Of a stretch of DNA of 64,000 nucleotides, positions 1 through 64,000 are shown piece by piece. The position numbers and the translations under genes were made by a program. Origin of the DNA: Candidatus Gastranaerophilales bacterium (GTDB taxonomy: Bacteria; Cyanobacteriota; Vampirovibrionia; Gastranaerophilales; Gastranaerophilaceae); assembly GCA_028694425.1 (NCBI GenBank), contig JAQVKX010000001.1, positions 841 through 64,840 on the forward strand. Direction: 5' to 3'. Under the pieces are notes generated by a model, which was not told where the DNA came from, did not search any database, and saw only the letters and a list, made by a program, of their open reading frames with translations. Each line of letters opens with the position of its first letter. Within the stretch, counting starts at the first letter, position 1.

Positions 1-44
1 CTCATTGACAAACATAGTAAAATACTAAAAATCTTTTGATTCAT
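1..44 (-). CDS. first 14 codons of a signal-peptide-like protein running off the left edge (MNQKIFSILLCLSM...)
   Basis: ATG at 44..42 on the minus strand with GGAG 5 nt upstream; hydrophobic N-terminus; too short to classify. Confidence 0.3.
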   Translation of the reverse strand, partial: MNQKIFSILLCLSM

Positions 45-184
45 AACTTCTCCTTATTCTCATTACTATATAAGCGTACTCTTATCCTAAGATAATATTC
101 AATAGCTTATTACTATTAATTTACAATTTAGTTATTTTCTAATATATTAATAATATACAACATTATATTATAAAAAGGAGTAAA

Positions 185-1105
185 ATGTTATTAATTGGCG
201 AAAATATTCATGTTATTTCTAAAATTGTTCAACAGGCTTTAATTGACAGAGATGAAGCTTTTATTATTGATTTAATTAAAAAACAAGCTCATATGGATTA
301 TATTGACTTAAATGTGGGTCCTGCAAAGGGCAATCTGGAAGGAATTTTTCCTTGGCTTTGTAAATTGGTGGAAGCTAATACTGATTTAAAAATTTCTTTT
401 GATACAAGAAACCTTGATGAGATGAAACGTGGACTTGAAAGAACGAAAAATCCCAAAAAATGTTTAATAAACAGTACTTCTGCAGATGAAGACAGACTTG
501 ATAAATTAACCAATTTGACTGCAGAATTCGGCTCAAATCTGATTGCCTTAACCATGAACAAAGAAATAGGCATCCCAAAAACTGCTGATGAAAGACTTAA
601 TCTGGCTTTTGAAGTCTTTGAAAAATGCCGGGAAAAACGCATTGATAACCAAAGAATATTCTTTGACCCTTTGATTTTGCCGGTAAGTGTTGACCAGTCT
701 CAGGCAAAAGAGGCTTTAAACACAATTCAGATGATTAAACAGAGTTTTGACCCCGAAGTTATGACCATAATCGGACTTTCTAATATATCAAACGGATCAC
801 CCTTTGAACTTCGATCTTTAATTAACAAGGTTTTTGCCATTTTAGCTTTTGGTGCCGGGCTTGACAGTGCCATAATTGATTCTTTTGATACAGAATTAAT
901 TAATACGTTAAAAGTTCTTGAGAACCAATCACCTTCTGATAAAATTGATGAACTTTATATAAATTTAGCAGATATGATAAGCAATTTCTCAGATTTGGAA
1001 GATATAAGTTATGACAAAAATGATTTAAAACAAGTTGAAATAATTAAAACCGCAAGGATTTTACTCAATAAAGATATTTATTCGCATAGTTTTAGACAAA
1101 TTTGA
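185..1105 (+). CDS. pterin-binding domain protein (methyltetrahydrofolate methyltransferase / DHPS-like barrel)
   Basis: 306-aa ORF with AAGGAG RBS; LIGENIH, DLNVGP and GLSNISNG segments resemble MetH/AcsE-type pterin-binding domains (recognised by eye). Confidence 0.6.
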   Translation: MLLIGENIHVISKIVQQALIDRDEAFIIDLIKKQAHMDYIDLNVGPAKGNLEGIFPWLCKLVEANTDLKISFDTRNLDEMKRGLERTKNPKKCLINSTSADEDRLDKLTNLTAEFGSNLIALTMNKEIGIPKTADERLNLAFEVFEKCREKRIDNQRIFFDPLILPVSVDQSQAKEALNTIQMIKQSFDPEVMTIIGLSNISNGSPFELRSLINKVFAILAFGAGLDSAIIDSFDTELINTLKVLENQSPSDKIDELYINLADMISNFSDLEDISYDKNDLKQVEIIKTARILLNKDIYSHSFRQI

Positions 1106-1113
1106 ATAGAAAA

Positions 1114-1148
1114 GCGGCGGTCAAGTATTTACTTGACCGCCGTTTTTT
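1114..1148 (+). terminator. rho-independent terminator, probably bidirectional
   Basis: CGGCGGTCAAGT-ATTT-ACTTGACCGCCG 12-bp GC-rich stem followed by TTTTTT and preceded by AAAA; lies between convergent genes. Confidence 0.8.
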
Positions 1149-1159
1149 ATAAAGTTTAA

Positions 1160-1456
1160 TTAATTACCATAAACTCTTGTTGTTATGTGCGTATAGAAAA
1201 ACCAGCCTTTAATGTGTGTATCATGATGATTTACATGACTGATTTTACCGTTTCTCATAGCAGCTTCATAACTACAATCGCCAAGCTGAATAAATCCTAA
1301 ATAATTGTCGCAAGTAGCTTTTCCAACTCGACAAGGACTTACCGGTTGTTGAGACAATGTTGATGGTTCTACCGTATCATTATAAAGCCATCCTGCAGCC
1401 AATGCAGGTGAACTTAAAACAGACACGACAGCTAAACTTAATAATAACTTTTTCAT
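1160..1456 (-). CDS. small secreted protein, TRL-like
   Basis: 98 aa; signal peptide MKKLLLSLAVVSVLSSPALAAG; C-terminal pattern LGFIQLGDCSYEAAMRNGKISHV resembles TRL-family small secreted proteins. Confidence 0.45.
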   Translation of the reverse strand: MKKLLLSLAVVSVLSSPALAAGWLYNDTVEPSTLSQQPVSPCRVGKATCDNYLGFIQLGDCSYEAAMRNGKISHVNHHDTHIKGWFFYTHITTRVYGN

Positions 1457-1523
1457 ACAAGCTCCTTTCTTATTTCTTCATAGAGAATTTTATATTAAGT
1501 ATAATCGTTTGTCAATAAAACAT

Positions 1524-2150
1524 TTAAAAATAATTAAGAGCCTGAAAATCTTTTATTGCACTGTAAACACCTTCTATAAACATTTGCATTCCAATAACTG
1601 CGAGGATAAGTCCCATCATCTTTGTTATAACTTTTAAAATATTTGTTCCGACAATTTTTTTTATTTGCTTCCCGAAAATAAAGAAAAAATAAGTTATGAT
1701 GCACAACAATCCAAATGAGATTATTGTTATAAGACAATTATCAATACCGCCTGCAGAGAAATTCATTGCTGTTATAATAACACCTGGACCTGCCAATAAA
1801 GGAATCCCAAGCGGAGTAATGGCTACTGAACCTTCTTCTTTCATAGGATTTTCAACAATGGATTTGCCTCCCTGAAGCATTCCGTAACCGATAATCCCGA
1901 CAATAATACCTCCTGTCAGTCTTAATGCCGTAAAGGTTACACCGAAAAAAGTTAATAAAAAATGACCTACCAAGGCAAAAATAATTACTATCAACAATGC
2001 GGTCAAGGTTGACTGAAAAGCAATATTTTTAACGTCCTCTTCACTTTTTTGACCGGTTAAAGTTAAAAATATTGAAATAGAAGAAATAGGATTCATTATA
2101 GCTAAAAAACCCGTAAATACTATGCCTGCATAAAGTAATTTTTCAATCAT
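1524..2150 (-). CDS. MarC family (UPF0056) integral membrane protein
   Basis: multi-TM protein; MNPISSISIFLTLTG motif typical of MarC/NAAT family. Start moved to the internal ATG at 2150 (MIEKLLYAG...); the 2327 ORF start adds an implausible 59-aa extension. Confidence 0.8.
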   Translation of the reverse strand: MIEKLLYAGIVFTGFLAIMNPISSISIFLTLTGQKSEEDVKNIAFQSTLTALLIVIIFALVGHFLLTFFGVTFTALRLTGGIIVGIIGYGMLQGGKSIVENPMKEEGSVAITPLGIPLLAGPGVIITAMNFSAGGIDNCLITIISFGLLCIITYFFFIFGKQIKKIVGTNILKVITKMMGLILAVIGMQMFIEGVYSAIKDFQALNYF

Positions 2151-2461
2151 TTTTCTCAAAGTTTTAGTGTAATAAATAATATACTTTAATAAAAATGAGA
2201 AAATTAAATCCCCTATAGTATTAAGACCACTGCACAAGTATAGAAAATTTGTTTTGACTGTTTTCTCTGAAATCTTTGATTTCGTGAGAAATGTCCCTAC
2301 TCGGGTTCTTACTTGTGCAGTGGTCAACCTTACAAAAGTGAGAATGGCAAAATCGGCACGAGGAGTGCCGTTTAGTCATTCGACACTAGCCGTCATGAGA
2401 CTTTGCTCAAGGACATTTTTGTAAGAAAATGGACTTGTGCATTAGTCTCGTATTAGGAATA

Positions 2462-3631
2462 TTATTGTCTCATTAAAAAATCAGGTAGCTCATCCTTATA
2501 GAAATTATTTTTCTTTTTTAATATTTTTTTATTTTGTTTAATACTTTTGACGGGAATTTCCTTACAAGCATTATCTATTGAAACTTTTGACACAACTTCT
2601 CTTGAGCTTTTATCATAAAAAGTCAACCAAAATCGATTTTTTACATTATCTACACAAAACGGTATTTGTCCGCTAAAGTTATCCCCTTTTTTAAGTTCGT
2701 TAAACATATTTTCACCATCAAAAGTATCGGGATAATAAACCGTCCCCGCTTCGTTTACAAGGGCAATATCAAACAAAGAAAAGATTTTATCGGACATATT
2801 TAAAATTGACAAAGATAAAATAATTTTATCTACATCCCCAAACAAATCTTTTTTATAAATAACATCGTTAATTTTTACATTAAGTCCTTCTTTTTTTAAT
2901 TCATCTTGAGGGAATGCGTTTTTTTTATAAACCGGCAGTTTAGAAGAAGAATACACTCTTACTTGGATTTCATCGCCGGGCGAAATTAAAATGTCTTGAC
3001 CTTTGCGGTAAAGTGCTATTCCTAAACCTATTGTGCTACCTAGTGCGGCACCTCCTGCAATTACGGTTCCCTGAGAAGAAGCTGTTCCTGCTAATCCGCA
3101 AAAACTCAAAGCCAAAAGCCCTCCCGTTATACCTCCTGCCGTAGCATAAACAAGATTATCTGCGGTTAAACCGGAAGCTGCCACCAAAAGATGTAGCCTG
3201 GTGGACATTTTTCCTTTAATCGGAATTTCCTTCCCGTCGGGTGTTATTAAATAGTCAAAACTTAAATCTAATGAACCGTTTCTTCCAAGCCGTTTTGCTC
3301 CTGTTACTTTTTTGATGCAGCCATGGGCGACAGTTCCTTTTGGGATTATTATTCCGTCTTTGCCTTCTACATCATCCATTACTTGGGCAAAAAATTCATC
3401 ATTTTCTTTTGCCGAATTTGTATCAAGAACTCTTGATACTGTCATTTTTAATACATTATTATAGTTTAATTTATCGACAGAACCGGTAAATAATTCACTT
3501 TGTTCTTTTTTTATTTTATCCTGCTTTTCAATATGTCCTTGAAAAATATCGTCCGAAGCATAAGCTATATTAAAGAATCCGATAATATATACTAAAATAA
3601 TATTTGTGATTAAAACCCTTTTTTTATTCAT
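2462..3631 (-). CDS. secreted/membrane-anchored hypothetical protein with central glycine-zipper segment
   Basis: 389 aa; N-terminal signal/anchor (ILVYIIGFFNIAYASDD); G/A-rich hydrophobic block GGITGGLLALSFCGLAGTASSQGTVIAGGAALGSTIGLGIA; 4-nt overlap with the upstream sugar transferase. Confidence 0.5.
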   Translation of the reverse strand: MNKKRVLITNIILVYIIGFFNIAYASDDIFQGHIEKQDKIKKEQSELFTGSVDKLNYNNVLKMTVSRVLDTNSAKENDEFFAQVMDDVEGKDGIIIPKGTVAHGCIKKVTGAKRLGRNGSLDLSFDYLITPDGKEIPIKGKMSTRLHLLVAASGLTADNLVYATAGGITGGLLALSFCGLAGTASSQGTVIAGGAALGSTIGLGIALYRKGQDILISPGDEIQVRVYSSSKLPVYKKNAFPQDELKKEGLNVKINDVIYKKDLFGDVDKIILSLSILNMSDKIFSLFDIALVNEAGTVYYPDTFDGENMFNELKKGDNFSGQIPFCVDNVKNRFWLTFYDKSSREVVSKVSIDNACKEIPVKSIKQNKKILKKKNNFYKDELPDFLMRQ

Positions 3632-4335
3632 CCTGCACCTTTTGCAGAGATTACAACGAAGATGGTCTTAAAAATTATTTTTAAATCCAAAAGAATATTC
3701 CAAGTCCTTATATATTCATAATCAAGCTCGATTACTTTATCAAAATCTTTTATGTTTGCCCTTCCGCTGATTTGCCACAAACCTGTTAATCCCGGCGGTT
3801 TTAAAAATTTAACCATATGATGTTCTTCATATTTTAGCAACTCACGAGGCAGAGGCGGTCTCGGTCTGACTAAAGACATTTCCCCTTTTAAGATATTAAA
3901 TAATTGCGGTAATTCGTCAAGGCTGCATTTGCGTATTATTTTACCTATCTTTGTAATCCTGGGGTCTTTTTTTGATTTAAACATTACCGGATTTGTATGG
4001 TTTAAATCTTTTACTTTTTCAAATTGTTCTTCTGCATCTTCAACCATGCTTCGAAATTTATACATGTAAAAAATCTTTTCTCTAAAACCAACCCTTTCTT
4101 GCTTAAAAATAGCAGGACCTTTGGAGTCTAATTTTATAATGATAATTAATAATAAGAAAAGCGGACTGGACAAAATAATTGCGGTTAGACTTAATATGAT
4201 ATCCATAAATCTTTTAACTGCTTGTTGTACAGGCTTATGCTTGACCATAAATTTTAATTTACTGACAGGTAAATTAGTGCTATGTATTACGGTCAGATTA
4301 TTAATGCATTCTTTTTCTTGACAAACTATTCCCAA
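3628..4335 (-). CDS. undecaprenyl-phosphate sugar phosphotransferase (bacterial sugar transferase family, WbaP/EpsL-like)
   Basis: GPAIFKQERVG, YKFRSM, DELPQLFNILKGEMSLVRPRP and GLTGLWQISGR motifs; true start may be an internal Met (4248). Confidence 0.85.
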   Translation of the reverse strand: MGIVCQEKECINNLTVIHSTNLPVSKLKFMVKHKPVQQAVKRFMDIILSLTAIILSSPLFLLLIIIIKLDSKGPAIFKQERVGFREKIFYMYKFRSMVEDAEEQFEKVKDLNHTNPVMFKSKKDPRITKIGKIIRKCSLDELPQLFNILKGEMSLVRPRPPLPRELLKYEEHHMVKFLKPPGLTGLWQISGRANIKDFDKVIELDYEYIRTWNILLDLKIIFKTIFVVISAKGAG

Positions 4336-4405
4336 TTCCCTAAAACCTCTTCAGGACTTAACATTGATTCTTTATTATTGTAGAATAGAAAAAAATAAAA
4401 TGCAA

Positions 4406-4450
4406 TAAAAAAAGAGATAGTTTTACAAAATAAAACTATCTCTTTTTTTG
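4406..4450 (-). terminator. bidirectional rho-independent terminator downstream of rplT
   Basis: AGAGATAGTTTTA-CAAAA-TAAAACTATCTCT stem flanked by an A-run and a T-run. Confidence 0.65.
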
Positions 4451-4464
4451 TCTTAATTTTTTGT

Positions 4465-4815
4465 TTAGACAGCAGCTTTTGCTGTTTCAAGAATAACATT
4501 AAAAGCTTCTTTGTCATTTATTGCCAAATCAGCAAGCATTTTTCTGTTTACGATAATGTCAGCTTTTTTGCATGCATTAACAAATCTTGAATAACTCATG
4601 CCTTGAGCTCTGACAGCAGCATTAATTCTTACAATCCAAAGCCTTCTCATGTTCCTTTTCAGAACACGTCTGTCTCTGTATTGATATTTAAGTGCTTTCA
4701 TAACAGCACAATTAGCCACTTTAAATATTCTGCTTCTTGCACCTTTAAAACCTTTTGCAAGTTTTAATATTTTTTTATGTCTTTTGACATTTACGTTTCC
4801 GCGTTTAATTCTCAT
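4465..4815 (-). CDS. rplT: 50S ribosomal protein L20
   Basis: [28 protein letters not shown]... canonical L20 sequence. Confidence 0.97.
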
Positions 4816-4826
4816 AGTTCACCTTC

Positions 4827-5036
4827 CTATCTGCTATACTTCTTGTACGGTAACTCTTTAGAAATCAAATCATAATGCGTATCCGAAATCTCTTGTTCGG
4901 CAAAGATTCTTCTTTTTCTGCTTGATGATTTGTTTGCAAGAAGGTGACCTATTCCTGCTTTACGTCTGATAATTTTGCCGCCGGCCGTAACTTTATAGCG
5001 TTTAGCCCCGGACTTGTGTGTTTTCATTTTTGGCAT
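4827..5036 (-). CDS. rpmI: 50S ribosomal protein L35
   Basis: MPKMKTHKSGAKRYKVTAGGKIIRRKAG... canonical L35; 11 nt upstream of rplT. Confidence 0.95.
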   Translation of the reverse strand: MPKMKTHKSGAKRYKVTAGGKIIRRKAGIGHLLANKSSSRKRRIFAEQEISDTHYDLISKELPYKKYSR

Positions 5037-5054
5037 TTTCTTCTCCTTTTTTTA

Positions 5055-5306
5055 AGGGAAAAGGTAAAAGGGAAAGTGGAAAAGCCAACTCTGTTTCCTG
5101 TTTCCTATTTCCTGTTTCCTTTTAAGTGTAAGTACAAAAAAGATTATGGCAGCCAATGCCATAAAACTTTCGGCTTGTTTAATAATAATAACAAATAAAA
5201 ACTTATATGCAAGTGTTTTTTAAAAGGAGAATGGGAAATGGGAAAAGAATAAATGGGAAATTTTCATCTGACGCTTCACACTTCACTTTTGTACTTCTTC
5301 ACATTT
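5055..5306. repeat. stuttered-word repeat (SWR) cluster
   Basis: AGGGAAAAGGTAAAAGGGAAAGTGGAAAAG, CTGTTTCCTGTTTCCTATTTCCTGTTTCC, GAATGGGAAATGGGAAAAG, CGCTTCACACTTCACTTTTG. Confidence 0.8.
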
Positions 5307-5353
5307 CTTATAAAAAATATTGCAAAATCAAAAAAAAACATCATAATGTTAAT

Positions 5354-6337
5354 ATGAATCAATTTAATTTAGGTGATTTTATTAATAAATTTATTAATTA
5401 CTCTGTTCCAGGGTCTAAGAGCGGTGTATCTTCTGCACCCAATTCAAATACAACATCCGGTACTCAATTTAAATTAACAAACGAGGCTCTGAACGAAACT
5501 TTAGTAAAGAAGACCGTTGAACAACAACAAACCGGTGTTATGACTACCTTTAGTCCATCTATGCTTGCAGAATTAAAAATGAATAACCTTGCAAGTCTTG
5601 AAAGAAGCCTATACATTAAAGACTTAATGAAATTACCGAAAGAGATGGAAGAAGTCCTTGTCCTACTTCAAAATAAAGCTGTTTTAACAGAAGAAACAGC
5701 CGTCCTTTTAAGTAAGAGTATTAATTTATCTGTTTTAGCCGAATTAATCCAAAAAAGCGGTAAAGAAGCAATGAACAAACTTGTTTTGGTTATGGCAAAT
5801 GCTTCTAAACAAGGTTTAACAGATGTTTCACAGATAAAAGATGCTATTAAATTTATAAATGCAAGCGTTTCTGTTGCTTCAAAAGATAATCCAAACCAAA
5901 TTCTAAAAAGTTTTATGCTTCTTTATCTGCCTTGGCTCCCGCTACAAGAAGGCGTCGACTTTGAACTGGAGATAGAAAGTTCCCAAGGCGGCGAAGACGA
6001 TAGCGAAATTTCAATTACAATACTTATTTCCACCAGAAATTACGGCAACGTAAGGGTCACGTTAATTCTTCTTAAAGGCAATTCTATGGATATTGTAATA
6101 AATTGCTGTGAAGAATTTCCTAAAGATGAACTGCTAAAAAGAGTTAAAGCTGAAGGTAAAACGCACTCTATACAGTCAAATGTATTTTTTGAGCAAAACA
6201 TGATTAAAAATAATGACAATAAATCCTGCCAAGCTAAAATAAACATGTCCAACCTGATGGAAGTTAATCCGTTTTTGCTTTTAATGGCAAATGCCATTAT
6301 CAGATATACGATTGAGTTAGATAACTCGGCAGAATAA
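5354..6337 (+). CDS. hypothetical protein
   Basis: long open frame in AT-rich DNA; start moved to the ATG at 5354 (MNQFNLGDF...) because the 5207 ORF start lies inside repeat words. Confidence 0.5.
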   Translation: MNQFNLGDFINKFINYSVPGSKSGVSSAPNSNTTSGTQFKLTNEALNETLVKKTVEQQQTGVMTTFSPSMLAELKMNNLASLERSLYIKDLMKLPKEMEEVLVLLQNKAVLTEETAVLLSKSINLSVLAELIQKSGKEAMNKLVLVMANASKQGLTDVSQIKDAIKFINASVSVASKDNPNQILKSFMLLYLPWLPLQEGVDFELEIESSQGGEDDSEISITILISTRNYGNVRVTLILLKGNSMDIVINCCEEFPKDELLKRVKAEGKTHSIQSNVFFEQNMIKNNDNKSCQAKINMSNLMEVNPFLLLMANAIIRYTIELDNSAE

Positions 6338-6339
6338 GT

Positions 6340-6600
6340 AAGGCAAAAAGCAAAAAGTGAAGCGTGAAGCGTGAAGGGAAAAAGGGAATAGGGAACAGAA
6401 AAGAAGACAAGATGCGTAGATGCGTAGAGGCGTAGCCGAGTGACGAAGCAATCCAAGGAGCTAAAAGCAAAAAGTAAAATGTGAAATGTGAAAAGAAGTT
6501 GAACAGTCGAATAGTTGAAAAGTTTAATTAAGTGAGGCGTGAGGCGTGAAGCGAAAAGCTTGCCTTCCTGCCCTCTTGCCCTCTTGCCTTCTTTTCACAT
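6340..6600. repeat. SWR cluster (large; contains core GAAGACAAGATGCGTAGATGCGTAGAGGCGTAG at 6403-6435)
   Basis: AAAAGC, GTGAAGC, GGGAAnA, GCGTAG, GTGAAAT, GTTGAAnAG, GTGAGGC and CTTGCC(C/T)TC words, each iterated 2-4 times. Confidence 0.9.
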
Positions 6601-6601
6601 T

Positions 6602-7288
6602 TTATCCCTTTTTCCATTTTTTATATAAGTCTTTTCTGCGAAGTTTAGTTCTTTCCAAGCTTTGTTCATGGCGATGTTTAGCAATTTGGGCATGATTTCC
6701 GTTTAACAAAACCTCAGGAACTTCAAACCCCCTAAAATTCCTCGGCTTTGTATACTGCGGATATTCTAAAAGTCCGTTAGAGAAACTGTCTTCATTGGCA
6801 GATTCTATTTTACCTAAAGTTCCTTCAATTTTTCGGCTTACGCTGTCAATTATACAAAGTGCAGGCAACTCCCCACCCGTCATTACAAAATCTCCGATAG
6901 AAACCTCTTTGGGCTTAATAATATCTCTTATTCTCGCGTCATGTCCTTCGTAATGTCCGCAAATCATTATTATTTGGTTATATTTTGCAAATTCATTACA
7001 CATTTTATCGTTAAAAACTTCACCTTGCGGAGTTAACATTACTGTAAGGGAATTTTCAAGTTGTTCCACACTTTCGTATGCATCAACATAAGGCTGTGCC
7101 ATTAAAACCATACCGGCACCACCACCATAGGACGTATCATCAACTTTTTTATGCTTATCAAGGCTAAAATTCCTTGGGTTTATAGTGTTAACTTCAATGA
7201 CGTTGTTTTCAACCGCACGTTTTAAAATACTGCAACCACAGCAACTGTCAATCATTTCCGGAAATAGTGTTAAAACATCAAATTGCAT
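6602..7288 (-). CDS. trmD: tRNA (guanine37-N1)-methyltransferase
   Basis: MQFDVLTLFPEM, GGGAGMV, ICGHYEG.D.R and GDFVMTGGELPA motifs. Confidence 0.95.
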   Translation of the reverse strand: MQFDVLTLFPEMIDSCCGCSILKRAVENNVIEVNTINPRNFSLDKHKKVDDTSYGGGAGMVLMAQPYVDAYESVEQLENSLTVMLTPQGEVFNDKMCNEFAKYNQIIMICGHYEGHDARIRDIIKPKEVSIGDFVMTGGELPALCIIDSVSRKIEGTLGKIESANEDSFSNGLLEYPQYTKPRNFRGFEVPEVLLNGNHAQIAKHRHEQSLERTKLRRKDLYKKWKKG

Positions 7289-7304
7289 TTAATCCATTTA
7301 CCCC

Positions 7305-7814
7305 TCATTCAATTAAACCCTTAATATTATTTACCGTAATTTGCTTGTTTTTTATATCAACTTTAGGCACAAGTTCTTTAACAAAAGGAACGAGCGATAT
7401 TTTTTTTGTTTTGCTCCTGACTGAAATTAAGTCATTAACACCGTTGTTGGAAACTCCGATGACAATTCCAATGCTGTTACCTTCTAAATCAACAACTTCA
7501 AGTCCGGTTAATTCATCAATCAGAAATTCATCTTCGCCTAAACTCTCACGAATAACCGTTTCTTCAACAAAAATTAAACACCCTTTGTAAGGCATTAAAT
7601 CATTGATTGAGTTAATTCCCTTAAACTTAATTAATGCAAAAGTCTTGTTAAACCTAACACCCGTTATCTCAAAACGGATATAATCCGAATTATGCTTAAT
7701 ATACACTGATTTAAGTGTTTTTAAGAAATCCTGCCAGTTTTTTGAAAACCCGACTTTTGCTTCACCTTGAATTCCGTGAAAATTCAGAATTTTACCGACG
7801 GAAATATATTCCAT
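7305..7814 (-). CDS. rimM: 16S rRNA processing protein RimM
   Basis: VGKILNFHGIQGEAKV N-terminus plus PRC-barrel-like C-terminus; directly upstream of trmD. Confidence 0.9.
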   Translation of the reverse strand: MEYISVGKILNFHGIQGEAKVGFSKNWQDFLKTLKSVYIKHNSDYIRFEITGVRFNKTFALIKFKGINSINDLMPYKGCLIFVEETVIRESLGEDEFLIDELTGLEVVDLEGNSIGIVIGVSNNGVNDLISVRSKTKKISLVPFVKELVPKVDIKNKQITVNNIKGLIE

Positions 7815-7817
7815 AAA

Positions 7818-9107
7818 TTACTCTTCAGTTTCTTTAGCAGTTTTTTTACTTTTTGCTTTTGGCTTTTCGCTTTTTGCTTCTTTAGTTTCTTTTTCTTCTT
7901 TGGTTTTTTTAGCTTTTTTAGGTTCAGCTTCTTTAGCGTCTTTTTGCTTTTTGAATTCTTCAGGGGCATCTGCTCTTTCCTGATTCCATCTTTCAAGACC
8001 TAATTTGCCCCTTATAAGCCCGATACCTACGTGGACTCTCCATTCATCTATTTTTAATTGAGCCGCAATAATTTTGTGGCAACCTATCGGAGGTAAAGGA
8101 AGCAACGGTTCGTATAAATTTTGTATTGCAAACATCTGATCCGGTGAAATAGCCAATTTTCTTTTAGGGAAAGGTAATTTGGGAAGCAGCATTTTTTGTC
8201 TGATTAAGTTGATACCAAAGAAAACTTTTCTTGGCTCTAATCCGATTTTTGTGCCGATTACTTCATGTGCATCAGGATTTGGCAATGGTAACATTGTTTT
8301 GTATATTAATTCAATTTGTTCCAATTGCTCTTTACTTACTAAAAGCGGCTTATTAATACGGTTTCCTTGCGGTCTTCCGCCGCCTCTGTTAAAGCCGCCG
8401 CTTGAAGGTCTGTTATATCCGCCTTGCGGTCTGTTATAGCCACCCTGTTGCGGTCTATTGTAGCCTCCTTGTTGCGAACGCTGATATCCGCTCCTGTCTT
8501 GGTTGTAACCACCGCCTTGCGGTCTGCTGTAACCGCCCTGTTGCGGACGCTGATACCCGCCTTGTTGCGGTCTGTTATATCCACCCTGTTGCGGACGTTG
8601 ATATCCGCTCCTGTCTTGGTTGTAACCACTGCCTTGCGGTCTATTGTATCCGCCTTGTTGCGGACGTTGATAACCACCTCTATCTTGGTTGTAACCGCCC
8701 TGTTGCGGTCTGTTGTATCCGCCTTGTTGCGGACGTTGATATCCGCCCCTGTCTTGGTTGTAACCGCCCTGTTGGGGTCTGTTATATCCGCCTTGTTGCG
8801 GACGTTGATATCCGCCCCTATCTTGGTTATAAGGTCTTTGCTGAGGAGCTTCGGCAGAATAACTATTATAGAATTGCTGTTGCGAAGGTTGTTGCCCGGA
8901 TCCTTCGTTTTGTTCTTTTTGTTGACCGCCACCCGAATGATTTTCTTGTTGAAATTCTTGATTAGAATCTTCAGCTTCTCTTTCTAAATCTAAATCAGCC
9001 GATAATGCCATTTTTTTATCAGGATAAAGACAATTAGGACAAATAACTCTTTTGGGGTTTTTGGTTTCAAACTCTGAACCACACTTTGTGCACTTGTTTA
9101 CATACAT
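7818..9107 (-). CDS. zinc-ribbon protein with Q/G/Y/N/R-rich tandem repeats, duplicated C-terminal module and K/E-rich tail
   Basis: CTKCG...CPNC zinc ribbon; about 158 aa of GGY(N/Q)RPQQ repeats; two ~55-aa related modules (LPLPNPDAHEVIGTKIGL... / LPLPPIGCHKIIAAQLKI...); stop codon 3 nt from the rimM start. Confidence 0.7.
   Translation of the reverse strand: MYVNKCTKCGSEFETKNPKRVICPNCLYPDKKMALSADLDLEREAEDSNQEFQQENHSGGGQQKEQNEGSGQQPSQQQFYNSYSAEAPQQRPYNQDRGGYQRPQQGGYNRPQQGGYNQDRGGYQRPQQGGYNRPQQGGYNQDRGGYQRPQQGGYNRPQGSGYNQDRSGYQRPQQGGYNRPQQGGYQRPQQGGYSRPQGGGYNQDRSGYQRSQQGGYNRPQQGGYNRPQGGYNRPSSGGFNRGGGRPQGNRINKPLLVSKEQLEQIELIYKTMLPLPNPDAHEVIGTKIGLEPRKVFFGINLIRQKMLLPKLPFPKRKLAISPDQMFAIQNLYEPLLPLPPIGCHKIIAAQLKIDEWRVHVGIGLIRGKLGLERWNQERADAPEEFKKQKDAKEAEPKKAKKTKEEKETKEAKSEKPKAKSKKTAKETEE
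8364..8837 (-). repeat. in-frame coding tandem repeat, about 66-nt (22-aa) period
   Basis: about five copies of YNQDRGGYQRPQQGGYNRPQQGG; the DNA shows the same periodicity (CCGCCTTGTTGCGGACGTTGATATCCGC...). Confidence 0.9.
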
Positions 9108-9234
9108 AATGAAAGCCTCTTAATTAATAAAACGATTAATCGAAAAACTCCTCGTTCAACTAAAACTAAAATTATATTTCTAAATATTTTTAAATTTATA
9201 TTTCTTCCTTTTAATTTCTTCTTTTGAATATATA

Positions 9235-9263
9235 ATATACTTAAAAATAAATCTTGGCAAGTC
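9235..9263 (-). promoter_or_regulatory. candidate sigma-70 promoter for the zinc-ribbon/rimM/trmD operon
   Basis: minus strand TTGCCA-17 nt-TATTAT. Confidence 0.35.
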
Positions 9264-9304
9264 TTTTTTTAAAAAAAGTCAAAAAAATCATACCACAGTA
9301 CCAG

Positions 9305-9742
9305 TTATTTTTCTATCAAAAATGTTACCGGACCTTGATTTACAAGTAAAATATCCATCATTGCCTGAAATTTTCCCGTTTTTACTTTAAGTCCGTAATT
9401 TAAAATTGTTTTTACAAAATCTTCATATAATTTATTTGCTTTATCGGGCGGTGCTGCCTTATCAAAACTCGGGCGTGTGCCTTTTTTGCAATCACCTGCA
9501 AGTGTAAACTGTGAAACAACAAGGATTTCACCTTGAACATCAATTAAAGATTTGTTCATTTTTTCGTTTTCATCTTCAAAAATTCTTAGATTGACAAGTT
9601 TTTCTGCAAGCTTTTGGGCGTTTTGTATTTCATCTTCTTTTTCTACACCCAGAAAAATCAACATACCAAAATCGATTGACGAATAAATTTCTCCGTCAAT
9701 AGTTACAGATGCGTTTTTAACTCTTTGTATCAGTGCTTTCAT
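9305..9742 (-). CDS. dtd: D-aminoacyl-tRNA deacylase
   Basis: MKALIQRV, VVSQFTL.GD..KG.RPSF and GKFQAMM motifs. Confidence 0.93.
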   Translation of the reverse strand: MKALIQRVKNASVTIDGEIYSSIDFGMLIFLGVEKEDEIQNAQKLAEKLVNLRIFEDENEKMNKSLIDVQGEILVVSQFTLAGDCKKGTRPSFDKAAPPDKANKLYEDFVKTILNYGLKVKTGKFQAMMDILLVNQGPVTFLIEK

Positions 9743-9750
9743 GTTAGTTT

Positions 9751-9823
9751 AACAGGTGAACAGGTGAAAAGTTTAATTTTGAGATAACTGTTCACCTATT
9801 CACCTTTTCAACTGTTCACCTTT
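9751..9823. repeat. SWR cluster overlapping the rlmN 3' end
   Basis: AACAGGTGAACAGGTGAAAAG ... CTGTTCACCTATTCACCTTTTCAACTGTTCACC. Confidence 0.85.
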
Positions 9824-10839
9824 CCCGTTAATTGTCCGCAGGCTGCATCTATGTCAGCTCCGCGCTCAAGTCTTATTGTAACTTTTTTTCCGGAATGTTC
9901 AAGTATGTATTTAAACTTCATAATTGATGAAGTTGAAGGTTTTTTAAACTTACTGTCTTTAATCGGATTATAGGGAATTAAATTTACATTGCATTTTATA
10001 TCCTTAAGAAAAATTGCAGTTGATTCTGCCATTTCAATTGTATCAGTCAAATCCTTTATCAATAAATACTCTATTGTAATTCTTCTTCCGGTTTTGTTTG
10101 TGTAATTTTTTAACGCTTCTTTAAGTTCTGCAAGCGGATATTTACTTTCAACAGGTATAATTTGTTTACGAACCTCAGATACAGGAGCATGCAAAGAAAG
10201 TGCTAAAGTTGATTGCATTTCCAATTCCGCAAGTTTGTTAATTCCCGGAATAATTCCGCTTGTGGAAATCGTAATCCTTCTGGCACCGATTTGAAAATCT
10301 TCGTTAAAAATTGTTAGAGACTGTAAGACATTGTCAAGGTTTAAAAGCGGTTCGCCCTGCCCCATAAAGACAACGTTTGTAACTTTCAGCCCGGTATCTC
10401 TTTGGATTGTCAAAACCTGCTCAACTATCTCTGCTGCGGTTAAGTTTCTTACAAAACCTCTTTTGCCGGTAGCACAGAATGAGCAATTGATTGCACATCC
10501 GACCTGAGAACTTACGCAAGCGGTTAAATTTGTACGGTTATCAAACCTCATAAGCACAGTTTCAACACAATTTCCGTCAGGATATCCGATTAAATATTTA
10601 ATCGTTCCGTCTTCGGAAACCTGCTTTGTTTTTACCGTAACATCAGAAACTTGTGCAATTTCAGACAATTTTTCCCTGAAATCCTTCGACAAATCAGTCA
10701 TTTCATCAATGGATTTTACCGATTTAAGATAAATCCAGTTATGAATTTGTCTTGCTCTGAATTTGGAAGCTTTCAAATCCTGTGCAATTTTTTCAAAATC
10801 TTGTTGAATCAGTCCTGACAGTATAATTTTCTTACTCAT
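9808..10839 (-). CDS. rlmN: 23S rRNA/tRNA adenine-C2 methyltransferase (radical SAM)
   Basis: CVSSQVGCAINCSFCATG radical-SAM motif, GMGEP-like FMGQGEPL, C-terminal ACGQL. Confidence 0.93.
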   Translation of the reverse strand: MSKKIILSGLIQQDFEKIAQDLKASKFRARQIHNWIYLKSVKSIDEMTDLSKDFREKLSEIAQVSDVTVKTKQVSEDGTIKYLIGYPDGNCVETVLMRFDNRTNLTACVSSQVGCAINCSFCATGKRGFVRNLTAAEIVEQVLTIQRDTGLKVTNVVFMGQGEPLLNLDNVLQSLTIFNEDFQIGARRITISTSGIIPGINKLAELEMQSTLALSLHAPVSEVRKQIIPVESKYPLAELKEALKNYTNKTGRRITIEYLLIKDLTDTIEMAESTAIFLKDIKCNVNLIPYNPIKDSKFKKPSTSSIMKFKYILEHSGKKVTIRLERGADIDAACGQLTGKVNS

Positions 10840-10856
10840 GATGAAATTATAGCAGA

Positions 10857-11082
10857 AAAGTAAATAGTGAATAGTGAATGGTGAATGGGAAACAGAAAAG
10901 AAGACAAGATGCGTAGAGGCGTAGAGGCGTGGAGTAAAATACTAAAAAACTTTTCAACTCTTCAGTCTTTCAACTTTTTACCTTATAAACAAAAGCATTT
11001 TTTATTTAAAAACTACGCATCTACGCATCTTGTCTTCTTGTCATCTCTCTAATTCTTTTCCCCTTTACCTTTTCCCTCTTTA
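10857..11082. repeat. SWR cluster with two core copies in opposite orientation
   Basis: GAAGACAAGATGCGTAGAGGCGTAGAGGCGTGGAG at 10900-10934 and CTACGCATCTACGCATCTTGTCTTC at 11013-11037. Confidence 0.9.
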
Positions 11083-11595
11083 AGCCGTTTTTATTGTGGG
11101 CTGGACAAATATTCTTGCCGCTAAATCCTTATCAAGCAAGTAAAGAGCACTCTTATCATCACCGATTAATTTTAGTTTAGAGATAATATCCTGTGCGTTA
11201 GCTTCTTCTTCGACTTGTTCATCCACAAACCAGTTCATATAAGACATTGTAGCTCTGTCTTTTACTTCTTCCGCAATTGTTACAATGTTATTAATCAAGC
11301 TTGTCACATAAATTTCATGCTTAAGAACTTCTTCCATAACATTAAGCGGATTTTTCCAACGGTTAGGCGGTGCATCAATCGGAGTTAAAATAACTCTTTC
11401 ACCCCTGTCAATCAAAAAGTCATATATAAGCATTGCATGAGCCGTTTCTTCTTGTGCTTGAACTCTCATCCAGTTTGCAAAACCAAGCAAACCCAAATCA
11501 GAAAAGTAAGCGGACATTGACAAATACAAATATGCCGAATATAATTCCTTATTTACCTGTTCAATAAGAATTTTTCCTACTTTTTCATTAATCAT
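11080..11595 (-). CDS. ftn: non-heme ferritin
   Basis: NKELYSAYLYLSMSAYF and QAQEETAHAM ferroxidase-site pattern. Confidence 0.9.
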   Translation of the reverse strand: MINEKVGKILIEQVNKELYSAYLYLSMSAYFSDLGLLGFANWMRVQAQEETAHAMLIYDFLIDRGERVILTPIDAPPNRWKNPLNVMEEVLKHEIYVTSLINNIVTIAEEVKDRATMSYMNWFVDEQVEEEANAQDIISKLKLIGDDKSALYLLDKDLAARIFVQPTIKTA

Positions 11596-11980
11596 ATTTT
11601 GCCTCCCACAATCCGTGCAAATTACAAAATTCTCTTGCCGTAAGTGCTCCTATATCATACCATTTCAGAGGGAATATAGGCTCTTCATTCGGGTATAAGT
11701 ATTTTCTCTTAACGTATCTTTCATCTTTGGAAAAAACCTCAATGAATTGGATATAATGTTCATCTGTCATAGGGTGTAAAACGCTTCCTACACGCACTTC
11801 AAGCTCATTGTCTTTCTTTACAAAGAAAGGAACGTGTTTCTCACCTGCAGCATCAGTTGTATTTGGCTCCAGCAAAACCATCGGCTGTCCGCAACAAACA
11901 AGTTCTCCTGCACCGGCTAAAACAACTTCTACAAAGTTTCCGCAAAGTTCACATTTGTACATTTCTAATTTTTTAGTCAT
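11588..11980 (-). CDS. dfx: desulfoferrodoxin (superoxide reductase)
   Basis: N-terminal CELCGN...CCG desulforedoxin-type site, EKHVP, HPM..EHYI and C..HGLW centre II motifs; start at the ATG at 11980 with a GGGGGA RBS; 8-nt overlap with ftn. Confidence 0.9.
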   Translation of the reverse strand: MTKKLEMYKCELCGNFVEVVLAGAGELVCCGQPMVLLEPNTTDAAGEKHVPFFVKKDNELEVRVGSVLHPMTDEHYIQFIEVFSKDERYVKRKYLYPNEEPIFPLKWYDIGALTAREFCNLHGLWEAKYD

Positions 11981-12064
11981 GATAAAATCCCCCTTTCGTT
12001 TGGTTATTTTAACATAAAAAAAATAAACATAAAAAAACATTATCCGATGTGCTAATATATTGTT

Positions 12065-12667
12065 ATGAGTAATTTAAGCACAGATGTTGATAATTTAAAA
12101 CAAAATTACAGGGAAATCTTTATTCGGGTAAGTGAAGAATTTAACCGTAAAACTGCAAATATGTCCGAAGATGAATTTTCAAAGTTTGTGAAGGAAGATT
12201 TTTTAAAAGAAGCTTATGAAATACAATTAAAAATCTCACAAAGCAGGCGAAAATTCACATGCAAAAACTGCGGTGTTTGTTGTAAACTTGCATGCAGTGA
12301 ATTTTCACCCGATGAATTACAGCAAAAAGCCCAAAGGGGTGATGATTTTGCACAGCAATTTTTGAGTGTTTTTGTTCCTTATAAAGACGAAAATTACCCT
12401 GAAAAGATTTACCCTGAATATTTTAAGCTTTTACAAGAAAAACTTCAGGGTGAAAATGTTTATTTCTACTATTGTCCGAAAGTTACCAAAGATAACCTCT
12501 GTCCGGATTATGAAAATCGTCCTCAGATTTGCAGGGATTTTCCTGACAATCCGCTTGGTTTTTTGCCGAAAAGCTGCGGATTTTTAAAATGGAAGGAAGA
12601 AGTTGAAGCAGATGCACTAAAACTCCATGCCATACTTGAAATTGCAAGGTTTTTTATAAATGATTAA
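12065..12667 (+). CDS. YkgJ-family cysteine-cluster (CxxCxxCC) protein
   Basis: CKNCGVCCKLAC plus a later CPDYENRPQICRDFP segment, typical of UPF0153/YkgJ proteins. Confidence 0.75.
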   Translation: MSNLSTDVDNLKQNYREIFIRVSEEFNRKTANMSEDEFSKFVKEDFLKEAYEIQLKISQSRRKFTCKNCGVCCKLACSEFSPDELQQKAQRGDDFAQQFLSVFVPYKDENYPEKIYPEYFKLLQEKLQGENVYFYYCPKVTKDNLCPDYENRPQICRDFPDNPLGFLPKSCGFLKWKEEVEADALKLHAILEIARFFIND

Positions 12668-12786
12668 ATAAATGGAAAATGGAAAATTCTTTAGGTCTCT
12701 TAAAAACTACGCCTCTACGCCTCCACGCATCTTGTCTTCTTTCCTGTTCCCCATTCACTATTCACTATTTCCCATTACACTATCCC
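12668..12786. repeat. SWR cluster (core in reverse at 12707-12739)
   Basis: AAATGGAAAATGGAAAA; CTACGCCTCTACGCCTCCACGCATCTTGTCTTC; CCATTCACTATTCACTATTTCCC. Confidence 0.9.
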
Positions 12787-12850
12787 ATGCCCAAGGCATG
12801 CCTTTATTAATAATTTTTACATTTCTTAACCAAAAAAGCCGGTTTTTTCA

Positions 12851-12907
12851 ATCATGGAAAACCATGTACAGAGCATGTTTCCATGATTGCGACTATCTGC
12901 AATCATG
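12851..12907 (+). other. two overlapping, mutually exclusive CATG-centred hairpins
   Basis: ATCATGGAAA(12851-60)/TTTCCATGAT(12878-87) and CATGATTGC-GACTATCT-GCAATCATG(12882-12907) share 6 nt. Confidence 0.5.
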
Positions 12908-13122
12908 TTATAGCTTGTGATATATCATGGTTGATATACTTAAAATACAGCACCCAAGCATGATTGAGTTGATTGTTTCAAAATGTAATATTGTATTCAA
13001 ATCCCTCTTGCAAAAAGATTCTTAGCCCTTATAATAGAATTTAAGTAAGGTTTGATAAGCCTCTTGGGATAGTTGTAAAAATTACTGATTTTGTTTAAAT
13101 AAATTGGGCGAAGGAGATAATA

Positions 13123-13341
13123 TTGTTTAGAAGTCGTGATATGGGAAGAGCTGTGGCAGTCAGAAGATGGACACCGACTGCAATAGATTGTTATAAGAGG
13201 GGATGTAATTGTGAAGGCTGTTTTTATAATGACTTTTTTAGCGGAACAACGCAAAAATGTCAAATGAAAGCAGCAGTTCTTGAGTTAGTGAGAGTAATAG
13301 GCACTCCAGATGTGGAGTTGCAGCAAATACTTCATGATTAA
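13123..13341 (+). CDS. small Cys-rich hypothetical protein (72 aa)
   Basis: AAGGAG RBS 7 nt before a TTG start; CYKRGCNCEGC cluster; followed by a clean terminator; GC-richer than its flanks. Confidence 0.45.
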   Translation: MFRSRDMGRAVAVRRWTPTAIDCYKRGCNCEGCFYNDFFSGTTQKCQMKAAVLELVRVIGTPDVELQQILHD

Positions 13342-13370
13342 ACAGGAAGTATAGAAAGATACTTTGAGTT

Positions 13371-13405
13371 AGGCGAAATTTGGGGAAATTTCGCCTTTTT
13401 ATTTT
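13371..13405 (+). terminator. rho-independent terminator
   Basis: AGGCGAAATTT-GGGG-AAATTTCGCCT followed by TTTTTATTTT. Confidence 0.7.
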
Positions 13406-13410
13406 AAGTC

Positions 13411-13726
13411 GAGCATAGTATACGAGCATGCGGAAAAAGTCCCATTTTGACAAAAGCGGATTGCGAGCGGAGGCTGAAGGGCAAAACCACGCTTTTGCCC
13501 GAAATGCCGTTTAACGCGAGCAACCAAGGAGACTTTTTTGCATGCGACCTAAGAAGTGTGAAAGCCTTGCCGGCTGCGGGATAGCGAATTTTCGCCGGAG
13601 GGCGAAAGGGCAAAACGACGCTTTTGCCCATAGCCCGTTCAACGGCGAATAATTCAAGAAGCCGGCGGCAAGGCTTGAAACCGGACATCAGAGTTTACAG
13701 GAAAAAGGAATTTTTTCCGTAAACTC
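13411..13726. repeat. nested-palindrome element (NPE), long copy
   Basis: shares both ends and a central hairpin with 38692-38847; contains two extra GGGCAAAAC(C/G)ACGCTTTTGCCC hairpins; ends in GAGTTTACAGGAAAAAGGAATTTTTTCCGTAAACTC. Confidence 0.85.
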
Positions 13727-13794
13727 ATACAAATAAAAAAGATTGCCCATGATTTTTTGGACAATCTCTTTTAATTATTTGCTTACTTTATCTA

Positions 13795-16212
13795 TTAAGC
13801 TACTGGTTTTATGTTCGGATATTTTACTAATGCAACTTTTGTTGTTGCAGGTGTTGTTGCTTTTGGTTTGCTTGCTGCTTCTTTTGTTTTTTGAGCTGCT
13901 GTTTGTAAATCTTTTAATTTATCCAGTTCGTCTTTTGTTCCGACTCTGGCTTCAGATGTAACATATCTTGCAGTAATTTTTCCTCCGGACTTTTCGATTA
14001 TTGCTATACGTTTAATAATCTGGTCAGTTGTTCCTTCTTTGAGTTCAAGTTTTTCAAAGACCATATATGGTTGTTTTGTGCTTTGAGAATGATCCTCTTT
14101 TAATCTGAATCCTGCTTCGTTAAGGAAGTAATTTTTTGCTTGATTAAGATCCTTTGAACTGCATTCTTTATCATGCTGACCTGCTGCATAAGTGTATTTA
14201 CCGAGTTCAAGAGGGCTTTTATAAATATCACTCGCAAAGTAATCTTTGCCTAATTTATATGAGTATATGATTGCTGTGACTTGACTGAAGCTCTTACCTT
14301 GTAATTTGTCAGTTAAGTTGTTATCTTTTACAAATTGACTGTTTAAAAGTTCTGTTCTAAGTTGGCCTAAAGTTGTACATTTATTGAACACATCGGTGCT
14401 TAAAAGCTCTCTTGCAATTTCTATATGTTGTTTATATGCTTCGGCATCATTTATCAATATTTGATCTTCATTTACAAGTGTAGGTGTTGTTTGTGTAGGT
14501 GTTGCTGCAGGTTGTGCCGGTGTTGCTGGTGTTACTACTGCTTGTGAGCTTACAGTACCATCAGGTTTTACTTCGGCGGATGAGCTTACACTTGGTGCAG
14601 GAGATGGCACCGCAGGTGAAGCAGGTGCTGCCGGTTGTGCTGGTGCTAATATGTGACCTGGTACGGTTGGTGGTGCCGGAGGTGCTGTTAAGGGTGTTCT
14701 ACTTGGTACAGCTGCTTTCGGAACTGCAGGTACCTTTACTCCGTTGGGTGTTCCTCCTGTTGAAGGTTGTGGTGTACCCCCTGCTCCTATATGTATGCCA
14801 CCTTCCGGAATTTCACCTTCGTAAGTAATTTTTGGTGCCGGTTTACTTTCTGCTTCTGATTCTGATGATTTTTTTTCTGTTTTGGTAGTTCCATCCTGAG
14901 CCGTGACAGTAGTTTCAGTTTCTGCTCTAGACCTTGTCCTCATTATTCTACCATCTCCAGAACCTGGTACAGTTCCATTTGTTGAAGGTGTAGGCGTAGC
15001 TGCCCCGGATTGTCCTGTTGTTGGTGTTGCAGTTGATGTAGGTGCAGGCGTTGTCCCTGCTGTTGGCGCTGTTGGTGCTGCAGGTGCAGGCGTTGTTCCT
15101 GCTGTTGGTGTTGCTGGTGCTGCAGGTGATGTTCCTGCTTGTGCTTGTGTCTGTGCTTGTCCGGGAGTTGCAGTTGCGCTCGAACCCGTTCCGCTTGTAT
15201 TCGGTGTAGAAGTTGGTGCTGCAGGTTGACCCGTTGCTGCAGGTGGTAGTGCAGGTGCTGTCTGGGTAGCAGGTCCTGCTGCTGTTGTTGTATTAGTAGC
15301 CGATGCCGGTGGTAATCCTGCTAATACGAATTCTTGCTGACGCTTAATTTCTGCTTGAATTTTCGGGTCATTCCCTGATAAAATCCCTTGGAAAGCGGTT
15401 TGAGGGGTGTCCCCTGCGTCCAATATTCCATTTTTATTAGTATCTATTAATACGGTGGCGATTGTTTCCTTATTTCCGTCTCCATTAATATCATCTGTAA
15501 CACTGCATGTCCTACTTGAAGGAGTGTTTGTTTGTCCTTGTCCTTGCATTTGCGGTTGGACTTGTTGTTGAGGGTATTGTTGAACTTGCGGGTATTGTTG
15601 CGGGTATTGTTGCGGATATTGTTGAGGGTATTGTTGAACTTGCGGGTACCCACCATATTGAGGCATAGGTTGATAACCCGGTTGATAATAGTATTGTGGT
15701 TGTTGTGGTGGTCCGTATCCTTGTCCTTGTTGTAGAAATGCCGGTATTGTTCCTATTCCCAATCCTGATTTCAGAGCCTCAATTAAGGCATTTGTGAGTG
15801 TCAAAGATGGGGCATCATTCCCAAAAGCGAAACCGAAACCGGAAGGGAGTAAACACGTTGGTGCCTGTTGATATGCCGGAGCCGGTTGATATGTTTGAGT
15901 TGGGAAGTACGGCATACCTAAACCGGGGTTCGGGTAGCAAGCTCCTCCTGCTTGAGCAGGGAAACCATATCCCATTGGCTGTGTATTGCCACCGAAAAAT
16001 GGGCTAATCGTTGGATTAACACTTATGCTGATGTTTGGACTTCCGAAAGAACTTGAATAAGTTGTCTGAGTTCTTGGTGCAAAAATGTTTGAACCGGAAT
16101 AATCCCAAGGGTTTATTCGGCCATTGGGCGGTGTTGCAGCCGTACTAAATTGCGGTCTGGCAGATGAGGGCGATACTCCTCCTGCCAAAAACGGTAAAGG
16201 TAAAATGAACAT
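13795..16212 (-). CDS. large P/T/A/Q-rich low-complexity protein with a DxNxDG calcium-binding-like motif and a globular C-terminal domain
   Basis: 805-aa open frame; GGAAGGA RBS 7 nt upstream of the ATG; QQYPQQYPQQYPQ repeats; DINGDGNKE...DTNKNGILDAGD; long PT/PA linkers; C-terminal ~230 aa of normal composition. Confidence 0.65.
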   Translation of the reverse strand: MFILPLPFLAGGVSPSSARPQFSTAATPPNGRINPWDYSGSNIFAPRTQTTYSSSFGSPNISISVNPTISPFFGGNTQPMGYGFPAQAGGACYPNPGLGMPYFPTQTYQPAPAYQQAPTCLLPSGFGFAFGNDAPSLTLTNALIEALKSGLGIGTIPAFLQQGQGYGPPQQPQYYYQPGYQPMPQYGGYPQVQQYPQQYPQQYPQQYPQVQQYPQQQVQPQMQGQGQTNTPSSRTCSVTDDINGDGNKETIATVLIDTNKNGILDAGDTPQTAFQGILSGNDPKIQAEIKRQQEFVLAGLPPASATNTTTAAGPATQTAPALPPAATGQPAAPTSTPNTSGTGSSATATPGQAQTQAQAGTSPAAPATPTAGTTPAPAAPTAPTAGTTPAPTSTATPTTGQSGAATPTPSTNGTVPGSGDGRIMRTRSRAETETTVTAQDGTTKTEKKSSESEAESKPAPKITYEGEIPEGGIHIGAGGTPQPSTGGTPNGVKVPAVPKAAVPSRTPLTAPPAPPTVPGHILAPAQPAAPASPAVPSPAPSVSSSAEVKPDGTVSSQAVVTPATPAQPAATPTQTTPTLVNEDQILINDAEAYKQHIEIARELLSTDVFNKCTTLGQLRTELLNSQFVKDNNLTDKLQGKSFSQVTAIIYSYKLGKDYFASDIYKSPLELGKYTYAAGQHDKECSSKDLNQAKNYFLNEAGFRLKEDHSQSTKQPYMVFEKLELKEGTTDQIIKRIAIIEKSGGKITARYVTSEARVGTKDELDKLKDLQTAAQKTKEAASKPKATTPATTKVALVKYPNIKPVA

Positions 16213-16237
16213 AATAAAATCCTTCCTTTCGTTATAT

Positions 16238-16279
16238 TCCTATAAATATCCTATTGTAAATATCCTATATATATCCTAT
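16238..16279 (-). promoter_or_regulatory. four direct repeats (A)TATCCTAT immediately upstream of the 805-aa gene
   Basis: TCCTAT at 16238, 16249, 16263 and 16274 (spacing 11/14/11 nt). Confidence 0.4.
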
Positions 16280-16365
16280 ATACATATAAAGTTGATATCA
16301 GATTTATAATTGCTATATTTTTAACATAATTTTTATACATGCGTTTAAAATGCAGTTATAGCAAG

Positions 16366-16392
16366 AAAAAAATTGTTAAGAAATCTTAACAA
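16366..16392 (-). terminator. rho-independent terminator of nth
   Basis: TTGTTAAGA-AAT-TCTTAACAA 9-bp stem followed on the minus strand by T7. Confidence 0.6.
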
Positions 16393-16440
16393 AACCTGCT
16401 GAAAGCATGTCATAGCAAGAAAAATCATGGGAATAAAAAG

Positions 16441-17085
16441 TTATTTAATTGAGACTTTTTCCGTGCTCTCTTTCTTACAATATTTTTTAATAGGGCAATT
16501 TTCGCACAATGGTTTAACAGGTTTGCAAGTATTTTGACCATGGGTTACAAGCAAAGTATTTATATCTATCCAGAATTCTTGCGGAAGTTTTTTGCGGAGT
16601 GCAAATTCCGTTTCTTCGGGTGTTTTTGTTTGCACGTAACCAAGCCGATTACAAATCCTATGCACATGAACATCAACACAGATTGCCGGTTTTCTAAAAC
16701 CTTTTGCAAGGACTAAATTTGCTGTCTTTCGTCCTACTCCTTTAAATTTTACAAGCTCGTCAATTGTGTCGGGGACTTTCAAATTATATTTTTCAATCAA
16801 AATCCTTGACAGTTCAATAATTTGTTTTGCTTTGTTTTTATAAAAACCGACCGGAAAAATTGCTCTTTCAAGCTTTTTGACATCAAGATTAGCAAACTCG
16901 GAAGGAGTTTTTCCTAACTCTAACATCCTTAAAGTTGCAGGATAAGTTGTTTTATCGTTTGTTCTTAAACTTAAAATGCAGGCAATTAAAACCAAAAACG
17001 GGTCAGCAAAAGTCTCCATAAGCTTTACAAAATCGCTTTGAGGTTGGTTGGCAGCTTTTAAGATTTTTATTATTTTTTCTATCAT
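16441..17085 (-). CDS. nth: endonuclease III
   Basis: HhH-GPD pattern FKGVGRKTANLVL and C-terminal 4Fe-4S cluster CKPVKPLCENCPIKKYC. Confidence 0.92.
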   Translation of the reverse strand: MIEKIIKILKAANQPQSDFVKLMETFADPFLVLIACILSLRTNDKTTYPATLRMLELGKTPSEFANLDVKKLERAIFPVGFYKNKAKQIIELSRILIEKYNLKVPDTIDELVKFKGVGRKTANLVLAKGFRKPAICVDVHVHRICNRLGYVQTKTPEETEFALRKKLPQEFWIDINTLLVTHGQNTCKPVKPLCENCPIKKYCKKESTEKVSIK

Positions 17086-17114
17086 AATTTAGTTGATAAG
17101 TTTATTTAGGTTGT

Positions 17115-17278
17115 GTGGACACTAATAACACTATAAGTCATGCCGAACTTGTTGACAAAGGGAACAGGCGAGGCACGAGCCTTGAGACCCTGTCTGTGTA
17201 GCTCGGCATCTTGCAAGTGAACAAATATTAGACCCTGAAACAAGTTCAGGGTGACGGTCTGCAGTAATTAGTGTCGAC
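17115..17278. repeat. GC-rich composite structured element (repeat or candidate ncRNA)
   Basis: closing helix GTGGACACTAAT/ATTAGTGTCGAC, inner helix ATGCCGA.C/G.TCGGCAT, hairpin ACCCTGAA-ACAAG-TTCAGGGT; shares a hairpin module with 29678-29703. Confidence 0.5.
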
Positions 17279-17292
17279 AGACCCTAGATCAT

Positions 17293-17400
17293 AAGGTGAA
17301 TGGATGAAAAGCTATATTTTTTACCTGTTACATTTTGCTTTTTGCCTTTCGCCTTTCACCTTTTGCCTTTTGCCTTTTGTTTTGGCTTTTGACTGTTTCC
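17293..17400. repeat. SWR cluster overlapping the rel 3' end
   Basis: GGTGAATGGATGAAAAG; TTTTGCTTTTTGCCTTTCGCCTTTCACCTTTTGCCTTTTGCCTTTTG. Confidence 0.85.
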
Positions 17401-19551
17401 CGATTTTCCCGTTAATGCCTGTACACGTTTGACGCTGTAAACATCGGGAAGTGCCTGAATACTGTTTATAACTTTTTTTAGCGTATTTATATTATCCAAT
17501 TCAAGTACAAGTTCAACAATTCCTACTTTATTGTTTTTTGATTTTACATTTGCATAGTTTATATTTATGTTATTGTCGGATATAACTGCAATTATATCCT
17601 TTAAAAGCCCTATTTTATCGCTTGTTTCAATTCTGATTGAAGTAGTATAAGTTTTATCCGTATTCTCACCTGCCCAGTGAATATCCATAAGTCTTTCCAC
17701 AGGAATAGTTTCAAGCGAAGGACAATCAATTCTATGTATAGAAACACCCTTAGAACGTGTTACAACACCTACAATAGGTTCGCCGGGGATTGGAGAACAG
17801 CATTTGGCAAAAGAATACAAAAGCCCTTCCAGCCCGATTATATCTTTTTCTGATTTTCTGCGTTTACGTTCGACTTCAAAAGAAGCATCAACAGGTTTTA
17901 CCGATGGTTTTTTAAGTCTGTTTATAATTTTGTTTATTGTAGTTTCGCCGTATCCCAAAGCCGCAAAAAGGTCATCTGCAGATTGATAATTCATTTGTTT
18001 GGCAATTTTTTCAAATTCACCTTGTTTCATATAATCATCAAATGCGGCTTTTGTAAGTTCATGTTCAAGATTTGCTTTGCCCAGGTTTAAATGCTCTTCA
18101 CGTTTATTCTTCTTAAACCATTGTTTGATTTTTGAGGATGCTTGTTTTGTTACAACAAAATTAAGCCAGTCAAGGCGTGGGGCAGGGTGTTTTGATGTTA
18201 AAATTTCGACAATATCACCGTTTTTTAATTTTGAATCAAGCTGAGCAATTCTGCCGTTTATTAATGCTCCGATAGTTTTATGTCCGACATCTGTGTGTAT
18301 ACGGTAAGAAAAATCAATCGGAGTTGCATTTACCGGTAAATCAAAGACGTCTCCGTTAGGTGTAAATACAAAAACCTGATCTGAAAATATATCAAGCTTA
18401 ATACTGTCAACATAATCTTTAGCGTTTGTTAAATCTTCATCATATTCAACAAGTTTTCTCATCCAGGAAAGTTGAACATCATTATTATTCTCTGCTTTTT
18501 TGGAACCTTTTTCTTTATATTTCCAGTGTGCGGCAAGACCATATTCTGCAATTTCATGCATTTCTTTGGTTCTTATTTGTACTTCTAACGGTTTTGAACG
18601 GGGACCGATAACAGAAGTGTGCAAAGATTGGTACATATTTCCTTTAGGCATTGCTATATAATCTTTAAACCGGCCCGGAATAGGCTTAAATTGAGAATGG
18701 ATAAGACCTAAAACCTCGTAGCATTCTTTTTCGGTATCTACAATTACCCGAACAGCCGTAATATCATATAAATCATGAAAAGCGACATTTAGTCGTTCCA
18801 TTTTATTGTAAATACTGTAATAATGTTTTGCCCGACCCATAATTTGTGCATTTATACCACTGTTCTTAACATCCTGAGATATTTTTTCAATAAGTAAATT
18901 AACCGTTAATTCTCTTTCAGCTTTTTTTTGGGCAACTAATTGTGCTATTTCATAATATTTTTCGGGATGCAAATACCTTAGAGATAAATCTTCCAATTCA
19001 GCTTTAATTTTTCCAATCCCCAAACGGTTTGCAAGCGGAGCAAAAACATCCAGCGTTTCTTGTGATATTTTTTGTTGTTTATTGGCTGCCATAAAGTTTA
19101 AAGTCCGCATATTATGCAATCTGTCAGCAAGTTTCAAGAAAATTATTCTTACGTCATTTGCCATTGCAATGAACATTCGCCGAAAATTCTCCGCCTGACG
19201 TTCTTCGGTTGATTTAAATTGCAGTTTGCTTAATTTAGTAACTCCTTGAACCAAATGTAAAACATCTTTTGAGAATTTGCTTTCAATTTCCTCCGGTTGG
19301 GTATCCGTGTCTTCAAGTACATCATGCAAAAAAGCTGCAATAATAGTATTTTTATCGGCCTTTAAGTCAATAAGAATTTTTGCAACTTCAACGGGATGCA
19401 TAATATAAGGCTCTTCTGAAATTCTGTATTGACCTTCATGTAATTTTTTTGCAAAAAGAAATGCCTGTTCAATTTTATCAATATCTTCCGACGGGCGATT
19501 TTGCTCAATTAAACTCTTCTTAATATCTACAAAAAAAGTATCTTCTGCCAT
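17356..19551 (-). CDS. rel: bifunctional (p)ppGpp synthetase/hydrolase
   Basis: HD domain (HDVLEDT), RelA/SpoT synthetase region, TGS and ACT-like C-terminus; 731 aa. Confidence 0.95.
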   Translation of the reverse strand: MAEDTFFVDIKKSLIEQNRPSEDIDKIEQAFLFAKKLHEGQYRISEEPYIMHPVEVAKILIDLKADKNTIIAAFLHDVLEDTDTQPEEIESKFSKDVLHLVQGVTKLSKLQFKSTEERQAENFRRMFIAMANDVRIIFLKLADRLHNMRTLNFMAANKQQKISQETLDVFAPLANRLGIGKIKAELEDLSLRYLHPEKYYEIAQLVAQKKAERELTVNLLIEKISQDVKNSGINAQIMGRAKHYYSIYNKMERLNVAFHDLYDITAVRVIVDTEKECYEVLGLIHSQFKPIPGRFKDYIAMPKGNMYQSLHTSVIGPRSKPLEVQIRTKEMHEIAEYGLAAHWKYKEKGSKKAENNNDVQLSWMRKLVEYDEDLTNAKDYVDSIKLDIFSDQVFVFTPNGDVFDLPVNATPIDFSYRIHTDVGHKTIGALINGRIAQLDSKLKNGDIVEILTSKHPAPRLDWLNFVVTKQASSKIKQWFKKNKREEHLNLGKANLEHELTKAAFDDYMKQGEFEKIAKQMNYQSADDLFAALGYGETTINKIINRLKKPSVKPVDASFEVERKRRKSEKDIIGLEGLLYSFAKCCSPIPGEPIVGVVTRSKGVSIHRIDCPSLETIPVERLMDIHWAGENTDKTYTTSIRIETSDKIGLLKDIIAVISDNNININYANVKSKNNKVGIVELVLELDNINTLKKVINSIQALPDVYSVKRVQALTGKSGNSQKPKQKAKGKR

Positions 19552-19566
19552 GGTATAATTATAGCA

Positions 19567-19636
19567 GGTAAATGGTGAAAAGTGAATAGTGAATGGTAAA
19601 TGGTGAAAAGTGAAAGGTGAAATGTGAAACGTGAAG
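19567..19636. repeat. SWR cluster
   Basis: GGTAAATGGTGAAAAGTGAATAGTGAATGGTAAATGGTGAAAAGTGAAAGGTGAAATGTGAAACGTGAAG. Confidence 0.9.
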
Positions 19637-19941
19637 AAATTTTTAAAAATACGGAAAAAGGTTTGACTGTAAGATTAAAAATAGTCCCTAACTCAAGCAA
19701 AAATGACATCTTCTTTGACGGGGATATTTTAAAAATAAAAATAACAGCTCAACCGATTGAAAATAAAGCCAATAAAGCTTTAGTTGAATTTTTGGCAAAA
19801 AAATTAAAAATCGCAAAAAGTAACATTCAAATAACCAAAGGTGAACTCAGCAAAGAAAAAACCTTATTAATTCAAGGGCTTAACAAAGAAGAGTTTTTTA
19901 AAGTGATTAATTATTTAGGTGAACAGGTGAATGGTGAATAG
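19624..19941 (+). CDS. yggU: DUF167/YggU family protein
   Basis: GLTVRLKIVPNSSKN...ITAQPIENKANKALVEFLAK pattern; the GTG start and the last 7 codons lie in GTGAAnn words. Confidence 0.8.
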   Translation: MKREEIFKNTEKGLTVRLKIVPNSSKNDIFFDGDILKIKITAQPIENKANKALVEFLAKKLKIAKSNIQITKGELSKEKTLLIQGLNKEEFFKVINYLGEQVNGE

Positions 19942-20074
19942 AAGTTGAATGGGTGAAAGGGTGAATGGGTGAACAGTTTCGTTTAAAAACTACGCCTCCA
20001 CGCATCTACGCATCTTGTTTTCTATTCCCTGTTACCTATTTCCCTTCACTTTTTGCTTTTTACTTTTCACTTAA
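19918..20074. repeat. SWR cluster (core in reverse at 19990-20020)
   Basis: GGTGAACAGGTGAATGGTGAATAG...; CTACGCCTCCACGCATCTACGCATCTTGTTTTC; TTCACTTTTTGCTTTTTACTTTTCAC. Confidence 0.9.
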
Positions 20075-21025
20075 TTACGCATGTCCTGCGGTTCCGAGTA
20101 CTTGCATTTTATGTTTAACAAGTTCTTTGACGGCAGTTCTTGCAGGTCCGAGATATTCCCTGGGATCAAACTTGGATGGTTCATTAGAGAAGAATTCTCT
20201 TATTGTTGCCGTCATTGCTAATCTTAAATCTGTATCGATATTAATTTTAGCAACACCGTTTTTAGAGGCATAAGACAGCATATCTTCGGGAACGCCTTGT
20301 GCATCAGGCAAATTGCCACCGTATTTATTGCACTTTTCGACTAAATCTCTCGGAACGGAAGATGAACCATGCAGTACAATCGGATAATCAGGGAAACCTG
20401 CATCAGCCAATGCTTTTTTAATTGTAGCAAGTCTTTCAAAATCAAGTTTTGCTTCGCCTTTAAATTTATAAGCACCATGGCTTGTTCCGATAGCTATAGC
20501 TAAAGAATCACAGCCTGTTTCTTTAACAAATTTTACCGCATCATCAGGATCAGTATAAGTTGCATCTTTAGAATGAACTTTTACATCATCTTCAACCCCT
20601 GCCAGTTTACCGAGTTCAGCTTCAACAGAAACTCCTCTTGCATGTGCATATTCAACAACTTTTTTAGTTAAAGCAATATTTTCTTCAAGCGGGAACCTTG
20701 AGCCGTCAATCATAACCGATGAAAATCCGCCGTCGATACAATCTTTGCAAATCTCAAAATCTGCACCGTGGTCTAAATGTAATGCTATAGGTACTGTTGT
20801 TGTAGCAAGTGCTGCTTCAACAAGTTTTACCAAATAAGTTTGATTAGCGTATTTTCTTGCACCTGCCGAAACCTGTAAAATGATAGGTGAACGGGTTTCT
20901 TCAGCTGCTTCTGCAATAGCCTGAAGTAATTCCATATTATTAACATTATATGCCCCGATTGCGTATTTGCCTTCAAGGGCTTTTTTGAACATTTCGTTTG
21001 TTCCGACTAATTTTCTCTCGCTCAT
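20075..21025 (-). CDS. fba: class II fructose-1,6-bisphosphate aldolase
   Basis: LHLDHG, GTSHGAYKF and HGSSSVP motifs. Confidence 0.93.
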   Translation of the reverse strand: MSERKLVGTNEMFKKALEGKYAIGAYNVNNMELLQAIAEAAEETRSPIILQVSAGARKYANQTYLVKLVEAALATTTVPIALHLDHGADFEICKDCIDGGFSSVMIDGSRFPLEENIALTKKVVEYAHARGVSVEAELGKLAGVEDDVKVHSKDATYTDPDDAVKFVKETGCDSLAIAIGTSHGAYKFKGEAKLDFERLATIKKALADAGFPDYPIVLHGSSSVPRDLVEKCNKYGGNLPDAQGVPEDMLSYASKNGVAKINIDTDLRLAMTATIREFFSNEPSKFDPREYLGPARTAVKELVKHKMQVLGTAGHA

Positions 21026-21090
21026 CTTAAGCTCTCCTCTTTGTATAACAGTACGTAATTAATCTATACCAAAAACAATAAATTTACAAG

Positions 21091-21180
21091 AGGGAAAATG
21101 GTAAATAGTGAATAGTGAATGGTGAATAGAAAGGTTTAATTGATTTTATCTACAATTTACTATTTATCATTCACTATTCA
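21091..21180. repeat. SWR cluster
   Basis: GGGAAAATGGTAAATAGTGAATAGTGAATGGTGAATAG ... TTTACTATTTATCATTCACTATTCA. Confidence 0.85.
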
Positions 21181-21189
21181 TGTTATAAT
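21181..21189 (+). promoter_or_regulatory. extended -10 element TGTTATAAT
   Basis: TGnTATAAT 28 nt upstream of the ATG at 21217; the same ATGTTATAATTT string precedes topA. Confidence 0.4.
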
Positions 21190-21216
21190 TTATATAGTAA
21201 AAAGCGGAGGTAAAAT

Positions 21217-21618
21217 ATGAAAGAAAAAGCTGTTAATTATTACAAGGAAGGACATTCATGTTCTGAAAGTATTATACTTGCTGCAATAGATAATGGATTA
21301 TGTGATAAAAATTTGCTTTCTGTTGCAACGGCATTTTCAGGAGGAATGTCGGCAGGATGTCTGTGTGGGGCAGTGGCAGGTGCTCAAATGGTTTTAGGTT
21401 CTAATTTCGGTAAAGGCAATTCTTCAGGAAATCAGGAAAGTGCAAGAATTAAAGCAAAAGAATTTGTCGAAGAGTTCAAAAGAAAAAGAAAAACAACTTG
21501 CTGCAGGGCTTTATCTGCAGGATATGATTTTCACAGTCCCGAGAGAAAAGAAAACTGTGCCGACTTAGTTAAAGAATGTGCCGAGATTCTTGATGGTTTA
21601 GTGAGCAAAGTATGTTGA
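21217..21618 (+). CDS. C_GCAxxG_C_C family protein
   Basis: GHSCSESI, GCLCGAVAGA and TCCRAL motifs. Confidence 0.8.
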   Translation: MKEKAVNYYKEGHSCSESIILAAIDNGLCDKNLLSVATAFSGGMSAGCLCGAVAGAQMVLGSNFGKGNSSGNQESARIKAKEFVEEFKRKRKTTCCRALSAGYDFHSPERKENCADLVKECAEILDGLVSKVC

Positions 21619-21983
21619 ACATAATAGCAATTTTTATAGGCGGCGGTTTAGGTTCTCTGCTTCGCTACGGGGTTGCGGTTTTACTAAAGTCATACAGCTT
21701 TAATTTTCCGGTAGCAACATTAACGGTAAATGTTATAGGAAGTTTAATTTTAGGGTTTATCATTGCATTATTCTGGGACAAAGCATCAATGCATGACGGA
21801 ATAAAACTTGCTATTACGGTAGGTTTTTGCGGAGGGCTTACAACTTTCAGCACTTTTTCATGGGAAACTTTTGATCTTATAAAAAACGGTGAATTTTTAC
21901 TTGCATTTTTTTATGCAATAATAAGTGTGCTGATTTGTATTTTTGCCGTAAGCATAGGAGTATTTTTATCGAAGTATGTTTAA
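21612..21983 (+). CDS. crcB: fluoride ion channel CrcB/FluC
   Basis: GGGLGSLLRY and GFCGGLTTFSTFSWE motifs; 4 TM segments. Confidence 0.9.
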   Translation: MLNIIAIFIGGGLGSLLRYGVAVLLKSYSFNFPVATLTVNVIGSLILGFIIALFWDKASMHDGIKLAITVGFCGGLTTFSTFSWETFDLIKNGEFLLAFFYAIISVLICIFAVSIGVFLSKYV

Positions 21984-22914
21984 AAACAAATTTGTAAAAA
22001 GGGTTTTATTTATAGGTATGCCTGATATGGCATACATTTGCCTTGAAGGTTTGCACAGAGCCGGAGTTAATATTGTCGGGGTTATGGGAGCAAAAAGAGA
22101 CCACCCGACATATACAGGATTTAAAAATTTTGTACGAAATCATCATCTTAATTTTATTAACTATGACGAATTAGATGATATTTTTCTCATAAAAAAGATT
22201 AAGGATTTAAACGCAGATATTGCAATTGTCTGTTCTTTTAATTATAAAATTCCGAAAGCTTTGTTAGAAACGGTAAAAGACGGATTTATAAATGTTCATC
22301 CGTCTCTTTTGCCAAAATATAGAGGTCCAAATCCTTATTCTGCAGTAATTATAAACGGAGAAAAAGAAACAGGTATAACTCTGCATTTTATGACAGAAGA
22401 ATTTGACCGTGGCGATATAATTGCTCAAAAAAAGATTGCCGTGATGAAAAACGAAACAATGGGAACACTTTTCAATAGAACCAACATTGTTGCTCTGGAT
22501 ATGATTTCGGAGGTTCTTAAAGAATACGAAACAAATGGTTTGAAAGCAGAAAAACAGCCTCACGGAAATTATAAAACAGGTAAAATCCTTAAGGAAAAAG
22601 AATTATTCATAAACTTTAAAAAAACATCTGCCGAAATTGATGCACTGACTCGTGCTCTTAATCCGTTTGTACTTGCAAGAACAAATTTCAGAGGCACTTT
22701 AACAAAGATTTTAACTGTTGAATTAAGTAATGAAATTTCCAAAGAGAAAGTTCCGCCCGGAACAATTGTAAAGATTGAAAAAGATAAATTTTATGTAAAA
22801 ACCGGCGACGGGCTTATAGTTTTAACCTCAATGCAATTTGGAAGCTTTTTTGCCGGAACCTCAAAAGAATTTATTGAAATACTAAATCCCAGAATCGGAG
22901 AAAAATTTGAATGA
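21976..22914 (+). CDS. formyltransferase, methionyl-tRNA formyltransferase-like
   Basis: INVHPSLLPKYRGPNP and GITLHFM..EFD.GDII motifs plus an Fmt-like C-terminal domain; whether this is the true fmt is uncertain. Confidence 0.7.
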   Translation: MFKNKFVKRVLFIGMPDMAYICLEGLHRAGVNIVGVMGAKRDHPTYTGFKNFVRNHHLNFINYDELDDIFLIKKIKDLNADIAIVCSFNYKIPKALLETVKDGFINVHPSLLPKYRGPNPYSAVIINGEKETGITLHFMTEEFDRGDIIAQKKIAVMKNETMGTLFNRTNIVALDMISEVLKEYETNGLKAEKQPHGNYKTGKILKEKELFINFKKTSAEIDALTRALNPFVLARTNFRGTLTKILTVELSNEISKEKVPPGTIVKIEKDKFYVKTGDGLIVLTSMQFGSFFAGTSKEFIEILNPRIGEKFE

Positions 22915-23735
22915 ATAAACTTAATTTTCTGACCGCCGGAATACCGCTTAGAACAGAACCTAAAGATTACGAAAATGCTTTTAAAGTCTTGGACGAAATG
23001 AATCTTGACGGTATTGAACTTGAATTTGTCCATGGAGTAAGAATGAGTCCTGCTTCACAAAACACGGTTAAAAAAGCATCGGAAAAATTTGTAATAACAG
23101 CTCATGGACCTTATTATATCAACTTAAACTCCAAAGAACAGGAAAAAATTGACGCAAGCGTGGTAAGAATTCTTGATACAGCCTTGATGGCAGGAAAAGT
23201 TGGAGCATACAGCATAACTTATCATGCGGCTTTTTATATGGGAAACGACAAAAAAATTGTTTTTGACAGGATTGTAAAACAAACACAGCGTATAATAGAA
23301 GTCATTGAGAGTGAAGGAATAAATGTTTGGATTAGACCCGAAACTACGGGGAAAAATACACAATGGGGGGATTTGGATGAAGTAATAGCACTTTCAAAAG
23401 AATTTAAGCAGATTTTGCCTTGTGTTGATTTTTCTCATCTTCATGCCAGAACCGGAGGAAAACTTAACTCCTATGAAGATTTTTGCATGATTTTAGAGCG
23501 TATCGGTTCAGAATTGGGACAAAATGCTTTGGATAATTTCCATGGACACCTTGCAGGAATTGCTTACTCTGATAAAGGTGAAAAACATCATTTGGACTTG
23601 GAAAAATCGGATATGAATTACAAGGATTTACTGAAAGCTTTGAAAAAATTTGATGTAAAAGGTGCTTTGGTTTGTGAAAGCCCAAATATTGAAGAAGATT
23701 GTAAACTGATAAAGGAATTTTATTTAATGATTTAA
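22911..23735 (+). CDS. endonuclease IV-like TIM-barrel protein (AP endonuclease family 2)
   Basis: AHGPYYINL, YHAAFY, RPETTGK and DFSHLHAR metal-ligand pattern. Confidence 0.7.
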   Translation: MNKLNFLTAGIPLRTEPKDYENAFKVLDEMNLDGIELEFVHGVRMSPASQNTVKKASEKFVITAHGPYYINLNSKEQEKIDASVVRILDTALMAGKVGAYSITYHAAFYMGNDKKIVFDRIVKQTQRIIEVIESEGINVWIRPETTGKNTQWGDLDEVIALSKEFKQILPCVDFSHLHARTGGKLNSYEDFCMILERIGSELGQNALDNFHGHLAGIAYSDKGEKHHLDLEKSDMNYKDLLKALKKFDVKGALVCESPNIEEDCKLIKEFYLMI

Positions 23736-23770
23736 AATAAATCCAACTTAAGAAGTGCTAAACCACACTT

Positions 23771-23805
23771 GAGCATGCGGAAAAAGGAACTTTTTCCGTA
23801 AACTC
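23771..23805. repeat. NPE, minimal copy (the two element ends joined)
   Basis: GAGCATGCGGAAAAAGGAACTTTTTCCGTAAACTC. Confidence 0.75.
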
Positions 23806-23856
23806 ACTTTACTTTTGTTATATAATTAAGCAAGAATACTAAAAAGGGGAAGATTT

Positions 23857-24285
23857 TTGAGAATTGCAATCGGTGCCGATCATGGCGGGTTTAACTTAAA
23901 AGAAAAAATAGTTAAATATTTAAAAGATAATAATATTGAATTTAAGGATTTTGGTACATTTTCTTTAGAGTCTTGCCATTACCCTCAATTTGCAAAGCAA
24001 GTTGCAAAAGAAGTTGTAGCAGGCAATTTTGATAAAGGAATTTTAGTCTGCGGCTCAGGCATAGGAATGTCCATTACCGCAAACAGAATCAAAGGCATTA
24101 GAGCCGCTTTGTGCTGGGATGAAACCACAACAAAACTCTCAAGGCAGCACAATAACTCTAATCTACTTTGTCTCGGTGAAAGAGTTATTGACAATGATTT
24201 GGCAATAAAGATGGTTGATTTATGGATTAAAACCGATTTTGAAGGCGAGAGACACAAAATCAGGACAGATATGATAGAGGATTAA
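23857..24285 (+). CDS. rpiB: ribose-5-phosphate isomerase B
   Basis: RIAIGADHGGF and LVCGSGIGMSI.ANR motifs; TTG start after a GGGGAAG RBS. Confidence 0.92.
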   Translation: MRIAIGADHGGFNLKEKIVKYLKDNNIEFKDFGTFSLESCHYPQFAKQVAKEVVAGNFDKGILVCGSGIGMSITANRIKGIRAALCWDETTTKLSRQHNNSNLLCLGERVIDNDLAIKMVDLWIKTDFEGERHKIRTDMIED

Positions 24286-24684
24286 ATGAAAGAAACCGTT
24301 AAATCAGATAAATTAGCAAGTGTAATTGCACGAATACTTGATGATAAACTGGGAAAAGATATTTCCATATTGAATATAAGCAATGTTTCGGTATTGGCTG
24401 ATTATTTTGTTATTTGTTCAGCGGATACTTCAACACAGGTAAGAGCTTTGACTTCTTATGTAAAAGAAAAAGTTAAAGATTTGTTTGAAAGATTGCCTAA
24501 CGGTCAGGAAAGCGATCTTAAAAACCGTTGGAATTTATTGGATTACGGTGATGTTATAGTCCATATCTTGCATAAAGAAGAACGTGAAACTTATGCGATT
24601 GAAAAATTTTGGAATCATGCATTTAAAGTTTCCGAAGATAAATGGAAGAAAGATTCTGAGGAATTTTCCGAATATGTCAAATGA
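24286..24684 (+). CDS. rsfS: ribosomal silencing factor RsfS
   Basis: LGKDISILN...LADYFVICS..S..Q and DYGDVIVHI motifs. Confidence 0.9.
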   Translation: MKETVKSDKLASVIARILDDKLGKDISILNISNVSVLADYFVICSADTSTQVRALTSYVKEKVKDLFERLPNGQESDLKNRWNLLDYGDVIVHILHKEERETYAIEKFWNHAFKVSEDKWKKDSEEFSEYVK

Positions 24685-25555
24685 AAAAATTTTTATTGTA
24701 AAATTTAACGGCGGACTTGGAAATCAAATGTTTCAATGGGCTTTTGCCCGTTCACTTGAGAAGAAAACAAGTTTTCAGGCTTTTTTTGATATGTCTTATT
24801 TTACAAAAAAATATGCAAGACCTTATGATTTGGAGATTTTTAACGTAAATCCGAGAAAAATTGAAGATTTTTGGCTGAAGTTAAGACTTGAAATAATTTG
24901 GAAATTAAGAAGAAGACTTAAAAATAAAAAGTTTTTGGGTTTAAAATTTTATTGTGAACCGCATTTTGAATTTGATGAAAATATTTTTCAAATCGAACCA
25001 AATACCTATATTGAAGGTTTTTTTCAAAGCGAAAAATATTTTAAAGAAATAGAAGACGACCTGCGAAATGATTTTCAGTTTAAAAATCCGCCTGCTAAGC
25101 AAAATGAAGAGTTAACAGCAAAAATCGGCACGGTAAATTCTGTTTCATTGCACATAAGACGTGGTGATTATGTGCAAAAGAAGCGTTTTCAAAACCTTTA
25201 TGCACCATGCTCGCTTGATTATTACAGGCGAGGTGTTGAATACATTGCACAAAATTATGCAAATCCGACATTGTTTATTTTTTCTGATGATATTGAGTGG
25301 GTTAAGCAAAATTTAAATCTGCCTTATGAAAGCGTTTATGTTTCACATAACACCGGAAAAAAGAGTTTTGAGGATATGCGTTTGATGAGTCTTTGCAAAC
25401 ATAATATTATTGCAAACAGTTCATTTTCATGGTGGGGTGCCTGGCTTAACAATAATCCAAAAAAGATTGTAATCGCTCCACAAAAATGGTTTAATGATGA
25501 AAATATAGTTCAAATAGATGTTATACCGCAAAATTGGATTAAATTAGAAAATTGA
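24674..25555 (+). CDS. glycosyltransferase family 11 (alpha-1,2-fucosyltransferase-like)
   Basis: GGLGNQMFQWAF, HIRRGDYV and NSSFSWWGAWLN motifs; start at the ATG at 24674, overlapping the rsfS stop. Confidence 0.85.
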   Translation: MSNEKIFIVKFNGGLGNQMFQWAFARSLEKKTSFQAFFDMSYFTKKYARPYDLEIFNVNPRKIEDFWLKLRLEIIWKLRRRLKNKKFLGLKFYCEPHFEFDENIFQIEPNTYIEGFFQSEKYFKEIEDDLRNDFQFKNPPAKQNEELTAKIGTVNSVSLHIRRGDYVQKKRFQNLYAPCSLDYYRRGVEYIAQNYANPTLFIFSDDIEWVKQNLNLPYESVYVSHNTGKKSFEDMRLMSLCKHNIIANSSFSWWGAWLNNNPKKIVIAPQKWFNDENIVQIDVIPQNWIKLEN

Positions 25556-25578
25556 GGATAAGATTTTGACTAATAAAT

Positions 25579-25604
25579 TGTAGGTCGGGCATTCCTGCCC
25601 GACA
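25579..25604 (+). repeat. GTAGG-hairpin 3' element
   Basis: TGTAGGTCGGGCATTCCTGCCCGACA; 8-bp GC stem; begins 24 nt after the GT11 stop. Confidence 0.6.
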
Positions 25605-25639
25605 ATATAAAAGAAATCAGGCTGTAAGGATACAAAAAA

Positions 25640-26419
25640 ATGAAAAAAATATCGATAGTAATAAACACATTAAACGCAGACAGGCTTTTGGAAAAGTGCT
25701 TGGAAAGTGTAAAAGAAGCTGATGAAATTTTGATTTGCGACATGCATTCCGAAGATAAAACAATTGAAATTGCTCAAAAATTCGGGTGCAAAATTGTTTA
25801 TCACGAACGAACAGGTATTGTTGAACCTGCAAGGAATTGGGCTATGGAGCAGGCTTCGGGCGATTGGATTTTAGTCCTTGATGCAGATGAAATCGTAACA
25901 CCTGAGCTTTGGAAGTATTTAAGAGAATATGCAAATAACCCTAAACCTAATCATTTTGCGTGCAATATTCCGCGGGAAACCGCAATGGACGGCAAAATTT
26001 TACGTTCATGGTATCAGGCAGGCTGCAAAAGATTTTGGAAAAAAGGTGTTTGCACATACACGGATGCAATTCATCAAATGCCGATAACACACGAAGGGGA
26101 AGATTTTTGGATTAAGGGGAAAAATCTTCATATAATTCATTACCATATGCCTTCCATAAGCTCTTTCAATGAAAAAATAGACAGATATACGGATTTTGAA
26201 TTAAAAAGATTTATCCAAAAAGGAAAAAAGTTTTCTTTATTTAAACTTGTTACCAGACCTTGTTTTGAGTTTTTTAAATTTTACATTTTAAAAGGCGGTA
26301 TTTTTGACGGGATTCATGGATTAATTTTTGCCAAAATGCAAGCCTATTATAAATTTATTCAATGGGCAAAACTTTATGAAAAAGAGTTTAAAGACAAAAA
26401 TAAGGATTTAATTTACTAA
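25640..26419 (+). CDS. glycosyltransferase family 2
   Basis: ISIVINTLN, DMHSEDKT and LDADE motifs. Confidence 0.8.
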   Translation: MKKISIVINTLNADRLLEKCLESVKEADEILICDMHSEDKTIEIAQKFGCKIVYHERTGIVEPARNWAMEQASGDWILVLDADEIVTPELWKYLREYANNPKPNHFACNIPRETAMDGKILRSWYQAGCKRFWKKGVCTYTDAIHQMPITHEGEDFWIKGKNLHIIHYHMPSISSFNEKIDRYTDFELKRFIQKGKKFSLFKLVTRPCFEFFKFYILKGGIFDGIHGLIFAKMQAYYKFIQWAKLYEKEFKDKNKDLIY

Positions 26420-26422
26420 GTT

Positions 26423-27184
26423 ATGAAGACTATCCACCTTGCTTTAGCCTTTGATGATGACTATATTGAACCGGGAATTGTGCTGATGACTTCGGTTTTG
26501 CTTAATAAAGCTGATGAGAAAATCCATTTTCATATTTTAGATATGGGGCTTAGCAGTGAAAATAAAAAGGAAATCTTTGAGTTTTCTGATTGCAAAATAA
26601 CTTTCCACCTGCTTAACGACAAAGAAAAAATATTTTGGAAGATTTTATTACCGGAAATTGTTCAAACAGAAAGAATAATTTATCTTGATGCCGATATCGT
26701 GGTTAAAAACTCCTTAAAAGAGCTTTGGCAGACGAATTTATCGGAAGATTATATTGGTGTTGTTGAGAATTTTGATAGAACAAAATCTTTTAAATTTAAT
26801 TCCGGTGTAATGCTTGTAAATGCTCAAAAGTGGCTCGAAGATGAGATTCCAAGGCGTGCAATGAAAATTTTACAAGAAGATGAAAGTTGTGAGGAAGTTT
26901 TAAATAAACTCTTTGAAGAAAAAATCAGGTTTTTGGATTTGAAATGGAATTTTCAATGTTCTCCAATGAATAAAATAATTAAACAGCCTTACATAATTCA
27001 TTACACAGGTGGTTTTAAACCGTGGATAAAGGGTTTTGGCTGTTTTAATCCTATGCAAAAAGAGTATTTTAAATACCATAAATTAACGGATTATGCTTAC
27101 AGTGATTACAAATTTTGGCAAATGCAGGATAAACTACTGGCATTCAAAGGATTGTTTAAACTGATCAAGAGGCGGCTTATTTGA
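26423..27184 (+). CDS. glycosyltransferase family 8
   Basis: IHLALAFDDDY, IIYLDADIVV and FNSGVMLVN motifs. Confidence 0.8.
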   Translation: MKTIHLALAFDDDYIEPGIVLMTSVLLNKADEKIHFHILDMGLSSENKKEIFEFSDCKITFHLLNDKEKIFWKILLPEIVQTERIIYLDADIVVKNSLKELWQTNLSEDYIGVVENFDRTKSFKFNSGVMLVNAQKWLEDEIPRRAMKILQEDESCEEVLNKLFEEKIRFLDLKWNFQCSPMNKIIKQPYIIHYTGGFKPWIKGFGCFNPMQKEYFKYHKLTDYAYSDYKFWQMQDKLLAFKGLFKLIKRRLI

Positions 27185-27217
27185 AATTTACATTTTTTAC
27201 TCCAACATCATTGTAAT

Positions 27218-27670
27218 TTATAAAACTTTAAGCTGTTCAACGGGTGTATTTGCATTAAGTTCAATGTATTTAAACATGTTTTGAACAATCCCGGCAGGAA
27301 AATAATAGATATTGTTGCATGGCGTAATTTTTAAAATTGAATTTTTTTCATCAATTTTTACCACACTTGCCAAGAATTCCTTTTTTGCAACAGAAAAAAT
27401 AATATATCCGCTTCTGCTCTGTATTTCCAGTATGTTAAACCTGTTTGCGTTAACACTTGCAAGAGTTAAATAAAAAAGCCTGTCTGAATTGAATTTAAAA
27501 TATTTATAACAATCAGAAAAATCTACCGGCTGAGGCTTGACAGGAGAAGGTTTTGCAACAGAAGGTGCAGGTAAAGTCTGCACTGCGTCGGCTGTGCCGC
27601 AGGCACAGCCGACGCTTAAAAAGCATAAAACAAACAAAGTAAAAAAAAGTTTGCTTTTCCCTTTTTCCAT
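27218..27670 (-). CDS. hypothetical lipoprotein
   Basis: signal peptide with lipobox-like LSVGC. Confidence 0.5.
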   Translation of the reverse strand: MEKGKSKLFFTLFVLCFLSVGCACGTADAVQTLPAPSVAKPSPVKPQPVDFSDCYKYFKFNSDRLFYLTLASVNANRFNILEIQSRSGYIIFSVAKKEFLASVVKIDEKNSILKITPCNNIYYFPAGIVQNMFKYIELNANTPVEQLKVL

Positions 27671-27684
27671 TTCCCTTTTCCCTT

Positions 27685-30675
27685 TTAATTTTCCAGCCAG
27701 GATTTACCGTAGCTTATATCTACAACCAACGGCACCAAAAGCGGCTGATTTAATTCCATTGCCTCAAGAGTAAGTTTTTTAACTATATCCAATTCATCTT
27801 TTTCAACTTCCAAAACCAATTCATCGTGAACCTGCATAATCATTTTTGATTTTAAATTATTTTCTTTTAATTTTTTATCAAGCTCAATCATCGCCATTTT
27901 AATTAAGTCCGCGGCCGTTCCCTGAAGCGGTTGATTAATCGCTGCACGTTCGGCTGCTTCTCTGATTGCAAAATTCGGACTGATTAAATCGTTTTGCAAA
28001 TAACGCTTACGCCCAAACATTGTTTCAACATATCCGTGTTCGTGGGCAAATTTAATTGTATTTTGCATATATTCACGAACTTTCGGATAAGTTGCAAAAT
28101 ACTTTTCAATAAACATTTCTGCTGCAAAAGGAGCTATTCCCAAAGATTTAGCCAGTCCGTATTTACTTTGTCCGTAAACAATCCCGAAATTAACGGCTTT
28201 TGCTTTATATCGCATATCTTTGGTAACACCTTCAACTGGAACTTCAAAAACACTAGCCGCTGTTTTTGAATGAACGTCCTCACCTGAACAAAACGCTTCA
28301 ATTAAATTATCGTCACGGGAAATGTGTGCCATAAGCCGAAGTTCAATCTGAGAATAATCCGCTGACAACAAAAGCTCCTTTTCCTTATCCTGAGGAACAA
28401 ATGCGTGTCTTATTTTATTGCCTTCTTCGGTTCTTATGGGAATATTTTGCAAATTCGGATTTGAAGACGACAAACGTCCTGTGGTTGTAACAGTTTGATT
28501 ATAACTTGTATGAATTCGCCCGTCTTTTTTGCTTATTAATTGCGGCAGGGCATCCGTATAAGTTGATTTAAGCTTTGAATATTGCCTGTGCAAGAGCAAA
28601 TATTCACAAATTTTATGTTCTTTAGCAAGTTCTTCCAGTATTTCCGCACTTGTCGAATAATTTGATTTCCCCCGTTTTTTCTTTGCGGCAATACCTAATC
28701 TGTCAAAAAGCACCTCTCCGACTTGCTTTGGCGAATTGACATTAAACGGAATTCCTGATATTTCAAAGATTTTTTCTTCAAGTTCTGCTATTTTTGAATT
28801 AAACTCTGCAGTAAGTTTATTTAAGTACTCCATATCAACCGAAACGCCGTCATATTCCATTTGTGCCAGTATTATTGCAAGCGGAACTTCAATATCATAA
28901 AGCAGTTTAAGTTCTTTTTCATCAAGGTTATTTTGCCAGAATTTTGTTAATTGCAGCGTTGTATAAGCATCATCACAAGCATAAGCGGCGGCTTCTTCAA
29001 TAGAAACACATTCCATGCTGATTTGATTTTTACCACTGCCAATAAGCTCGGTTATCTCTTGCATAATATGGTTTAAATGCTCGAGTGACTGAGTTTTAAG
29101 CCCATGTTTTCTTGTCGGATCTTTAATATAGCTTGCAAGCATAGTGTCAAAATACACTCCCTGAAGCTTTATTCCGTAATTTTGGAAAATATTATAGTCA
29201 AACTTAGCATTTTGCAGGGTCTTTTTAATATTTTTATCTTCCAGAACAGGTTTTAGCACATCAAGTACTTCTTTAAGTTCGAGCTGTTCGCCGATTTGAT
29301 GGGACAAAGGGATATAGAAGACAAGAGGCGTGGAGGCGTGGAGGCGTGGAGAAATACTATCATTTTGCAACGCATCTACGCATCTTAGCATCTTAGCATC
29401 TTTAAAATCTTCATATGCTACAGATATTCCGACTAACTCCGCTTCCTGAATATTAACGGAAGTCGTTTCCGTATCAAGTGCAAAAAGTTCAACTTTTTTA
29501 AGATTTTCAACCAGTTCTTTTAAATCTTCTTTTGTTGTAATCGTTTTAACCTCAAAACCAAGGTCATCTTTATTTATTTTTTGTTTTACTTCCTGTGCAA
29601 ATAAACCAAGCTGCATTTGGCAGGTAGATTGAATGGGTGTAGGGGTGAAGGGGTGAACAGTTTTTTCTTTAGATATGGCGTCATGCTGAACTTGTTTCAG
29701 CATCTTTCCATCTTGCTCCTGTTGGTTAGATCCTGAAATAAATTCAGGATGACGTATATCTTGTTCGATTTTATTTTTGTTAAAAGAACTCAAAATTCCA
29801 TCAATCCCACGTATAAAACTGTAAAACTGAAGCTTTTTAAGAAATTCCGTAACTTCACTAATATCGGGTAATTCAATGTGTGTATGCTGAAAATCAAAAT
29901 CAATATCAACGTCTTTGACAATAGTAGCAAGCTCTTTGCTCAAAAGTCCTATATCTTTACCGCTGCAAATCTTTTCACGTACTGCATTTTCAGGGATCTC
30001 CGTGCAATGAGCAAACATTTTCTCCATATTCGGATAACGTGAAAGCAATTTTTGGGCGGTTTTTTCGCCTATTCCCCTAATTCCCGGAATATTATCCGAA
30101 GTATCACCCCTCAGCCCTTTGTAGTCTGTTACCTGATTAGGATAAACCCCGAGTTTTTCATAAACTTTATCCCAATTATACTCAATAAGCTCTCCTTTAG
30201 AAGGGATTAAAACTTTTACAAACCCTTCTTTGTCAACCAGTTGAAAAGAATCCTGATCGCCGGTTAAAATCAAAGTTTTATGCCCCAATTTTGTGGCTTT
30301 GTCACAAATTGTTCCGATAACATCATCGGCTTCATAGCCTTCTTTTGTATAAATCGGGATATTGAAAGCCTTTAGACCTTCAAAAATCAGCCCCATCTGG
30401 CTTCTTAAAGTATCCGGCATAGTTTCTCTGTTGGCTTTATATTGGTCGTATTTCTCAACTCTAAAAGTTTTTCTGCCAACATCAAATGCAACCGTTATTG
30501 CATCAGGTTTTATGTCCTGATTTTTAAGGAGGTCAAAAACAGCTTTAAAAAACCCGAAAACCGCCCAAGTAGGTTGGTTATCGGTTGTTTTCATGCCTGT
30601 TCTTTCCAAAGCAAAATATTGCCTGAACGCTAAAGCATGCCCGTCTATTAGAATTAGTGTTTTTTGATTTTCCAT
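27685..30675 (-). CDS. polA: DNA polymerase I (996 aa) carrying two repeat-derived in-frame insertions
   Basis: 5' nuclease N-terminus, 3'-5' exo DTETTS motif, polymerase motifs DYSQIELR, KAVNFGIVYG and QVHDELV. Confidence 0.95.
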   Translation of the reverse strand: MENQKTLILIDGHALAFRQYFALERTGMKTTDNQPTWAVFGFFKAVFDLLKNQDIKPDAITVAFDVGRKTFRVEKYDQYKANRETMPDTLRSQMGLIFEGLKAFNIPIYTKEGYEADDVIGTICDKATKLGHKTLILTGDQDSFQLVDKEGFVKVLIPSKGELIEYNWDKVYEKLGVYPNQVTDYKGLRGDTSDNIPGIRGIGEKTAQKLLSRYPNMEKMFAHCTEIPENAVREKICSGKDIGLLSKELATIVKDVDIDFDFQHTHIELPDISEVTEFLKKLQFYSFIRGIDGILSSFNKNKIEQDIRHPEFISGSNQQEQDGKMLKQVQHDAISKEKTVHPFTPTPIQSTCQMQLGLFAQEVKQKINKDDLGFEVKTITTKEDLKELVENLKKVELFALDTETTSVNIQEAELVGISVAYEDFKDAKMLRCVDALQNDSISPRLHASTPLVFYIPLSHQIGEQLELKEVLDVLKPVLEDKNIKKTLQNAKFDYNIFQNYGIKLQGVYFDTMLASYIKDPTRKHGLKTQSLEHLNHIMQEITELIGSGKNQISMECVSIEEAAAYACDDAYTTLQLTKFWQNNLDEKELKLLYDIEVPLAIILAQMEYDGVSVDMEYLNKLTAEFNSKIAELEEKIFEISGIPFNVNSPKQVGEVLFDRLGIAAKKKRGKSNYSTSAEILEELAKEHKICEYLLLHRQYSKLKSTYTDALPQLISKKDGRIHTSYNQTVTTTGRLSSSNPNLQNIPIRTEEGNKIRHAFVPQDKEKELLLSADYSQIELRLMAHISRDDNLIEAFCSGEDVHSKTAASVFEVPVEGVTKDMRYKAKAVNFGIVYGQSKYGLAKSLGIAPFAAEMFIEKYFATYPKVREYMQNTIKFAHEHGYVETMFGRKRYLQNDLISPNFAIREAAERAAINQPLQGTAADLIKMAMIELDKKLKENNLKSKMIMQVHDELVLEVEKDELDIVKKLTLEAMELNQPLLVPLVVDISYGKSWLEN
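29316..29406. repeat. SWR core copy inside the polA 3'-5' exonuclease domain, in frame
   Basis: GAAGACAAGAGGCGTGGAGGCGTGGAGGCGTGGAGAAATACTA...ACGCATCTACGCATCTTAGCATCTTAGCATC; the left half nearly matches 10900-10945. Confidence 0.85.
29625..29765. repeat. repeat words plus two hairpin modules inside the polA interdomain linker, in frame
   Basis: TGAATGGGTGTAGGGGTGAAGGGGTGAACAG; hairpins GCTGAA-CTTG-TTTCAGC and TCCTGAA-ATAAA-TTCAGGA, each next to (C)ATGACG/CGTCAT. Confidence 0.8.
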
Positions 30676-30693
30676 ATTTTATTTCAAGCCTTC

Positions 30694-30852
30694 CATGTCA
30701 TTGCGAACAGAGACGAAACCTCAACGCGGCAATCCAAAAAAATAATTAAATTTATTAAATCTTTTTGGATTTACCTCTCACCCAAAGGTACATTTAGTAC
30801 CTTTGGGTTCGGCAGAGTGTCGCTCGTTACACTCGCTCCTCGCAATGACATG
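30694..30852. mobile_element. MITE-like non-autonomous element, 159 bp
   Basis: perfect 13-bp terminal inverted repeats CATGTCATTGCGA / TCGCAATGACATG; internal 12-bp-stem hairpin ACCCAAAGGTAC-ATTTA-GTACCTTTGGGT; no transposase in the window. Confidence 0.55.
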
Positions 30853-30947
30853 AAATATTTTACAACAAACACCGTCTTTTATCCTAAAACTTTAACATAC
30901 GTAAAAAATTTACCATCATTAGCCCCATTTATGATAAACTAATAACT

Positions 30948-31532
30948 ATGAACTTAAAAAATCTTGGAAGAAAAAAAATAATTTATTTATCCGTATTTTT
31001 GTTTATTGCGGGAGTATTGGCATGGGCGTTTATTACGGCCGGAATAATTACCAGAAACTTTAACCGTGAACAGCTTATCGGAACCGAAAATCGTCAAGAA
31101 CTTGATATTTCGAGTATAATTATTACGGAAACCAAGGAAGATAAAAAATATTGGGAAATTTACGGTGAAACAGGTTATTACAACAGCGACAACAAAGTTG
31201 CAATACTTGAAAACGTAACCGGAAACTTTTACACTAATAATGAAGTTTCCATGAGTTTTGAATCTTCAAAAGGCACTTATAATGAAGTTAAAAAACAAAT
31301 AATACTTTACAACGATACGCATATTGTAATAAAAGACGGAACTTCACTTTATTGTGACAGGCTTACCTGGTCAGGTTCAGACAAAGACGTTGTTGCACAA
31401 GGACATATTAAAATTAACAGAAATAACGAACTTATTGCAACAGCCCAAAGGGCGGTTATCAATCCCGATTATTCACATTTCAAGATAATCGGTAATACTG
31501 TTACAAAATTGTATGAGTTAAAGGAGAAATAA
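30948..31532 (+). CDS. lptC: LptC-like LPS export protein
   Basis: single N-terminal TM anchor plus a beta-rich periplasmic domain; immediately precedes an OstA/LptA-like gene. Confidence 0.6.
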   Translation: MNLKNLGRKKIIYLSVFLFIAGVLAWAFITAGIITRNFNREQLIGTENRQELDISSIIITETKEDKKYWEIYGETGYYNSDNKVAILENVTGNFYTNNEVSMSFESSKGTYNEVKKQIILYNDTHIVIKDGTSLYCDRLTWSGSDKDVVAQGHIKINRNNELIATAQRAVINPDYSHFKIIGNTVTKLYELKEK

Positions 31533-32506
31533 TGAAAAAGAAAAATCTAATTGTAATATTAAGTATAGTTTTATTATTCGGACTTTCCGCCATGGCGTCC
31601 GATTTGGTTATTCAGTCAAAAACCCAGTCTTATTCAGAAAAAGATAATAAAATAAAAGCCGAAGGAGACGTACAGGTTTCTATCGATGATGCAAAAGTAC
31701 TGGGTGAAAAAGCGGACGTTACGGTTACAAAAGACAATAAATTAGATACCGCGACTTTTTACGAAAAACCTTACGCATATGAAATTAAGGGCAACAAAAA
31801 ACGGGAAGTTAAGGCAAATATTCTAAAAGTATCTTTGATAAATAAAATTATAAAAGCTGAAGGAGCCACACAATCAACTGTTTTTGACGGGAAAGAACCG
31901 ATTGTTATAATAACCGCAGACATGCAGGAATATGACATCAAAACAAGTGTTATGAAAGCAAACGGAAGCGTTATAATTCACTACAAAGAACTGGAAACTT
32001 TTTCTAACCGTGCAATAATTAAAACCGACAAAAACGGTGATTTACAAAGGATAGATTTAATAGGAGCCGCAAGGTTTAAGCGAAATAAGGATTCTGCAAG
32101 TGCCGACCACTTTATTTACAGCCCGATTACCGAAGAGTTAATTTCAATCGGAAATACAACTTCAAGTGCCACATTAGATGACGGTTCCAAAATTGTTTTA
32201 AAAGCGTCTTATCAGCAATATGACCAAAAATCAAATACATTTTTAGGCAGCGGTGATGTAAAAATTTGGTTTAAAGATTATTACGCTCAAGGTCCGAAAG
32301 TGAGCTTTTTCCCGAATAAAGAAACAAAAAAACCTAACGAAATATACTTTACGGGACGTTCCAGCATAACCCAAGGCGAAAAAACCATCTTTGCGGATAA
32401 AATAAAACTTGTTTTAAAACCAAAGAACTTCTATGCAGAAGGCAATACAAAAACCGTTATCAAAAATGTCGGCAAATCACAAAACAAGGACAGCAGCTTG
32501 TTTTAA
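31532..32506 (+). CDS. lptA: OstA/LptA-like periplasmic protein
   Basis: signal peptide; repeated beta-jellyroll-like segments (A.GDV.V....A..A); longer than typical LptA. Confidence 0.55.
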   Translation: MKKKNLIVILSIVLLFGLSAMASDLVIQSKTQSYSEKDNKIKAEGDVQVSIDDAKVLGEKADVTVTKDNKLDTATFYEKPYAYEIKGNKKREVKANILKVSLINKIIKAEGATQSTVFDGKEPIVIITADMQEYDIKTSVMKANGSVIIHYKELETFSNRAIIKTDKNGDLQRIDLIGAARFKRNKDSASADHFIYSPITEELISIGNTTSSATLDDGSKIVLKASYQQYDQKSNTFLGSGDVKIWFKDYYAQGPKVSFFPNKETKKPNEIYFTGRSSITQGEKTIFADKIKLVLKPKNFYAEGNTKTVIKNVGKSQNKDSSLF

Positions 32507-32511
32507 AGAAA

Positions 32512-32536
32512 TGTAGGGTGGGATTACTATCCTACC
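32512..32536 (+). repeat. GTAGG-hairpin 3' element
   Basis: TGTAGGGTGGGATTACTATCCTACC; near-identical to 58002-58026; begins 6 nt after the lptA-like stop. Confidence 0.7.
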
Positions 32537-32557
32537 AAAATAAATAAAAGGTATTAA

Positions 32558-33895
32558 GTGTTGATTTTAAAATTAGCAGAAGATGAAAGTAGTATTTTAG
32601 AATATAAAGAAGAAGTCAATGATGGCTTTTTTAAATCTTTATCCGCTTTTGCAAATACAGATGGCGGAACAATAATTTTAGGTATTTCTAATGAAAAAAA
32701 TATCAAAGGTATTGACTTATCAAACGGAAATCAGGAAACTATTATTAATAAAATAATACACTCTTTGGGCATACAACCTAAAATTCAAGTAACAAAACAT
32801 AAAAACAAGAATATATTATCAATATCTGTTGAAAAGTCGTCTAATCCTATTTCATTCAAATCAATCTATTATAAAAGGATAGGTAACACCACCAGAGTAA
32901 TGACCACCAATGAATTACGTACAAAATTACTGAGCGGTGTAAGTTGGGAATCTCAAACAGGTAATTATTCAATCGATGATATTAAAGAAGAAACCGTAAA
33001 AGAATTTGTACGTTTAGGAATTAATGAAGGTCGTTTGCCTGAAATTTTGGCAGGAGAAAGTATTGAATTAATATTAAAAAGACTGGAACTTATTATAAAT
33101 GGTAAATTAACAAATGCGGCTATTTTATTATTCGGTAAAAATCCACAAAAATATTTTATGAATGCAAATATAAGAGTAGGTGGATTTAAGGGGAATGATG
33201 AAGTAATAATTGTAAATGATAAAACAATTAATGGAAATTTATTTGAACAAGTCATAAATGCAGAAGAAGCCATAAAGTTTTGCATTAATGTAAGATATGT
33301 TATTACAGGTAAAAAACTTGACAGAGATGACATTTGGGATTATCCTCTGAATGCTCTTAGAGAAGCTCTTTTAAATTCAATAATACACCGGGATTATTTT
33401 GATAATGATACACAAATCCAAATAAAAATTTTTAAAGATTGGTTATGGTTTTATAATCCTGGAAAGTTAGTAGATGACTTAACAATAGAACAATTAAAAA
33501 CTTCTCATCCTTCAAAGCCCAGAAACCGTCTTATTGCGAGTGTTTTTTACCGTTCCGGCAAAATAGAAAAGTTTGGGTCAGGTATTCTACGGATTACAGA
33601 AGCTTGTAAAAAACAAGCATTACCTGAACCTGATTTTATAGAAGAATTTGGTGGATTTTCTGTTAAGTTCAGCAAGTTTTTTAAAGGTTTAAATAAAAGA
33701 CAAACAATTGCTATCGGGTATATTCAGGAATACGGTTCTATAAATAACAGTAAATATCAAGAAATAACAAATACAACAAGAGAAACAAGTAAAAGAGACT
33801 TAGCCAAAATGCTTAAAATAGGAATTGTTCAAAAAGAAGGTGAAGGAAAATTTACCAAATATGTTTTATCTTCAATGACCCATAATGACCCATAA
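32558..33895 (+). CDS. AlbA_2 (divergent AAA / Schlafen-like) plus HATPase_c_4 plus wHTH protein
   Basis: N-terminal ESSILEYKEE...FANTDGGTIILG pattern; central REALLNSIIHRDY ATPase-like block; C-terminal HTH-like tail; GTG start. Confidence 0.7.
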   Translation: MLILKLAEDESSILEYKEEVNDGFFKSLSAFANTDGGTIILGISNEKNIKGIDLSNGNQETIINKIIHSLGIQPKIQVTKHKNKNILSISVEKSSNPISFKSIYYKRIGNTTRVMTTNELRTKLLSGVSWESQTGNYSIDDIKEETVKEFVRLGINEGRLPEILAGESIELILKRLELIINGKLTNAAILLFGKNPQKYFMNANIRVGGFKGNDEVIIVNDKTINGNLFEQVINAEEAIKFCINVRYVITGKKLDRDDIWDYPLNALREALLNSIIHRDYFDNDTQIQIKIFKDWLWFYNPGKLVDDLTIEQLKTSHPSKPRNRLIASVFYRSGKIEKFGSGILRITEACKKQALPEPDFIEEFGGFSVKFSKFFKGLNKRQTIAIGYIQEYGSINNSKYQEITNTTRETSKRDLAKMLKIGIVQKEGEGKFTKYVLSSMTHNDP

Positions 33896-33905
33896 AGTTG
33901 GTAAT

Positions 33906-33946
33906 ACACATATGTGTAATTACACATATTACCATATTACCATATA
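33906..33946. repeat. overlapping perfect palindromes and direct repeats
   Basis: ACACATATGTGT (33906-17), TGTGTAATTACACA (33913-26), CATATTAC x2. Confidence 0.6.
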
Positions 33947-34016
33947 AACATAACTTGCCGATTCTAAACATGACCCATAAAAGAGTTTTATTATAAAAAA
34001 TAAAATAGGATAAAAA

Positions 34017-34787
34017 ATGACCAACGAAATTGAAAACGCAATTGAATTATTTAAAAACAAAGAGTGGCACAAAGCAATTGATGCCTTCAGCCTGATATTG
34101 GAAAAAGAAACTGAAAATGCCGAAATATACAACAATTTAGCTCTTTGCTACAATTACATCGGCGATTTCAAACAGGCTGAAAACTTTTTCTTAAAAGCAC
34201 TCGGGTTTAATCATGAGTTAGCCGAAATTTATATAAATCTTGCGGATTTATATTTTAAGCAGAGAAATTTTGTCGATGCTATAGAGCTTTTGCAAACAGG
34301 AACAAAAGAACTGCCAGAAAATCTTGTGCTTAAACATTATCTTGCAAGGGTTTATATGGAAGATGCCCAATTGGATTTTGCAATTGATGAACTGGATAAA
34401 ATTCTTGAAGAGCAACCTGAAAATTATGATGCTTATTATGACTTGGCAAGAATTTATTTTGAACTCGGAAACTATGATTTAGCAATTGAAAATTTTGAAA
34501 ATATCCTCCAATTCAAAAAAGATAATGAATGGGTATATTACTATTTGGGACAGGCTTACGAGGCAAATGACGAAGTGGACAAAGCACTTTCTAATTATCT
34601 TAAAGCCATTGCAATAAATGACAAATTTCATCCGGCATACAAAAAAGTCGGCATAATTTTTCTTGCCCGAAATGATTATCAAGATGCCATTGAATACTTT
34701 GAAGATTATATGAAATTTGATATTCCAGAAGAAGAAAAGAATAACATTAAAGAAACAATTCAACGAATTAAAAGGCTTAATAAGTAA
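34017..34787 (+). CDS. tetratricopeptide repeat protein
   Basis: multiple 34-aa TPR units (A..Y.NLA..Y...G.....A...F..AL). Confidence 0.8.
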   Translation: MTNEIENAIELFKNKEWHKAIDAFSLILEKETENAEIYNNLALCYNYIGDFKQAENFFLKALGFNHELAEIYINLADLYFKQRNFVDAIELLQTGTKELPENLVLKHYLARVYMEDAQLDFAIDELDKILEEQPENYDAYYDLARIYFELGNYDLAIENFENILQFKKDNEWVYYYLGQAYEANDEVDKALSNYLKAIAINDKFHPAYKKVGIIFLARNDYQDAIEYFEDYMKFDIPEEEKNNIKETIQRIKRLNK

Positions 34788-34788
34788 A

Positions 34789-35877
34789 ATGTCAAAAAAC
34801 AAATACTGGATAGCACTTTCGTCTATGGAAGAGATTGACAGCAGGTTTGTACAACGGCTGTACAATTATTTTGGCGATATTGAAACAGCTTACAAGGCTT
34901 GTGCAAAAGATTTATCTCAAATTGACGGTTTAAACATCAAAAAAGCCGAAACTTTTATCCAAAAACGAGATAAAACAAATCCTGAAAAAGTTTTAGATGA
35001 AATTATCCGAAGAAATCTTTCTTTTATAACATTTGAGGATGAAAACTATCCTTATATGCTCAAAAACATCTCCGACCCGCCTATGGTTTTATACGTAAAA
35101 GGGGATTTGGGACTTTGTAATTTAGAAAGAACTCTCGCTATCGTAGGTTCAAGAAAAGCAAGCACAAACGCAAAAGATGTTTTGACAAAAATTATAGCGG
35201 AATTAAGAAACACGGATGTTTGCATTGTATCGGGACTGGCTTCCGGAATTGATACAACCGCCCACAATGCGGCTTTGGCAAATAATCTTAAAACCATCGG
35301 AGTAATCGCAAGCGGATTTGATTTTGTATACCCGAGTGCAAATAAAGAGCTTTATAAAAAGATTACCGACGGTAACGGTGCAATTTTAAGCGAATATTTT
35401 CCGACTTTTCAGCCTTTACAGTTTAGGTTCCCCCATAGAAACAGGATTGTTTCCGGTCTTTCTTACGGAACTTTAGTTGCGGAAGCGGCAATAAGAAGCG
35501 GTGCTTTGATTACAGCAAATTTATGCTTGGAGCATGGAAGAGAATTAATGTGTATCCCCGGTCTTGTTTCAAACCCGAATACTCAAGGAGTTTATAAACT
35601 TTTAAAACAAGGAGCCGCAATGGTTACTTGTGCAGAGGATATTCTGGAAACCTTAAAATGGGAAATTCAGTCTGAAAAACAGTTAAAAATGGATTTTTCA
35701 CAATATTCAAACGATGAAAAGAAGATTTTGAGTTCAATTGAAATAGAACCGAAAGGATTTGATGCAATTTCTGCAGAAACGAGTGTTAATTTCAATGACC
35801 TTTTGTTTTGCCTGACAAATCTTGAACTTCAAGGTGCAATAAAACAAATCGATGGGGAAAAATATAAGATTATTTAA
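34789..35877 (+). CDS. dprA: DNA-processing protein DprA
   Basis: VGSRKAS, SGLASGID..AH and RNRIVSGLS motifs; start at the ATG at 34789, right after the TPR stop. Confidence 0.9.
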   Translation: MSKNKYWIALSSMEEIDSRFVQRLYNYFGDIETAYKACAKDLSQIDGLNIKKAETFIQKRDKTNPEKVLDEIIRRNLSFITFEDENYPYMLKNISDPPMVLYVKGDLGLCNLERTLAIVGSRKASTNAKDVLTKIIAELRNTDVCIVSGLASGIDTTAHNAALANNLKTIGVIASGFDFVYPSANKELYKKITDGNGAILSEYFPTFQPLQFRFPHRNRIVSGLSYGTLVAEAAIRSGALITANLCLEHGRELMCIPGLVSNPNTQGVYKLLKQGAAMVTCAEDILETLKWEIQSEKQLKMDFSQYSNDEKKILSSIEIEPKGFDAISAETSVNFNDLLFCLTNLELQGAIKQIDGEKYKII

Positions 35878-35895
35878 ATAAAAAGGAGATAAAAA

Positions 35896-36309
35896 ATGGA
35901 TACAAAATGTGAAGAGGATATGTCAATTATTGAAGGGCTTTTTTTGATGAGAAAAGACTATGAAGAAAGTATGGATAAATACAATCAGCTTGTTGAAAAA
36001 TATGGTGAATGGATTGAAAAACAAATGGACAGCAAAGATAAGGATAAAGGTTTACTTGCCGAACTTTGTTATGTATTTACCGAAGAATACTTACTATTAA
36101 GTGAAATGGTTGAAGAACTTCATGAAAATTATTTTGAACAACTTTTGACAGAAGCTATTTTGAAAGATTTTATTGAAGAAAAAGGTCTGACAAACGAAGC
36201 TGTAAAATTTCATAATAAAACACAGAAGATGTTTGAAAAAATGATGACACCTCCCAAAACTAATGTTGTAAAGATTAATAAAAATAAAAAATCAAAAAAG
36301 AAGAAGTGA
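35896..36309 (+). CDS. acidic hypothetical protein with a lysine-rich tail
   Basis: 137-aa ORF with a GGAG RBS, between dprA and topA. Confidence 0.5.
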   Translation: MDTKCEEDMSIIEGLFLMRKDYEESMDKYNQLVEKYGEWIEKQMDSKDKDKGLLAELCYVFTEEYLLLSEMVEELHENYFEQLLTEAILKDFIEEKGLTNEAVKFHNKTQKMFEKMMTPPKTNVVKINKNKKSKKKK

Positions 36310-36317
36310 TTTTTTTA

Positions 36318-36326
36318 TGTTATAAT
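36318..36326 (+). promoter_or_regulatory. extended -10 element TGTTATAAT upstream of topA
   Basis: TGnTATAAT 34 nt upstream of the ATG at 36360. Confidence 0.4.
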
Positions 36327-36359
36327 TTCTAGACGATACAGATTTGAGAAAAAATATAG

Positions 36360-38687
36360 ATGGCTACAAAAACAACAAAGAAATCTGAAGATCAAGAAAT
36401 TAAAATGAAAACCACGAAGTCTAAAAAAGCCCCAAAGAGTGAGAAAGCTTTAGTGATTGTAGAGTCACCCGCAAAATCAAAAACAATTAAAAAAATTCTT
36501 GGTGACAGTTTTCAGATAGAAGCAAGTTTCGGACACATAAGGGATTTTCCTAAAAGCGTCCTGGGTTTTGACGTGCAAAAAGAGTTTGAACCGACTTTTG
36601 TCGTAATTCCCGAGAAAAAAAAGGTTGTTGGCAAATTAAATGAGATTGCAAAAAAATGCGATAAAATTTATCTTGCATCCGACCCTGACCGTGAAGGAGA
36701 AGCTATTGCCTGGCACGTACGCCAGATTCTTGATGTACCTGAAGAAAAAATCTTCCGCATAGAATTTAACGAAATTACACCAAAAGCTGTTAAGTATGCC
36801 GTTGAACATTCAAGACACATTGATATGGATAAAGTTAAGGCTCAACAGACAAGACAAATTCTGGACAGACTTGTAGGCTACAAAATAAGTCCTGTTCTTT
36901 GGGAAAAATTAAGAAATAACAGACTTTCGGCAGGACGTGTTCAATCCGTTGCCTTGAGGATGATTTGTGAGCGTGAAGAAGAAATAGAAGCATTCACTCC
37001 GGTTGAATACTGGTCAATTACCGCAGAACTCGACCAAAAAGGAACAATTATTGAGGCAGAACTTGCAAAATATAAAGACAAAAAAATTGAAATAAATAAC
37101 AAAGACGAAGCACAAAAAATCGTAGATTTTCTCTCCGATAAAACAACAAAATATCAAGTTTCTAAAATTACAAACCGTGAAAGCACAAGAAAGCCCTCGG
37201 CACCTTTTATAACCTCAACTCTGCAAAGAGAAGCCAGCTCAAAACTCGGCTACGGAGTTTCAAAAACCATGCAGGTTGCTCAAAAGCTTTATGAAGGTAT
37301 GGAATTAGGAAGCGAAGGTGCTGTAGGTTTGATTACTTATATGAGAACTGACTCGGTAAGAATCTCCGATGATGCTGTTCAAGCCGCAAAAGACTTTATT
37401 TTAAATAATTACGGTCAAAAATATTATCCGAGCGAAGCTAACAATTACGTTAAAACCGATAAAAAGAATGTTCAAGATGCTCACGAGGCCATCCGTCCGT
37501 CTTATCCCGAAAAAACCCCTGAAAAAATTAAACAATATTTGACAAATGAACAATATAGGCTTTATAAGCTAATTTGGGACAGGTTTATGTCTTCTCAAAT
37601 GTCAAATGCAAGTATTGCAAATACTTCAGTTGACATTGAAGCAGGAGACTATACTCTCAGAGTGGGTGCAAGCAAGGTTATTTTTGACGGATTTTTGAAA
37701 GTTTATACCGAAGAAAAAGAAGAAAATGAAATAGAAGACGGTGAACAAAATTTAGATAAAAAAACAATTCCTGACTTTGAGAAAGGTGATGTTTTAAAAT
37801 GTAAAAAAGTTAACCCGAAACAACATTTTACACAGCCTCCGCCAAGATTCTCAGAAGCTTCTCTGGTCAAAGCACTTGAAGAACACGGAATCGGTCGTCC
37901 TTCTACTTATGCTCCGATTATTACTAAAATTCAGACAAAAGGTTATGTTGAAAAAATTGAAAAAGCTTTGGTGCCTACACTTTTAGGCAAAACCGTTTCA
38001 AAACAGCTTGTTGAACATTTTCAACAAGTTATGAACTATAAATTTACCGCAGGTATGGAAACAAAACTTGACGATATAGCTGAACAGAAAGCTGTTTGGA
38101 ATAAAGTACTCAGAGATTTTTACGACCCTTTTATTGAAACGGTTAATAATGCAAGACAAAATATGGAAAAAATAAACATAGAAAGCGATGTGATTTGTCC
38201 AAATTGCGGAAAACCCATGCTGATAAGAACAAGCCGTTTCGGAACACAGTTTCTCGGTTGCTCCGGCTACCCTGAATGCAAAACAATGATGCCTTTAAAT
38301 AAGTCAGGTGAGGTTCAGGAGCCTGAAACAACAGATGAAAAATGTGAAAAATGCCGGTCAGATATGATTATAAAAGTAGGACCTTACGGAAAATATTTGG
38401 AATGTACAAATGAAGAATGCAAGAACAGAAAACGCCTTGTCAAATCAACCGGCGTAAAGTGCCCAAAAGAGGGTTGCGAAGGAGAAATTGTCCAGCGAAA
38501 ATCAAAATACGGAAAAATATTTTACGGCTGCAATAAATATCCCGACTGTAATTTTGTTCTTTGGAATGAACCTACGGGCGAAGCATGCCCTAAGTGCAAT
38601 TCACTTTTAGTTAAAAAAGTTCTGAAAAAAGGCACTACAATTCAATGTTCTAATAAGGAATGTGATTATTTTATCGAAAGTGAATAA
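36360..38687 (+). CDS. topA: DNA topoisomerase I
   Basis: Toprim LVIVESPAKSKTI, DPDREGE, active-site region YMRTDS, three or four C-terminal CxxC...CxxC zinc ribbons. Confidence 0.96.
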   Translation: MATKTTKKSEDQEIKMKTTKSKKAPKSEKALVIVESPAKSKTIKKILGDSFQIEASFGHIRDFPKSVLGFDVQKEFEPTFVVIPEKKKVVGKLNEIAKKCDKIYLASDPDREGEAIAWHVRQILDVPEEKIFRIEFNEITPKAVKYAVEHSRHIDMDKVKAQQTRQILDRLVGYKISPVLWEKLRNNRLSAGRVQSVALRMICEREEEIEAFTPVEYWSITAELDQKGTIIEAELAKYKDKKIEINNKDEAQKIVDFLSDKTTKYQVSKITNRESTRKPSAPFITSTLQREASSKLGYGVSKTMQVAQKLYEGMELGSEGAVGLITYMRTDSVRISDDAVQAAKDFILNNYGQKYYPSEANNYVKTDKKNVQDAHEAIRPSYPEKTPEKIKQYLTNEQYRLYKLIWDRFMSSQMSNASIANTSVDIEAGDYTLRVGASKVIFDGFLKVYTEEKEENEIEDGEQNLDKKTIPDFEKGDVLKCKKVNPKQHFTQPPPRFSEASLVKALEEHGIGRPSTYAPIITKIQTKGYVEKIEKALVPTLLGKTVSKQLVEHFQQVMNYKFTAGMETKLDDIAEQKAVWNKVLRDFYDPFIETVNNARQNMEKINIESDVICPNCGKPMLIRTSRFGTQFLGCSGYPECKTMMPLNKSGEVQEPETTDEKCEKCRSDMIIKVGPYGKYLECTNEECKNRKRLVKSTGVKCPKEGCEGEIVQRKSKYGKIFYGCNKYPDCNFVLWNEPTGEACPKCNSLLVKKVLKKGTTIQCSNKECDYFIESE

Positions 38688-38691
38688 GTTT

Positions 38692-38847
38692 TGAGCATGC
38701 GGAAAAAGTCCAATTTTGACAAAAATTGAGACTTTTCCGTATGCGACCTTAGAAGTGTGAAAACCTTGCCGGCTGCGGGATAGCCGGCGGCAAGGTTTGA
38801 AACCGGACATCAGAGTTTACAGGAAAAAGGAACTTTTTCCGTAAACT
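38692..38847. repeat. NPE, intermediate copy
   Basis: GAGCATGCGGAAAAAGTCCAATTTTGACAAAA...CCTTGCCGGCTGCGGGATAGCCGGCGGCAAGG...GAGTTTACAGGAAAAAGGAACTTTTTCCGTAAACTC. Confidence 0.85.
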
Positions 38848-38852
38848 CTTTT
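38812..38852 (+). terminator. rho-independent terminator of topA, formed by the terminal NPE hairpin
   Basis: 16-bp stem with one bulge, followed by TTTTT. Confidence 0.7.
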
Positions 38853-38854
38853 TA

Positions 38855-38962
38855 GTTTATAGGATTATAGGTTGTTTAGTCAAAATTGAAAGACCTTGCA
38901 GAACCGATAAACCCATCACCCTATAAACCTATAACCTTCTTTTCACGCTTCACTCTTCACTC
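38855..38962. repeat. SWR cluster
   Basis: TTTATAGGATTATAGGTT ... CCCTATAAACCTATAACC; TTTTCACGCTTCACTCTTCACTC. Confidence 0.85.
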
Positions 38963-38987
38963 AAAAAGAAAAGGGCCTGATGGCCCT
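38962..38987 (-). terminator. orphan rho-independent terminator on the minus strand
   Basis: AGGGCC-ATCA-GGCCCT followed on the minus strand by TTTTCTTTTT; no minus-strand ORF directly upstream. Confidence 0.45.
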
Positions 38988-39228
38988 GTTGGAATTAAGA
39001 ATAGCTGGAAGTATGAAAAAGATTTAATTATATTTAACGTAATAAATAGTATTTTTACAATTACTCTGTTGTGCTATCTTTTTTCAGTTTGTTATTACCT
39101 GATTGAGCTACTTTATTAATACCCGAATGGCTTAATACGACATGTATTAAGTGTATTCAAGATACTTAATCAAAAAGTACAACACCAATAAGGATTTTGG
39201 GCATTTATGTATTTTTGTAAAATAGGGG

Positions 39229-39257
39229 TTGACAAATTTTATTTTATGGTACATAAT
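39229..39257 (+). promoter_or_regulatory. near-consensus sigma-70 promoter
   Basis: TTGACA-17 nt-CATAAT, about 60 nt upstream of the ATG at 39319. Confidence 0.55.
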
Positions 39258-39318
39258 GAAAATGTCAAATGAAGTGTAAGAAAAACACTTATTTAAATTC
39301 CCCAAAGGAGGTGTGGTT

Positions 39319-39540
39319 ATGAAAATAAATTCAATCAACAGCTACTACCCGCCAAACAGACTTGAAGTAACTTTTGAAGGGACTAATCCTTCAGGAAACA
39401 CAGCCGTAAATTATCCTATGAAGGATACTGTTCAATTTGAAAGTGCAAAAAAACCATCGAAATTAACTTTTGGAAAGGTATTAGCAAAACTGTTTGAAGG
39501 AACGGTTGAGCCTATTATAATACCTTACAACGGTGTATAA
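39319..39540 (+). CDS. small hypothetical protein (73 aa)
   Basis: AGGAGG RBS 7 nt upstream of the ATG; strong promoter upstream; 3' end overlaps the convergent ribD by 16 nt. Confidence 0.45.
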   Translation: MKINSINSYYPPNRLEVTFEGTNPSGNTAVNYPMKDTVQFESAKKPSKLTFGKVLAKLFEGTVEPIIIPYNGV

Positions 39541-40628
39541 ATCGGCATAGAAATAATTAATATATCCTGATTAAGGGCATAAATGCTTGCGAACTCAAAC
39601 CTTAATGAATTATTGATTTCATTAATCTTTCTACCCTCAAAAGCATTTATGCCCTTTTCATCACCCAATATTTTAGGTGCAATAAATTGATAAATTTTAT
39701 CTGCCAATCCTAACGAAATAATCTCTCCGTTTAGCTTTCCGCCTGCCTCTACTAATACACTTTTAATTCCAAGTTCATATAATTTTTCAAATAAAAACCC
39801 CAAATCCAGCTTATAATTGTTGCTTGGACACTTAATAACTGCTACATGCGTAGTAACAGAAGTGATTTTTGAGATTTCAATGTTCTCATCAACAACAATA
39901 TATATTTTTTCGCCGGTAGTTTGATAAATTTTTGATTTTAAATCAGTCTTTAGCTCCCTATCAAGTATTATTTTTATGGGATTTTTACCGTTTTTCAGGG
40001 TACATGTCATGGAAGGATTATCTTTTATTATCGTAGAGCTTGTTGTTAATATTGCATCATAGCGATTTCTGATTTTTTGTACTTCCTTTCTGGCTTTTTC
40101 TGACGTAATCCATTTTGAAGAACCTGTTCTCGTGGCGATTTTGCCGTCCAGTGTTGTTGCTGTTTTTATTGCTACAAAGCACTCTTTCTTCGTCATATTT
40201 TTGACAAAAATTTCATTTAATTTAAAAACTTCATCATGCAAAACGTCCTCAATGACTTCAATTCCTGCTTTTTTACATTTTTCTATACTTTCGCCTGACA
40301 CAATAGGGTTAGGGTCTTTCATGCCTATAACAAGCCTTTTAATCCCTTTTTTAATTATTAAATCAACGCATGGCGGAGTTTTGCCCCAATGACAGCAAGG
40401 CTCAAGATTTACAATCAAAGTACCGCCTTTTGCTTCATTGTTTTTTAGTTTGCTTAGTGCATCAGCTTCGGCATGCAATTCGCCATAAGCTTTGTGATAA
40501 CCTGTTGCGATTTCTTTTCCGTTTTTGTCAAGCACAACACAACCTACCAAAGGGTTGGGAGAAGTTTTCCCCTCCGCCTTAAGTGCCAGTTTTATGCATT
40601 TTTTCATATATTTTTTATAATTTGTCAT
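39525..40628 (-). CDS. ribD: bifunctional riboflavin biosynthesis deaminase/reductase
   Basis: HAEADAL and PCCHWGKTPPC deaminase zinc motifs plus a RibD C-terminal reductase domain. Confidence 0.93.
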   Translation of the reverse strand: MTNYKKYMKKCIKLALKAEGKTSPNPLVGCVVLDKNGKEIATGYHKAYGELHAEADALSKLKNNEAKGGTLIVNLEPCCHWGKTPPCVDLIIKKGIKRLVIGMKDPNPIVSGESIEKCKKAGIEVIEDVLHDEVFKLNEIFVKNMTKKECFVAIKTATTLDGKIATRTGSSKWITSEKARKEVQKIRNRYDAILTTSSTIIKDNPSMTCTLKNGKNPIKIILDRELKTDLKSKIYQTTGEKIYIVVDENIEISKITSVTTHVAVIKCPSNNYKLDLGFLFEKLYELGIKSVLVEAGGKLNGEIISLGLADKIYQFIAPKILGDEKGINAFEGRKINEINNSLRFEFASIYALNQDILIISMPIYTPL

Positions 40629-40629
40629 A

Positions 40630-41622
40630 CTAAATCTTAAAAACGGGCTTCTCGTTTACTTCATTAAATAATACCACCCTGCTTATAGGTTGAGCCTCTT
40701 TTATCTGTTTATAGAAATCTTTTACGAGAACGAGTTGGTTCTGTACTCTTTTAAAATTTTGTTCGGTTAAATAATTTTCAAAATTTTCTGCTGTTGTAGT
40801 ATATTTCCTGACTTTTACAAACAAATAAAAATCTTTTTGTCTTTTAGAAATTTGATTAATCGTAAAGCTCAAAATATCTTCCCAAGAGCATTCATGCCAA
40901 GGTGAAGCAATAATATCAAGAATGTAATTTAAATTATCGCTTGTAGTTATTGATAAATATGCTTTAATTGTTTTAAGATTTTCATCTTCAATTACGTACT
41001 TAAACTTAGAATCTTTTAAACCTTTAAAAAACAGCTCCCAATATTCGTTTTTCGTTGAAACTATTGAATATTTAAAGTGTGTAATTACGGAATCATTAAA
41101 AAGCATGGCAACTATCGGTGCATCAGAGTTCTTAAACGGTCTAAAAAAGGAGTTACTCTCCTGAGAAAACCTGATTAATTCCATTTTCCACATTTGTTCT
41201 GATGAACATTGTCTAAAACCACAACCGTCAACAAATAAACTTAAAAGTTCATCATAAGAATCATCTATTTTAGCTATAAAAGCCGTAGCACCTTTTGCAC
41301 CATATTTTGAAATAACAAAGTCAATTAATTGTTTTCCGGCATTGAAGCAGTTATGTTCTAAAAATAGTCGAATTATATTGAGTTTATAAGGGTTTCCTTG
41401 GGTAGGCGTAACCGTAATCATTCCGATAATTTCTTTATTTTCTTCTATTACATAAGATTCCGGCAAAAATTTTAAACTCAAAGGCAGCAAATCATGAATG
41501 ATATTAAACGGAAAATTCATAAAAACTTTTGTGTAATAGCTTACAATATCTGTGCTTAAAAAAGAAATCATCTTTTTAAGCTTAAATTTATCAAAATAAC
41601 CTGCTTTTCTTATTCTCGTCAT
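40630..41622 (-). CDS. hypothetical protein, possibly a tandem GNAT-like acetyltransferase
   Basis: 330 aa; weak GNAT-like segment (IIRLFLEHNCFNAGKQLIDFVISKY); 1-nt gap to ribD. Confidence 0.4.
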   Translation of the reverse strand: MTRIRKAGYFDKFKLKKMISFLSTDIVSYYTKVFMNFPFNIIHDLLPLSLKFLPESYVIEENKEIIGMITVTPTQGNPYKLNIIRLFLEHNCFNAGKQLIDFVISKYGAKGATAFIAKIDDSYDELLSLFVDGCGFRQCSSEQMWKMELIRFSQESNSFFRPFKNSDAPIVAMLFNDSVITHFKYSIVSTKNEYWELFFKGLKDSKFKYVIEDENLKTIKAYLSITTSDNLNYILDIIASPWHECSWEDILSFTINQISKRQKDFYLFVKVRKYTTTAENFENYLTEQNFKRVQNQLVLVKDFYKQIKEAQPISRVVLFNEVNEKPVFKI

Positions 41623-41671
41623 TTTCTTTTTCTACCTCAACACGAAATCCTTCTGATTTCGCCTTTTTTTA

Positions 41672-41746
41672 AAGTGAGCCGTGAACAGTGAACAGTGAGC
41701 AGAAGATTCCATTTCTTATTTGCCTTATATTTTTCACCTTTTACCT
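41672..41746. repeat. SWR cluster
   Basis: AAGTGAGCCGTGAACAGTGAACAGTGAGCAG ... TTTTTCACCTTTTACC. Confidence 0.85.
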
Positions 41747-41804
41747 AACAGCATTATACTACAATTAATTTTACGAGGTAATCACTTTATGCTAAAATTC
41801 AGTT

Positions 41805-41984
41805 ATGAAAAAGCTGAAAAGTCAAAATCTTCTTGAATATGTTTTAATTGCCGCAATGATTGCAATTGCAGGATATTTTTTTATGTCGAAATTTGATTTC
41901 AACACAATAAAACATTATGTTTTTACAAGACCGATTGATTCTTCCGACAGCACAAAAATTAAAATTGAGGCAATGACAAAATGA
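41805..41984 (+). CDS. Flp/Fap-type pilin-like small protein (59 aa; not in the ORF track)
   Basis: MKKLKSQNLLEYVLIAAMIAIAGYFF...: basic leader followed by an xxLLEY-hydrophobic helix as in Flp-family prepilins; the stop overlaps the next start (ATGA). Confidence 0.4.
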   Translation: MKKLKSQNLLEYVLIAAMIAIAGYFFMSKFDFNTIKHYVFTRPIDSSDSTKIKIEAMTK

Positions 41985-42958
41985 AAGTTGCTTGTGTAAA
42001 AGATGACAAAATTGTTATAGAAGAGGCACCTAAGCCGTCTTTAAAAGACGGCTTAGGTGCCTTGGTAAAAACATTAGGCTGTGGGCTGTGCGGTTCCGAT
42101 ATCGTTAAATTTAGACAAGGAAGCGTTAAAAACGGCACTGTTTTAGGTCATGAAATTGTGGGTGAAATTGTTGATATTAATTCAAAAACCGGTTTTAAAG
42201 TCGGCGACAGGATAGTAAGTTCCCATCATATACCTTGTCTTAATTGTGTTTACTGTAAAAACGGGAATTACTCAATGTGTGCTCACTTTAAGGAAACCAA
42301 TATAGTCCCTGGCGGTTTTAGCGAATACGTTTACCTTTCTGAGGAACACCTGCAAAATGTAGCTGTAAAAATTCCCGATAATTTAACAGAAATTGAAGCC
42401 TCTTTTTATGAACCTCTGGGATGCTGTATCAGGGCAATTAAGAGAGCAGAACTAAAACCAAATTCAAAAGTTTTGGTTATCGGTTTAGGTTCTATCGGAA
42501 TTTTAATGGGGCAAGCCTTAAAGGCTTATCAAGCAGAAGTTTTTGGGTGTGACATCCTTAAAGAAAGGATAGATTTTGCAAATAAAATCGGTATTAAATC
42601 TTACTATTCATCTGAAGTCAAAAATCTTCAAGTTGACGCGGTTTTTATGACCTCAGGTGCTGATGTAACAATTGATTTAGCATTAAAAGAAGTAAGAGAC
42701 GGCGGAAAAATCATTGTTTTTGCAAGTACTCCGAAAAATTTCGGTTATGCAAACAATGAAATTTATTACAGAGAATTAACCGTTTTGGGGAGTTATTCTC
42801 CCGCGATTGCAGATTTAAAAGATTCGATAAACTTACTTGCAAGCAAAAAAATTAAAGTTGACAATATTTCAACTGTTTATGAGCTTAAAGACATTGACAA
42901 GGCTTTTCGTGATACAATTGAAAATAAAATATTAAAAGCGTACATTAAAGTTAAATAA
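41981..42958 (+). CDS. zinc-dependent alcohol/polyol dehydrogenase (MDR family)
   Basis: CGLCGSD, GHE.VGE.V and structural-zinc CLNCVYCKNGNYSMC motifs; GLGSIG Rossmann motif. Confidence 0.85.
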   Translation: MKVACVKDDKIVIEEAPKPSLKDGLGALVKTLGCGLCGSDIVKFRQGSVKNGTVLGHEIVGEIVDINSKTGFKVGDRIVSSHHIPCLNCVYCKNGNYSMCAHFKETNIVPGGFSEYVYLSEEHLQNVAVKIPDNLTEIEASFYEPLGCCIRAIKRAELKPNSKVLVIGLGSIGILMGQALKAYQAEVFGCDILKERIDFANKIGIKSYYSSEVKNLQVDAVFMTSGADVTIDLALKEVRDGGKIIVFASTPKNFGYANNEIYYRELTVLGSYSPAIADLKDSINLLASKKIKVDNISTVYELKDIDKAFRDTIENKILKAYIKVK

Positions 42959-43034
42959 AAATGGGTAAGACCATCTCCTCCTCTTTTTCAAACGACTACA
43001 AATCGTATTTGTGAAAAGAAAGGGGGTGATTAAA

Positions 43035-43100
43035 TTGATAGTAAATGAAAAAGAGCTTATTATAATCTTAGCGATTATAATAGCTCTTCTATCAAGATAG
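43035..43100 (+). CDS. candidate 21-aa hydrophobic mini-protein (MIVNEKELIIILAIIIALLSR)
   Basis: GGGGG RBS 8 nt upstream of a TTG start; terminator immediately downstream; very short, so weak. Confidence 0.25.
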   Translation: MIVNEKELIIILAIIIALLSR

Positions 43101-43140
43101 GGCTTTTAAAGAGGATGTTACAGCATCCTCGCCCTTTTTT
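43100..43140 (+). terminator. rho-independent terminator
   Basis: GGGC...GAGGATG-TTACAG-CATCCTC-GCCC followed by TTTTTT. Confidence 0.65.
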
Positions 43141-43168
43141 ATTATAAACTATTTAATAAAAAAATCAA

Positions 43169-44221
43169 GTGGGTAAAATGACTAAAAAAATGAAATCTAT
43201 ACAATACTGGGGACCCGGTGACATACGTTTGGAAGAAGTAAGTATAAAACCTCTAAATGAAGGTGAGGTTCTAGTTAAAGTCGAAGCAGCTCTTACTTGC
43301 GGAACCGATGTCAAAACTTACCGAAGAGGTCATCCGATTTTAATAAAACAAGTTCCTTCGGGATTTGGACACGAATTTGCAGGTATAGTTGCACAATTAG
43401 GCAAAAATGTTGAAGGATTTGAAATCGGCGACAGGGTTGTTGCGGCAAATTCCGCACCTTGCGGAGAATGTTTTTTCTGCAGAAAAGAAGAATATAATTT
43501 ATGTGAAAATTTACACTTGTTAAACGGAGCTTATGCTGAATATATAACCGTTCCGGCAAGAATTGTTCAAAAAAATCTGCTTAAACTCCCTGAAAATTTA
43601 AGTTTTGATAAAGCTGCTTTTTGCGAACCCCTTGCAAACGTCGTTCATGGTGTAGAAAGAACGGAAATCAAACCGGGTCAAACGGTAGGAATTATCGGAA
43701 TAGGTCCGATTGGGCTTATGTTTGCAAAACTTGCAAAATTAAAAGGAGCAAAGGTTATAGCGGCAGGAAGAAATCCTTTAAAATTAAAACTTGCGGATGA
43801 ATTTGCACAAGCGGATGAAGTTATTGATTTGACAAAGTATCCAAATCCCGAAAAAATATTTCTTTCTTTTACAGAAGAACAAAAAGGGTTGGATGTCGCT
43901 GTTGAATGTGTCGGTCTGCCTTCGATTTGGGAAAGAATGTTCTCGCTTGTAAGGCCGGGCGGAACGGTTCACTTTTTTGGCGGCTGTAAATCAGGCTCTA
44001 CGGTGACTTTTGACACAACAAGAATGCATTATAATGATATAAAAATGATAAGCGTTTTTCACCATACTCCAAAATACTTCAGGCAGGCACTTGACCTTAT
44101 TGCATCAGGTCAAGTGCCTGTAGAAAAACTTATTACAGGCACAATTGGCTTGGCAGATGTACCTGAGGCTTTAGAAAAACACATCGCAGGCGATGCTATT
44201 AAGTTTTTAATCAAACCGTAG
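43169..44221 (+). CDS. zinc-dependent alcohol/polyol dehydrogenase (MDR family), paralogue
   Basis: CGTDV, GHEFAG.V and CGECFFCRKEEYNLC motifs; GIGPIG Rossmann motif; GTG start, or the ATG at 43178. Confidence 0.85.
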   Translation: MGKMTKKMKSIQYWGPGDIRLEEVSIKPLNEGEVLVKVEAALTCGTDVKTYRRGHPILIKQVPSGFGHEFAGIVAQLGKNVEGFEIGDRVVAANSAPCGECFFCRKEEYNLCENLHLLNGAYAEYITVPARIVQKNLLKLPENLSFDKAAFCEPLANVVHGVERTEIKPGQTVGIIGIGPIGLMFAKLAKLKGAKVIAAGRNPLKLKLADEFAQADEVIDLTKYPNPEKIFLSFTEEQKGLDVAVECVGLPSIWERMFSLVRPGGTVHFFGGCKSGSTVTFDTTRMHYNDIKMISVFHHTPKYFRQALDLIASGQVPVEKLITGTIGLADVPEALEKHIAGDAIKFLIKP

Positions 44222-44353
44222 CAAAGCAAAAAGCAAAATGCAAAAAGCAAAAGGAAAATAGGAAATAGGAAATAGTGAATAGAATCTTCTGCTCACTGCT
44301 CACCGCTCACTTAATAAAACTTCTCAACTTTTCGACTATTCGACTGTTCAACT
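44222..44353. repeat. SWR cluster
   Basis: CAAAGCAAAAAGCAAAATGCAAAAAGCAAAAGGAAAATAGGAAATAGGAAATAGTGAATAG ... CTGCTCACTGCTCACCGCTCAC ... CAACTTTTCGACTATTCGACTGTTCAAC. Confidence 0.9.
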
Positions 44354-44355
44354 AA

Positions 44356-45733
<1,378 letters not shown>

Positions 45734-45745
45734 ATTAACATTGTA

Positions 45746-46024
45746 TCACAAATTCTCACAAGCCAAACTTATTGTTAAAATAATTTTATTATCAATTGCT
45801 CCTGTTGAGTTTTTATCACTTCGCTCTAAAACTCTTACGTCACTATCGTCAAGTTCGCCCTGTTTGGCTTGCTCATCGCAAGCCAACTCCGGCTCACATC
45901 GGCTACCGCTTACAATTGCCCAACGCAAAGGTTTAATTCCCATTGCTGCCAATTTTGTTTCGATAAAATCATTATCAATAGGCAATTTAGCTTCAATTTT
46001 AACTAATTTTGATATAATTTTCAT
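45746..46024 (-). CDS. hypothetical protein (92 aa)
   Basis: ORF downstream of the pilin genes; the N-terminal half looks protein-like, the C-terminal half is doubtful; an overlapping plus-strand ORF is equally long. Confidence 0.3.
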   Translation of the reverse strand: MKIISKLVKIEAKLPIDNDFIETKLAAMGIKPLRWAIVSGSRCEPELACDEQAKQGELDDSDVRVLERSDKNSTGAIDNKIILTISLACENL

Positions 46025-46052
46025 AATTATTTTAACTTTAACATAAAATTAA

Positions 46053-46877
46053 CTACCAAGGATAATTGGTTGGCATTTCCCAATTATTTATCATTAACAA
46101 ATTTGCACACTGAAATCCTGCATAAGCATATGTTACATCTTTTCCACATCCTTTATATTCATAAGTATTAGTTGAACTGGTTCCAAAACCATCCGCATAA
46201 ATGCCACCCTTATCAACATTTATACAAGCATAACCATTACCGGTTCCGGGTATACAAGAATTAGCCGATTTTTGAACAATAATAAAAACAAAAGCATCTT
46301 TTCCAAAAGTATTAGGGCTTTTTAGACCATTTATATCTATAATAACCTGAACATATCTGCCGATTATACCACCGGTATAAAGAATTCCTTCGGTCCTAAA
46401 AGCAATAGACATTCCATTTGCTAAAGTATATTTGTTATAATCCGAGTATGTAAGTAAATCTGATAATCTCAAATTACCATCCGGTGCTTTAGGCATTATC
46501 CAGCAATCCTGAGATGATGACGAACCACAAGTTTTTGAAATCTTCAAATAAGGTAATATATAACTATTTATGAAAGTTGTGTTATAACTTAGCAATGTAT
46601 TACCAGGAAAGTTCCAAATAAGAATATCACCATTGTCTACCTCTGAGTTTTTAATTGTTTGATTAAGGATAGAATAAACTTCTTTAACTCCATTAACGGT
46701 TTCACTTTTTTGATATGCACTTATAATTACCGGAATAGTCAATGCTGCAACTACTCCAATAATAGCTAAAGTTATAAGGGTTTCTGCTAATGTAAAAGCT
46801 GAATAACTGAAATGTAAAAGTTTTAGATTATGTCCATCACTTTTGCACTCACTTTCTCTTTTTTGCCCTACCAGCAT
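46053..46877 (-). CDS. type IV pilin-like protein (prepilin N-terminal methylation motif), divergent paralogue
   Basis: A/FTLAETLITLAIIGVVAALTIP after an unusually long leader; C-terminal C..LLMINNWEMPTNYPW. Confidence 0.7.
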   Translation of the reverse strand: MLVGQKRESECKSDGHNLKLLHFSYSAFTLAETLITLAIIGVVAALTIPVIISAYQKSETVNGVKEVYSILNQTIKNSEVDNGDILIWNFPGNTLLSYNTTFINSYILPYLKISKTCGSSSSQDCWIMPKAPDGNLRLSDLLTYSDYNKYTLANGMSIAFRTEGILYTGGIIGRYVQVIIDINGLKSPNTFGKDAFVFIIVQKSANSCIPGTGNGYACINVDKGGIYADGFGTSSTNTYEYKGCGKDVTYAYAGFQCANLLMINNWEMPTNYPW

Positions 46878-46967
46878 TAAAAAACCTCTCCGTTAATTAT
46901 AAAACTTGTATTTTCATATACTAGTATTTTTTTCAATGCTTGTCAAGAAAATAAAAAATGTTTTTTG

Positions 46968-47010
46968 TTTAGAGTATCCGGAAAAAGGAATTTTTTCCGG
47001 ATACTCTAAA
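46968..47010. repeat. NPE-related perfect hairpin between pilin genes
   Basis: TTTAGAGTATCCGGAAAAA-GGAAT-TTTTTCCGGATACTCTAAA, perfect 19-bp stem. Confidence 0.8.
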
Positions 47011-47029
47011 GTATGAAATTATTATAATT

Positions 47030-47740
47030 CTACCAAGGGTAATCGTCTGTAATTTGCCAACCGTCTTGCATTATTCTTCCCGCACAATAATAACTTGCAT
47101 AATGATCAGTTTCCCCCTTATTGCACAAATTTGTTTCATCTGCCTTATAAGAAACTACTCCTTGGCTGCTTGTAAGACTTGTTTGAAATGTAAATACATC
47201 TTTTCCTATGGTATTTGGTTCTTTAGTTCCGTTAAGATCAATAAATATGGTATTTACACATGAAAGCACTCCCCCCGTATTTGTATTACCTGAAACTATG
47301 AATATTATACTTCCGTTTGCTAAAACAAATAAACTTCTGGAACCGTTTGACTGAACCGAAAAACTGGAATATTGACCGGGAGACAGTAACATTTTATACA
47401 GAAAAGCACTTCCGTTATTTGCTTCATAACCGCAATCTCTCCAATGAGGACAAAGTTTAATAGTTTTAAAATAAGGTTTCCAATACTTATTAAATGCTTC
47501 TTCTGCTGTATGCGTGGTTGCTTGTGTTGCCCAGACCCATCTTGTAACGGGACCATTGTAAATTTCAGATAACTTTACTGCTTGTGAAATATCCGTATAA
47601 GCTTTTTTTAATGAAGTGGCAGTAGTTTTTTTTTGAAAATCCGTTATAACACTCGGAATAGTTAACCCTGCAACAATTCCTATAATTACAAGAACTACTA
47701 AAACTTCACTAAGTGTAAATGCCAAAAATCTTTTTCTCAT
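47030..47740 (-). CDS. type IV pilin-like protein
   Basis: MRKRFLA/FTLSEVLVVLVIIGIVAGLTIP; conserved CPHWRDCGY; C-terminal CAGRIMQDGWQITDDYPW. Confidence 0.8.
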   Translation of the reverse strand: MRKRFLAFTLSEVLVVLVIIGIVAGLTIPSVITDFQKKTTATSLKKAYTDISQAVKLSEIYNGPVTRWVWATQATTHTAEEAFNKYWKPYFKTIKLCPHWRDCGYEANNGSAFLYKMLLSPGQYSSFSVQSNGSRSLFVLANGSIIFIVSGNTNTGGVLSCVNTIFIDLNGTKEPNTIGKDVFTFQTSLTSSQGVVSYKADETNLCNKGETDHYASYYCAGRIMQDGWQITDDYPW

Positions 47741-47831
47741 ATATTTCCCTTTGAATTTTTTCCTCGATTATAATATAGCACTAAAACCGCTTTTTTAAAA
47801 TAATTTACAAAATAATTGTATCATTTAATTT

Positions 47832-48539
47832 TTACCAAGGATAATCATCTGTAATTTCCCAACCGTCCTGCATTATTCTGGCTGTGCAAAAATAGCTTGC
47901 ATCATCAGCAGTAGAGTCTTTTTGGCATAAATTAGTTTCATTTACTTTATAAGGAATGACCCCTTTACCTTCAATATCGCTTATTTGAAATACAAATACA
48001 TCTTTTCCTATGGTATTCGGTTTTTTGGCTCCGTTAAGATCAACGAATATGAATTCTTGGGTTTGAGGACCTGCACCCAAACTGTATGATACAAGAAAAA
48101 CTATACTACCGTTTGACAAAGCAAATAAATTTCTAGATTCATTTGACTGTACTGATAATCCACATTGCCCCCCCGCAGGTAATAAAGTTTTATAAAGAAA
48201 ACAACCTGAACCACAATTTTCTGTATAACCGCAATCTCTCCAATGAGGACAAAATTTTATAACCTTAAAATAAGGTTTCCAATATTGATTAAATGAATCT
48301 GTTTGTGTATATGTAGTATTATAAGTCCCCCAAGACCATTCTTTGGCAGGACCATTATCAATTTCTGACAGTTTCACTGCTTGTGACATTTCCGAATAAG
48401 CTTTTTTTAACGAAACAGCCGTAGCTTTTTTTTGAGAATCTTGTATTAATGCAGGTATTGTCATTTGTGCAACTATACCTATAATTCCCAAAGTAATAAG
48501 AATTTCAGCAAGCGTGAACGCAAAAAAACTCTTTTTCAT
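47832..48539 (-). CDS. type IV pilin-like protein
   Basis: MKKSFFA/FTLAEILITLGIIGIVAQMTIP; CPHWRDCGY; C-terminal CTARIMQDGWEITDDYPW; close paralogue of 47030-47740. Confidence 0.8.
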   Translation of the reverse strand: MKKSFFAFTLAEILITLGIIGIVAQMTIPALIQDSQKKATAVSLKKAYSEMSQAVKLSEIDNGPAKEWSWGTYNTTYTQTDSFNQYWKPYFKVIKFCPHWRDCGYTENCGSGCFLYKTLLPAGGQCGLSVQSNESRNLFALSNGSIVFLVSYSLGAGPQTQEFIFVDLNGAKKPNTIGKDVFVFQISDIEGKGVIPYKVNETNLCQKDSTADDASYFCTARIMQDGWEITDDYPW

Positions 48540-48728
48540 AATATACCTTTTCCGTTTCTTGAATTATTTAATTTTAATTATAACATTAAAATCGGCTTTT
48601 TGAATAAAAAACTTTAAAAAACCTTGGTTATTTAAAAAAAATCATATTTTATCGTATCTTCACAAATGTTACAAATATTTTTTCATGCTCTTGATTTTTG
48701 TTTTTGCTTTTGGTATTGTAAACTTACA

Positions 48729-48896
48729 ACCGCAGACAGTTAGTTTATTTTAATTAAAGGAGTAATCCGCTAACCGAGGTTACACTAGCAAAAGGGGCAC
48801 TAAATTGCAGTAATTTGTGTGAATTTAAAGTGTTTCCCAAAATATGTTTCGTGTAAAGCTTTGCGGTAATACTAAAAAACCGTAAGGTTTTTTAGT
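48729..48896 (+). promoter_or_regulatory. candidate structured rplJ (L10) leader
   Basis: long-range pairing ACCGCA(48729)/TGCGGT(48862), then hairpin ACTAAAAAACC-GTAA-GGTTTTTTAGT; position matches known L10 leaders but I cannot confirm the consensus. Confidence 0.3.
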
Positions 48897-48898
48897 AT

Positions 48899-48964
48899 GT
48901 GAACAGTGAACTGTGAGCAGTGAGCTGAAAAAATCTGTTCACTGTTCACCGCTCACAGCTCACT
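48899..48964. repeat. SWR cluster
   Basis: GTGAACAGTGAACTGTGAGCAGTGAGCTG ... CTGTTCACTGTTCACCGCTCACAGCTCAC. Confidence 0.9.
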
Positions 48965-49005
48965 AAGACTTAAAGTTAACAAATAAAAATAAGGAGCATA
49001 CAAAC

Positions 49006-49527
49006 ATGGCAACAAAAGCCTTTAAAGAAGACAAAATTAAAAGTATCAAAGAAAAAATTTCCAAGGCTCAAGTAGCGATTGTAACAGAGTACAAAGGATT
49101 TTCCGTTGATGAAATTACGGATTTAAGACGTAAACTTCAAAAAGAAGACGGCGATTATACGGTTACAAAAAATACTTTAGCAAAAATTGCGGTAAAAGGA
49201 ACAGAATATGAAATTTTGACTGATTGTTTCAAAGGACCGATTGCACTTGCATTAGGATTTAAAGATCAGGTCAGTCCCGCAAAAGCTTTATCTGACTTCA
49301 TCAAAGAAGTTAAAAAAGGTGAAATCATCGCAGCAGCATTGGACGGAAAATTATTATCAGCCGATGAAGCAAAAGCATTAGCAAATCTTCCTTCTCGTGA
49401 GGAACTTTATGCAAAAATGCTTGGTTGTATCAATTCACCTGCGTCAGGTATCGCAAATGCTGCTAACGGCGTACTTACACAATTAGTAAGAACTATGGCG
49501 GCTGTTAGAGACGCAAAGACAGCATAA
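49006..49527 (+). CDS. rplJ: 50S ribosomal protein L10
   Basis: canonical L10 sequence (VAIVTEYKGFSV.E...LR..L). Confidence 0.95.
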   Translation: MATKAFKEDKIKSIKEKISKAQVAIVTEYKGFSVDEITDLRRKLQKEDGDYTVTKNTLAKIAVKGTEYEILTDCFKGPIALALGFKDQVSPAKALSDFIKEVKKGEIIAAALDGKLLSADEAKALANLPSREELYAKMLGCINSPASGIANAANGVLTQLVRTMAAVRDAKTA

Positions 49528-49528
49528 C

Positions 49529-49580
49529 AGTGAACGGTGAGCAGTGAACAGTGAACTGAAATTCTTTTCACATTTCACCA
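49529..49580. repeat. SWR cluster between rplJ and rplL
   Basis: CAGTGAACGGTGAGCAGTGAACAGTGAACTG ... TTTTCACATTTCACC. Confidence 0.85.
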
Positions 49581-49625
49581 AAACGAAAGAACGTAATAAT
49601 ATAACATAAAAAAGGAGAACAAATT

Positions 49626-50003
49626 ATGGCAAACGTAACAACAATTTTAGAATCAATTGAAAAATTAACACTTTTGGAAGCAGCTGAATTAGTAAAAGCA
49701 ATGGAAGAAAAATTCGGCGTATCGGCAGCAGCTCCTGTTGCAGCAGTTGCAGTAGCAGCCCCTGCAGCCGGCGGTGAAGCAGCAGAAGAATCTTCTGAAG
49801 TTACAGTAACATTGGCATCAGCAGGTGCCAACAAAATCGCTGTATTGAAAGAAGTCAGAGCTATTACGGGACTCGGCTTGAAAGAAGCTAAAGACTTGGT
49901 TGATGCAGCTCCAAAACCTGTTAAAGAAAACATTAAAAAAGAAGAAGCCGAAGCTATCAAGAAACAACTTGAAGCTGCAGGTGCAACAGTTGAAGTTAAG
50001 TAA
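49626..50003 (+). CDS. rplL: 50S ribosomal protein L7/L12
   Basis: [26 protein letters not shown], Ala-rich hinge, [24 protein letters not shown]. Confidence 0.96.
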
Positions 50004-50023
50004 TTAAATTCAATAAAAAATTT

Positions 50024-50056
50024 AAAAGGCTTTCGGGAAATTCCCGAAAGCCTTTT
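50024..50056 (+). terminator. bidirectional rho-independent terminator
   Basis: AAAAGGCTTTCGGGA-AAT-TCCCGAAAGCCTTTT between convergent genes. Confidence 0.85.
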
Positions 50057-50059
50057 AAA

Positions 50060-50749
50060 TTACAATGATGAAAGTAAAGATAATATAGAATTCCCCGAAG
50101 ATGTTCCAAGCAAATTCGCAATCAATGCATTTGTACTGTTTGAACCTTTCAAGCTCGATACATCAGAGATAGCATTATACAAATCCTTGTTATAACTGTT
50201 ATAACTTGAACTGCCTCCCAGTGCGGTGCTGATGGCATTAAGTGCATTGCCGTAAATATCGCCGGATAAACCGCTTAACAGTTCAATAAGTGCATACCTT
50301 TGAGTTAATTCATCTGCTTCAAGTTCGCTTTGTTTTGCAAGTATATCTTGAGCAAATGAATTTACCGCACTCGAGCGGTCTGATTCTAAGTCATTTAAAC
50401 TGTCTGCAAATATTGAATTATCAAGGTTCCCAAAGCGTGATGCAGCATCATTTTCAAGATCAAGGAGCGAAGAGTTGTACAAGTCATTAATTTCTTGAAT
50501 TCCTCTATCTTTGTAAGCGTCGACTTCAGACTTGATTGAAGCGAGTGTATCTGTGTCAAAAATATTCACGCCAGGTAAAATACCTGCAAGAGTACTTAAT
50601 GCGTAATTGTAAATTGTTTCTTCCGCATCTGACATGTCATAATCCGATGTAAGAACACCGTTCAAAACACCTGTTGAAGCTTTAGAATCCCCCACTGATA
50701 TGGAACTGCTGCTGTATTGAGGGTAATTTGCCGATGAGACTTTACTCAT
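50060..50749 (-). CDS. Ser/Asn/Asp/Leu-rich hypothetical protein
   Basis: 229-aa ORF with no recognisable motif and no signal peptide. Confidence 0.45.
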   Translation of the reverse strand: MSKVSSANYPQYSSSSISVGDSKASTGVLNGVLTSDYDMSDAEETIYNYALSTLAGILPGVNIFDTDTLASIKSEVDAYKDRGIQEINDLYNSSLLDLENDAASRFGNLDNSIFADSLNDLESDRSSAVNSFAQDILAKQSELEADELTQRYALIELLSGLSGDIYGNALNAISTALGGSSSYNSYNKDLYNAISDVSSLKGSNSTNALIANLLGTSSGNSILSLLSSL

Positions 50750-50811
50750 AATTTATTCCTTTCTTGAGGCATAGCCTCATTTTTGCAAGGAACAAAATTT
50801 AATTTAAGCGT

Positions 50812-50840
50812 TTGACATGTTAATTATAACTTTTTATTAA
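50812..50840 (+). promoter_or_regulatory. candidate promoter for thiC
   Basis: TTGACA-17 nt-TATTAA. Confidence 0.35.
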
Positions 50841-50893
50841 AAACTTTTAAAGTCCGTATTTTTACGGAATGGAAAATTATTTTAGTATTTTAC

Positions 50894-50950
50894 TCTACGC
50901 ATCTTGCCTTTTATTTCCTATTTCCTTTTACCCTTTACCTTTTTTCTTCC
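50894..50950. repeat. SWR cluster in the thiC 5' region
   Basis: CTCTACGCATCTTGCCTTTTATTTCCTATTTCCTTTTACCCTTTACC. Confidence 0.85.
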
Positions 50951-50983
50951 TTTTGTTATCATTAGAAAAAGTGAGGAGAGAAA

Positions 50984-52246
50984 ATGACAACACAAATTTT
51001 AGAAGCCAAGAAAGGCAAAATTACCCCAGAAATGTTTGCAGTTGCAGAAAAAGAAGGGTTGAGCAAAGAAGAAATTCTTGAAAAAGTTGCGTCGGGAAGG
51101 GTCGTTATTTTAAAGAATAACCGCAGGAAGAACGTTGTTCCGACAGCTGTTGGCGAAGGCACAACAGTTAAAGTTAATGCAAATATCGGAACATCTCTTG
51201 AACGTTCAAACATTAAAGAAGAATTGGACAAGGTAAAAATCATCGAAGCAACAGGAGCGGATGTTTTAATGGATTTATCTACAGGTGATAATATTGATGA
51301 TGTAAGAAAACAAATTCTTGCCGCAACTAATCTTCCAATCGGCACAGTACCTATGTATCAGGCAGGTAAAGAAGCAATTGATATAAACAAAGATTTGGCA
51401 AAACTTTCTAAGGACAAACTTTTTTCAGATATTGAAAAACAATGTAAGGACGGAATTGATTTTATAACGGTTCACTGTGGGGTAACGAAATTTGTTGTCG
51501 AGCAGCTTACAAAACAAGGCAGGGTTACAAATATCGTTTCCAGAGGCGGTTCAATGCTTGCCTGCTGGATTAAAGCAACGGGTGAAGAAAACCCGCTTTA
51601 TGAATATTATGATGACTTATTGGAAATAGCACGGGAGTATGATTGTACTTTATCTTTGGGTGATGGTTTAAGACCGGGCTGTTCGGCTGATGCAGGAGAC
51701 AGAGCTCAAGTTGCGGAAACCTTAATTCTAGGCGAGCTTGTACAAAGAGCAAGAAAAGCGGGTGTTCAAACAATGGTCGAAGGTCCCGGACATGTGCCTT
51801 TAAATAAAATTCCTTCAATGATTGAAACAATAAAAGTTTTGACCGATTATGCACCGCTTTATGTACTTGGACCTTTGGTAACGGATGTTGCACCGGGTTA
51901 TGACCACATAACTTCTGCTATCGGAGGAACTCTTGCGGCTTATCATGGAGCTGATTTCTTATGCTACGTAACCCCTGCAGAACATCTCGGTCTGCCTGAT
52001 GTTAAACAGGTTAGAGAAGGAATTATTGCTTCAAAAATTGCGGCACATGCGGCAGATTTAGCCAGAGGCAATAAAAAAGCCCTCGAGCAAGATTTACAAA
52101 TGTCTATTGCAAGAAGAGACTTGGATTGGGATGGTCAAAAAAAATACGCAATCGATAAATGTGTTTTTGAAAAATTACAACATGGCAAACCTTGTACAAT
52201 GTGCGGTCAATATTGCAGCATGAAAATCTTTAAGGAATATTTTTGA
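50984..52246 (+). CDS. thiC: phosphomethylpyrimidine synthase
   Basis: short-form ThiC: VNANIGTS, MVEGPGHVPL, C-terminal CTMCGQYCSMK cluster. Confidence 0.95.
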   Translation: MTTQILEAKKGKITPEMFAVAEKEGLSKEEILEKVASGRVVILKNNRRKNVVPTAVGEGTTVKVNANIGTSLERSNIKEELDKVKIIEATGADVLMDLSTGDNIDDVRKQILAATNLPIGTVPMYQAGKEAIDINKDLAKLSKDKLFSDIEKQCKDGIDFITVHCGVTKFVVEQLTKQGRVTNIVSRGGSMLACWIKATGEENPLYEYYDDLLEIAREYDCTLSLGDGLRPGCSADAGDRAQVAETLILGELVQRARKAGVQTMVEGPGHVPLNKIPSMIETIKVLTDYAPLYVLGPLVTDVAPGYDHITSAIGGTLAAYHGADFLCYVTPAEHLGLPDVKQVREGIIASKIAAHAADLARGNKKALEQDLQMSIARRDLDWDGQKKYAIDKCVFEKLQHGKPCTMCGQYCSMKIFKEYF

Positions 52247-52249
52247 TTT

Positions 52250-52753
52250 ATGAAAAAAATTATTTGTTTAATGGCTTTATTTTTAATGTTTAACCTACCC
52301 GCTTTTTCAACAGAACTTGAAGGCGGAGTTACATTTAATGTTGATTCTGCAAGAGAATACGTCCAAGAAGGGCAAAAAGATAATATTGATATTTCAGGAC
52401 CGATTAAACTTGAAACAGATAATATCGAAAAAATAGTTTATTCTAAAAATACGTTAGGTGAAATTATAGGAATAACGGTTCAATATAAAGGCGAGCCTGA
52501 TAGAGCTTATATTTATGATAAAAATAAAAATCTGATTTATTTCGAAAAATATGATAAACCCGTTAGTATTTATCCTCACCGAGGGTATAGATATAATTTG
52601 AAAGGACAGCTCGTATTGACAAGCCTGACCGTTTCTAAAGATGAAATGTTCCGTTTTAATCCTCAAGGAAAATTAATTGTCCATTCCATAAATGGTGTTA
52701 TTTATGACGAAAACGGACAAATAATCGGACGAGGGATTGAAGGAAAAAGATAA
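52250..52753 (+). CDS. secreted hypothetical protein
   Basis: signal peptide MKKIICLMALFLMFNLPAFS; 3 nt after the thiC stop. Confidence 0.55.
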   Translation: MKKIICLMALFLMFNLPAFSTELEGGVTFNVDSAREYVQEGQKDNIDISGPIKLETDNIEKIVYSKNTLGEIIGITVQYKGEPDRAYIYDKNKNLIYFEKYDKPVSIYPHRGYRYNLKGQLVLTSLTVSKDEMFRFNPQGKLIVHSINGVIYDENGQIIGRGIEGKR

Positions 52754-52826
52754 AAGGTAAAAAGAATTTAAAAGTGAACGATACTATCCAACCGTTCAAC
52801 TAAAGACCATTTACTGCTCACTTTTC
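52753..52826. repeat. SWR cluster (degenerate)
   Basis: AAAGGTAAAAAG, AAAGTGAACG, CCGTTCAAC, TTACTGCTCACTTTTC. Confidence 0.6.
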
Positions 52827-52827
52827 A

Positions 52828-52836
52828 TGCTATAAT
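52828..52836 (+). promoter_or_regulatory. extended -10 element TGCTATAAT, 7 nt upstream of the ATG (leaderless-type arrangement)
   Basis: TGCTATAAT-AAAACTC-ATG with no Shine-Dalgarno sequence. Confidence 0.45.
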
Positions 52837-52843
52837 AAAACTC

Positions 52844-53515
52844 ATGAAAAAATACATGATTTGGATTGCAGAACTTATTATTTGGCTGTTGTTACTGGTT
52901 TTGGTTTCTAACGGAATAATGTACTTTAAGTATAATTATAAAAAGAATTTTTATAATTATCAAATCTTTTTGCCTGACGTGGACGGGCTTATAAACGGTT
53001 CACCCGTTAAGGTTATGGGTATTCAGGTTGGTTATATAAATCAGCTTGATGTTGTAGGCGAAGATGTATTTGTCAAATTTATTATAACGGAACCTTCCGT
53101 ACATATTCCCCCAGGCTCAACAGCTACAGTGGAATTTTCCGGGCTTGGTGGTTCAAAGTCGCTCGAGCTTTACCCTCCGGCTGTCCATAACAATATTCAA
53201 GGAAAATTTATTATAACTCAACCACCTAAAAGAATTCACGATTCCTTGGGGTTATTTAATGATATGTTTGATCAATTAATAAACATTACTTATGATGTTT
53301 CTCGTTTTATGGACAAAGTCGGAATAATTAAACGAAAAACGGTGTATAATAAAGTTGAAAAGACTAAATCAATTGAAGAGTTTTTAAATTTCTCTGATGG
53401 TTGGCTTGACAGAGCACAAAAAAAATGCGACAGATTTAGCGAAACGCTTAAAAAGATGAATAGGGGTAAAAATGAAAAATATTATGGAGAAAAAGGAAAA
53501 GATGGAAAAAATTAA
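52844..53515 (+). CDS. MlaD/MCE-domain protein
   Basis: N-terminal TM anchor followed by GLINGSPVKVMGIQVGYI...V.F.I MCE pattern. Confidence 0.7.
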   Translation: MKKYMIWIAELIIWLLLLVLVSNGIMYFKYNYKKNFYNYQIFLPDVDGLINGSPVKVMGIQVGYINQLDVVGEDVFVKFIITEPSVHIPPGSTATVEFSGLGGSKSLELYPPAVHNNIQGKFIITQPPKRIHDSLGLFNDMFDQLINITYDVSRFMDKVGIIKRKTVYNKVEKTKSIEEFLNFSDGWLDRAQKKCDRFSETLKKMNRGKNEKYYGEKGKDGKN

Positions 53516-54146
53516 AATAATTAAAAATCCTGTTATTCTGCAAAATTTGTGTATAATCAGAGATAGAAATACAAATTCTCAGGAAATCAGGATAGCAGCG
53601 AGAAAAATTACAAGAATGCTTTTATATGAAGCTTCTAAATGCCTTCCTGTGACAGAAAAAACTGTTACTACTCCTTTAGCCTCATTTAAAACAGAAACAA
53701 TTGATCCCGATATTAATATTATTATATCCCCGATTTTGAGAGCAGGATTGATTTTTACCGATGAGGCAATTGATATTTTGCCTCAAGCTTGTATAAGGCA
53801 TATAGGAATGTATCGAGATGAAGAAACTCTAAAACCGGTGTGGTATTACAACAAAGTTCCGATGAAAACTCAAAATCCTGATAAATTTTATGTTTTTATT
53901 ACAGACCCTATGCTTGCAACAGGAAATTCTTTGATAGAAGCAATAAAATTATACGCAGATAAACAAATTCCTTTGGAAAATATTAAAATTATCTGTTTAA
54001 TTGCAGCACCTGAGGGGATTAATAATATTCAATCAAAATTTCCTGAAGTTGAAATAATAACTACAGCAGTAGATTCACATCTTAACGAACAAGGTTATAT
54101 TGTTCCCGGAATGGGAGATGCGGGTGACAGAATTTTTAATACGTAA
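53472..54146 (+). CDS. upp: uracil phosphoribosyltransferase
   Basis: DPMLATGNS PRPP motif, GYIVPGMGDAGDR C-terminus; start uncertain (53472, 53484 or 53502). Confidence 0.92.
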   Translation: MKNIMEKKEKMEKIKIIKNPVILQNLCIIRDRNTNSQEIRIAARKITRMLLYEASKCLPVTEKTVTTPLASFKTETIDPDINIIISPILRAGLIFTDEAIDILPQACIRHIGMYRDEETLKPVWYYNKVPMKTQNPDKFYVFITDPMLATGNSLIEAIKLYADKQIPLENIKIICLIAAPEGINNIQSKFPEVEIITTAVDSHLNEQGYIVPGMGDAGDRIFNT

Positions 54147-54156
54147 TTATCGATTT

Positions 54157-55956
54157 TTATTTACACTCCGTCAAACTCGATAACTTTATCAAGTTCTTAA
54201 AGTCCGGATGTTTTTTCGATAATTCGGTGAATGTTCCTGTATCTATAATTTTACCGTCTTTTAAATAAATCAGCCTATCACAGCTTTTTAAAGTTGATAG
54301 TCTGTGTGCTATTGCTATAATGGTTTTTTCATCTTTTAATTCATTTAAAATTTCTGTTATTTCATGTTCTGTTTCAACATCGAGTGAAGACGTTGCCTCG
54401 TCAAAGATTAAAATTTTAGAATCCCTATATAATGCTCTGGCTATTGCCAACCTTTGTTTTTGACCTTGAGAAAGCCCAGATGCTCCTATTATTGCATTTG
54501 CATTTATTCCTCCCTTAAATTTATTTATAAATGTTTCCAGTTGAGCTTTTCTTAGAACTTCCATAACTTTTTTATCGTCAATTTCATTTTCATCCAGTCC
54601 CCAGGCAACATTACGTTTAAAAGAACCGTCCAGAATATTTATCTGTTGCGGAACATAGCCGATTAATCTTCTTAAGGAACTAAAATTTTGCTGATTAAAT
54701 TCAACATCATCAACAAAAATACTGCCTTCGTCAATCGGTAAAAGTCCCATTATAATATCAGCGAGCGTACTCTTCCCTGCTCCGGAAAGTCCAACTATAC
54801 CGACAAACTCACCCTTTTTAATCTCAAGGTTTAAGTCTTTTATAACAGGTTCTTTTTTATAAGCAAAACTTACATTATTTAATCTGATACTATTGTTAAA
54901 TTTAACTTCCATATCCGGTTTCTCTTCGACAAAATTCAATTTTTCAGCTTCATCAATCATTATTTTTACAAAACCGCGAGATGTATTGATTGAATTAATA
55001 GCAGACTGTATCCTGTTTAGAGAAGGTGCTATTCTAAATATAGCAGCCGCTACAACAGCATAAGACGCTATCATCCAAGCAGGGTTTTCAATATTTTGCA
55101 GAGAAATTATTCCGCCTAAAATTAATAAAGATAACACGGCCAAAATCTCTACTATATAAGGTGAAATGCCTCCATAAAAACCATTTTTAAAAGAAATATC
55201 ATTAAAATTTTTTTGGGAAGTTACATATTCATTAAAAAATTTTTTTTCTGCGGACAGTATTTTTATATCTTTTATATTGTTAATGCATTCCATTGTTTTT
55301 TCATTGCTGACAATTGAAATCCTAAAAAGTTTTTTAGAAATCTCTGTTATTTTATTTTTAAAAAGTTTATTTTGTACTGACATACTGAAAAATATGAAAA
55401 GACATGTAATAATCGCCGCAAGAGGAAATTTAATAAATAATAAAATTAAAATCATGCCTATAATTGTTAAACTGATAATCAGGTTTATCACACGGAATAT
55501 AAACCCGTTAAGAGTCTGATTAATTAGAAAATTTAAATTATAAATCTTTTCCGAAGGAGAAGTATCGAGAGAATTTTTATACGGTGAAAATAAGTAATAA
55601 TACATAAACTTATTATTTATGGCTAATTTCCAATTGAGTGTAAATTTATTTTGTAAATATACACTGAAAATCATAAAAAGGTTTTTTACAACAAATAAAA
55701 TTATAACCAGCAAACCTACTAAAAAAGCGTTAACCATAACATTATTTACATGAGAAAAAGAAGTAAAAGCTATATAATACTTATTTTGGACAATACTGTT
55801 TGGAGTAATTATCAATAAAATAAAAGGATAAACTAAAGCAATTCCTACAAATTCCATAAATCCGACCAATAAAGAAAGTATAAAAAAACCTAAAAGTTTA
55901 ATTTTACGCCCTTCTCCATAGCATTTTATAAAATTACAAAAATTCTCTACAAACAT
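54157..55956 (-). CDS. ABC exporter, fused permease/ATPase (MsbA-like)
   Basis: six N-terminal TM segments; Walker A GLSGAGKST, signature LSQGQKQR, Walker B ILIFDEATSSLD. Confidence 0.9.
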   Translation of the reverse strand: MFVENFCNFIKCYGEGRKIKLLGFFILSLLVGFMEFVGIALVYPFILLIITPNSIVQNKYYIAFTSFSHVNNVMVNAFLVGLLVIILFVVKNLFMIFSVYLQNKFTLNWKLAINNKFMYYYLFSPYKNSLDTSPSEKIYNLNFLINQTLNGFIFRVINLIISLTIIGMILILLFIKFPLAAIITCLFIFFSMSVQNKLFKNKITEISKKLFRISIVSNEKTMECINNIKDIKILSAEKKFFNEYVTSQKNFNDISFKNGFYGGISPYIVEILAVLSLLILGGIISLQNIENPAWMIASYAVVAAAIFRIAPSLNRIQSAINSINTSRGFVKIMIDEAEKLNFVEEKPDMEVKFNNSIRLNNVSFAYKKEPVIKDLNLEIKKGEFVGIVGLSGAGKSTLADIIMGLLPIDEGSIFVDDVEFNQQNFSSLRRLIGYVPQQINILDGSFKRNVAWGLDENEIDDKKVMEVLRKAQLETFINKFKGGINANAIIGASGLSQGQKQRLAIARALYRDSKILIFDEATSSLDVETEHEITEILNELKDEKTIIAIAHRLSTLKSCDRLIYLKDGKIIDTGTFTELSKKHPDFKNLIKLSSLTECK

Positions 55957-56000
55957 AAAATTAATTTATCACAAAATTATTTTGATGTATAATATCTATC

Positions 56001-56105
56001 AAAGTGAAATGTGAAATTTGAAAAGAAGTTTATAGGTTTATAAGGTGATAGGATTATAGGTTATTTTCAAACCTATAATCCCATAACCCGATAACCCTAT
56101 AAACC
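56001..56105. repeat. SWR cluster
   Basis: AAAGTGAAATGTGAAATTTGAAAAG; TTTATAGGTTTATAAGGTGATAGGATTATAGGTTA ... AACCTATAATCCCATAACCCGATAACCCTATAAACC. Confidence 0.9.
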
Positions 56106-56123
56106 AAAAAAAGGAGGTATATT

Positions 56124-56852
56124 ATGACAAATCCGGTTTTTAATCAAAACATGGTAGAAAGAGAAAGAGTGTTAGACTCTGAACCCATGACGGTCAACGG
56201 AGCGATTAACAAAACTTTTATATTATTTGCTCTTTTGTTGGGAGCAAGTTTAGTTGTGTGGGATTTATTTTTTAAAGGTTTTACCGATAAAGCATTTATG
56301 CTTGGAATGGTCGGCCTTGTGGTAAGCATAATTTCTTTTATTGTAATTATGTTTAACAGAAAAGCGATTGCAATAGCAGCACCTGTTTATGCAGCATCTG
56401 AAGGGCTTTTATTGGGCGGGATTTCGGCTATGTTTGAAAAAGCATACCCCGGAATTGCAATTCAGGCAATCACCGGAACTTTTGCGGCTTTGTTTTCACT
56501 GCTTTTTCTTTACAGAATAGGTGCAATCAAGTGTAGTGAAAAATTCAGAAGCGTTTTATTTATCTCAACTTTATCCATCGCAGGAATTTACCTTATAAAT
56601 TTAATCGGGTCATTTTTCGGTATGCAAATTCCTCAAATTTTTACATCCAGCACTATTGGTATAGGTTTTAGCATACTTGTTGTTTGTATTGCAGCTTTAA
56701 ACTTGATAATTGATTTTGATTTTATCGAACAAGGTGCACAAAACATGATTGGCAAAAATTATGAATGGTATGGTGCTTTCGGGCTAATGGTAACTCTTGT
56801 TTGGCTTTATATTGAAATACTCAATCTGTTAGCTAAGCTAAGGGAAAGATAA
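56124..56852 (+). CDS. Bax inhibitor-1-like/YccA-type membrane protein
   Basis: MTNPVF N-terminus and 7 TM segments, resembling the Bax1-I-like family; AGGAGG RBS. Confidence 0.7.
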   Translation: MTNPVFNQNMVERERVLDSEPMTVNGAINKTFILFALLLGASLVVWDLFFKGFTDKAFMLGMVGLVVSIISFIVIMFNRKAIAIAAPVYAASEGLLLGGISAMFEKAYPGIAIQAITGTFAALFSLLFLYRIGAIKCSEKFRSVLFISTLSIAGIYLINLIGSFFGMQIPQIFTSSTIGIGFSILVVCIAALNLIIDFDFIEQGAQNMIGKNYEWYGAFGLMVTLVWLYIEILNLLAKLRER

Positions 56853-56994
56853 AAATAGTGAATAGTGAATAGTGAATGGTGAATAGAAGTGAAAGGTGAA
56901 AGGAAAAGAATTTTACCTATTCAGAATTTTCCATTTAAAACCTATTTACTATTCACCATTCACCATTCACTATTCACTATTCACTATTCACCTT
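56853..56994. repeat. SWR cluster, clearest inverted pair
   Basis: AATAGTGAATAGTGAATAGTGAATGGTGAATAGAAGTGAAAGGTGAAAGG ... CTATTCACCATTCACCATTCACTATTCACTATTCACTATTCACC. Confidence 0.95.
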
Positions 56995-57046
56995 TTTGCC
57001 CTCGGGATTTTTTTATGATATAATCTCGTTAGAATAAAGAGGAATT

Positions 57047-57997
57047 ATGAAAATCAGTGTAAAAGTACCTGCTACTACAGCAAACTTTGGGTCGGGATTT
57101 GATTGTTTAGGCATGGCATTGCCGATATACAATATAATAACTATTGAAGAAACAGTACTTCCCGGTACGGGAATTGAAATCAATGTAATTTCCGAAACAG
57201 ATGATGATGACGATTTTGCCATCGAACATATCCCAAAGGACGAAACAAATATTATATATAAAGCCGTTGAAATGCTTTATAATTCAATCGGTCAGTCTCC
57301 AAGCGAATTAAGGATTAATATAAAATCTCAAATACCTATAGCAAAAGGGCTTGGAAGTTCCGCATCAATTATTGTAGGCGGATTGTTGGCGGCGAACGAG
57401 CTTTTAGGTAAACCTGCCGATGAAGCTGCTTTGCTTTCAATTGCTACTGAAGTCGAAGGACATCCGGATAACGTTGTTCCTGCGATTGTAGGCGGATTGG
57501 TTATGACTTCTCAAGAACATGACGGTAGCATAATTTACAGAAAACTGCCTTGGCCTGAAGAATGGCATTTGACAATTTGTATTCCGAATTACGAAATTGC
57601 AACCGAAATAGCACGGTCAGTTTTACCCAAAGAAGTTCCGCTTGCCGATGCTACTTTTAATTCAAGAAGAGTAGCAATGTTTGTTGAAGCATTACACACA
57701 AAAGATGCCGGGTTAATGAAACTGGCTCTTCAAGATAGATTACATCAGCCTTACAGAATGAAACTGGTTCCGGGCTTGCAAGATATTATAGACAACTTAA
57801 AACACGAAGAAAACGTTATAGGCTGTGTTTTAAGCGGTGCAGGACCTTCAATTCTGGTTATTTCGCAAAAAAATAACTTGGATAGAATTAAATCAATAGT
57901 AAACGATACTTGGGAAAATTACAACGTTAAAACCGATATCCGAACTTTAAAAGTCGAATCCAACGGTGCCCAAATTCTTGAAGCAAGTTATCTTTAA
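57047..57997 (+). CDS. thrB: homoserine kinase
   Basis: VPATTANFGSGFD and GHMP-kinase PIAKGLGSSAS motifs. Confidence 0.93.
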   Translation: MKISVKVPATTANFGSGFDCLGMALPIYNIITIEETVLPGTGIEINVISETDDDDDFAIEHIPKDETNIIYKAVEMLYNSIGQSPSELRINIKSQIPIAKGLGSSASIIVGGLLAANELLGKPADEAALLSIATEVEGHPDNVVPAIVGGLVMTSQEHDGSIIYRKLPWPEEWHLTICIPNYEIATEIARSVLPKEVPLADATFNSRRVAMFVEALHTKDAGLMKLALQDRLHQPYRMKLVPGLQDIIDNLKHEENVIGCVLSGAGPSILVISQKNNLDRIKSIVNDTWENYNVKTDIRTLKVESNGAQILEASYL

Positions 57998-58001
57998 CAA
58001 C

Positions 58002-58026
58002 AGTAGGATGGGATTACTATCCCACC
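58002..58026. repeat. GTAGG-hairpin 3' element
   Basis: AGTAGGATGGGATTACTATCCCACC between convergent thrB and dgkA. Confidence 0.7.
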
Positions 58027-58030
58027 AACA

Positions 58031-58414
58031 CTAACAATAAGCAAAAATGCAAATCAGCTTAGACCCGAAAAGCAGAATTCCGATGGCTATACTTATGAAG
58101 GTTGCTACCATAACAGCCCCTGCCGCTATGTCTTTTGCCATTCCGACAAGTTTTGAGTACCTGTTGTGAAAAATTGCATCCAACGTAAATTCTATCGCTG
58201 AATTAACCATTTCTGTCATTATTACAATCGCAATTGCAATCAACAACAGACAAAATTCAACCGTATTAAAATGCAGGACAATTCCACTTGAAATTGCAAC
58301 CAGAGCAGCTACAAAGTGGATTCTTATGTTTCTTTCACTCTTTAGTGCTAATCTTATCCCCTTAAAAGAATTTTTGAATGTTCCGGTAAACCCCGGTGCT
58401 TTATACTTCGACAC
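58031..58414 (-). CDS. dgkA: diacylglycerol/undecaprenol kinase family protein
   Basis: FKNSFKGIRLALKSERNIRIH...EMVNSAIE motifs; start placed at the GTG at 58414 with GGAGG 4 nt upstream. The ORF track extends to 58627 through repeat words. Confidence 0.75.
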   Translation of the reverse strand: MSKYKAPGFTGTFKNSFKGIRLALKSERNIRIHFVAALVAISSGIVLHFNTVEFCLLLIAIAIVIMTEMVNSAIEFTLDAIFHNRYSKLVGMAKDIAAGAVMVATFISIAIGILLFGSKLICIFAYC

Positions 58415-58505
58415 TTTTCCTCCGCTAATAAATTTTTTTAAAAGAGTTTTTACTCGGTTGTCTATAGTTGAACGGTTGAAAGGCTTAAAAACCGAATGAT
58501 TGTCA

Positions 58506-58645
58506 GAAGCGTGGAGGCGTAGATGCGTAGAGGCGTAGTTTTCATCCCGCTCTTCTATGCATCTTATCTTCTTGTCCTCTTGTCTTCTCTTTCTTTGCTT
58601 TTTGCTTTTTACCTTTTCACCCTTCATGCTTCACCCTTCACTTTC
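58506..58645. repeat. SWR cluster at the ybeY/dgkA junction
   Basis: GAAGCGTGGAGGCGTAGATGCGTAGAGGCGTAG ... CTATGCATCTTATCTTCTTGTCCTCTTGTCTTCTC ... TTTGCTTTTTGCTTTTTACCTTTTCACCCTTCA. Confidence 0.9.
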
Positions 58646-59190
58646 TGAAGAGCAACTTTTTGAGCACTCACAATAAAAGTATACTCTTCATCTGTTTTAT
58701 GGTCAAATCCAAGTAAATGTAAAATACCATGGGCGATTAAGAAATAAAGCTCTTCTTTGGTTGAATGGGTGAATGGGTGAATAGGTGAACGGTTATTTTG
58801 GATTGCATCTGTTTTCTCTCCCACGTTTTCTGTTCCCTTTTCAAAAACTTTGTCTAAAGAAATAATAATTTCACCTAAATTTATTTCACCGTCGAATACA
58901 AATTTATCTTCACTATCTGCAAAAATTGCAAATGTAATTATGTCAGCCGGATAATCCTTTTGACGATATTCTTTATTAATTTGATGTGTTTTTTCATTGT
59001 CACAGTATAAAATATCAAACGATATACATTTAAAATCAAAATTAAAAAGACATGATGAATTAAAGATATTTTTTTCCTTTAAATAAAAATGAAGTATCTT
59101 TTTTGCAATTTGTATTGCTTTTTTTTCATCAACTGCCAAGTCCTTATGTATATTTTCGGAAAATATATTAATTGTTGTCATTTTTTTCAC
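58624..59190 (-). CDS. ybeY: endoribonuclease YbeY with a repeat-derived internal insertion
   Basis: HGILHLLGFDH zinc motif and DIITFAIF/GEIIISLDKV upstream blocks. Confidence 0.9.
   Translation of the reverse strand: MKKMTTINIFSENIHKDLAVDEKKAIQIAKKILHFYLKEKNIFNSSCLFNFDFKCISFDILYCDNEKTHQINKEYRQKDYPADIITFAIFADSEDKFVFDGEINLGEIIISLDKVFEKGTENVGEKTDAIQNNRSPIHPFTHSTKEELYFLIAHGILHLLGFDHKTDEEYTFIVSAQKVALQKVKGEA
58761..58810. repeat. SWR words inside ybeY, in frame
   Basis: TTGAATGGGTGAATGGGTGAATAGGTGAACGG, translated on the minus strand as RSPIHPFTHST. Confidence 0.8.
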
Positions 59191-61369
59191 TTATTTTACC
59201 GTTTTGTTTTTCAAGTTCTTGAATTTTATCATCCAATTCTTGATCAATAACTTTATCCGGTATGTTAATTCTTGTTTTATCAAATTCTTGAACAATATCT
59301 TCATGATAGCGAATTCTGTTATGCTGCATTCCGCGTAAAATTCTGTTGAAAGTGGCGGCTATTGTTTTTACATCTTTTAGCGTTAAAGGACTGTCGGAGA
59401 GTTGTCCGTCATTTAATCGTTCTATGATGACTTTATCTATAATTTTTTCAATTTCTTCGTTCGTAGGACTTTTTAAAGAGCGTACGGCAGATTCTACGGC
59501 ATCTGCAATCATAAGAATAGCAGTTTCTTTCATATTGGGTTTAGGTCCGGTATATCTGAATTGTTCTTCTTTAACGTTTTCAGCTCCTTCTTCTGCAATT
59601 GCCTGAGTATAAAAATAACTTGCCAAACCTTCACCATGGTGTTGTAATATGAAATTATATAGAATAGGCGGAAGCCCGTATTCTTTCGCAAGTTCAAACC
59701 CGTCTTTCGGGTGAGCAGTGATAACCATTTTACTTAATCTCGGATTAAGTTTTGCATGCGGATTTTCAATTCCGAAGTAAGATTGGTTTTCTACGAAAAA
59801 TAAAGGTCTTTTTAATTTTCCGATGTCATGATAAAAAGCTCCTACTCTTGCCAAAATGGGGTTGGCACCTACCGCCTCTGCAGCAGCTTCACATAAATTT
59901 GAAACCATCAAGCTATGATGGTAAGTCCCGGGGGCTTCAAATTGCAAACGTTTTAATAAAGGTTGATTATGATCGGCAAGTTCCGCTAATCCGTAAGGCG
60001 TTATAATTTTGAAAGCACTTTCCAAAAGCGGCAAAAGCCCAAGAGCTATAACACCGCTCAATATTCCGTTTAAGAAAACCACGGAAGTATCTTTTATCAT
60101 CAAAAAATTATCTACATCAATCAGACATTTTTCTAACGAATAAATTATAACAACAATAATTGCAGATGCAATGGCAATTTCCAGCCCTGTTCTTATCAAA
60201 TCAAATCTGCGGGAGAATTTTACTCTCGCAATTGCAACCATTGATATTAAATTAATTAGAATAAACGCACTTATAAATTGAAGATTGTATCCCATTGCAA
60301 TTGAAATTATTGCAAGAATTATGGATGCTTCTATAAATGCTATTCTCGGATTTGTAAATATCGCCAGAATAATTATAAATGCAGGAAAAGGCAGTATATA
60401 ACTTGAAATCTCAGGAGGAATCATTACTCCGGCTAAAGTGAAAACTAACGCTAAAATAGCAGCTATCATTAAATGATTTGTCTCAAGATAACTCTTTTCA
60501 AATGTTTTCATATATCTTAAAAATGCCAAAGTTCCTAAAATAACAAGAACAAATATGCCTAAAAAGCCTTTATAGCCTATTTCAAGAACGTTATAACCCG
60601 CTTTTACCAATGCGTCACGTTTTACTTGGGTAACAGGCTCACCTTCAAAAAGAATTTTTTCGCCTTTTTCAAAAGTAACTTCGTAAGGTTTAACTGAATT
60701 TTGGGCATTTCTTCGTGCAGTATCGGTTGCATATTCGTCTATTACTAAATTTGGAACAATAACCTGTTCTAAAAGAGCTGATATAACAGTAACTTGGTTT
60801 TTTGTTACATTCGGAACCAAATTTTTATATATAATTTTGTTAATATTATTTTGTTCATAGTCTTTTTCGGTAATTCCTATTCCCAGAATATTTGTCAAGG
60901 TTAAAGTTGCTTTGTCAAAAACTTGTTGTAGATTTTTATCATCGGTCTTTAATAAATAATTAATTACATAATTTTTTTTATAACCTTCCTGCATATCAAA
61001 AAGTAAACCTATTTCATCTTTTTTAACGGAAACAGATACATTTTTTTTCCTTATTTGCATAATTGAACTTTGCAATGTTGCAAGGTTATTTTTAATAAAA
61101 CTGTCATCCGCAGGTGCTAAAATAGGATCAATTCTTTGAGCTATATCTTTTTTATGAAGTTCGGTTTTTTGAACATCTACAACCTTAATTGTTTTATGTG
61201 CAATAATATCTTTTTTACTTATTCCGTTCTCAATAATGCTTTTAAAAAAGAAATTTTGAGAAGATATCATAGCACTCATGATTACGGTAAATATCAAAAA
61301 TGCCAAAATATTAAATACTTTTGATGAAGAAAAAAATTCAGCCGTTTTTTCAAAAGCTTTTATTTCCAT
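59168..61369 (-). CDS. 7TM-receptor HD/HDIG phosphohydrolase (YqfF/PgpH-like)
   Basis: extracellular N-domain, 7 TM block, C-terminal HD domain (HHSLMVSNL...YHDIGK...ADAVES). Confidence 0.88.
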   Translation of the reverse strand: MEIKAFEKTAEFFSSSKVFNILAFLIFTVIMSAMISSQNFFFKSIIENGISKKDIIAHKTIKVVDVQKTELHKKDIAQRIDPILAPADDSFIKNNLATLQSSIMQIRKKNVSVSVKKDEIGLLFDMQEGYKKNYVINYLLKTDDKNLQQVFDKATLTLTNILGIGITEKDYEQNNINKIIYKNLVPNVTKNQVTVISALLEQVIVPNLVIDEYATDTARRNAQNSVKPYEVTFEKGEKILFEGEPVTQVKRDALVKAGYNVLEIGYKGFLGIFVLVILGTLAFLRYMKTFEKSYLETNHLMIAAILALVFTLAGVMIPPEISSYILPFPAFIIILAIFTNPRIAFIEASIILAIISIAMGYNLQFISAFILINLISMVAIARVKFSRRFDLIRTGLEIAIASAIIVVIIYSLEKCLIDVDNFLMIKDTSVVFLNGILSGVIALGLLPLLESAFKIITPYGLAELADHNQPLLKRLQFEAPGTYHHSLMVSNLCEAAAEAVGANPILARVGAFYHDIGKLKRPLFFVENQSYFGIENPHAKLNPRLSKMVITAHPKDGFELAKEYGLPPILYNFILQHHGEGLASYFYTQAIAEEGAENVKEEQFRYTGPKPNMKETAILMIADAVESAVRSLKSPTNEEIEKIIDKVIIERLNDGQLSDSPLTLKDVKTIAATFNRILRGMQHNRIRYHEDIVQEFDKTRINIPDKVIDQELDDKIQELEKQNGKISEKNDNN

Positions 61370-61436
61370 AAATAAATCCTTTTTATAATAATTGTTATTA
61401 TATAACGGTTATAAATAAAAACAATAGGGTATTTGG

Positions 61437-61620
61437 TTGAAAGGTAAAATGTGAAAGATGAAAGGTGAAAAGAATTAGAGAGATGACAAGAAGACAAGAT
61501 GCGTAGATGCGTAGTTTTTAAAAGTGAAATGCGAAAAGGGAAATTAACAATTCTGTTTACTGTTTACTTTTAAAAACTTATCAACATATAAGCCTATAAA
61601 CTTCTTCTCACCTTTCACTT
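61437..61620. repeat. SWR cluster (core at 61490-61514)
   Basis: GTTGAAAGGTAAAATGTGAAAGATGAAAGGTGAAAAG...GATGACAAGAAGACAAGATGCGTAGATGCGTAGTTTTTAAAAGTGAAATGCGAAAAGGGAAA. Confidence 0.9.
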
Positions 61621-63213
61621 TTTAATATAAGCATAAATTAAATAATCATCGGATTTGTCATAATGAACGGTTTTAATTATTTTAGCATTTTTGTTTAACC
61701 ATAAAATAATCGGTTTCGAATCTCCAAAAGGTAAATAAAACCAATAATATCCTGCTTGCAAATCATTTAAATTGTCTGATATTACGGTTTTATTTTTAAT
61801 TTTATGAAAAGATGAATAATAAGCGTATTCTGTATTTGAATCTTTGTTAACAAAAATTATATCTGTCGATTCCAGATTTTTAACCATAGTTCGCATCATT
61901 TCACGAGGGTGTTCCCACTTCGAAATGTCGCTTGAATAAATAAAGTCATTGATTTTTATAATTTGAGGTACAAACGTAAAAAATGTAAGGAAAAATATAG
62001 CAAATAATTCAATTTTTCTTTTAAACGTTACCGTATCTAAAGGTTTTATCATTATTAACAAAAATATCGGCAATAAAAATAGAACCAGCCTGTCTGTGAA
62101 AGGATATATGTGTAAAAGCGATGCAACAATAAGAAATATAAAACTGATTACAGATATATTTAAAAAATCGGATTTTTCTTTGTAAAAAATATTTATCCCC
62201 CAAATTAACAGGAACAAAGCACAAAGTAGGCATTCCATAGGAAAGAAAAAATATTTTATATTTTCAAACAATAAATATAAGAAAAACAAAGAGTTTAAAT
62301 TTAAGAAATTACCGCTCCAATAATTAACCATAATAGTTCCTGTATAGTTTGGAATCAAATATACTTTCAGATAAATTAACAAACTTAAACCGAAGAAAAA
62401 AGGTAAAAGGTAAAAGATATTTTTCTTAAAAGTGGATAAGTGATTAAAAAGTTGAATAGGTGAATAGGTGAACAGGTGAATGGGTGAATGGTTATATTTT
62501 TTACTATTTGCCATTTGCCATTTATTATTTGCTTTCTCTCTTTCATCTTTCATCTTTCCTGTAGTCTTTTTACTTAAAACAGCTTGCCCTCTTGCCTTCT
62601 TGCCCTCCTGTCCTCTTTTTAATTGTATTGCCTTGAAAACAAGCCCGCCTGCGATGATAAAGACAGAAGTAAATGAAAACCAGGGAAGAACAGCTAAAAT
62701 AATCCCATAAATAACAACTTTTTTTGTATTTAATTTTTCTATGTCCAAATTTATAAAGAATAACAGACAAAGTATTGCAATAAGAACATCGGTGCCGTAC
62801 TGCTTAAATTCAAAAGAATAATCAATCAGTTTTTGATTTATTGCAAACAAAAAAACTGCCCAAAAAACAGTAGATTTAACTTTTAATGTTTGCAGAGCAA
62901 GAAAATAAAAGGCTATAATAGCAGTACATCCCGATAAAAAAGGGATTAACCTTAAAGTAAAATCGGTAAATCCCAGTAATTTAACAGTTAATTTTGTTAT
63001 AACCATAAAAAACGGGGGAGCCATTTGATGAAAAGACAATATTTTAAATAAATCCAGATAGCCTCTATATTTAACATTCCAACCCAAAGCACATTCATCA
63101 TGCCAAAGGGAAGGGTCATAAATTAAACCTTTCAGGCGGAGTAAAATTCCCAAGGATATAATAAGATACAACAAAATATTGTACCAGTGTTTTTTCAATA
63201 CCTCTCTTTTCAT
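61615..63213 (-). CDS. polytopic membrane glycosyltransferase, GT39/ArnT-like, with a repeat-derived ~70-aa insertion
   Basis: N-terminal LRLKGLIYDPSLWHDE pattern typical of PMT_2/GT39-type enzymes; more than 10 TM segments. Confidence 0.6.
   Translation of the reverse strand: MKREVLKKHWYNILLYLIISLGILLRLKGLIYDPSLWHDECALGWNVKYRGYLDLFKILSFHQMAPPFFMVITKLTVKLLGFTDFTLRLIPFLSGCTAIIAFYFLALQTLKVKSTVFWAVFLFAINQKLIDYSFEFKQYGTDVLIAILCLLFFINLDIEKLNTKKVVIYGIILAVLPWFSFTSVFIIAGGLVFKAIQLKRGQEGKKARGQAVLSKKTTGKMKDEREKANNKWQMANSKKYNHSPIHLFTYSPIQLFNHLSTFKKNIFYLLPFFFGLSLLIYLKVYLIPNYTGTIMVNYWSGNFLNLNSLFFLYLLFENIKYFFFPMECLLCALFLLIWGINIFYKEKSDFLNISVISFIFLIVASLLHIYPFTDRLVLFLLPIFLLIMIKPLDTVTFKRKIELFAIFFLTFFTFVPQIIKINDFIYSSDISKWEHPREMMRTMVKNLESTDIIFVNKDSNTEYAYYSSFHKIKNKTVISDNLNDLQAGYYWFYLPFGDSKPIILWLNKNAKIIKTVHYDKSDDYLIYAYIKK
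62400..62620. repeat. SWR cluster inside the GT39-like gene, in frame
   Basis: AGGTAAAAGGTAAAAG, TTGAATAGGTGAATAGGTGAACAGGTGAATGGGTGAATGG, TTTGCCATTTGCCATTT, TTTCATCTTTCATCTTTCC, CTTGCCCTCTTGCCTTCTTGCCCTCCTGTCCTC. Confidence 0.85.
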
Positions 63214-63236
63214 GTAAAAATATCATATCAAAAATA

Positions 63237-64000
63237 TCATTTAATACAACCATAAATTAAATAATTGTTTACGTTATTATTATTAACTATTTTTACAATA
63301 TTTGTTCTGTTCTTTGCCCATTCTATAACGGATTGTGGTGCTCCAAGCATAAGATAAAACCAACAGCAATCACCTTTTTTAAGAGATGCTTCAAGTATAG
63401 CCGTTACATTATCTTTTTTATCCGGATGTGGTTGAATAACCCTGTTTTTAATATTATAAAATGAAGAATAATAAGCGTATTCAGTATCAGATAATCCGTT
63501 TACAAAAATTATATCTGTAGGTTTTAAATCTTTAACCATCATCGCCATCATTTCACGTGCATATTCGCCTTTAGTAATATTTTTTGCCTTGAAAAGAAAA
63601 TAACCTACCCAAACAAATTGTGTCCAAAAAGTTATTGTAATTAAAAATATCATAGCTCCTAATTTAATTTTTTTATCCAACGAAACTAAGTCAAAAGGTT
63701 TTATTATAAATAATATGTATATTGGTATTAAAAACAGTATCACACGTTCACCGAAAGGATATATTTTCAAAAGGGAAGCAAAAATAAGTGACATAAAACT
63801 TAAAATTGCAACATTAAAAAATACAGATTTTTCTTTAATATAAGCCACAATTCCCCAAACAAAAAATATAAAAATAAATAATACATAATTAACAAACGGA
63901 AATAAAAATTTTAAACTTTCAATAACAAGCCGGAAAAAATGAATTGGATTTATGGTTACAAAATATGTTTGCCAGCCTTGAGGCATTGTTGTACCTGTAT
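63237..64000 (-). CDS. paralogue of the GT39-like membrane protein, 5'-truncated by the window edge
   Basis: C-terminal 250 aa align with 61615-63213 (IKEKS.F.N..I.SF..LI.ASLL.IYPF..R..LFL.PI); the frame stays open to position 64000 (..TGTTMPQGW vs YTGTIMVNYW). Confidence 0.6.
   Translation of the reverse strand, partial: TGTTMPQGWQTYFVTINPIHFFRLVIESLKFLFPFVNYVLFIFIFFVWGIVAYIKEKSVFFNVAILSFMSLIFASLLKIYPFGERVILFLIPIYILFIIKPFDLVSLDKKIKLGAMIFLITITFWTQFVWVGYFLFKAKNITKGEYAREMMAMMVKDLKPTDIIFVNGLSDTEYAYYSSFYNIKNRVIQPHPDKKDNVTAILEASLKKGDCCWFYLMLGAPQSVIEWAKNRTNIVKIVNNNNVNNYLIYGCIK

Follow-up and report, generated by a model that had tools for sequence, protein, structure and literature searches.

MqsA-type antitoxins are built from an N-terminal zinc ribbon and a C-terminal helix-turn-helix (HTH), and functional disordered regions are found in bacterial nucleic-acid-binding proteins such as E. 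coli SSB, with its Gly/Gln/Pro linker, and Bacteroides Rho. The Melainabacteria (Vampirovibrionia) are the closest non-photosynthetic kin of cyanobacteria; human and animal guts commonly harbor them, and almost none of them has been cultured. A prion-like domain within a bacterial protein has been described for Rho of Clostridium botulinum (PMC4703818; surveyed in PMC6400439). The gene considered here lies in a window of 64,000 nucleotides (the whole stretch of DNA that was analysed) from the genome of a gut Melainabacterium, a Candidatus Gastranaerophilales bacterium, and its product joins a predicted zinc ribbon to Arg/Tyr/Gly-rich disordered repeats and two predicted HTH modules. This combination makes DNA binding more likely than ribosome assembly, and it is quite possible, if still short of probable, that the protein is an abundant multivalent DNA-binding protein acting as a nucleoid-associated or global transcription factor and possibly forming condensates, as judged from sequence and structure models.

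Genomic Context and Distribution of the Family

The open reading frame reported in the preliminary description is real and ends immediately ahead of rimM, its TAA stop occupying positions 7818-7820 and the rimM ATG lying 3 nt further on, at 7814 (Table 1). Both dtd and rlmN are found upstream (Pfam/NCBIfam), and the 197-nt spacer that separates dtd from the gene contains a promoter candidate for which close relatives carry TTGCCA...TATAAT in the equivalent position. The Shine-Dalgarno sequence AAGAGG of the gene (9116-9121) belongs to a translation-initiation consensus that is kept over 75 orthologous upstream regions, while the control regions of dtd and rimM yield none. An Rfam search of positions 6300-11200 found no leader RNA, giving only sub-threshold miRNA-like matches on intergenic hairpin repeats. 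The classical rpsP-(KH)-rimM-trmD-rplS arrangement is not present at this locus: rpsP is located on contig C201 and rplS on contig C8, and of the classical operon only rimM and trmD stay linked, headed, as had been proposed, by the gene described here.

The family comprises more than 1,799 homologous proteins and was traced in more than 434 species genomes, numbers that exclude a chance open reading frame. All sampled Gastranaerophilaceae genomes contain it, as do four further Vampirovibrionia families, with more distant members of the same architecture in Chloroflexota/Ktedonobacteria. It is missing from about half of the Vampirovibrionia genera and absent from all of the approximately 165 genomes sampled in the rest of the cyanobacterial phylum, photosynthetic cyanobacteria included. 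For the window protein, no match was obtained in Pfam (at E <= 0.01), NCBIfam or PADLOC, a sequence-profile search of the PDB returned nothing even at E <= 10, and the literature search found neither a paper on the family nor a characterised member.

Within the Gastranaerophilaceae, the order gene-rimM-trmD is observed in 79 of 80 loci, with a median of 5 nt between the stop codon and rimM (79 loci). This tight coupling, together with the presence of dtd and rlmN upstream and the position of the gene at an operon head whose usual partners are elsewhere in the genome, argues for an RNA-binding factor of ribosome biogenesis or translation. Such a factor would engage rRNA or tRNA through its Arg/Gly/Tyr region and helical modules and would cooperate with RimM and TrmD, perhaps inside a condensate; the RGG-like composition of the disordered region, the RNA-bound SelB-type tandem helical domains among the fold matches and the ribosomal-protein-like codon usage presented below are also in its favor. 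However, the rimM-trmD linkage is absent from the sister family within its order, from four other Vampirovibrionia families, from other Vampirovibrionia orders and from the Chloroflexota relatives, and the lack of the protein in about half of the Vampirovibrionia genera and in all genomes sampled elsewhere in the cyanobacterial phylum is unlike the behavior of a core ribosome factor. The match of the modules to DNA-binding HTH profiles and the AT-hook-like tail of most orthologues also stand against it, and this explanation is considered unlikely, if with a chance worth keeping in view. The ribosomal or RNA-related role that had been drawn from synteny loses its footing, because conserved linkage to these ribosome-biogenesis genes is restricted to the Gastranaerophilaceae and does not extend across lineages. 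A linkage so lineage-specific constitutes no evidence of ribosomal function; what the operon-head position implies is that expression of the gene is tied to that of translation genes in this family. No neighbour is conserved across orders or phyla among the loci inspected. Serine dehydratase genes recur in three Vampirovibrionia loci and MeaB in two Chloroflexota loci.

Table 1. Positions in the window of the gene, its neighbours, its control elements and the segments of its product.
Feature	Position	Strand	Details
trmD	6602..7288	(-)	TIGR00088, E 2.8e-92; downstream of rimM
rimM	7305..7814	(-)	TIGR02273, E 3e-37
Whole CDS	7818..9107	(-)	429 aa + TAA stop (protein P0001); predicted 48.6 kDa, pI 9.6
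Conserved motif RWNxxRxDxPEEF with the K/E-rich tail, residues 373-429	7821..7991	(-)	net charge +5
Predicted HTH module 2, residues 316-372	7992..8162	(-)	helices 322-335, 343-351, 355-369 (AF2); duplicate of module 1
Predicted HTH module 1, residues 254-312	8172..8348	(-)	helices 259-271, 280-288, 292-305 (AF2, Foldseek)
Arg/Tyr/Gly/Gln-rich repeat region, residues 91-250	8358..8837	(-)	net charge +18; AF2 pLDDT 31-42
Acidic, Q-rich disordered linker, residues 33-90	8838..9011	(-)	net charge -9; pLDDT <50
Predicted N-terminal C4 zinc ribbon, residues 1-32 (MYVNKCTKCGSEFETKNPKRVICPNCLYPDKK)	9012..9107	(-)	net charge +4
Conserved translation-initiation region	9108..9135	(-)	U-rich tract, AATTAAGAGGCTTTCATT, then ATG
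Sigma-70-like promoter candidate TTGCCA-17-TATTAT	9232..9260	(-)	consensus scan, 10/12 positions; pattern match only
dtd (D-aminoacyl-tRNA deacylase)	9305..9742	(-)	upstream neighbour; TIGR00256, E 9.5e-60

Domain Architecture

The four-part organization of the preliminary description (zinc ribbon, repeats, two related modules and K/E-rich tail) is borne out. The N-terminal segment is predicted to form a C4 zinc ribbon, with two CxxC knuckles (C6-x2-C9 and C23-x2-C26) placed on two beta hairpins (strands 2-5 and 12-15) that are modelled by AF2 at a pLDDT of 89-94. All four cysteines are invariant in the 32 aligned orthologues (32/32), the segment is almost unchanging in the family and its FETKNPKR stretch is invariant across Vampirovibrionia orders; Pfam zinc-ribbon models give only sub-threshold matches, in relatives. 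The acidic linker that follows contains a conserved FYNSYS motif (residues 78-83, window positions 8859-8876), in which Y80 is at least 90% conserved.

The central region consists of 8-aa (N/Q)RPQQGGY units arranged in 23-aa (69-nt) super-units, as obtained from TRF and unit parsing. Over 8557-8832 TRF reports a period of 69 nt (23 aa), with 4.0 copies and an 86% match, and it also reports a 24-nt (8-aa) sub-period (16.9 copies) over 8424-8817, so that the 23-aa unit given earlier stands and the accompanying DNA period of 66 nt has to be corrected to 69 nt. Residues 86-245 contain 25% G, 22% Q, 14% R and 12% Y, and AF2 assigns a pLDDT below 50 throughout residues 35-252, a disordered stretch of about 220 residues. 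Across 85 orthologues the disordered region retains 9-15.7% R, 4.3-12.3% Y and a net charge between +9 and +24, while G varies from 7 to 47%, N from 0 to 25% and P from 2 to 35%; the shares of Gly, Asn, Pro and Gln change along with genomic GC, and Arg, Tyr and positive charge are conserved. The FUS/RGG-like composition noticed at first is thus strengthened by the maintenance of Arg, Tyr and net positive charge over 85 orthologues with drifting spacers. As predicted from sequence and models, the segment has the features of prion-like/RGG regions, namely a long disordered stretch rich in G, Q/N, Y and R with conserved composition.

The length of the protein ranges from 249 to 483 aa across species and is constant inside 90%-identity clusters, with an identical protein found on more than 100 contigs; short-linker orthologues occur as well, such as the 258-aa form in L067. 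Repeat length thus varies from species to species and is stable inside each, and the hypervariable repeat number that had been anticipated is not supported. Since short-read metagenome-assembled genomes are error-prone at repeat tracts, the tract might have been collapsed, expanded or left untranslated, which would reduce it to an assembly or annotation artefact. This is highly improbable: the reading frame is unbroken in more than 400 independent assemblies, among them a hifiasm chromosome (L076), the codon differences between repeat units are mostly synonymous (39, against 12 that are nonsynonymous), and the same architecture is found in a second phylum. Collapse in particular is unlikely because the longest exact DNA repeat inside the tract measures only 35 nt. 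A single PHROG match on the low-complexity tract was discarded as compositional.

The two C-terminal modules are homologous to each other (hhalign probability 98.7%, E 3.5e-16, 37% identity) and are both modelled as three-helix bundles with a pLDDT of 86-91 and HTH geometry, for which DNA binding is predicted. AF2 was run on the double module and on the full-length protein, and the best Foldseek matches of both models comprise the DUX4 double homeodomain, tandem engrailed, POU, and NarL/DosR/GerE DNA complexes. With a best E of 0.08 and TM of 0.3-0.36 none of them is significant for the window protein, which counts against the DNA-binding reading; single modules match homeodomains and NarL/DosR/GerE with a TM(target) of 0.5-0.66 at E >0.07. 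SelB-SECIS complexes also rank among the top Foldseek matches, and tandem winged-helix/HTH domains can bind RNA, so that this result too speaks against DNA as the ligand. At the profile level, the Homeodomain model (PF00046) matches module 1 below threshold in four orthologues (best 18.2 bits, E 0.002, versus a gathering score of 22.9); the window protein gives no Homeodomain match at E <= 0.01 and does not reach the gathering score. The Chloroflexota relative P0448 exceeds the Pfam gathering scores of Sigma70_r4_2 (27.7 versus 25.7 bits) and Sigma70_r4 (26.5 versus 24.1), the matches covering the HTH core of modules 2 and 1, and relative P0446 is borderline for HTH_23 (24.5 versus 24.6). Module 2 of the window protein aligns with its Chloroflexota counterpart at an hhalign probability of 99.8%. 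The preliminary description had named a match to a well-known unrelated family as an outcome that would speak against its RNA hypothesis, and the provisional assignment of the modules to a well-known class, the tri-helical HTH DNA-binding fold, is a result of that kind.

The sigma-factor matches of P0448 raise the possibility of a general transcription factor associated with RNA polymerase, in which the ribbon would dock on the polymerase, leaving the two sigma-region-4-like modules to reach promoter DNA or the beta flap. Zinc ribbons are common as RNA-polymerase-binding elements, and the extreme conservation of ribbon and modules is what contact with a conserved machine would produce. Automatic JGI annotation names some relatives 'RPC12/RpoP', but these are generic zinc-ribbon calls; moreover, nothing like sigma region 2 is present in the protein, none of the inspected loci shows linkage to an rpo gene, and the patchy taxonomic distribution argues against a core role in transcription. 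A function of this kind is regarded as distinctly unlikely.

Regarding the tail, a relaxed AT-hook-like motif (EKPKRGRKPKK) is found in 61 of 80 Gastranaerophilaceae orthologues and the strict RGRP core in 8 of 80, while 4 of 10 orthologues from other orders carry the canonical RGRP (KKRGRPKK). The motif occurs in none of the 191 Chloroflexota relatives examined. The window copy has a KKAKK-type Lys-rich tail in place of the AT-hook-like KRGRKPK, and both absences weigh against DNA binding.

Conservation and Codon Usage

The C-terminal domain displays a median identity of 88%, compared with 75% for rlmN, 73% for trmD and 62% for rimM, and it is more conserved than trmD in all of the 78 loci compared (78/78). 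As judged from these protein identities, purifying selection is shown here to act more strongly on the gene than on the housekeeping genes beside it. The non-repeat parts of the gene reach the 95.6th percentile of CAI among 1,535 ORFs, with a value for the gene of 0.706 against a ribosomal-protein median of 0.693, and rimM and trmD stand at the 34th and 38th percentiles; the reference consists of 17 genes and is noisy, dtd falling at the 99th percentile. Codon usage resembling that of ribosomal-protein genes suggests that the protein is abundant, and the conserved Shine-Dalgarno region serves as a second proxy of expression.

These data bear on the proposal that the protein is an ordinary sequence-specific repressor or activator of its own rimM-trmD operon or of a small regulon, with the disordered region as tolerated filler. 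The presence of two HTH modules and the position of the gene as operon leader behind a conserved upstream region would suit such a role. Nevertheless, a local regulator usually diverges more rapidly than housekeeping enzymes do, the reverse of what is seen in the 78 loci, and the abundance suggested by codon usage does not fit either. In addition, the protein is kept while its genomic context changes between lineages, and the disordered region is not filler because its Arg, Tyr and net charge are conserved across orders. Local regulation is accordingly deemed improbable.

A Proposed DNA-Binding Function

In the favored reading, that of a multivalent DNA-binding protein, the two HTH modules would sit side by side on DNA in the manner of double homeodomains or POU domains, and further, non-specific contacts to an AT-rich genome (34% GC) would come from the Arg-rich linker and from the tail, whether Lys-rich or of AT-hook type. 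The Tyr/Arg 'stickers' of the linker may sustain weak multivalent self-association, through which bridging or condensation of DNA is proposed to be possible. The invariant zinc ribbon would touch nucleic acid or a conserved partner, for example RNA polymerase. It is important to remark that Arg/Gly/Tyr-rich regions are classically RNA-binding and that this counts against a DNA-binding function. The tight coupling to rimM within the Gastranaerophilaceae counts against it as well. Replacement of HU by the gene product was considered and rejected, given that the genome has two HU genes. These two copies leave no nucleoid-protein niche vacant, a further argument on the opposing side.

A more elaborate version would make the protein a bacterial counterpart of eukaryotic low-complexity chromatin and transcription proteins. 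Conserved and highly expressed, it would unite a tandem homeodomain-like unit, often an AT-hook tail, and FUS-like Tyr/Arg stickers to condense the AT-rich nucleoid or transcription hubs in Melainabacteria and Ktedonobacteria, the zinc ribbon recruiting RNA polymerase or another conserved partner. In this complete form the idea is doubtful and rather unlikely to hold.

The interest of the family lies in the fact that a nameless protein, with no Pfam model and no studied relative, is nonetheless present in every Gastranaerophilaceae genome sampled and is more conserved than TrmD or RlmN. Were it an organiser of the nucleoid or of transcription, it would represent a major unknown in the cell biology of two phyla and would offer a natural bacterial test of the Tyr/Arg 'sticker-spacer' grammar, in which stickers and charge stay constant and the spacers change with genomic GC, Asn/Gln giving way to Pro/Gly. 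Should it bind rRNA instead, an assembly factor of a new kind would have been found.

Comparison with Known Systems

The order of ribbon and then HTH is common to the window protein and the MqsA-type antitoxins, but the former possesses two HTH modules and a 220-residue disordered linker, and neither a toxin partner gene, detectable sequence similarity nor a PADLOC match relates it to them. For the HTH of sigma-70 region 4 and of the LuxR-GerE-NarL type, the likeness consists in the scores of P0448 above the Pfam cut-offs of the sigma models and in the single-module fold matches to NarL, DosR and GerE. The window protein lacks a Pfam match at E <= 0.01 as well as sigma regions 2 and 3 and a receiver domain, and it is predicted to have three helices per module, four being usual in region 4 and LuxR-type domains. 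The tail motif of 61 of the 80 orthologues is similar to the AT-hook of HMGA-type proteins, the canonical RGRP being limited to 8 of the 80 and absent from the window copy.

The closest parallel for the modules is provided by the DUX4 double homeodomain (PDB 7dw5, 6e8c), POU and tandem engrailed, which likewise consist of two three-helix modules of about 55 residues with a short flexible linker between them. None of these matches is significant (E >=0.08, TM 0.30-0.36, 16-18% identity) and DNA binding is here a prediction; the window protein differs in being bacterial, in having modules derived from internal duplication and in having a zinc ribbon and a long Arg/Tyr-rich disordered region attached. 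With the bacterial nucleic-acid-binding proteins of the Rho/SSB type it has in common a long N/Q/G-rich low-complexity segment conserved in composition and not in sequence, to which it adds a zinc ribbon and a double HTH, the segment being Arg/Tyr-rich, basic and placed between two folded parts. Finally, although the repeat region carries a net charge of +18 where classical prion domains are uncharged, belongs to a bacterial protein without an RRM, and is only putatively capable of phase separation or amyloid formation, it resembles the low-complexity Tyr/Arg/Gly/Gln regions of FUS-family proteins and the oligopeptide repeats of Sup35 in its composition and its regularly spaced GGY and R, and the 'sticker-spacer' pattern of FUS-like proteins recurs in it in the form of conserved aromatic residues and Arg set among drifting spacers.

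Gene structure and immediate surroundings

At the gene level, X is embedded in a region of 34% GC (the value of the window). Its ATG is preceded by a Shine-Dalgarno sequence (AAGAGG, 8 nt upstream) and a promoter-like candidate, with dtd and rlmN as upstream neighbours. As described previously, only 3 nt separate its TAA stop from the start of rimM. The usual rimM-trmD partners are found elsewhere, rpsP being located on contig C201 and rplS on contig C8 of the same genome. The isolated rpsP encodes an S16 of 186 aa that ends in a K/E/A-rich extension some 100 residues long, a further strongly charged tail in this genome, here on a protein that binds nucleic acid. A 376-aa ORF convergent on trmD had no match in Pfam, NCBIfam or PHROG, and the intergenic region separating rlmN from a ferritin gene contains a long hairpin, probably a repeat element, on which Rfam models of plant miRNA precursors scored below threshold.

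The translation-initiation region of X is kept across genera. The conserved stretch comprises the 25-30 nt 5' of the start, where a U-rich tract is followed by AATTAAGAGGCTTTCATT; the equivalent dtd and rimM upstream regions, taken as controls, gave no consensus. Close relatives carry, about 50 nt upstream, a ACGAGGAG box that adjoins the palindrome CGATTAATCG. These leader elements could act as an enhancer of translation or as a site for autoregulation.

The evidence indicates that the X ORF and its repeats are real. The C-terminal 136 residues retrieve at least 1,799 homologues, all without a name, the best 120 of which share 85-93% identity and measure 249-455 aa, and X is encoded in more than 434 species genomes. 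Tandem Repeats Finder gives a period of 69 nt, which replaces the 66 nt of the preliminary description, and a nested one of 24 nt. Repeat units differ by 39 synonymous versus 12 nonsynonymous changes, so purifying selection acts on the repeated peptide. Since the longest exact DNA repeat within the tract is only 35 nt, assembly collapse is unlikely, and we give almost no weight to X being an artefact.

Features of X and its surroundings (structural elements and pLDDT from AlphaFold2; median identities against the window's own proteins over 80 loci)
Feature	Position	Strand	Observation	Net charge	Median identity
X ORF	7818-9107	-	429 aa		
Zinc ribbon	residues 1-30		two beta hairpins, pLDDT 89-94	+4	83%
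Linker	residues 33-90			-9	
Disordered region	residues 35-252		pLDDT <50		
FY(N/S)SYS motif	8859-8876; residues 78-83	-			
Repeats				+18	
69-nt (23-aa) period	8557-8832		4.0 copies, 86% match		
24-nt (8-aa) period	8424-8817		16.9 copies		
Modules 1 and 2				+2 each	
Three-helix unit 1	residues 259-305		pLDDT 86-91		
Three-helix unit 2	residues 322-369		pLDDT 86-91		
Short helix	residues 383-393				
Tail			low confidence	+5	
C-terminal domain					88%
Conserved leader	9108-9135	-			
Promoter-like candidate	9260-9232		TTGCCA-17-TATTAT (pattern match)		
rimM	downstream of X	as X	TIGR02273, E 3e-37		62%
trmD	after rimM	as X	TIGR00088, E 2.8e-92		73%
dtd	upstream of X				71%
rlmN	upstream of X				75%
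376-aa ORF	5207-6337	+			
Intergenic hairpin	10877-11057				
rpsP	L001:1156-1716 (G000:C201)	-			

Identity of the two modules

AlphaFold2 modelling of full-length X, on an alignment with 32 orthologues, resolves the protein into the parts listed in the table, and a separate model of the C-terminal domain (pLDDT 80) agrees with it. For the entire protein, the predicted pI is 9.6. Modules 1 and 2, the C-terminal three-helix units, arose by duplication within the protein (hhalign probability 98.7%, E 3.5e-16, 37% identity). Foldseek against the PDB returned no match with E <0.001 for either model, and its ranking was consistent between both. Two-module matches were the DUX4 double homeodomain (E 0.08-0.2), tandem engrailed homeodomains and POU domains; single-module matches were NarL, DosR, GerE and homeodomains (TM(target) 0.5-0.66), and SelB winged helices in complex with SECIS RNA were among the hits as well. 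With relaxed Pfam thresholds, four orthologues show a Homeodomain match on module 1 (E 0.002-0.2). The distant Chloroflexota relative P0448 exceeds the Pfam cut-offs for Sigma70_r4_2 (27.7 bits against 25.7) and Sigma70_r4 (26.5 against 24.1 bits), and P0446 falls 0.1 bit short of the one for HTH_23. An RNA-polymerase-associated factor is an improbable reading of X. We take both modules to be helix-turn-helix units that belong to no named family. Foldseek and Pfam both lead to a class known for DNA binding, away from the RNA-associated role first proposed.

The disordered region and the tail

Repeat unit and sequence vary by lineage (QGGYNRPQ, GGYSSGGYQQRNN, GGYGPPRQQ and NNNR types), and the disordered region spans 85-243 residues. 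Over 85 orthologues, Arg (9-15.7%), Tyr (4.3-12.3%) and net charge (+9 to +24) stay within narrow ranges, and Gly (7-47%), Asn (0-25%), Pro (2-35%) and Gln (4.5-22%) drift with genomic GC. Such a split would be expected with Tyr and Arg as the functional residues and the others as spacers. The supposed hypervariability of repeat number does not hold within species: four 90%-identity clusters have essentially one length each, and over 100 contigs encode identical X proteins. The closely related species of loci L024 and L034 have near-identical ribbons and modules, and their proteins (434 vs 448 aa) differ in the placement of QDR-containing and QDR-less units, which shows repeat-unit shuffling between species. 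The otherwise unconserved acidic linker carries FY(N/S)SYS, a possible short linear binding motif kept across Gastranaerophilaceae (Y80 at least 90% conserved). Of 80 Gastranaerophilaceae orthologues, 61 have an AT-hook-like motif (KRGRKPK or RGRP) in the tail, as do 4/10 from other orders; neither the window's copy nor any of the 191 Chloroflexota relatives carries it.

Distribution and gene order

In a class-level sample of 401 genomes, no genome of the window's own family lacks X, which also occurs in the second family of the order and in four others (E 1e-52 to 1e-72); roughly half the genera are without it. A phylum-level sample of some 165 genomes drawn from elsewhere in the cyanobacterial phylum contained none. 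An exhaustive profile search of 1.84 billion representatives returned only 94 clusters, the weaker ones being Chloroflexota/Ktedonobacteria proteins of the same architecture (ribbon, Pro/Ala/Gly/Arg-rich linker, two modules). Module 2 is homologous across both phyla (hhalign probability 99.8%).

The order X-rimM-trmD is kept in 79 of 80 Gastranaerophilaceae loci with a median X-to-rimM gap of 5 nt, implying co-transcription and probably translational coupling. The sole locus without rimM or trmD detected downstream (L067:74-847) encodes a 258-aa X, among the shortest complete ones. This linkage is absent in the sister family, other Vampirovibrionia orders and five Chloroflexota contexts, and no other conserved neighbour emerged among the loci inspected across lineages. 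Two Chloroflexota loci (L122:5933-6940, L123:6359-7090) have the X homologue followed by a MeaB-type GTPase gene and two Ktedonobacteria loci by a HIT-family gene, neither pairing being general. The ribosome-gene link therefore belongs to one lineage's gene order and not to the protein family, so that synteny does not bear out a ribosome association; a role as an RNA-binding or ribosome-assembly factor, with which the SelB match would agree, appears unlikely.

Constraint, expression and interpretation

The C-terminal domain of X is more conserved than TrmD in 78/78 loci. Codon adaptation, a noisy proxy computed against 17 genes for ribosomal proteins and elongation factors from this genome, reaches 0.706 for the non-repeat parts of X (95.6th percentile of 1,535 ORFs; ribosomal-protein median 0.693), rimM and trmD being near the 35th percentile. 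Together with the high identity and the conserved initiation region, this suggests that X is abundant; beside these values, action as a local regulator looks quite improbable.

We tentatively favour, as a reading that may well be revised, that X is an abundant, multivalent DNA-binding protein, either nucleoid-associated or a global transcription factor, whose Arg/Tyr linker may drive bridging or condensation. Two HU copies are present in the genome, so X is not simply replacing HU. A literature search found no paper on the family, and its architecture is undescribed, as are its conservation across both phyla and the clean way in which stickers and spacers have evolved in its linker; its building blocks are of known kinds, namely a zinc ribbon, helix-turn-helix units and a low-complexity region.

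Follow-up and report, generated by a model that had tools for sequence, protein, structure and literature searches.

What are the short, imperfectly repeated words that occupy so much of the non-coding DNA around this locus, and how did they come to be there? The sequence read was a 64-kb window (the whole stretch of DNA analysed) of one metagenome-assembled genome (MAG) of Candidatus Gastranaerophilales (Melainabacteria), a non-photosynthetic, uncultured group that forms a sister lineage to the photosynthetic cyanobacteria. The polA-encoded protein has a 100% identical counterpart in a MAG of this group. Bacterial genomes are shaped by small dispersed repeats such as REP, BIME, BOX, RPE and STRR, several of which have no established origin. 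By hand we delimited 26 clusters of period-7 and period-8 word arrays, close to the 25 or so given in an initial annotation of this DNA, totalling 2,859 bp, covering 26.5% of the window's non-coding DNA and lying at a density of approximately 0.4 clusters per kb. The words and coordinates listed in that annotation were all found in the window and the family does lie in spacers, but its presence in "almost every" spacer was an overstatement, as clusters are present in 20 of the 36 spacers that measure 40 nt or more. We also found approximately 600 bp of the family inside open reading frames (ORFs), which had been overlooked.

Arrays of period 7 or 8 detected by TRF occupied 1,304 of 8,520 non-coding bases (15.3%) and 1.2% of coding bases, with period 7 (44 TRF rows) making up 9.5% of non-coding and 0.55% of coding DNA; periods 6 and 9–12 showed no non-coding enrichment by TRF in the window. 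When the non-coding DNA was concatenated, period-7/8 cover was 1,308 bp against an expectation of 23.5 ± 19.4 bp from 50 Markov-1 simulations, an excess of approximately 55-fold. The arrays were also present in an independent assembly, with Logan contigs from run SRR22315504 being 100% identical to the window over 11031–12743 and 2421–6118. The contig covering 11031–12743 ends at the repeated core on both sides, indicating that short-read assemblies are broken by the repeat family.

Word order and strand polarity

In each copy, short tandem arrays are linked in series from the outside inwards through GCAAAAA, GTGAAnn, GGGAAnA, AAGACAAG and GCGTAGnG to an A/T-rich centre. The order (GCAAAAA)n-(GTGAAnn)n-(GGGAAnA)n-GAAAAG-(AAGACAAG)n-(A(T/G)GCGTAG)n is identical at a minimum of eight loci in the window, with TTTTTAA next in five of eight copies, and composite arms are shared by distant loci; the words are thus ordered and not random, as had been proposed. 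The composite core likewise recurs in both orientations: AAGACAAGATGCGTAG is found at 6404, 10901 and 61491 on the plus strand and at 11021 on the minus strand, and variant reverse copies are present at 12707–12739 and 19990–20020. The words GCGTAGnnGCGTAG and GTGAAnnGTGAA occur 8 and 34 times in the window, respectively.

Strand polarity is constant. A C-poor arm is followed by a G-poor arm of reverse-complement words, and the arrangement reads the same on either strand. C-poor to G-poor transitions number 14 compared with two in the reverse direction, both of the latter being borders of neighbouring clusters; left arms contain 6.3% C and 30.8% G, and right arms 29.7% C and 6.5% G. Read in the gene's own sense, arrays at gene 3′ ends are C-poor (11:1) and those upstream of starts are G-poor (13:4). 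An array starts within a few nucleotides of 13–16 stop codons, stop triplets are approximately five times commoner in C-poor than in G-poor arms, and the latter run as far as TGnTATAAT boxes (extended −10 promoters). The polarity had escaped notice in the initial annotation. An explanation of it as a mere echo of the purine-rich coding strands of neighbouring genes was rejected, as divergent spacers keep the C-poor to G-poor order, opposite to both neighbours.

This polarity is a more general rule than hairpin formation. Long imperfect hairpins had been suggested for the clusters, and long stems do exist in about half of them, but the suggestion fails as a general property: approximately 11 of 22 clusters fold significantly (z ≤ −3, ranging from −3 to −12), about half fold no better than shuffled sequences, and a cluster's own partner arm is its best complement in only 3 of 21 cases. 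The intergenic clusters outside the focal region are as follows, with the strand given where one is assigned.

5050–5125: cluster in the divergent spacer between rpmI and the ORF at 5207–6337, confirmed in Logan contig L084
6338–6601: largest cluster, between convergent genes, non-folding (z = 0.2 and −0.4); 217 nt of C-poor blocks (core A, then core B, GTTGAAnAG...TTTAATTAA-GTGAGGC) followed by a 47-nt G-poor CTTGCCnT block
9748–9807: small hairpin cluster in the rlmN-dtd spacer (z = −3.7 and −5.7)
17294–17391: cluster over the relA/spoT stop codon, in which (GGCAAAA)n codes for the final 11 residues
19566–19637: C-poor arm only, ten GTGAAnn/GTAAATG heptamers between the relA promoter and a DUF167 gene
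19918–20074: GGTGAATG octamers, then TTTAAAAA, then a reversed core A arm, between convergent genes (z = −4.4)
21095–21190: hairpin cluster in a divergent spacer, ending at the extended −10 box TGTTATAAT (z = −6.0)
27654–27686 (minus strand): (GGGAAAA)n directly 3′ of the polA stop, from which the following gene takes its start codon and first residues
38865–38965: TATAGGnT words, then reversed TATAGG and GTGAAGn words
41670–41765: GTGAGCC/GTGAACA cluster in a divergent spacer
44222–44355: cluster between convergent genes, own arms not pairing (z = +0.6)
45640–45735: cluster 5′ of the AdoHcy hydrolase gene (pairs I4 and I11), with a long-range partner at 44224–44284
48897–48966: GTGAACA/GTGAGCn hairpin upstream of rplJ (z = −4.9 and −7.0)
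49526–49582: non-folding cluster between rplJ and rplL
50880–50950: reversed arm GGAAATA / AAGGCAAG / ATGCGTAG, then TAAAATACTAAAA (pair I20)
52754–52825: small cluster, ending at a TGCTATAAT box
56000–56112: GTGAAAT and TATAGGnT hairpin cluster in a divergent spacer (z = −5.8 and −8.7)
56853–56995: near-perfect GTGAATA/GTGAATG heptamer hairpin (pair I23: 33 nt, 97% complementary; z = −12.4), beginning 1 nt past a stop codon
61430–61614: cluster with core A in plus orientation (pairs D11 and I1)

The left arm of 44222–44355 pairs with 45672–45732 across the AdoHcy hydrolase gene (I4: 61 nt, 84%).

Inversion, dispersal and copies inside genes

The focal cluster lies between the promoter of RlmN and the ferritin stop codon, and its left arm is matched by an inverted partner 1.8 kb away.

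10855–10934: left C-poor arm, GTAAATA GTGAATA GTGAATG GTGAATG GGAAACA GAAAAG AAGACAAG ATGCGTAG AGGCGTAG AGGCGTGG, adjoining the RlmN promoter TGCTATAAT
10935–11009: centre, an A/T-rich linker and GTTGAAAG-type words on the minus strand, forming inner stem-loops in the predicted fold
11010–11082: right G-poor arm, CTACGCAT CTACGCAT CTTGTCTT CTTGTCAT ... TTTTCCC CTTTACC TTTTCCC, beginning at the ferritin stop codon
12668–12790: inverted partner of the left arm (pair I2; synteny)

The whole focal cluster folds with z = −6.0. Its left arm is 90% complementary over 68 nt to 12709–12776 (pair I2), and the two arms flank a block of three genes encoding ferritin, desulfoferrodoxin and a CxxCxxCC protein. 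In the loci L001, L003, L007 and L008 the order is Ferritin(−) Dfx(−) CxxC(+) RlmN(+), and the three-gene block is flipped in the window. Judged by this gene order, a gene-block inversion has one of its junctions in the focal spacer, an event that the initial annotation did not mention. We infer that the flanking repeats caused the inversion, the repeat copies acting as putative recombination substrates, although the flip could in principle be unrelated to them. The longest exact identity between the flanking arms is 20 nt, which makes misassembly of the inverted block unlikely. A reading of the GTGAATA words beside ferritin as a Fur/PerR box was dropped, as the words occur genome-wide beside unrelated genes.

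Loci as much as 50 kb apart share composite arms of 56–88 nt in constant word order, which identifies a dispersed family. A stretch of 56 nt is identical between 11000–11055 (minus) and 61465–61520 (plus) and belongs to a longer pair, I1, of 88 nt (86% complementary), one of the long-range pairs, with I2 and I4; a direct repeat family of 75 nt (D11) is found at three loci. Matches of this length and order indicate that composite arms were copied between distant loci. Arrays also grow in place, since neighbouring words are more alike than words from other loci, with adjacent words differing by 1.32 positions and words from different runs by 2.49 (permutation p = 2e-4).

The family is not purely extragenic, and several copies lie in frame within genes.

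29316–29405 (minus strand): mini-element inside polA, in the 3′-5′ exonuclease domain: AAGATGCn four times, a loop, CCACGCCT three times, then CTTGTCTTC
29630–29657 (minus strand): GGGGTGAA-type words in the polA inter-domain linker, in frame
58505–58645 (minus strand): cluster at the ybeY/dgkA junction, coding for the YbeY C-terminus and for a 50-residue N-terminal extension of diacylglycerol kinase (NCBI annotation)
58758–58789 (minus strand): array of four TGGGTGAA words inside YbeY, in frame, dividing the Pfam match into two stretches
62398–62620 (minus strand): element in a GT39 (PMT_2) membrane glycosyltransferase, in frame, adding approximately 62 residues to a loop

The polA insert, 29 residues where the Klenow fragment has 3, corresponds to a clean 66-nt gap in a related contig (L083) and is present in a contig from a different sequencing run (L082), to which it is 80% identical, compared with 56% at third codon positions. 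This is the one clean insertion site, and no duplication is visible at it. The GT39 loop is short in most aligned homologues, and other lineages carry different inserts there. A further in-frame copy was found in a hypothetical protein on a JGI metagenome contig (L085). When the four insert peptides encoded in the window were concatenated as a query, only the source protein was matched among 5.8 billion sequences; a change in word copy number shifts the frame, which accounts for the lack of peptide conservation in the inserts.

The same core and word order are carried by L082 and L085, the two metagenomic contigs from other data sets. Comparison with relatives, which the initial annotation had proposed, gave a mixed picture: period-7/8 cover was 30.8 bp/kb in the window, 30.9 bp/kb in L082 and 23.6 bp/kb in L085, but only 2.3 bp/kb in the contig L083, an equally close relative judged by polA, with values mostly below 5 bp/kb across 80 GTDB loci. 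An exact scan with the core 24-mer found no match in 185,579 GTDB species genomes, those 80 related loci included, and a relaxed 22-mer scan of JGI metagenomes found one contig. Exact-protein look-ups for same-species genomes with ferritin, L20 and RlmN returned only Logan contigs of SRR22315504, or nothing.

Comparison with known repeat systems

The family appears to be previously undescribed. No Rfam model matched at the gathering threshold, consistent with its having been put forward as unrecognised, and a permissive threshold returned nothing but generic long-hairpin models of plant miRNAs, far below their cut-offs. The focal cluster had no BLASTN match among plasmids or phages, and a literature search on repeats in Melainabacteria or Gastranaerophilales gave nothing relevant.

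A likeness to STRR, REP and BIME in style and not in sequence had been noted, and this description is apt: tandem heptamers and a mosaic structure are present, and tandem copies of STRR1–3 are not. The STRR words are reportedly CCCCA(A/G)T (STRR1), TTGGTCA (STRR2) and CAACAGT (STRR3), as Mazel et al. are said to have described in 1990, and Elhai et al. reportedly found in 2008 small dispersed repeats within Nostoc heptamer arrays. Neither STRR1–3 nor the Xanthomonas/Nostoc heptamers GGGAATC and GGGGATT occur in tandem in the window, and HIP1 is absent from it. STRR and the SSRs of Nostoc and Xanthomonas share with the present family variant tandem heptamers enriched in intergenic DNA (Rehm et al. 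2015, PMC4692102), occasional inverted pairs between convergent genes, variable copy number and a function that is not known (PMC4692102). The host phylum is also related (Cyanobacteriota in the broad sense), and the comparison gains point because the host belongs to a sister lineage of the photosynthetic cyanobacteria. In contrast to STRR, with which there is no sequence kinship, octamers are here as prominent as heptamers (period 8 lies outside STRR), several word arrays are chained in constant order and copied as 60–90-nt composites, polarity is strict, in-frame intragenic copies occur, and the host is a non-photosynthetic member of the Gastranaerophilales and not heterocystous, most of its relatives being without the feature.

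Like the BIME, REP and REPIN sequences of enterobacteria and pseudomonads, the family consists of high-copy, mostly extragenic mosaics of ordered motifs in alternating orientation that are non-coding, non-autonomous, located at gene 3′ ends and recombination substrates. It differs in having direct arrays of 7–8-nt words in place of 20–40-bp GC-rich palindromes, no RAYT in the window, many copies that form no hairpin, and intragenic copies; the tetranucleotide GTAG does occur inside the innermost GCGTAG words by the centre, but it does not flank a palindrome and it is lacking in many clusters. As for MITEs, inverted arms are present, the outer words grade into A/T-rich flanks and no autonomous IS was found in the window. 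Pneumococcal BOX, boxA-(boxB)n-boxC, and SPRITE are similarly modular with an internal module of variable tandem copy number (PMC10969869), and they have partly complementary outer modules, lie clustered and nested in intergenic DNA and have had a terminator-like role proposed for them (PMC10969869); their modules are of 45–59 nt, whereas those here are of 7–8 nt and all of them stutter, and the sequences are not similar. Rickettsia palindromic elements (RPE) also lie in frame in unrelated housekeeping genes at fold-compatible positions as well as in intergenic DNA (PMC10969869), with no transposase known (PMC10969869), but they are 100–150 bp long with conserved peptides, and here peptides are not conserved and the arms are stuttered words; this likeness is one of behaviour, and no sequence relationship is claimed. 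Bidirectional intrinsic terminators share an A-rich 5′ flank, a stem-loop, a U-rich 3′ flank, the same appearance on both strands and a position directly after stop codons, but here the stems, imperfect and AT-rich, measure 30–100 nt, a stable stem is lacking in about half of the clusters, and U-tails are weak. By analogy, then, the family may be said to resemble BIME, BOX and RPE in behaviour and STRR in texture.

Origin, possible role and significance

We favour, at a probability of approximately 60%, a lineage-restricted, non-autonomous mosaic repeat family that was copied between loci and remodelled by slippage. Copying may have proceeded by transposition with an enzyme encoded outside the window or by gene conversion between copies, and arrays expand, contract and mutate in place through slipped-strand mispairing, as the word statistics show. 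Copies accumulate at sites that can accommodate additional DNA, namely the interval from a stop codon to the following promoter and, at frame-keeping lengths, in surface or cytoplasmic loops of proteins. The earlier statement that no transposase or integrase is present was upheld by Pfam in window ORFs of at least 100 aa, among which no Y1/RAYT domain was found either; as the 64-kb window shows neither an enzyme for mobilisation nor a target-site duplication nor sharply defined ends of elements, transposition is not demonstrated.

Slippage is the explanation proposed for the heptameric SSRs of Nostoc and Xanthomonas (PMC4692102), and pure microsatellite growth, by independent slippage on purine-rich seeds (Shine-Dalgarno-like or rich in Lys codons) with no copying between loci, is favoured by the closer likeness of adjacent than of distant words, by an enrichment confined to periods 7 and 8 as in other bacteria (PMC4692102), by the different words that different lineages carry at the same gene boundaries and protein loops, and by the polA/lipoprotein spacer, in which (GGGAAAA)n forms a short stutter and the corresponding spacer of a relative, 15 nt with no stutter, reads AAGAGAGGTAAAAA. 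Yet arms identical over 56 nt or nearly so over 60–88 nt, with five word types in order, are found up to 50 kb apart and also on contigs from two other data sets; such long same-order composites make independent origin impossible and contradict slippage as the sole explanation, and the words GCGTAG and AAGACAAG cannot be derived simply from local flanks. We consider this reading very unlikely. Mobilisation of a REP/REPIN-type element by a RAYT (Y1 transposase) encoded elsewhere, with the GTAG of the innermost GCGTAG as the recognition or cleavage tetranucleotide, seems highly improbable: the commonest superfamily of REPs consists of GTAG-tagged palindromic repeats (PMC3733652), the GCGTAG words are central beside the A/T-rich loop and the inverted doublets resemble REPINs (PMC3116915), but a 20–40-bp GC-rich palindromic unit is replaced by direct 7–8-nt words, many clusters (56853–56995, 48897–48966, 44222–44355) have no GCGTAG, no Y1_Tnp domain occurs in the window and in-frame intragenic copies are atypical of REPs. 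An assembly or binning artefact could be suspected in a MAG whose repeats break short-k assemblies; it is effectively refuted by Logan contigs 100% identical across clusters, by the same family in a different sequencing run and a JGI metagenome, and by long ORFs that stay open across in-frame copies, and the arms flanking the inversion share no more than 20 nt of exact identity.

Selection by the host for punctuation is an alternative of another kind, in which the clusters would be terminators, 3′-end stabilisers or insulators and their repetitiveness would follow from a shared sequence requirement. The arrays near 13–16 stop codons with their 11:1 C-poor bias and the G-poor arms ending at TGnTATAAT fit such a role, as does an A-rich to U-rich polarity matching that of bidirectional intrinsic terminators, in which the outermost GCAAAAA and GTGAAAA words place runs of A before the stems and runs of U after them. 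Clusters and canonical GC-rich terminators are moreover mutually exclusive at gene ends, the latter (1115–1142, 4405–4451, 13734–13773 and 50019–50061) being found at ends that have no cluster and the reverse also being true; approximately 11 clusters have folds in the z range −3 to −12, and words are better conserved between genomes than silent sites. Half of the clusters do not fold, however, and an arm usually finds its best partner elsewhere, which weakens any hairpin-based function. Clusters also lie upstream of both genes in divergent spacers (5050–5125, 21095–21190 and 56000–56112), and others sit within ORFs or in the rplJ–rplL spacer, places at which termination would do harm; close relatives use ordinary terminators and have almost no such repeats. 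The tails after stems, with 0–7 U per 10 nt, are only moderately U-rich and rarely a canonical tract, and we do not claim the clusters as intrinsic terminators. We regard selected punctuation as unlikely to explain the family.

Under the favoured reading of a copied and remodelled family, a role at transcript ends is plausible, and the copies that fold probably act as 3′-end hairpins or insulators between transcription units; such a function would be a by-product or co-option and not the reason for the family's existence. It is also conceivable, though decidedly doubtful, that strand polarity and not the hairpin is the signal, with C-poor sequence after stops and G-poor sequence before extended −10 boxes serving as hairpin-independent punctuation. 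Purine-rich nascent RNA would then hybridise stably with the pyrimidine template and RNA polymerase would pause or release. In favour of this, the polarity rule holds in all clusters and complementarity in about half; to our knowledge, photosynthetic cyanobacteria have no Rho. If this were true, the stutter-generating mechanism would be a lineage trait common to the cyanobacterial STRR heptamers, for which we know of no explanation since 1990.

The family joins features otherwise known separately, namely microsatellite-like stutter, a copied mosaic order, strict polarity and frequent in-frame residence, and the housekeeping proteins that host in-frame copies include the proofreading domain of DNA polymerase I. 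It yields spurious N-terminal extensions and odd annotated proteins, breaks short-read assemblies and is associated with at least one gene-block inversion. As it is present in some genomes and near-absent in equally close relatives, its proliferation can be dated and dissected by comparison.

Abundance, word order and copying of the repeat arrays

The stuttered-word arrays are real and statistically overwhelming. TRF returned 44 rows of period 7 and 32 of period 8 in the window, which together cover 15.3% of the 8,520 non-coding bases versus 1.2% of coding bases (1,308 bp of non-coding DNA observed versus 23.5 ± 19.4 bp in Markov-1 simulations); periods 6 and 9-12 were not enriched in the non-coding DNA of the window. 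Delimitation by hand, on which the cluster count rests, gave 26 clusters with a combined length of 2,859 bp, or 26.5% of non-coding DNA, in good agreement with the approximately 25 of the initial annotation, whose coordinates were all correct when re-checked against the sequence. Its statement that almost every spacer is filled was too strong, as clusters are present in 20 of the 36 spacers of at least 40 nt. Two Logan contigs from an independent assembly of run SRR22315504 support the arrays, with zero mismatches over 11031-12743 and 2421-6118. Both ends of the contig over 11031-12743 fall within the repeated core, the composite word block of the family, as would be the case for a core present in several copies per genome.

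The words had been described as ordered rather than random, and arms aligned by eye bear this out: one order recurs, namely [GCAAAAA]n, [GTGAAnn]n, [GGGAAnA/GGAAATA/GGTAAAn]n, GAAAAG, [AAGACAAG]n and [A(T/G)GCGTAG]n, followed by TTTTTAA or TAAAATACTAAAA. A second composite, GTTGAAnAG-GTCGAAnA...TTTAATTAA-[GTGAGnn]n, is found at 6495-6555 and again, reversed, at 44290-44355, and a third is built of TATAGGnT words. The long matches between loci show that composite arms are true copies rather than look-alikes.

Long matches between arms of different loci (repeat finder)
10995-11082 and 61445-61532, inverted pair I1: 88 nt, 86% identity, containing 56 nt of exact identity
10863-10930 and 12709-12776, inverted pair I2: 68 nt, 90% identity
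44224-44284 and 45672-45732, inverted pair I4: 61 nt, 84% identity
6353, 10850 and 61440, direct family: 75 nt at three loci

Heptamers adjacent in an array differ at a mean of 1.32 positions, versus 2.49 across different runs (permutation p = 2e-4), and particular variants are favoured at particular loci (GTGAAGC at 6357; GTGAATA at 10867 and 56858; GTGAACA/GTGAGCA at 41674, 48899 and 49530). Long composite copies combined with this within-array likeness indicate two processes: composite arms are copied from one locus to another, and words stutter locally.

Strand polarity and predicted folding

On the plus strand, all clusters begin with a C-poor arm and finish with a G-poor one, and the minus strand reads alike. 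Automated labelling found 14 C-poor to G-poor transitions versus two opposite ones, both at borders of neighbouring clusters. C and G make up 6.3% and 30.8% of left arms and 29.7% and 6.5% of right arms, and the density of stop triplets is fivefold higher in the left arms. Relative to genes, arrays adjoining stop codons are C-poor in the gene's own sense by 11:1, often beginning a few nt past the stop, and those upstream of start codons are G-poor in the gene's own sense by 13:4. We considered whether the polarity is a mere echo of purine-rich coding strands. The divergent spacers at 5050-5125, 21095-21190 and 56000-56112 rule this out, since they keep the C-poor to G-poor order in opposition to both flanking genes.

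G-poor arms commonly end in an extended -10 box: TGCTATAAT before rlmN, relA and ORF 52844, TGTTATAAT at 21190 and TGATATAAT at 57016. At the first three genes the box ends 6-7 nt from the ATG without a Shine-Dalgarno sequence (10840-10854, 19552-19565 and 52830-52843), an arrangement that for rlmN is kept in four relatives (L001, L002, L003 and L008) and that, judged from sequence, suggests leaderless mRNAs for these genes.

Long imperfect hairpins, proposed initially for spacers that hold words in both orientations, are predicted for about 11 of 22 clusters (z ≤ -3 on at least one strand). The predicted fold of the focal cluster has z = -6.0 and that of 56850-57000 z = -12.4, whereas shuffled versions of 44215-44360 fold at least as well as the sequence itself (z = +0.6). 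An arm finds its best complement in its own partner in only 3 of 21 clusters (permutation p = 0.07), and for several non-folding arms the true complement lies in another spacer at least one gene away (I2, I4 and inverted pair I6). Hairpin formation is thus a trait of a subset and not of the family. Tails 3′ of the stems are moderately U-rich at most.

Rearrangement, in-frame copies and distribution

In the four relatives retaining the ferritin/dfx/CxxCxxCC block beside rlmN (L001, L003, L007 and L008) the genes are arranged as ferritin(-) dfx(-) CxxCxxCC(+) rlmN(+). For the same orientation of rlmN, the window reads CxxCxxCC(-) dfx(+) ferritin(+) rlmN(+), and the focal spacer is therefore the junction of a simple three-gene-block inversion relative to these four. 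On one side of the block lies the focal left arm (10863-10930) and on the other its inverted copy (12709-12776), 90% identical; the two have no exact match longer than 20 nt, so assembler confusion is not expected, and the simplest cause would be recombination between the inverted arm copies. The AdoHcy hydrolase gene is likewise flanked by inverted arm copies, those of I4.

Copies also reside within genes. A 66 nt in-frame element in polA (27685-30675, minus strand; 996-residue DNA polymerase I) consists of [AAGATGCn]x4, a loop and [CCACGCCT]x3. The polymerase as a whole matches a protein of a Candidatus Gastranaerophilales MAG at 100% identity. Against the Klenow fragment, 29 residues replace 3 of the solved structure between two aligned blocks of the 3′-5′ exonuclease domain. 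The element is present in L082, a contig from another data set (polA 82% identical), and cleanly missing in the relative L083 (83%). Between the window and L082 the insert is 80% identical and polA third codon positions 56%. Other Gastranaerophilales polA genes carry short inserts of six or more further types in the same loop and the inter-domain linker. In the GT39 glycosyltransferase, one loop is longer by approximately 62 residues than in the majority of aligned homologues, where it is short; homologues P0148, P0121, P0175 and P0125 have different inserts at this loop. YbeY is interrupted by an in-frame TGGGTGAA array, and repeat words encode the C-termini of YbeY and RelA. A 155-nt copy in the JGI contig L085 has the same word order and is open in frame within a 349-residue ORF. 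The GT39 protein (61615-63213, minus strand; 532 aa as read here) is absent among the matches listed from a 5.8-billion-protein collection, the best listed being 56% identical, and the NCBI annotation of diacylglycerol kinase (58031-58627, minus strand) has a 50-residue N-terminal extension encoded by repeat words; together these indicate that the repeats affect gene calling in this MAG.

The 24-mer core was not found in 185,579 species, represented by one genome each. Among 80 loci around rlmN from Gastranaerophilaceae representatives (at most 84% protein identity), period-7/8 cover is mostly below 5 bp/kb, versus 30.8 in the window, and the specific word pairs of the family almost never occur; in some of these loci the same gene ends bear short arrays built of different words, which likewise run from C-poor to G-poor (6:1). 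The core and high density recur on L082 (30.9 bp/kb) and L085 (23.6 bp/kb), whereas L083, by polA as close as L082, has 2.3 bp/kb and conventional terminators. The family is patchy among equally related genomes, which points to a proliferation burst or horizontal spread rather than to inheritance of an old common trait.

Several other repeats and oddities were observed. An unrelated, nested, GC-richer palindromic family (GAGCATGCGGAAAAAG... / GGAAAAAGGAAYTTTTTCCGTAAACTC) lies at 13424-13736, 38693-38858, 23771-23815 and 46965-47016, with 57-67-nt segments 91-97% identical between 13.5 kb and 38.7 kb (direct pairs D13, D15-D17) and short versions 3′ of two other genes. A small hairpin element of GACCCTGAAACAAGTTCAGGGTGAC type occurs at 17232-17252 and in frame in the inter-domain linker of polA (~29665-29745, minus strand; ...RHPEFISGSNQ...KMLKQVQHDA), where it is common to L083 and many homologues and missing in L082. 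The polA-lptC spacer holds a long inverted pair, GTCATTGCGAACAGAGACGAAACC ... CGCTCCTCGCAATGAC (30700-30875; partial copy 6436-6460), which L082 and L083 lack in their orthologous spacers; some peptides of other polA homologues, for example SLRGASVASDEAIQ, resemble translated elements of this kind. A 56-nt segment shared at 75% by 32492-32547 and 57982-58037 (D18), with hairpin GTAGGGTGGGATTACTATCCTACC directly 3′ of two unrelated genes, may be a further small terminator-like repeat. Two ORFs lack a Pfam match: a 429-residue protein (7818-9107, minus strand) with N-terminal CxxC...CxxC and approximately 25 GGYNRPQQ-like low-complexity copies (24/69/117-nt DNA periods), kept beside dtd in relatives, and an 805-residue ORF (13795-16212, minus strand) with G+C up to 48% versus 34% for the genome, strong AT skew, internal 9/42-nt repeats (D1) and no tblastn counterpart in the 80 related loci. 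Tandem paralogues comprise two DUF6613 genes (47030-47740 and 47832-48539; 72-88% identical in parts), and the GT39 gene resembles the neighbouring ORF 63237-63986 (61793-61926 versus 63445-63578); D6, D12 and D14 cover both sets.

Relation to known repeats and interpretation

The family had not been recognised from sequence, and searches of Rfam, plasmids and phages likewise gave no match; the literature searched yielded nothing on repeats in Melainabacteria. Intergenic heptameric repeats of Nostoc and Xanthomonas are over-represented, sometimes inverted and of unknown function (PMC4692102). Described elsewhere are REPINs and RAYTs (PMC3116915), GTAG-tagged REPs (PMC3733652), and in-frame RPEs, modular BOX elements and SPRITE (PMC10969869). 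Our family resembles BIME and BOX as a mosaic with variable module number, RPE in its in-frame residence and STRR in texture, but lacks the defining sequence or unit features of each. The suggested likeness to STRR thus holds in style only, the window containing no tandem copies of STRR1-3, HIP1 or the Xanthomonas and Nostoc heptamers.

The explanation that fits best is a non-autonomous mosaic repeat that has been copied from locus to locus and reshaped by slippage. No window ORF of at least 100 aa encodes a transposase, integrase or Y1 domain, and the window, of 34% G+C, has no tRNA genes and carries the housekeeping genes rlmN, ferritin, desulfoferrodoxin, trmD, relA/spoT, fba, polA, topA, rplJ/L, thiC, ybeY, dgkA and others. 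Gene boundaries and permissive protein loops tolerate copies of the repeat, which would serve as recombination substrates; for the subset predicted to fold, a role at transcript ends is plausible. The family is of interest for its strict polarity rule, for its in-frame copies in essential enzymes, and for the phylogenetic position of its host, whose lineage (Melainabacteria) is the non-photosynthetic sister of cyanobacteria.

Follow-up and report, generated by a model that had tools for sequence, protein, structure and literature searches.

The window analysed here is a stretch of 64,000 nucleotides (C199:841-64840) from a 2.23-Mb draft genome which consists of 256 contigs and has a GC content of 34.4%. 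It carries four copies of a GC-rich palindromic element. These are located within 1-13 bases of the positions given in the original prediction, and all sequences quoted there are present. Gene positions were taken from a crude gene call (84% coding).

The longest of the four copies is a 303-bp composite element (13424-13726, plus strand). It is flanked by a 4-bp duplication, ATAC, at 13420-13423 and 13727-13730, and is composed of hairpin P1 with a nested module X1, hairpin P2 with a nested module X2, and the terminal hairpin P3. Its end had been predicted correctly, but the predicted start at 13411 included 13 flanking bases. Module X1 (GCGGATTGCGAGC...GCGAGCAACCAAG) covers 13456-13528 (plus strand) in the loop of P1 and contains a hairpin at 13479-13500. 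Module X2 (GCGAATTTTCGCCGG...CGGCGAATAATTCAAGA) covers 13584-13659 (plus strand) in the loop of P2, between AGC (13583-13585) and AGC (13660-13662), and contains a hairpin at 13608-13629. These are the two GGGCAAAAC(C/G)ACGCTTTTGCCC hairpins which had been described for this copy. The terminal hairpin P3 (13691-13726, plus strand) holds the right terminal inverted repeat (CTTTTTTCCGTAAACTC on the plus strand). A second 303-bp copy is found at C227:496-798 and has its own duplication, CTT. The 13 bases which adjoin the window copy on the left (GAGCATAGTATAC, 13411-13423) repeat the first six bases of the element (GAGCAT) and end with the duplication ATAC; they may be the footprint or a partial end of an earlier event.

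A basic unit of 156 bp is found at 38693-38848 (plus strand), with the order P1, linker, P2, linker, P3. It begins 5 nt past the stop codon of topA (38685-38687) and is flanked by TTTT at 38689-38692 and 38849-38852. Nine complete 156-bp copies were found at other loci, each with its own duplication.

The two remaining copies have a length of only 35 bp. The copy at 23771-23805 (plus strand) consists of the left repeat, a GAAC loop, and the right repeat, and is flanked by ACTT (23767-23770 and 23806-23809). Directly upstream (23741-23766, plus strand), a degenerate fragment of an older copy (AAATCCAACTTAAGAAGTGCTAAACC; compare CAAATCCGACCTAAGAAGTGCTAA from sub-family 2, see below) was recognized by eye. 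The copy at 46972-47006 is a perfectly palindromic variant (GAGTATCCGGAAAAAGGAATTTTTTCCGGATACTC); it is flanked by TTA and TAA and thus has no clean duplication. A perfect palindrome had been predicted for 46968-47010. The region is indeed palindromic, but only its inner part is the element while the remainder is palindromic flank.

All four copies had been reported to be positioned just 3′ of genes. This holds true in the window, but the copies at 23771 and 46972 are also upstream of the next gene on the same strand. On either side of the 303-bp element is a terminator-like hairpin with a T-run. One of these (13371-13396, plus strand) belongs to a 72-aa ORF and the other (13773-13734, minus strand) to an 805-aa gene. 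A 94-aa ORF called on the minus strand at 13404-13688 is spurious, being an artefact of the GC-rich element, and such ORFs should be flagged in annotations.

Genome-wide copies and target-site duplications

The elements belong to a genome-wide repeat family, as had been anticipated, and further copies were detected both by BLAST and by profile searches. The BLAST comparison of the four window copies with the genome resulted in 73 merged loci, many of them at contig ends, and a profile of the basic unit resulted in 87 loci with a total length of 10.4 kb. An element is interrupted by 23 of the 512 contig ends. The family explains the conspicuous GC-rich palindromes of this genome and part of the fragmentation of its assembly.

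The terminal inverted repeats are imperfect: every complete copy opens with GAGnnTnCGGAAAAA and closes with its reverse complement. The end motif GAGNNTNCGGAAAAA has 132 occurrences in the genome, compared to 0 for the reversed control, which is many more than chance would produce. When inverted ends less than 700 bp apart were paired, 41 pairs were obtained. Their flanks are identical over 3 bp in 29 pairs and over 4 bp in 7 more, while the same test, carried out 3 or 6 bases further out as a control, resulted in 1/41. Two of the pairs are not real, one being due to an internal P3 hairpin and the other to chance. A perfect target-site duplication of 3 or 4 bp flanks 36 of the 39 real complete copies. 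No fixed sequence is seen among the duplicated words, which are AT-rich; those of 4 bp include ATAC (303-bp copy), ACTT (35-bp copy), GAAT, TTAA, CTTT, and TATT. Except for one chance pair, no inverted end pairs more than 303 bp apart were found in this genome.

Three sub-families share one design. The window copies belong to sub-family 1 with its basic unit of 156 bp. The basic unit has 157 bp in sub-family 2 (ends GAGCTTGCGG and GAGGATGCGG) and 155 bp in sub-family 3 (right end GAGGGCACGGAATAA), where duplications are found in 6/6 copies. Element sizes are in the range of 35-303 bp, plus one composite of ca 450 bp. There is no coding capacity, as the only ORFs are spurious.

All copies are intergenic. 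The three which seemed to be inside a gene (C165:9593, C230:12200, C235:5766) are overlapped by spurious ORFs of 86-92 aa which are made by the elements themselves. Among 41 scorable copies, the spacer is convergent for 11, tandem for 17, and divergent for 13. Family-wide, the elements are thus not tied to gene 3′ ends as had been assumed, because 13 of the 41 are located between divergent gene starts.

An IS5-family insertion sequence with matching ends

The partner insertion sequence was found in a sister genus, represented by a MAG (Candidatus Gastranaerophilaceae bacterium SO_2016_LW1_9, hereafter G319). Eight contig ends of G319 stop 100-125 bp inside a repeat which begins with GAGCTTACGGAAAAAGT. 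Further inward, GAGCTTACGGAAAAAGT is continued by either of two sequences, one for each end of a longer element. Among metagenome contigs, a pattern scan identified Ga0172381_10323619 (L120; 1218 bp), which is from the same sample as G319 and contains the whole insertion sequence. This has a length of 1216 bp, perfect 17-bp inverted ends, and a single ORF of 321 aa. The ORF scores 241.7 bits with NCBIfam model NF033581 (IS5 family transposase; cut-off 140) and carries the Pfam domains DUF772 and DDE_Tnp_1.

Insertion sequences of the IS5 family (ISfinder groups IS5, IS427, and IS1031) have ends which begin with GAG or GA, generate 2-4-bp duplications, and code for a single DDE transposase with DUF772 and DDE_Tnp_1. 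The 1216-bp element fits this description. Matching flanks at contig ends suggest that its duplications have 4 bp (AACT, ACCT). The ends of the short elements agree with the end of the insertion sequence at 13-16 of 17 positions (12/17 for the divergent right end of sub-family 3). Unlike the insertion sequence, the window elements lack a transposase, and only the 17-bp ends are shared. The duplications also seem to differ: in the short elements, they are 3 bp long in 29 copies and 4 bp long in 7, are AT-rich, and do not read A(A/C)CT, compared to the apparent 4 bp of the insertion sequence.

In the assembly of the genome under study, the matching insertion sequence was not found; tblastn with the IS5 transposase returned only a distant IS1182-like copy. 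Likewise, none of 201 sampled genomes from the same family has a close homologue of the transposase. Such absences are to be expected, given that insertion sequences tend to be lost from binned MAGs. Other transposases of this genome were considered as partner and were ruled out: its DDE_Tnp_1 proteins are IS1634-like, IS4-like, and IS1182-like, and contig C173 terminates in a partial DDE_Tnp_1_2 fragment, the ends of which are unrelated. The IS1182-like element (G000 C184:128-1828) has an ORF of 484 aa (DUF772, DDE_Tnp_1, DDE_Tnp_1_6) and 15-bp inverted ends, GAAGCTGCTGAAAAA. Its left end agrees with the left end of sub-family 1 at 15/19 positions (12/17 over the repeat of the insertion sequence). 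It sits without duplication in a GC-rich methyltransferase-like gene (SPPY motif).

Because of the terminal inverted repeats, the target duplications, and the matching insertion sequence, we consider it highly likely that an insertion sequence of the IS5 family is the source of the elements, which would be its non-autonomous DNA transposons (MITEs). A DDE transposase of this family, provided in trans, would bind the MITE ends, cut the target with a 3-4-nt stagger, and insert the unit, which would leave a 3-4-bp duplication. Against this reading, the insertion sequence was not found in the assembly, the duplications seem to differ in length and target words, nothing but the 17-bp ends is shared, and several module junctions (see below) lack a clean duplication.

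The elements share many features with prokaryotic MITEs, which have been reviewed (PMC10969869) with Correia, ERIC, Chunjie, MITEAba12, and the ISSoc2-derived MITEs of Synechococcus as examples. They are shorter than 500 bp, non-coding, and intergenic, have IS-type ends and short duplications, occur in tens of copies, would have strongly folding transcripts, and show size variants with the same ends. In contrast to known MITEs, the repeat at either end has an internal copy with which it folds into a separate hairpin, and there is a conserved GC-rich central hairpin which is absent from the insertion sequence. While MITEs are typically AT-rich (PMC10969869), those described here are GC-rich (46-51%) in a 34% GC genome, and their host is an uncultured Melainabacterium. 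The pneumococcal elements BOX, RUP, and SPRITE (PMC3049150; PMC10969869) are also modular and hairpin-forming, cluster and insert into one another, and are sometimes terminator-like. However, BOX is a tandem arrangement of boxes A, B, and C for which terminal repeats plus duplications are not a defining feature (PMC3049150; PMC10969869), whereas the modules described here are placed in hairpin loops of a unit which, as a whole, is delimited by IS5-type ends and duplications. In the literature, we found no described MITE for Melainabacteria, the non-photosynthetic cyanobacterial gut relatives, to which the elements add an apparently undescribed pair of MITE and IS5-family insertion sequence. 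The MITEs apparently form an undescribed, order-restricted superfamily with nested secondary palindromic modules, and represent a known kind of selfish DNA and no new kind of system.

Hairpins, nested modules, and shortened forms

The consensus of 16 aligned basic units (155-157 bp) from seven genomes consists of three hairpins. P1 has a GACA loop and is formed by the left end and an inverted copy of this end further inside. P2 is the GC-rich central hairpin with the conserved loop GCGGGATAGC. P3 is formed in the same manner by the right end and its internal copy. Conservation extends to the linkers, CGACCTWAGAAGTG and CCGGACA. The 156-bp copy has 45.5% GC and the 303-bp copy 50.8%, compared to 34.4% for the genome. 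The 156-nt copy folds at -69.7 kcal/mol (z = -9.2 versus shuffled sequence), and the 303-nt copy has z = -7.3.

The original prediction had pointed to compensatory changes as a means to distinguish a functional RNA from simple DNA palindromes. Such changes are abundant: both sides have changed in 28 of 39 pairs, and 96% of the cells in the alignment from the seven genomes are paired. None of 500 shuffles matches the observed pairing, and sliding the partner columns lowers it to 36-57%. This pattern shows that the hairpins are under selection. It does not tell the DNA level from the RNA level, strong covariation being equally expected for DNA hairpins or paired transposase-binding sites. Inspection by eye revealed that the ends of the insertion sequence carry similar sub-terminal inverted copies of the repeat, and P1 and P3 thus probably mimic a transposase-binding architecture. 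The P2 core and the linkers have no counterpart in the insertion sequence. The P2 loop and the linkers are as conserved as the ends, and simple transposase binding does not account for this. The question arises why an internal hairpin without such a counterpart is conserved across genera.

It has been suggested that the copies might represent structured RNAs. In that case, the P2 core and the X and Z modules at least, if not the entire units, would be functional as small RNAs, UTR stability elements, terminators, or insulators; selection on the transcript would keep the structure and transposition would only spread it. We consider this unlikely. The compensatory changes and the conserved loops of P1 and P2 are consistent with such a function but, as stated, covariation is also expected at the DNA level. 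A hint in favour of an RNA role is that, between co-directional genes, the strand on which P2 reads forward coincides with the gene strand in 14 cases versus 3 for the opposite strand (binomial p = 0.013). Also in favour, the forward strand of the cross-genome alignment has G-U in 20 cells versus A-C in 11, while the corresponding counts within the genome (G-T versus A-C, 6 vs. 2) are too small to judge. Against an RNA function, convergent, tandem, and divergent spacers are all occupied. At topA, TTTTT directly follows P3, and the two had been proposed to act as terminator. This is not supported, as the T-run is the target duplication and a consensus scan calls no terminator there; at the 303-bp copy, each of the two adjacent genes has a terminator of its own, located outside the element. 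A comparison with Rfam 15 gave no match to a known RNA family, neither for the window at the gathering score nor in E-value mode; two copies and eight loci showed only generic hairpins far below the threshold. Structured RNA is not the primary nature of this family, which is recognized as a DNA transposon derivative by its terminal inverted repeats, target duplications, and matching insertion sequence. We also consider it unlikely that selection in one orientation acts on the P2 core and the X/Z modules as domains of structured RNA or single-stranded DNA, in which case X/Z, which are repeatedly found in loops and linkers, would be undescribed, loop-seeking, small mobile palindromes.

In the longer copies, modules are added to the loops or linkers of the basic unit. 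The loops of P1, P2, and P3 hold X1, X2, and Y, respectively; linker 1 holds an X1-type module and linker 2 holds Z. The composite of ca 450 bp from C165:9361 holds four modules at once. Modules X1, X2, Z, and Y are palindromic and have a length of 54-125 bp. X1, X2, and Z have common ends (GCGRATT...AAYYCAAG) with their own short inverted repeats, and also share their layout: there is a stem on the outside, the asymmetric loop (GA/GTTYAA) is conserved, and the terminal hairpin can be exchanged. Other hosts, at C133:24036 (between TTT and TTT), on C255, and on C103, likewise carry modules of the X1 type.

Growth by insertion into loops had been proposed, and the long copies do carry their extra palindromic modules in the loops of host hairpins. 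X2 has the same junction in sub-families 1 and 2 and is identical at 72/74 positions (97%), while the backbones are only 72.6% identical; the nesting is thus considered real. Members of the module family are placed differently in the P2 loop of G319 (between GACA and GACA) and in linker 2 of another genome, G012 (between ACA and ACA). In the genome under study, a module is found in linker 2 between GAC and GAC, one base from the G012 site, and also in the P2 loop. A second family of palindromic modules (X1, X2, Z, and Y) has thus probably inserted into loops and linkers, with the host hairpins surviving the event. Short duplications are found at several module junctions (AGC, GAC, GACA, ACA, TTT), while others have 1-2 bases of repeat or none; a clean duplication is lacking for X1 in the loop of P1 and for X1b in linker 1. 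Three of ca 7 independent module insertion sites read GGAYA.

Like BIME/REP elements of enterobacteria, the MITEs are GC-rich extragenic palindromes in mosaic combinations. They might thus be REP/BIME-like or derived from IS200/IS605, in which case a Y1 (HUH) transposase or RAYT, and not a DDE enzyme, would move them as single-stranded hairpins. Three Y1_Tnp proteins (PF01797) are indeed encoded in the genome (C56:852-1196, C176:893-1234, and C93:13115-13483). However, the main family has terminal inverted repeats and 3-4-bp duplications. Y1 transposition (IS200/IS605, REP/RAYT) is not known to generate 3-4-bp duplications, and REP/BIME elements, which are tied to RAYT genes, have neither terminal inverted repeats nor target duplications. 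Also, neither an X, Z, or Y module nor any other family member was found near any of the three Y1 genes. We therefore regard this origin as very unlikely. It is a live possibility for the nested X/Z/Y modules, as X/Z modules sit in hairpin loops and many of their junctions have no clean duplication, but several X/Z insertions do have duplications of 3-4 bp (GACA in G319, GAC in the present genome, ACA in G012, and TTT at C133).

MITEs shorter than or intermediate to the full composites are also found. In forms of 174 bp, the 5′ half of X1 is joined to the 3′ half of X2 via the shared GGGCAAAAC hairpin. In the 35-bp forms, the P1 arm is joined to the P3 arm via the shared GGAAAAAG. Both clearly look like internal deletions between repeated parts, and either recombination or slippage between these parts could have produced them. 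The 35-bp copy at 23771 had been interpreted as the two ends joined, which is the case, but the alternative reading as an empty site fails: it has kept its own 4-bp duplication ACTT and is thus a minimal or deleted element. Further 35-bp forms with duplications are found at C80:6457 (ATT), C216:2128 (GAAT), and C237:1224 (TAA). As every size class, including each shortened form, occurs at several loci with different duplications, the shortened forms would either have remained mobile or have arisen repeatedly in place. The natural series from 35 to 303 bp, and up to the composite of ca 450 bp, leads to the question what a MITE needs in order to move. It is highly improbable that the 303-bp (or ca 450-bp) form is ancestral and that shorter forms arose by deletion only, without any insertion into loops: while the 174-bp and 35-bp forms are deletion products and palindromes between short direct repeats can be lost precisely by slippage, copies in other sampled genera are mostly plain 155-157-bp units without modules, and both the near-identity of X2 in divergent backbones and the variable positions of the module family argue against it.

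Z-type modules (GCGRATTTYGG...AATWATYCAAGAC) also occur inside other repeated contexts of this genome, outside of the MITEs with GAG ends (G000 C94:1474-1553, C246:5887-5966, C86, C117, C186, C196, C142, C163, C224:4442, and C165:21693). Many of them have a GCGAAGC mini-hairpin in a loop and a hammerhead-like but variable core (CUnnUGAG-stem-CGAAC). An assignment as hammerhead was ruled out because of the variation at core positions 5 and 6 and the lack of an Rfam match.

Distribution in the order Gastranaerophilales

A DNA search of 40 relatives revealed homologues with 68-86% sequence identity, with a total of 12 positive genomes among the 41 when the present one is included. When 401 genomes of the phylum, representing 156 genera, were searched with a covariance model, matches were limited to 22 genomes from the same family and one genome from a sister family of this order. 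The MITE family is thus restricted to the order Gastranaerophilales. The copy number per genome ranges from 1 to dozens. The genome under study has by far the most ends (132), compared to 38 in G319 and 18-19 in G012, G260, and G395. Perfect duplications are found for 36/39 copies in this genome, compared to 10/18 in G319, G260, G395, and G327, which points to a recent burst of elements in the genome under study.

Strain look-ups by exact protein identified one other sample with loci from the window, and two look-ups were without match. A strain polymorphism at the 35-bp site at 23771, which had been proposed as a check, was not seen, the sequence being identical in the one other sample which carries the locus. 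For the copy at 46972, the intergenic spacer has equal length in the second sample.

Six genomes from four genera have a single copy (L067, L068, L070, L073, L075, and L087 from G270, G004, G305, G046, G072, and G069, respectively). They share a small island with the gene for a 183-aa tyrosine recombinase, the MITE unit, and a HipB-like gene followed by a HipA-like gene. The island proteins are nearly identical between the two genera which were compared by eye. The HipB-HipA island is a plausible vehicle for the horizontal spread of the MITE. A conserved single-copy "master gene" was considered and ruled out, as the syntenic copies are on a shared mobile island with near-identical proteins, which suggests horizontal transfer and not orthology. 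There is an orthologous pair (G151/G397), but these genomes are too similar to judge purifying selection.

Some copies from other genomes deviate from the order P1, P2, P3. In the sister-family genome (L027, G031:C17:131766-132113), distinct P1 and P3 hairpins are replaced by two copies of one 55-nt hairpin, which flank P2 in direct orientation. Several copies from G012 (L023, L030, L033, L035, and L036) retain only P1 and P2. In one of these (L035, G012:C46), another hairpin with a T-run follows (AGAGGGCGAATTTTTGTTTCACAAAAATTCGCCCTCTTTTTTTT), which is terminator-like.
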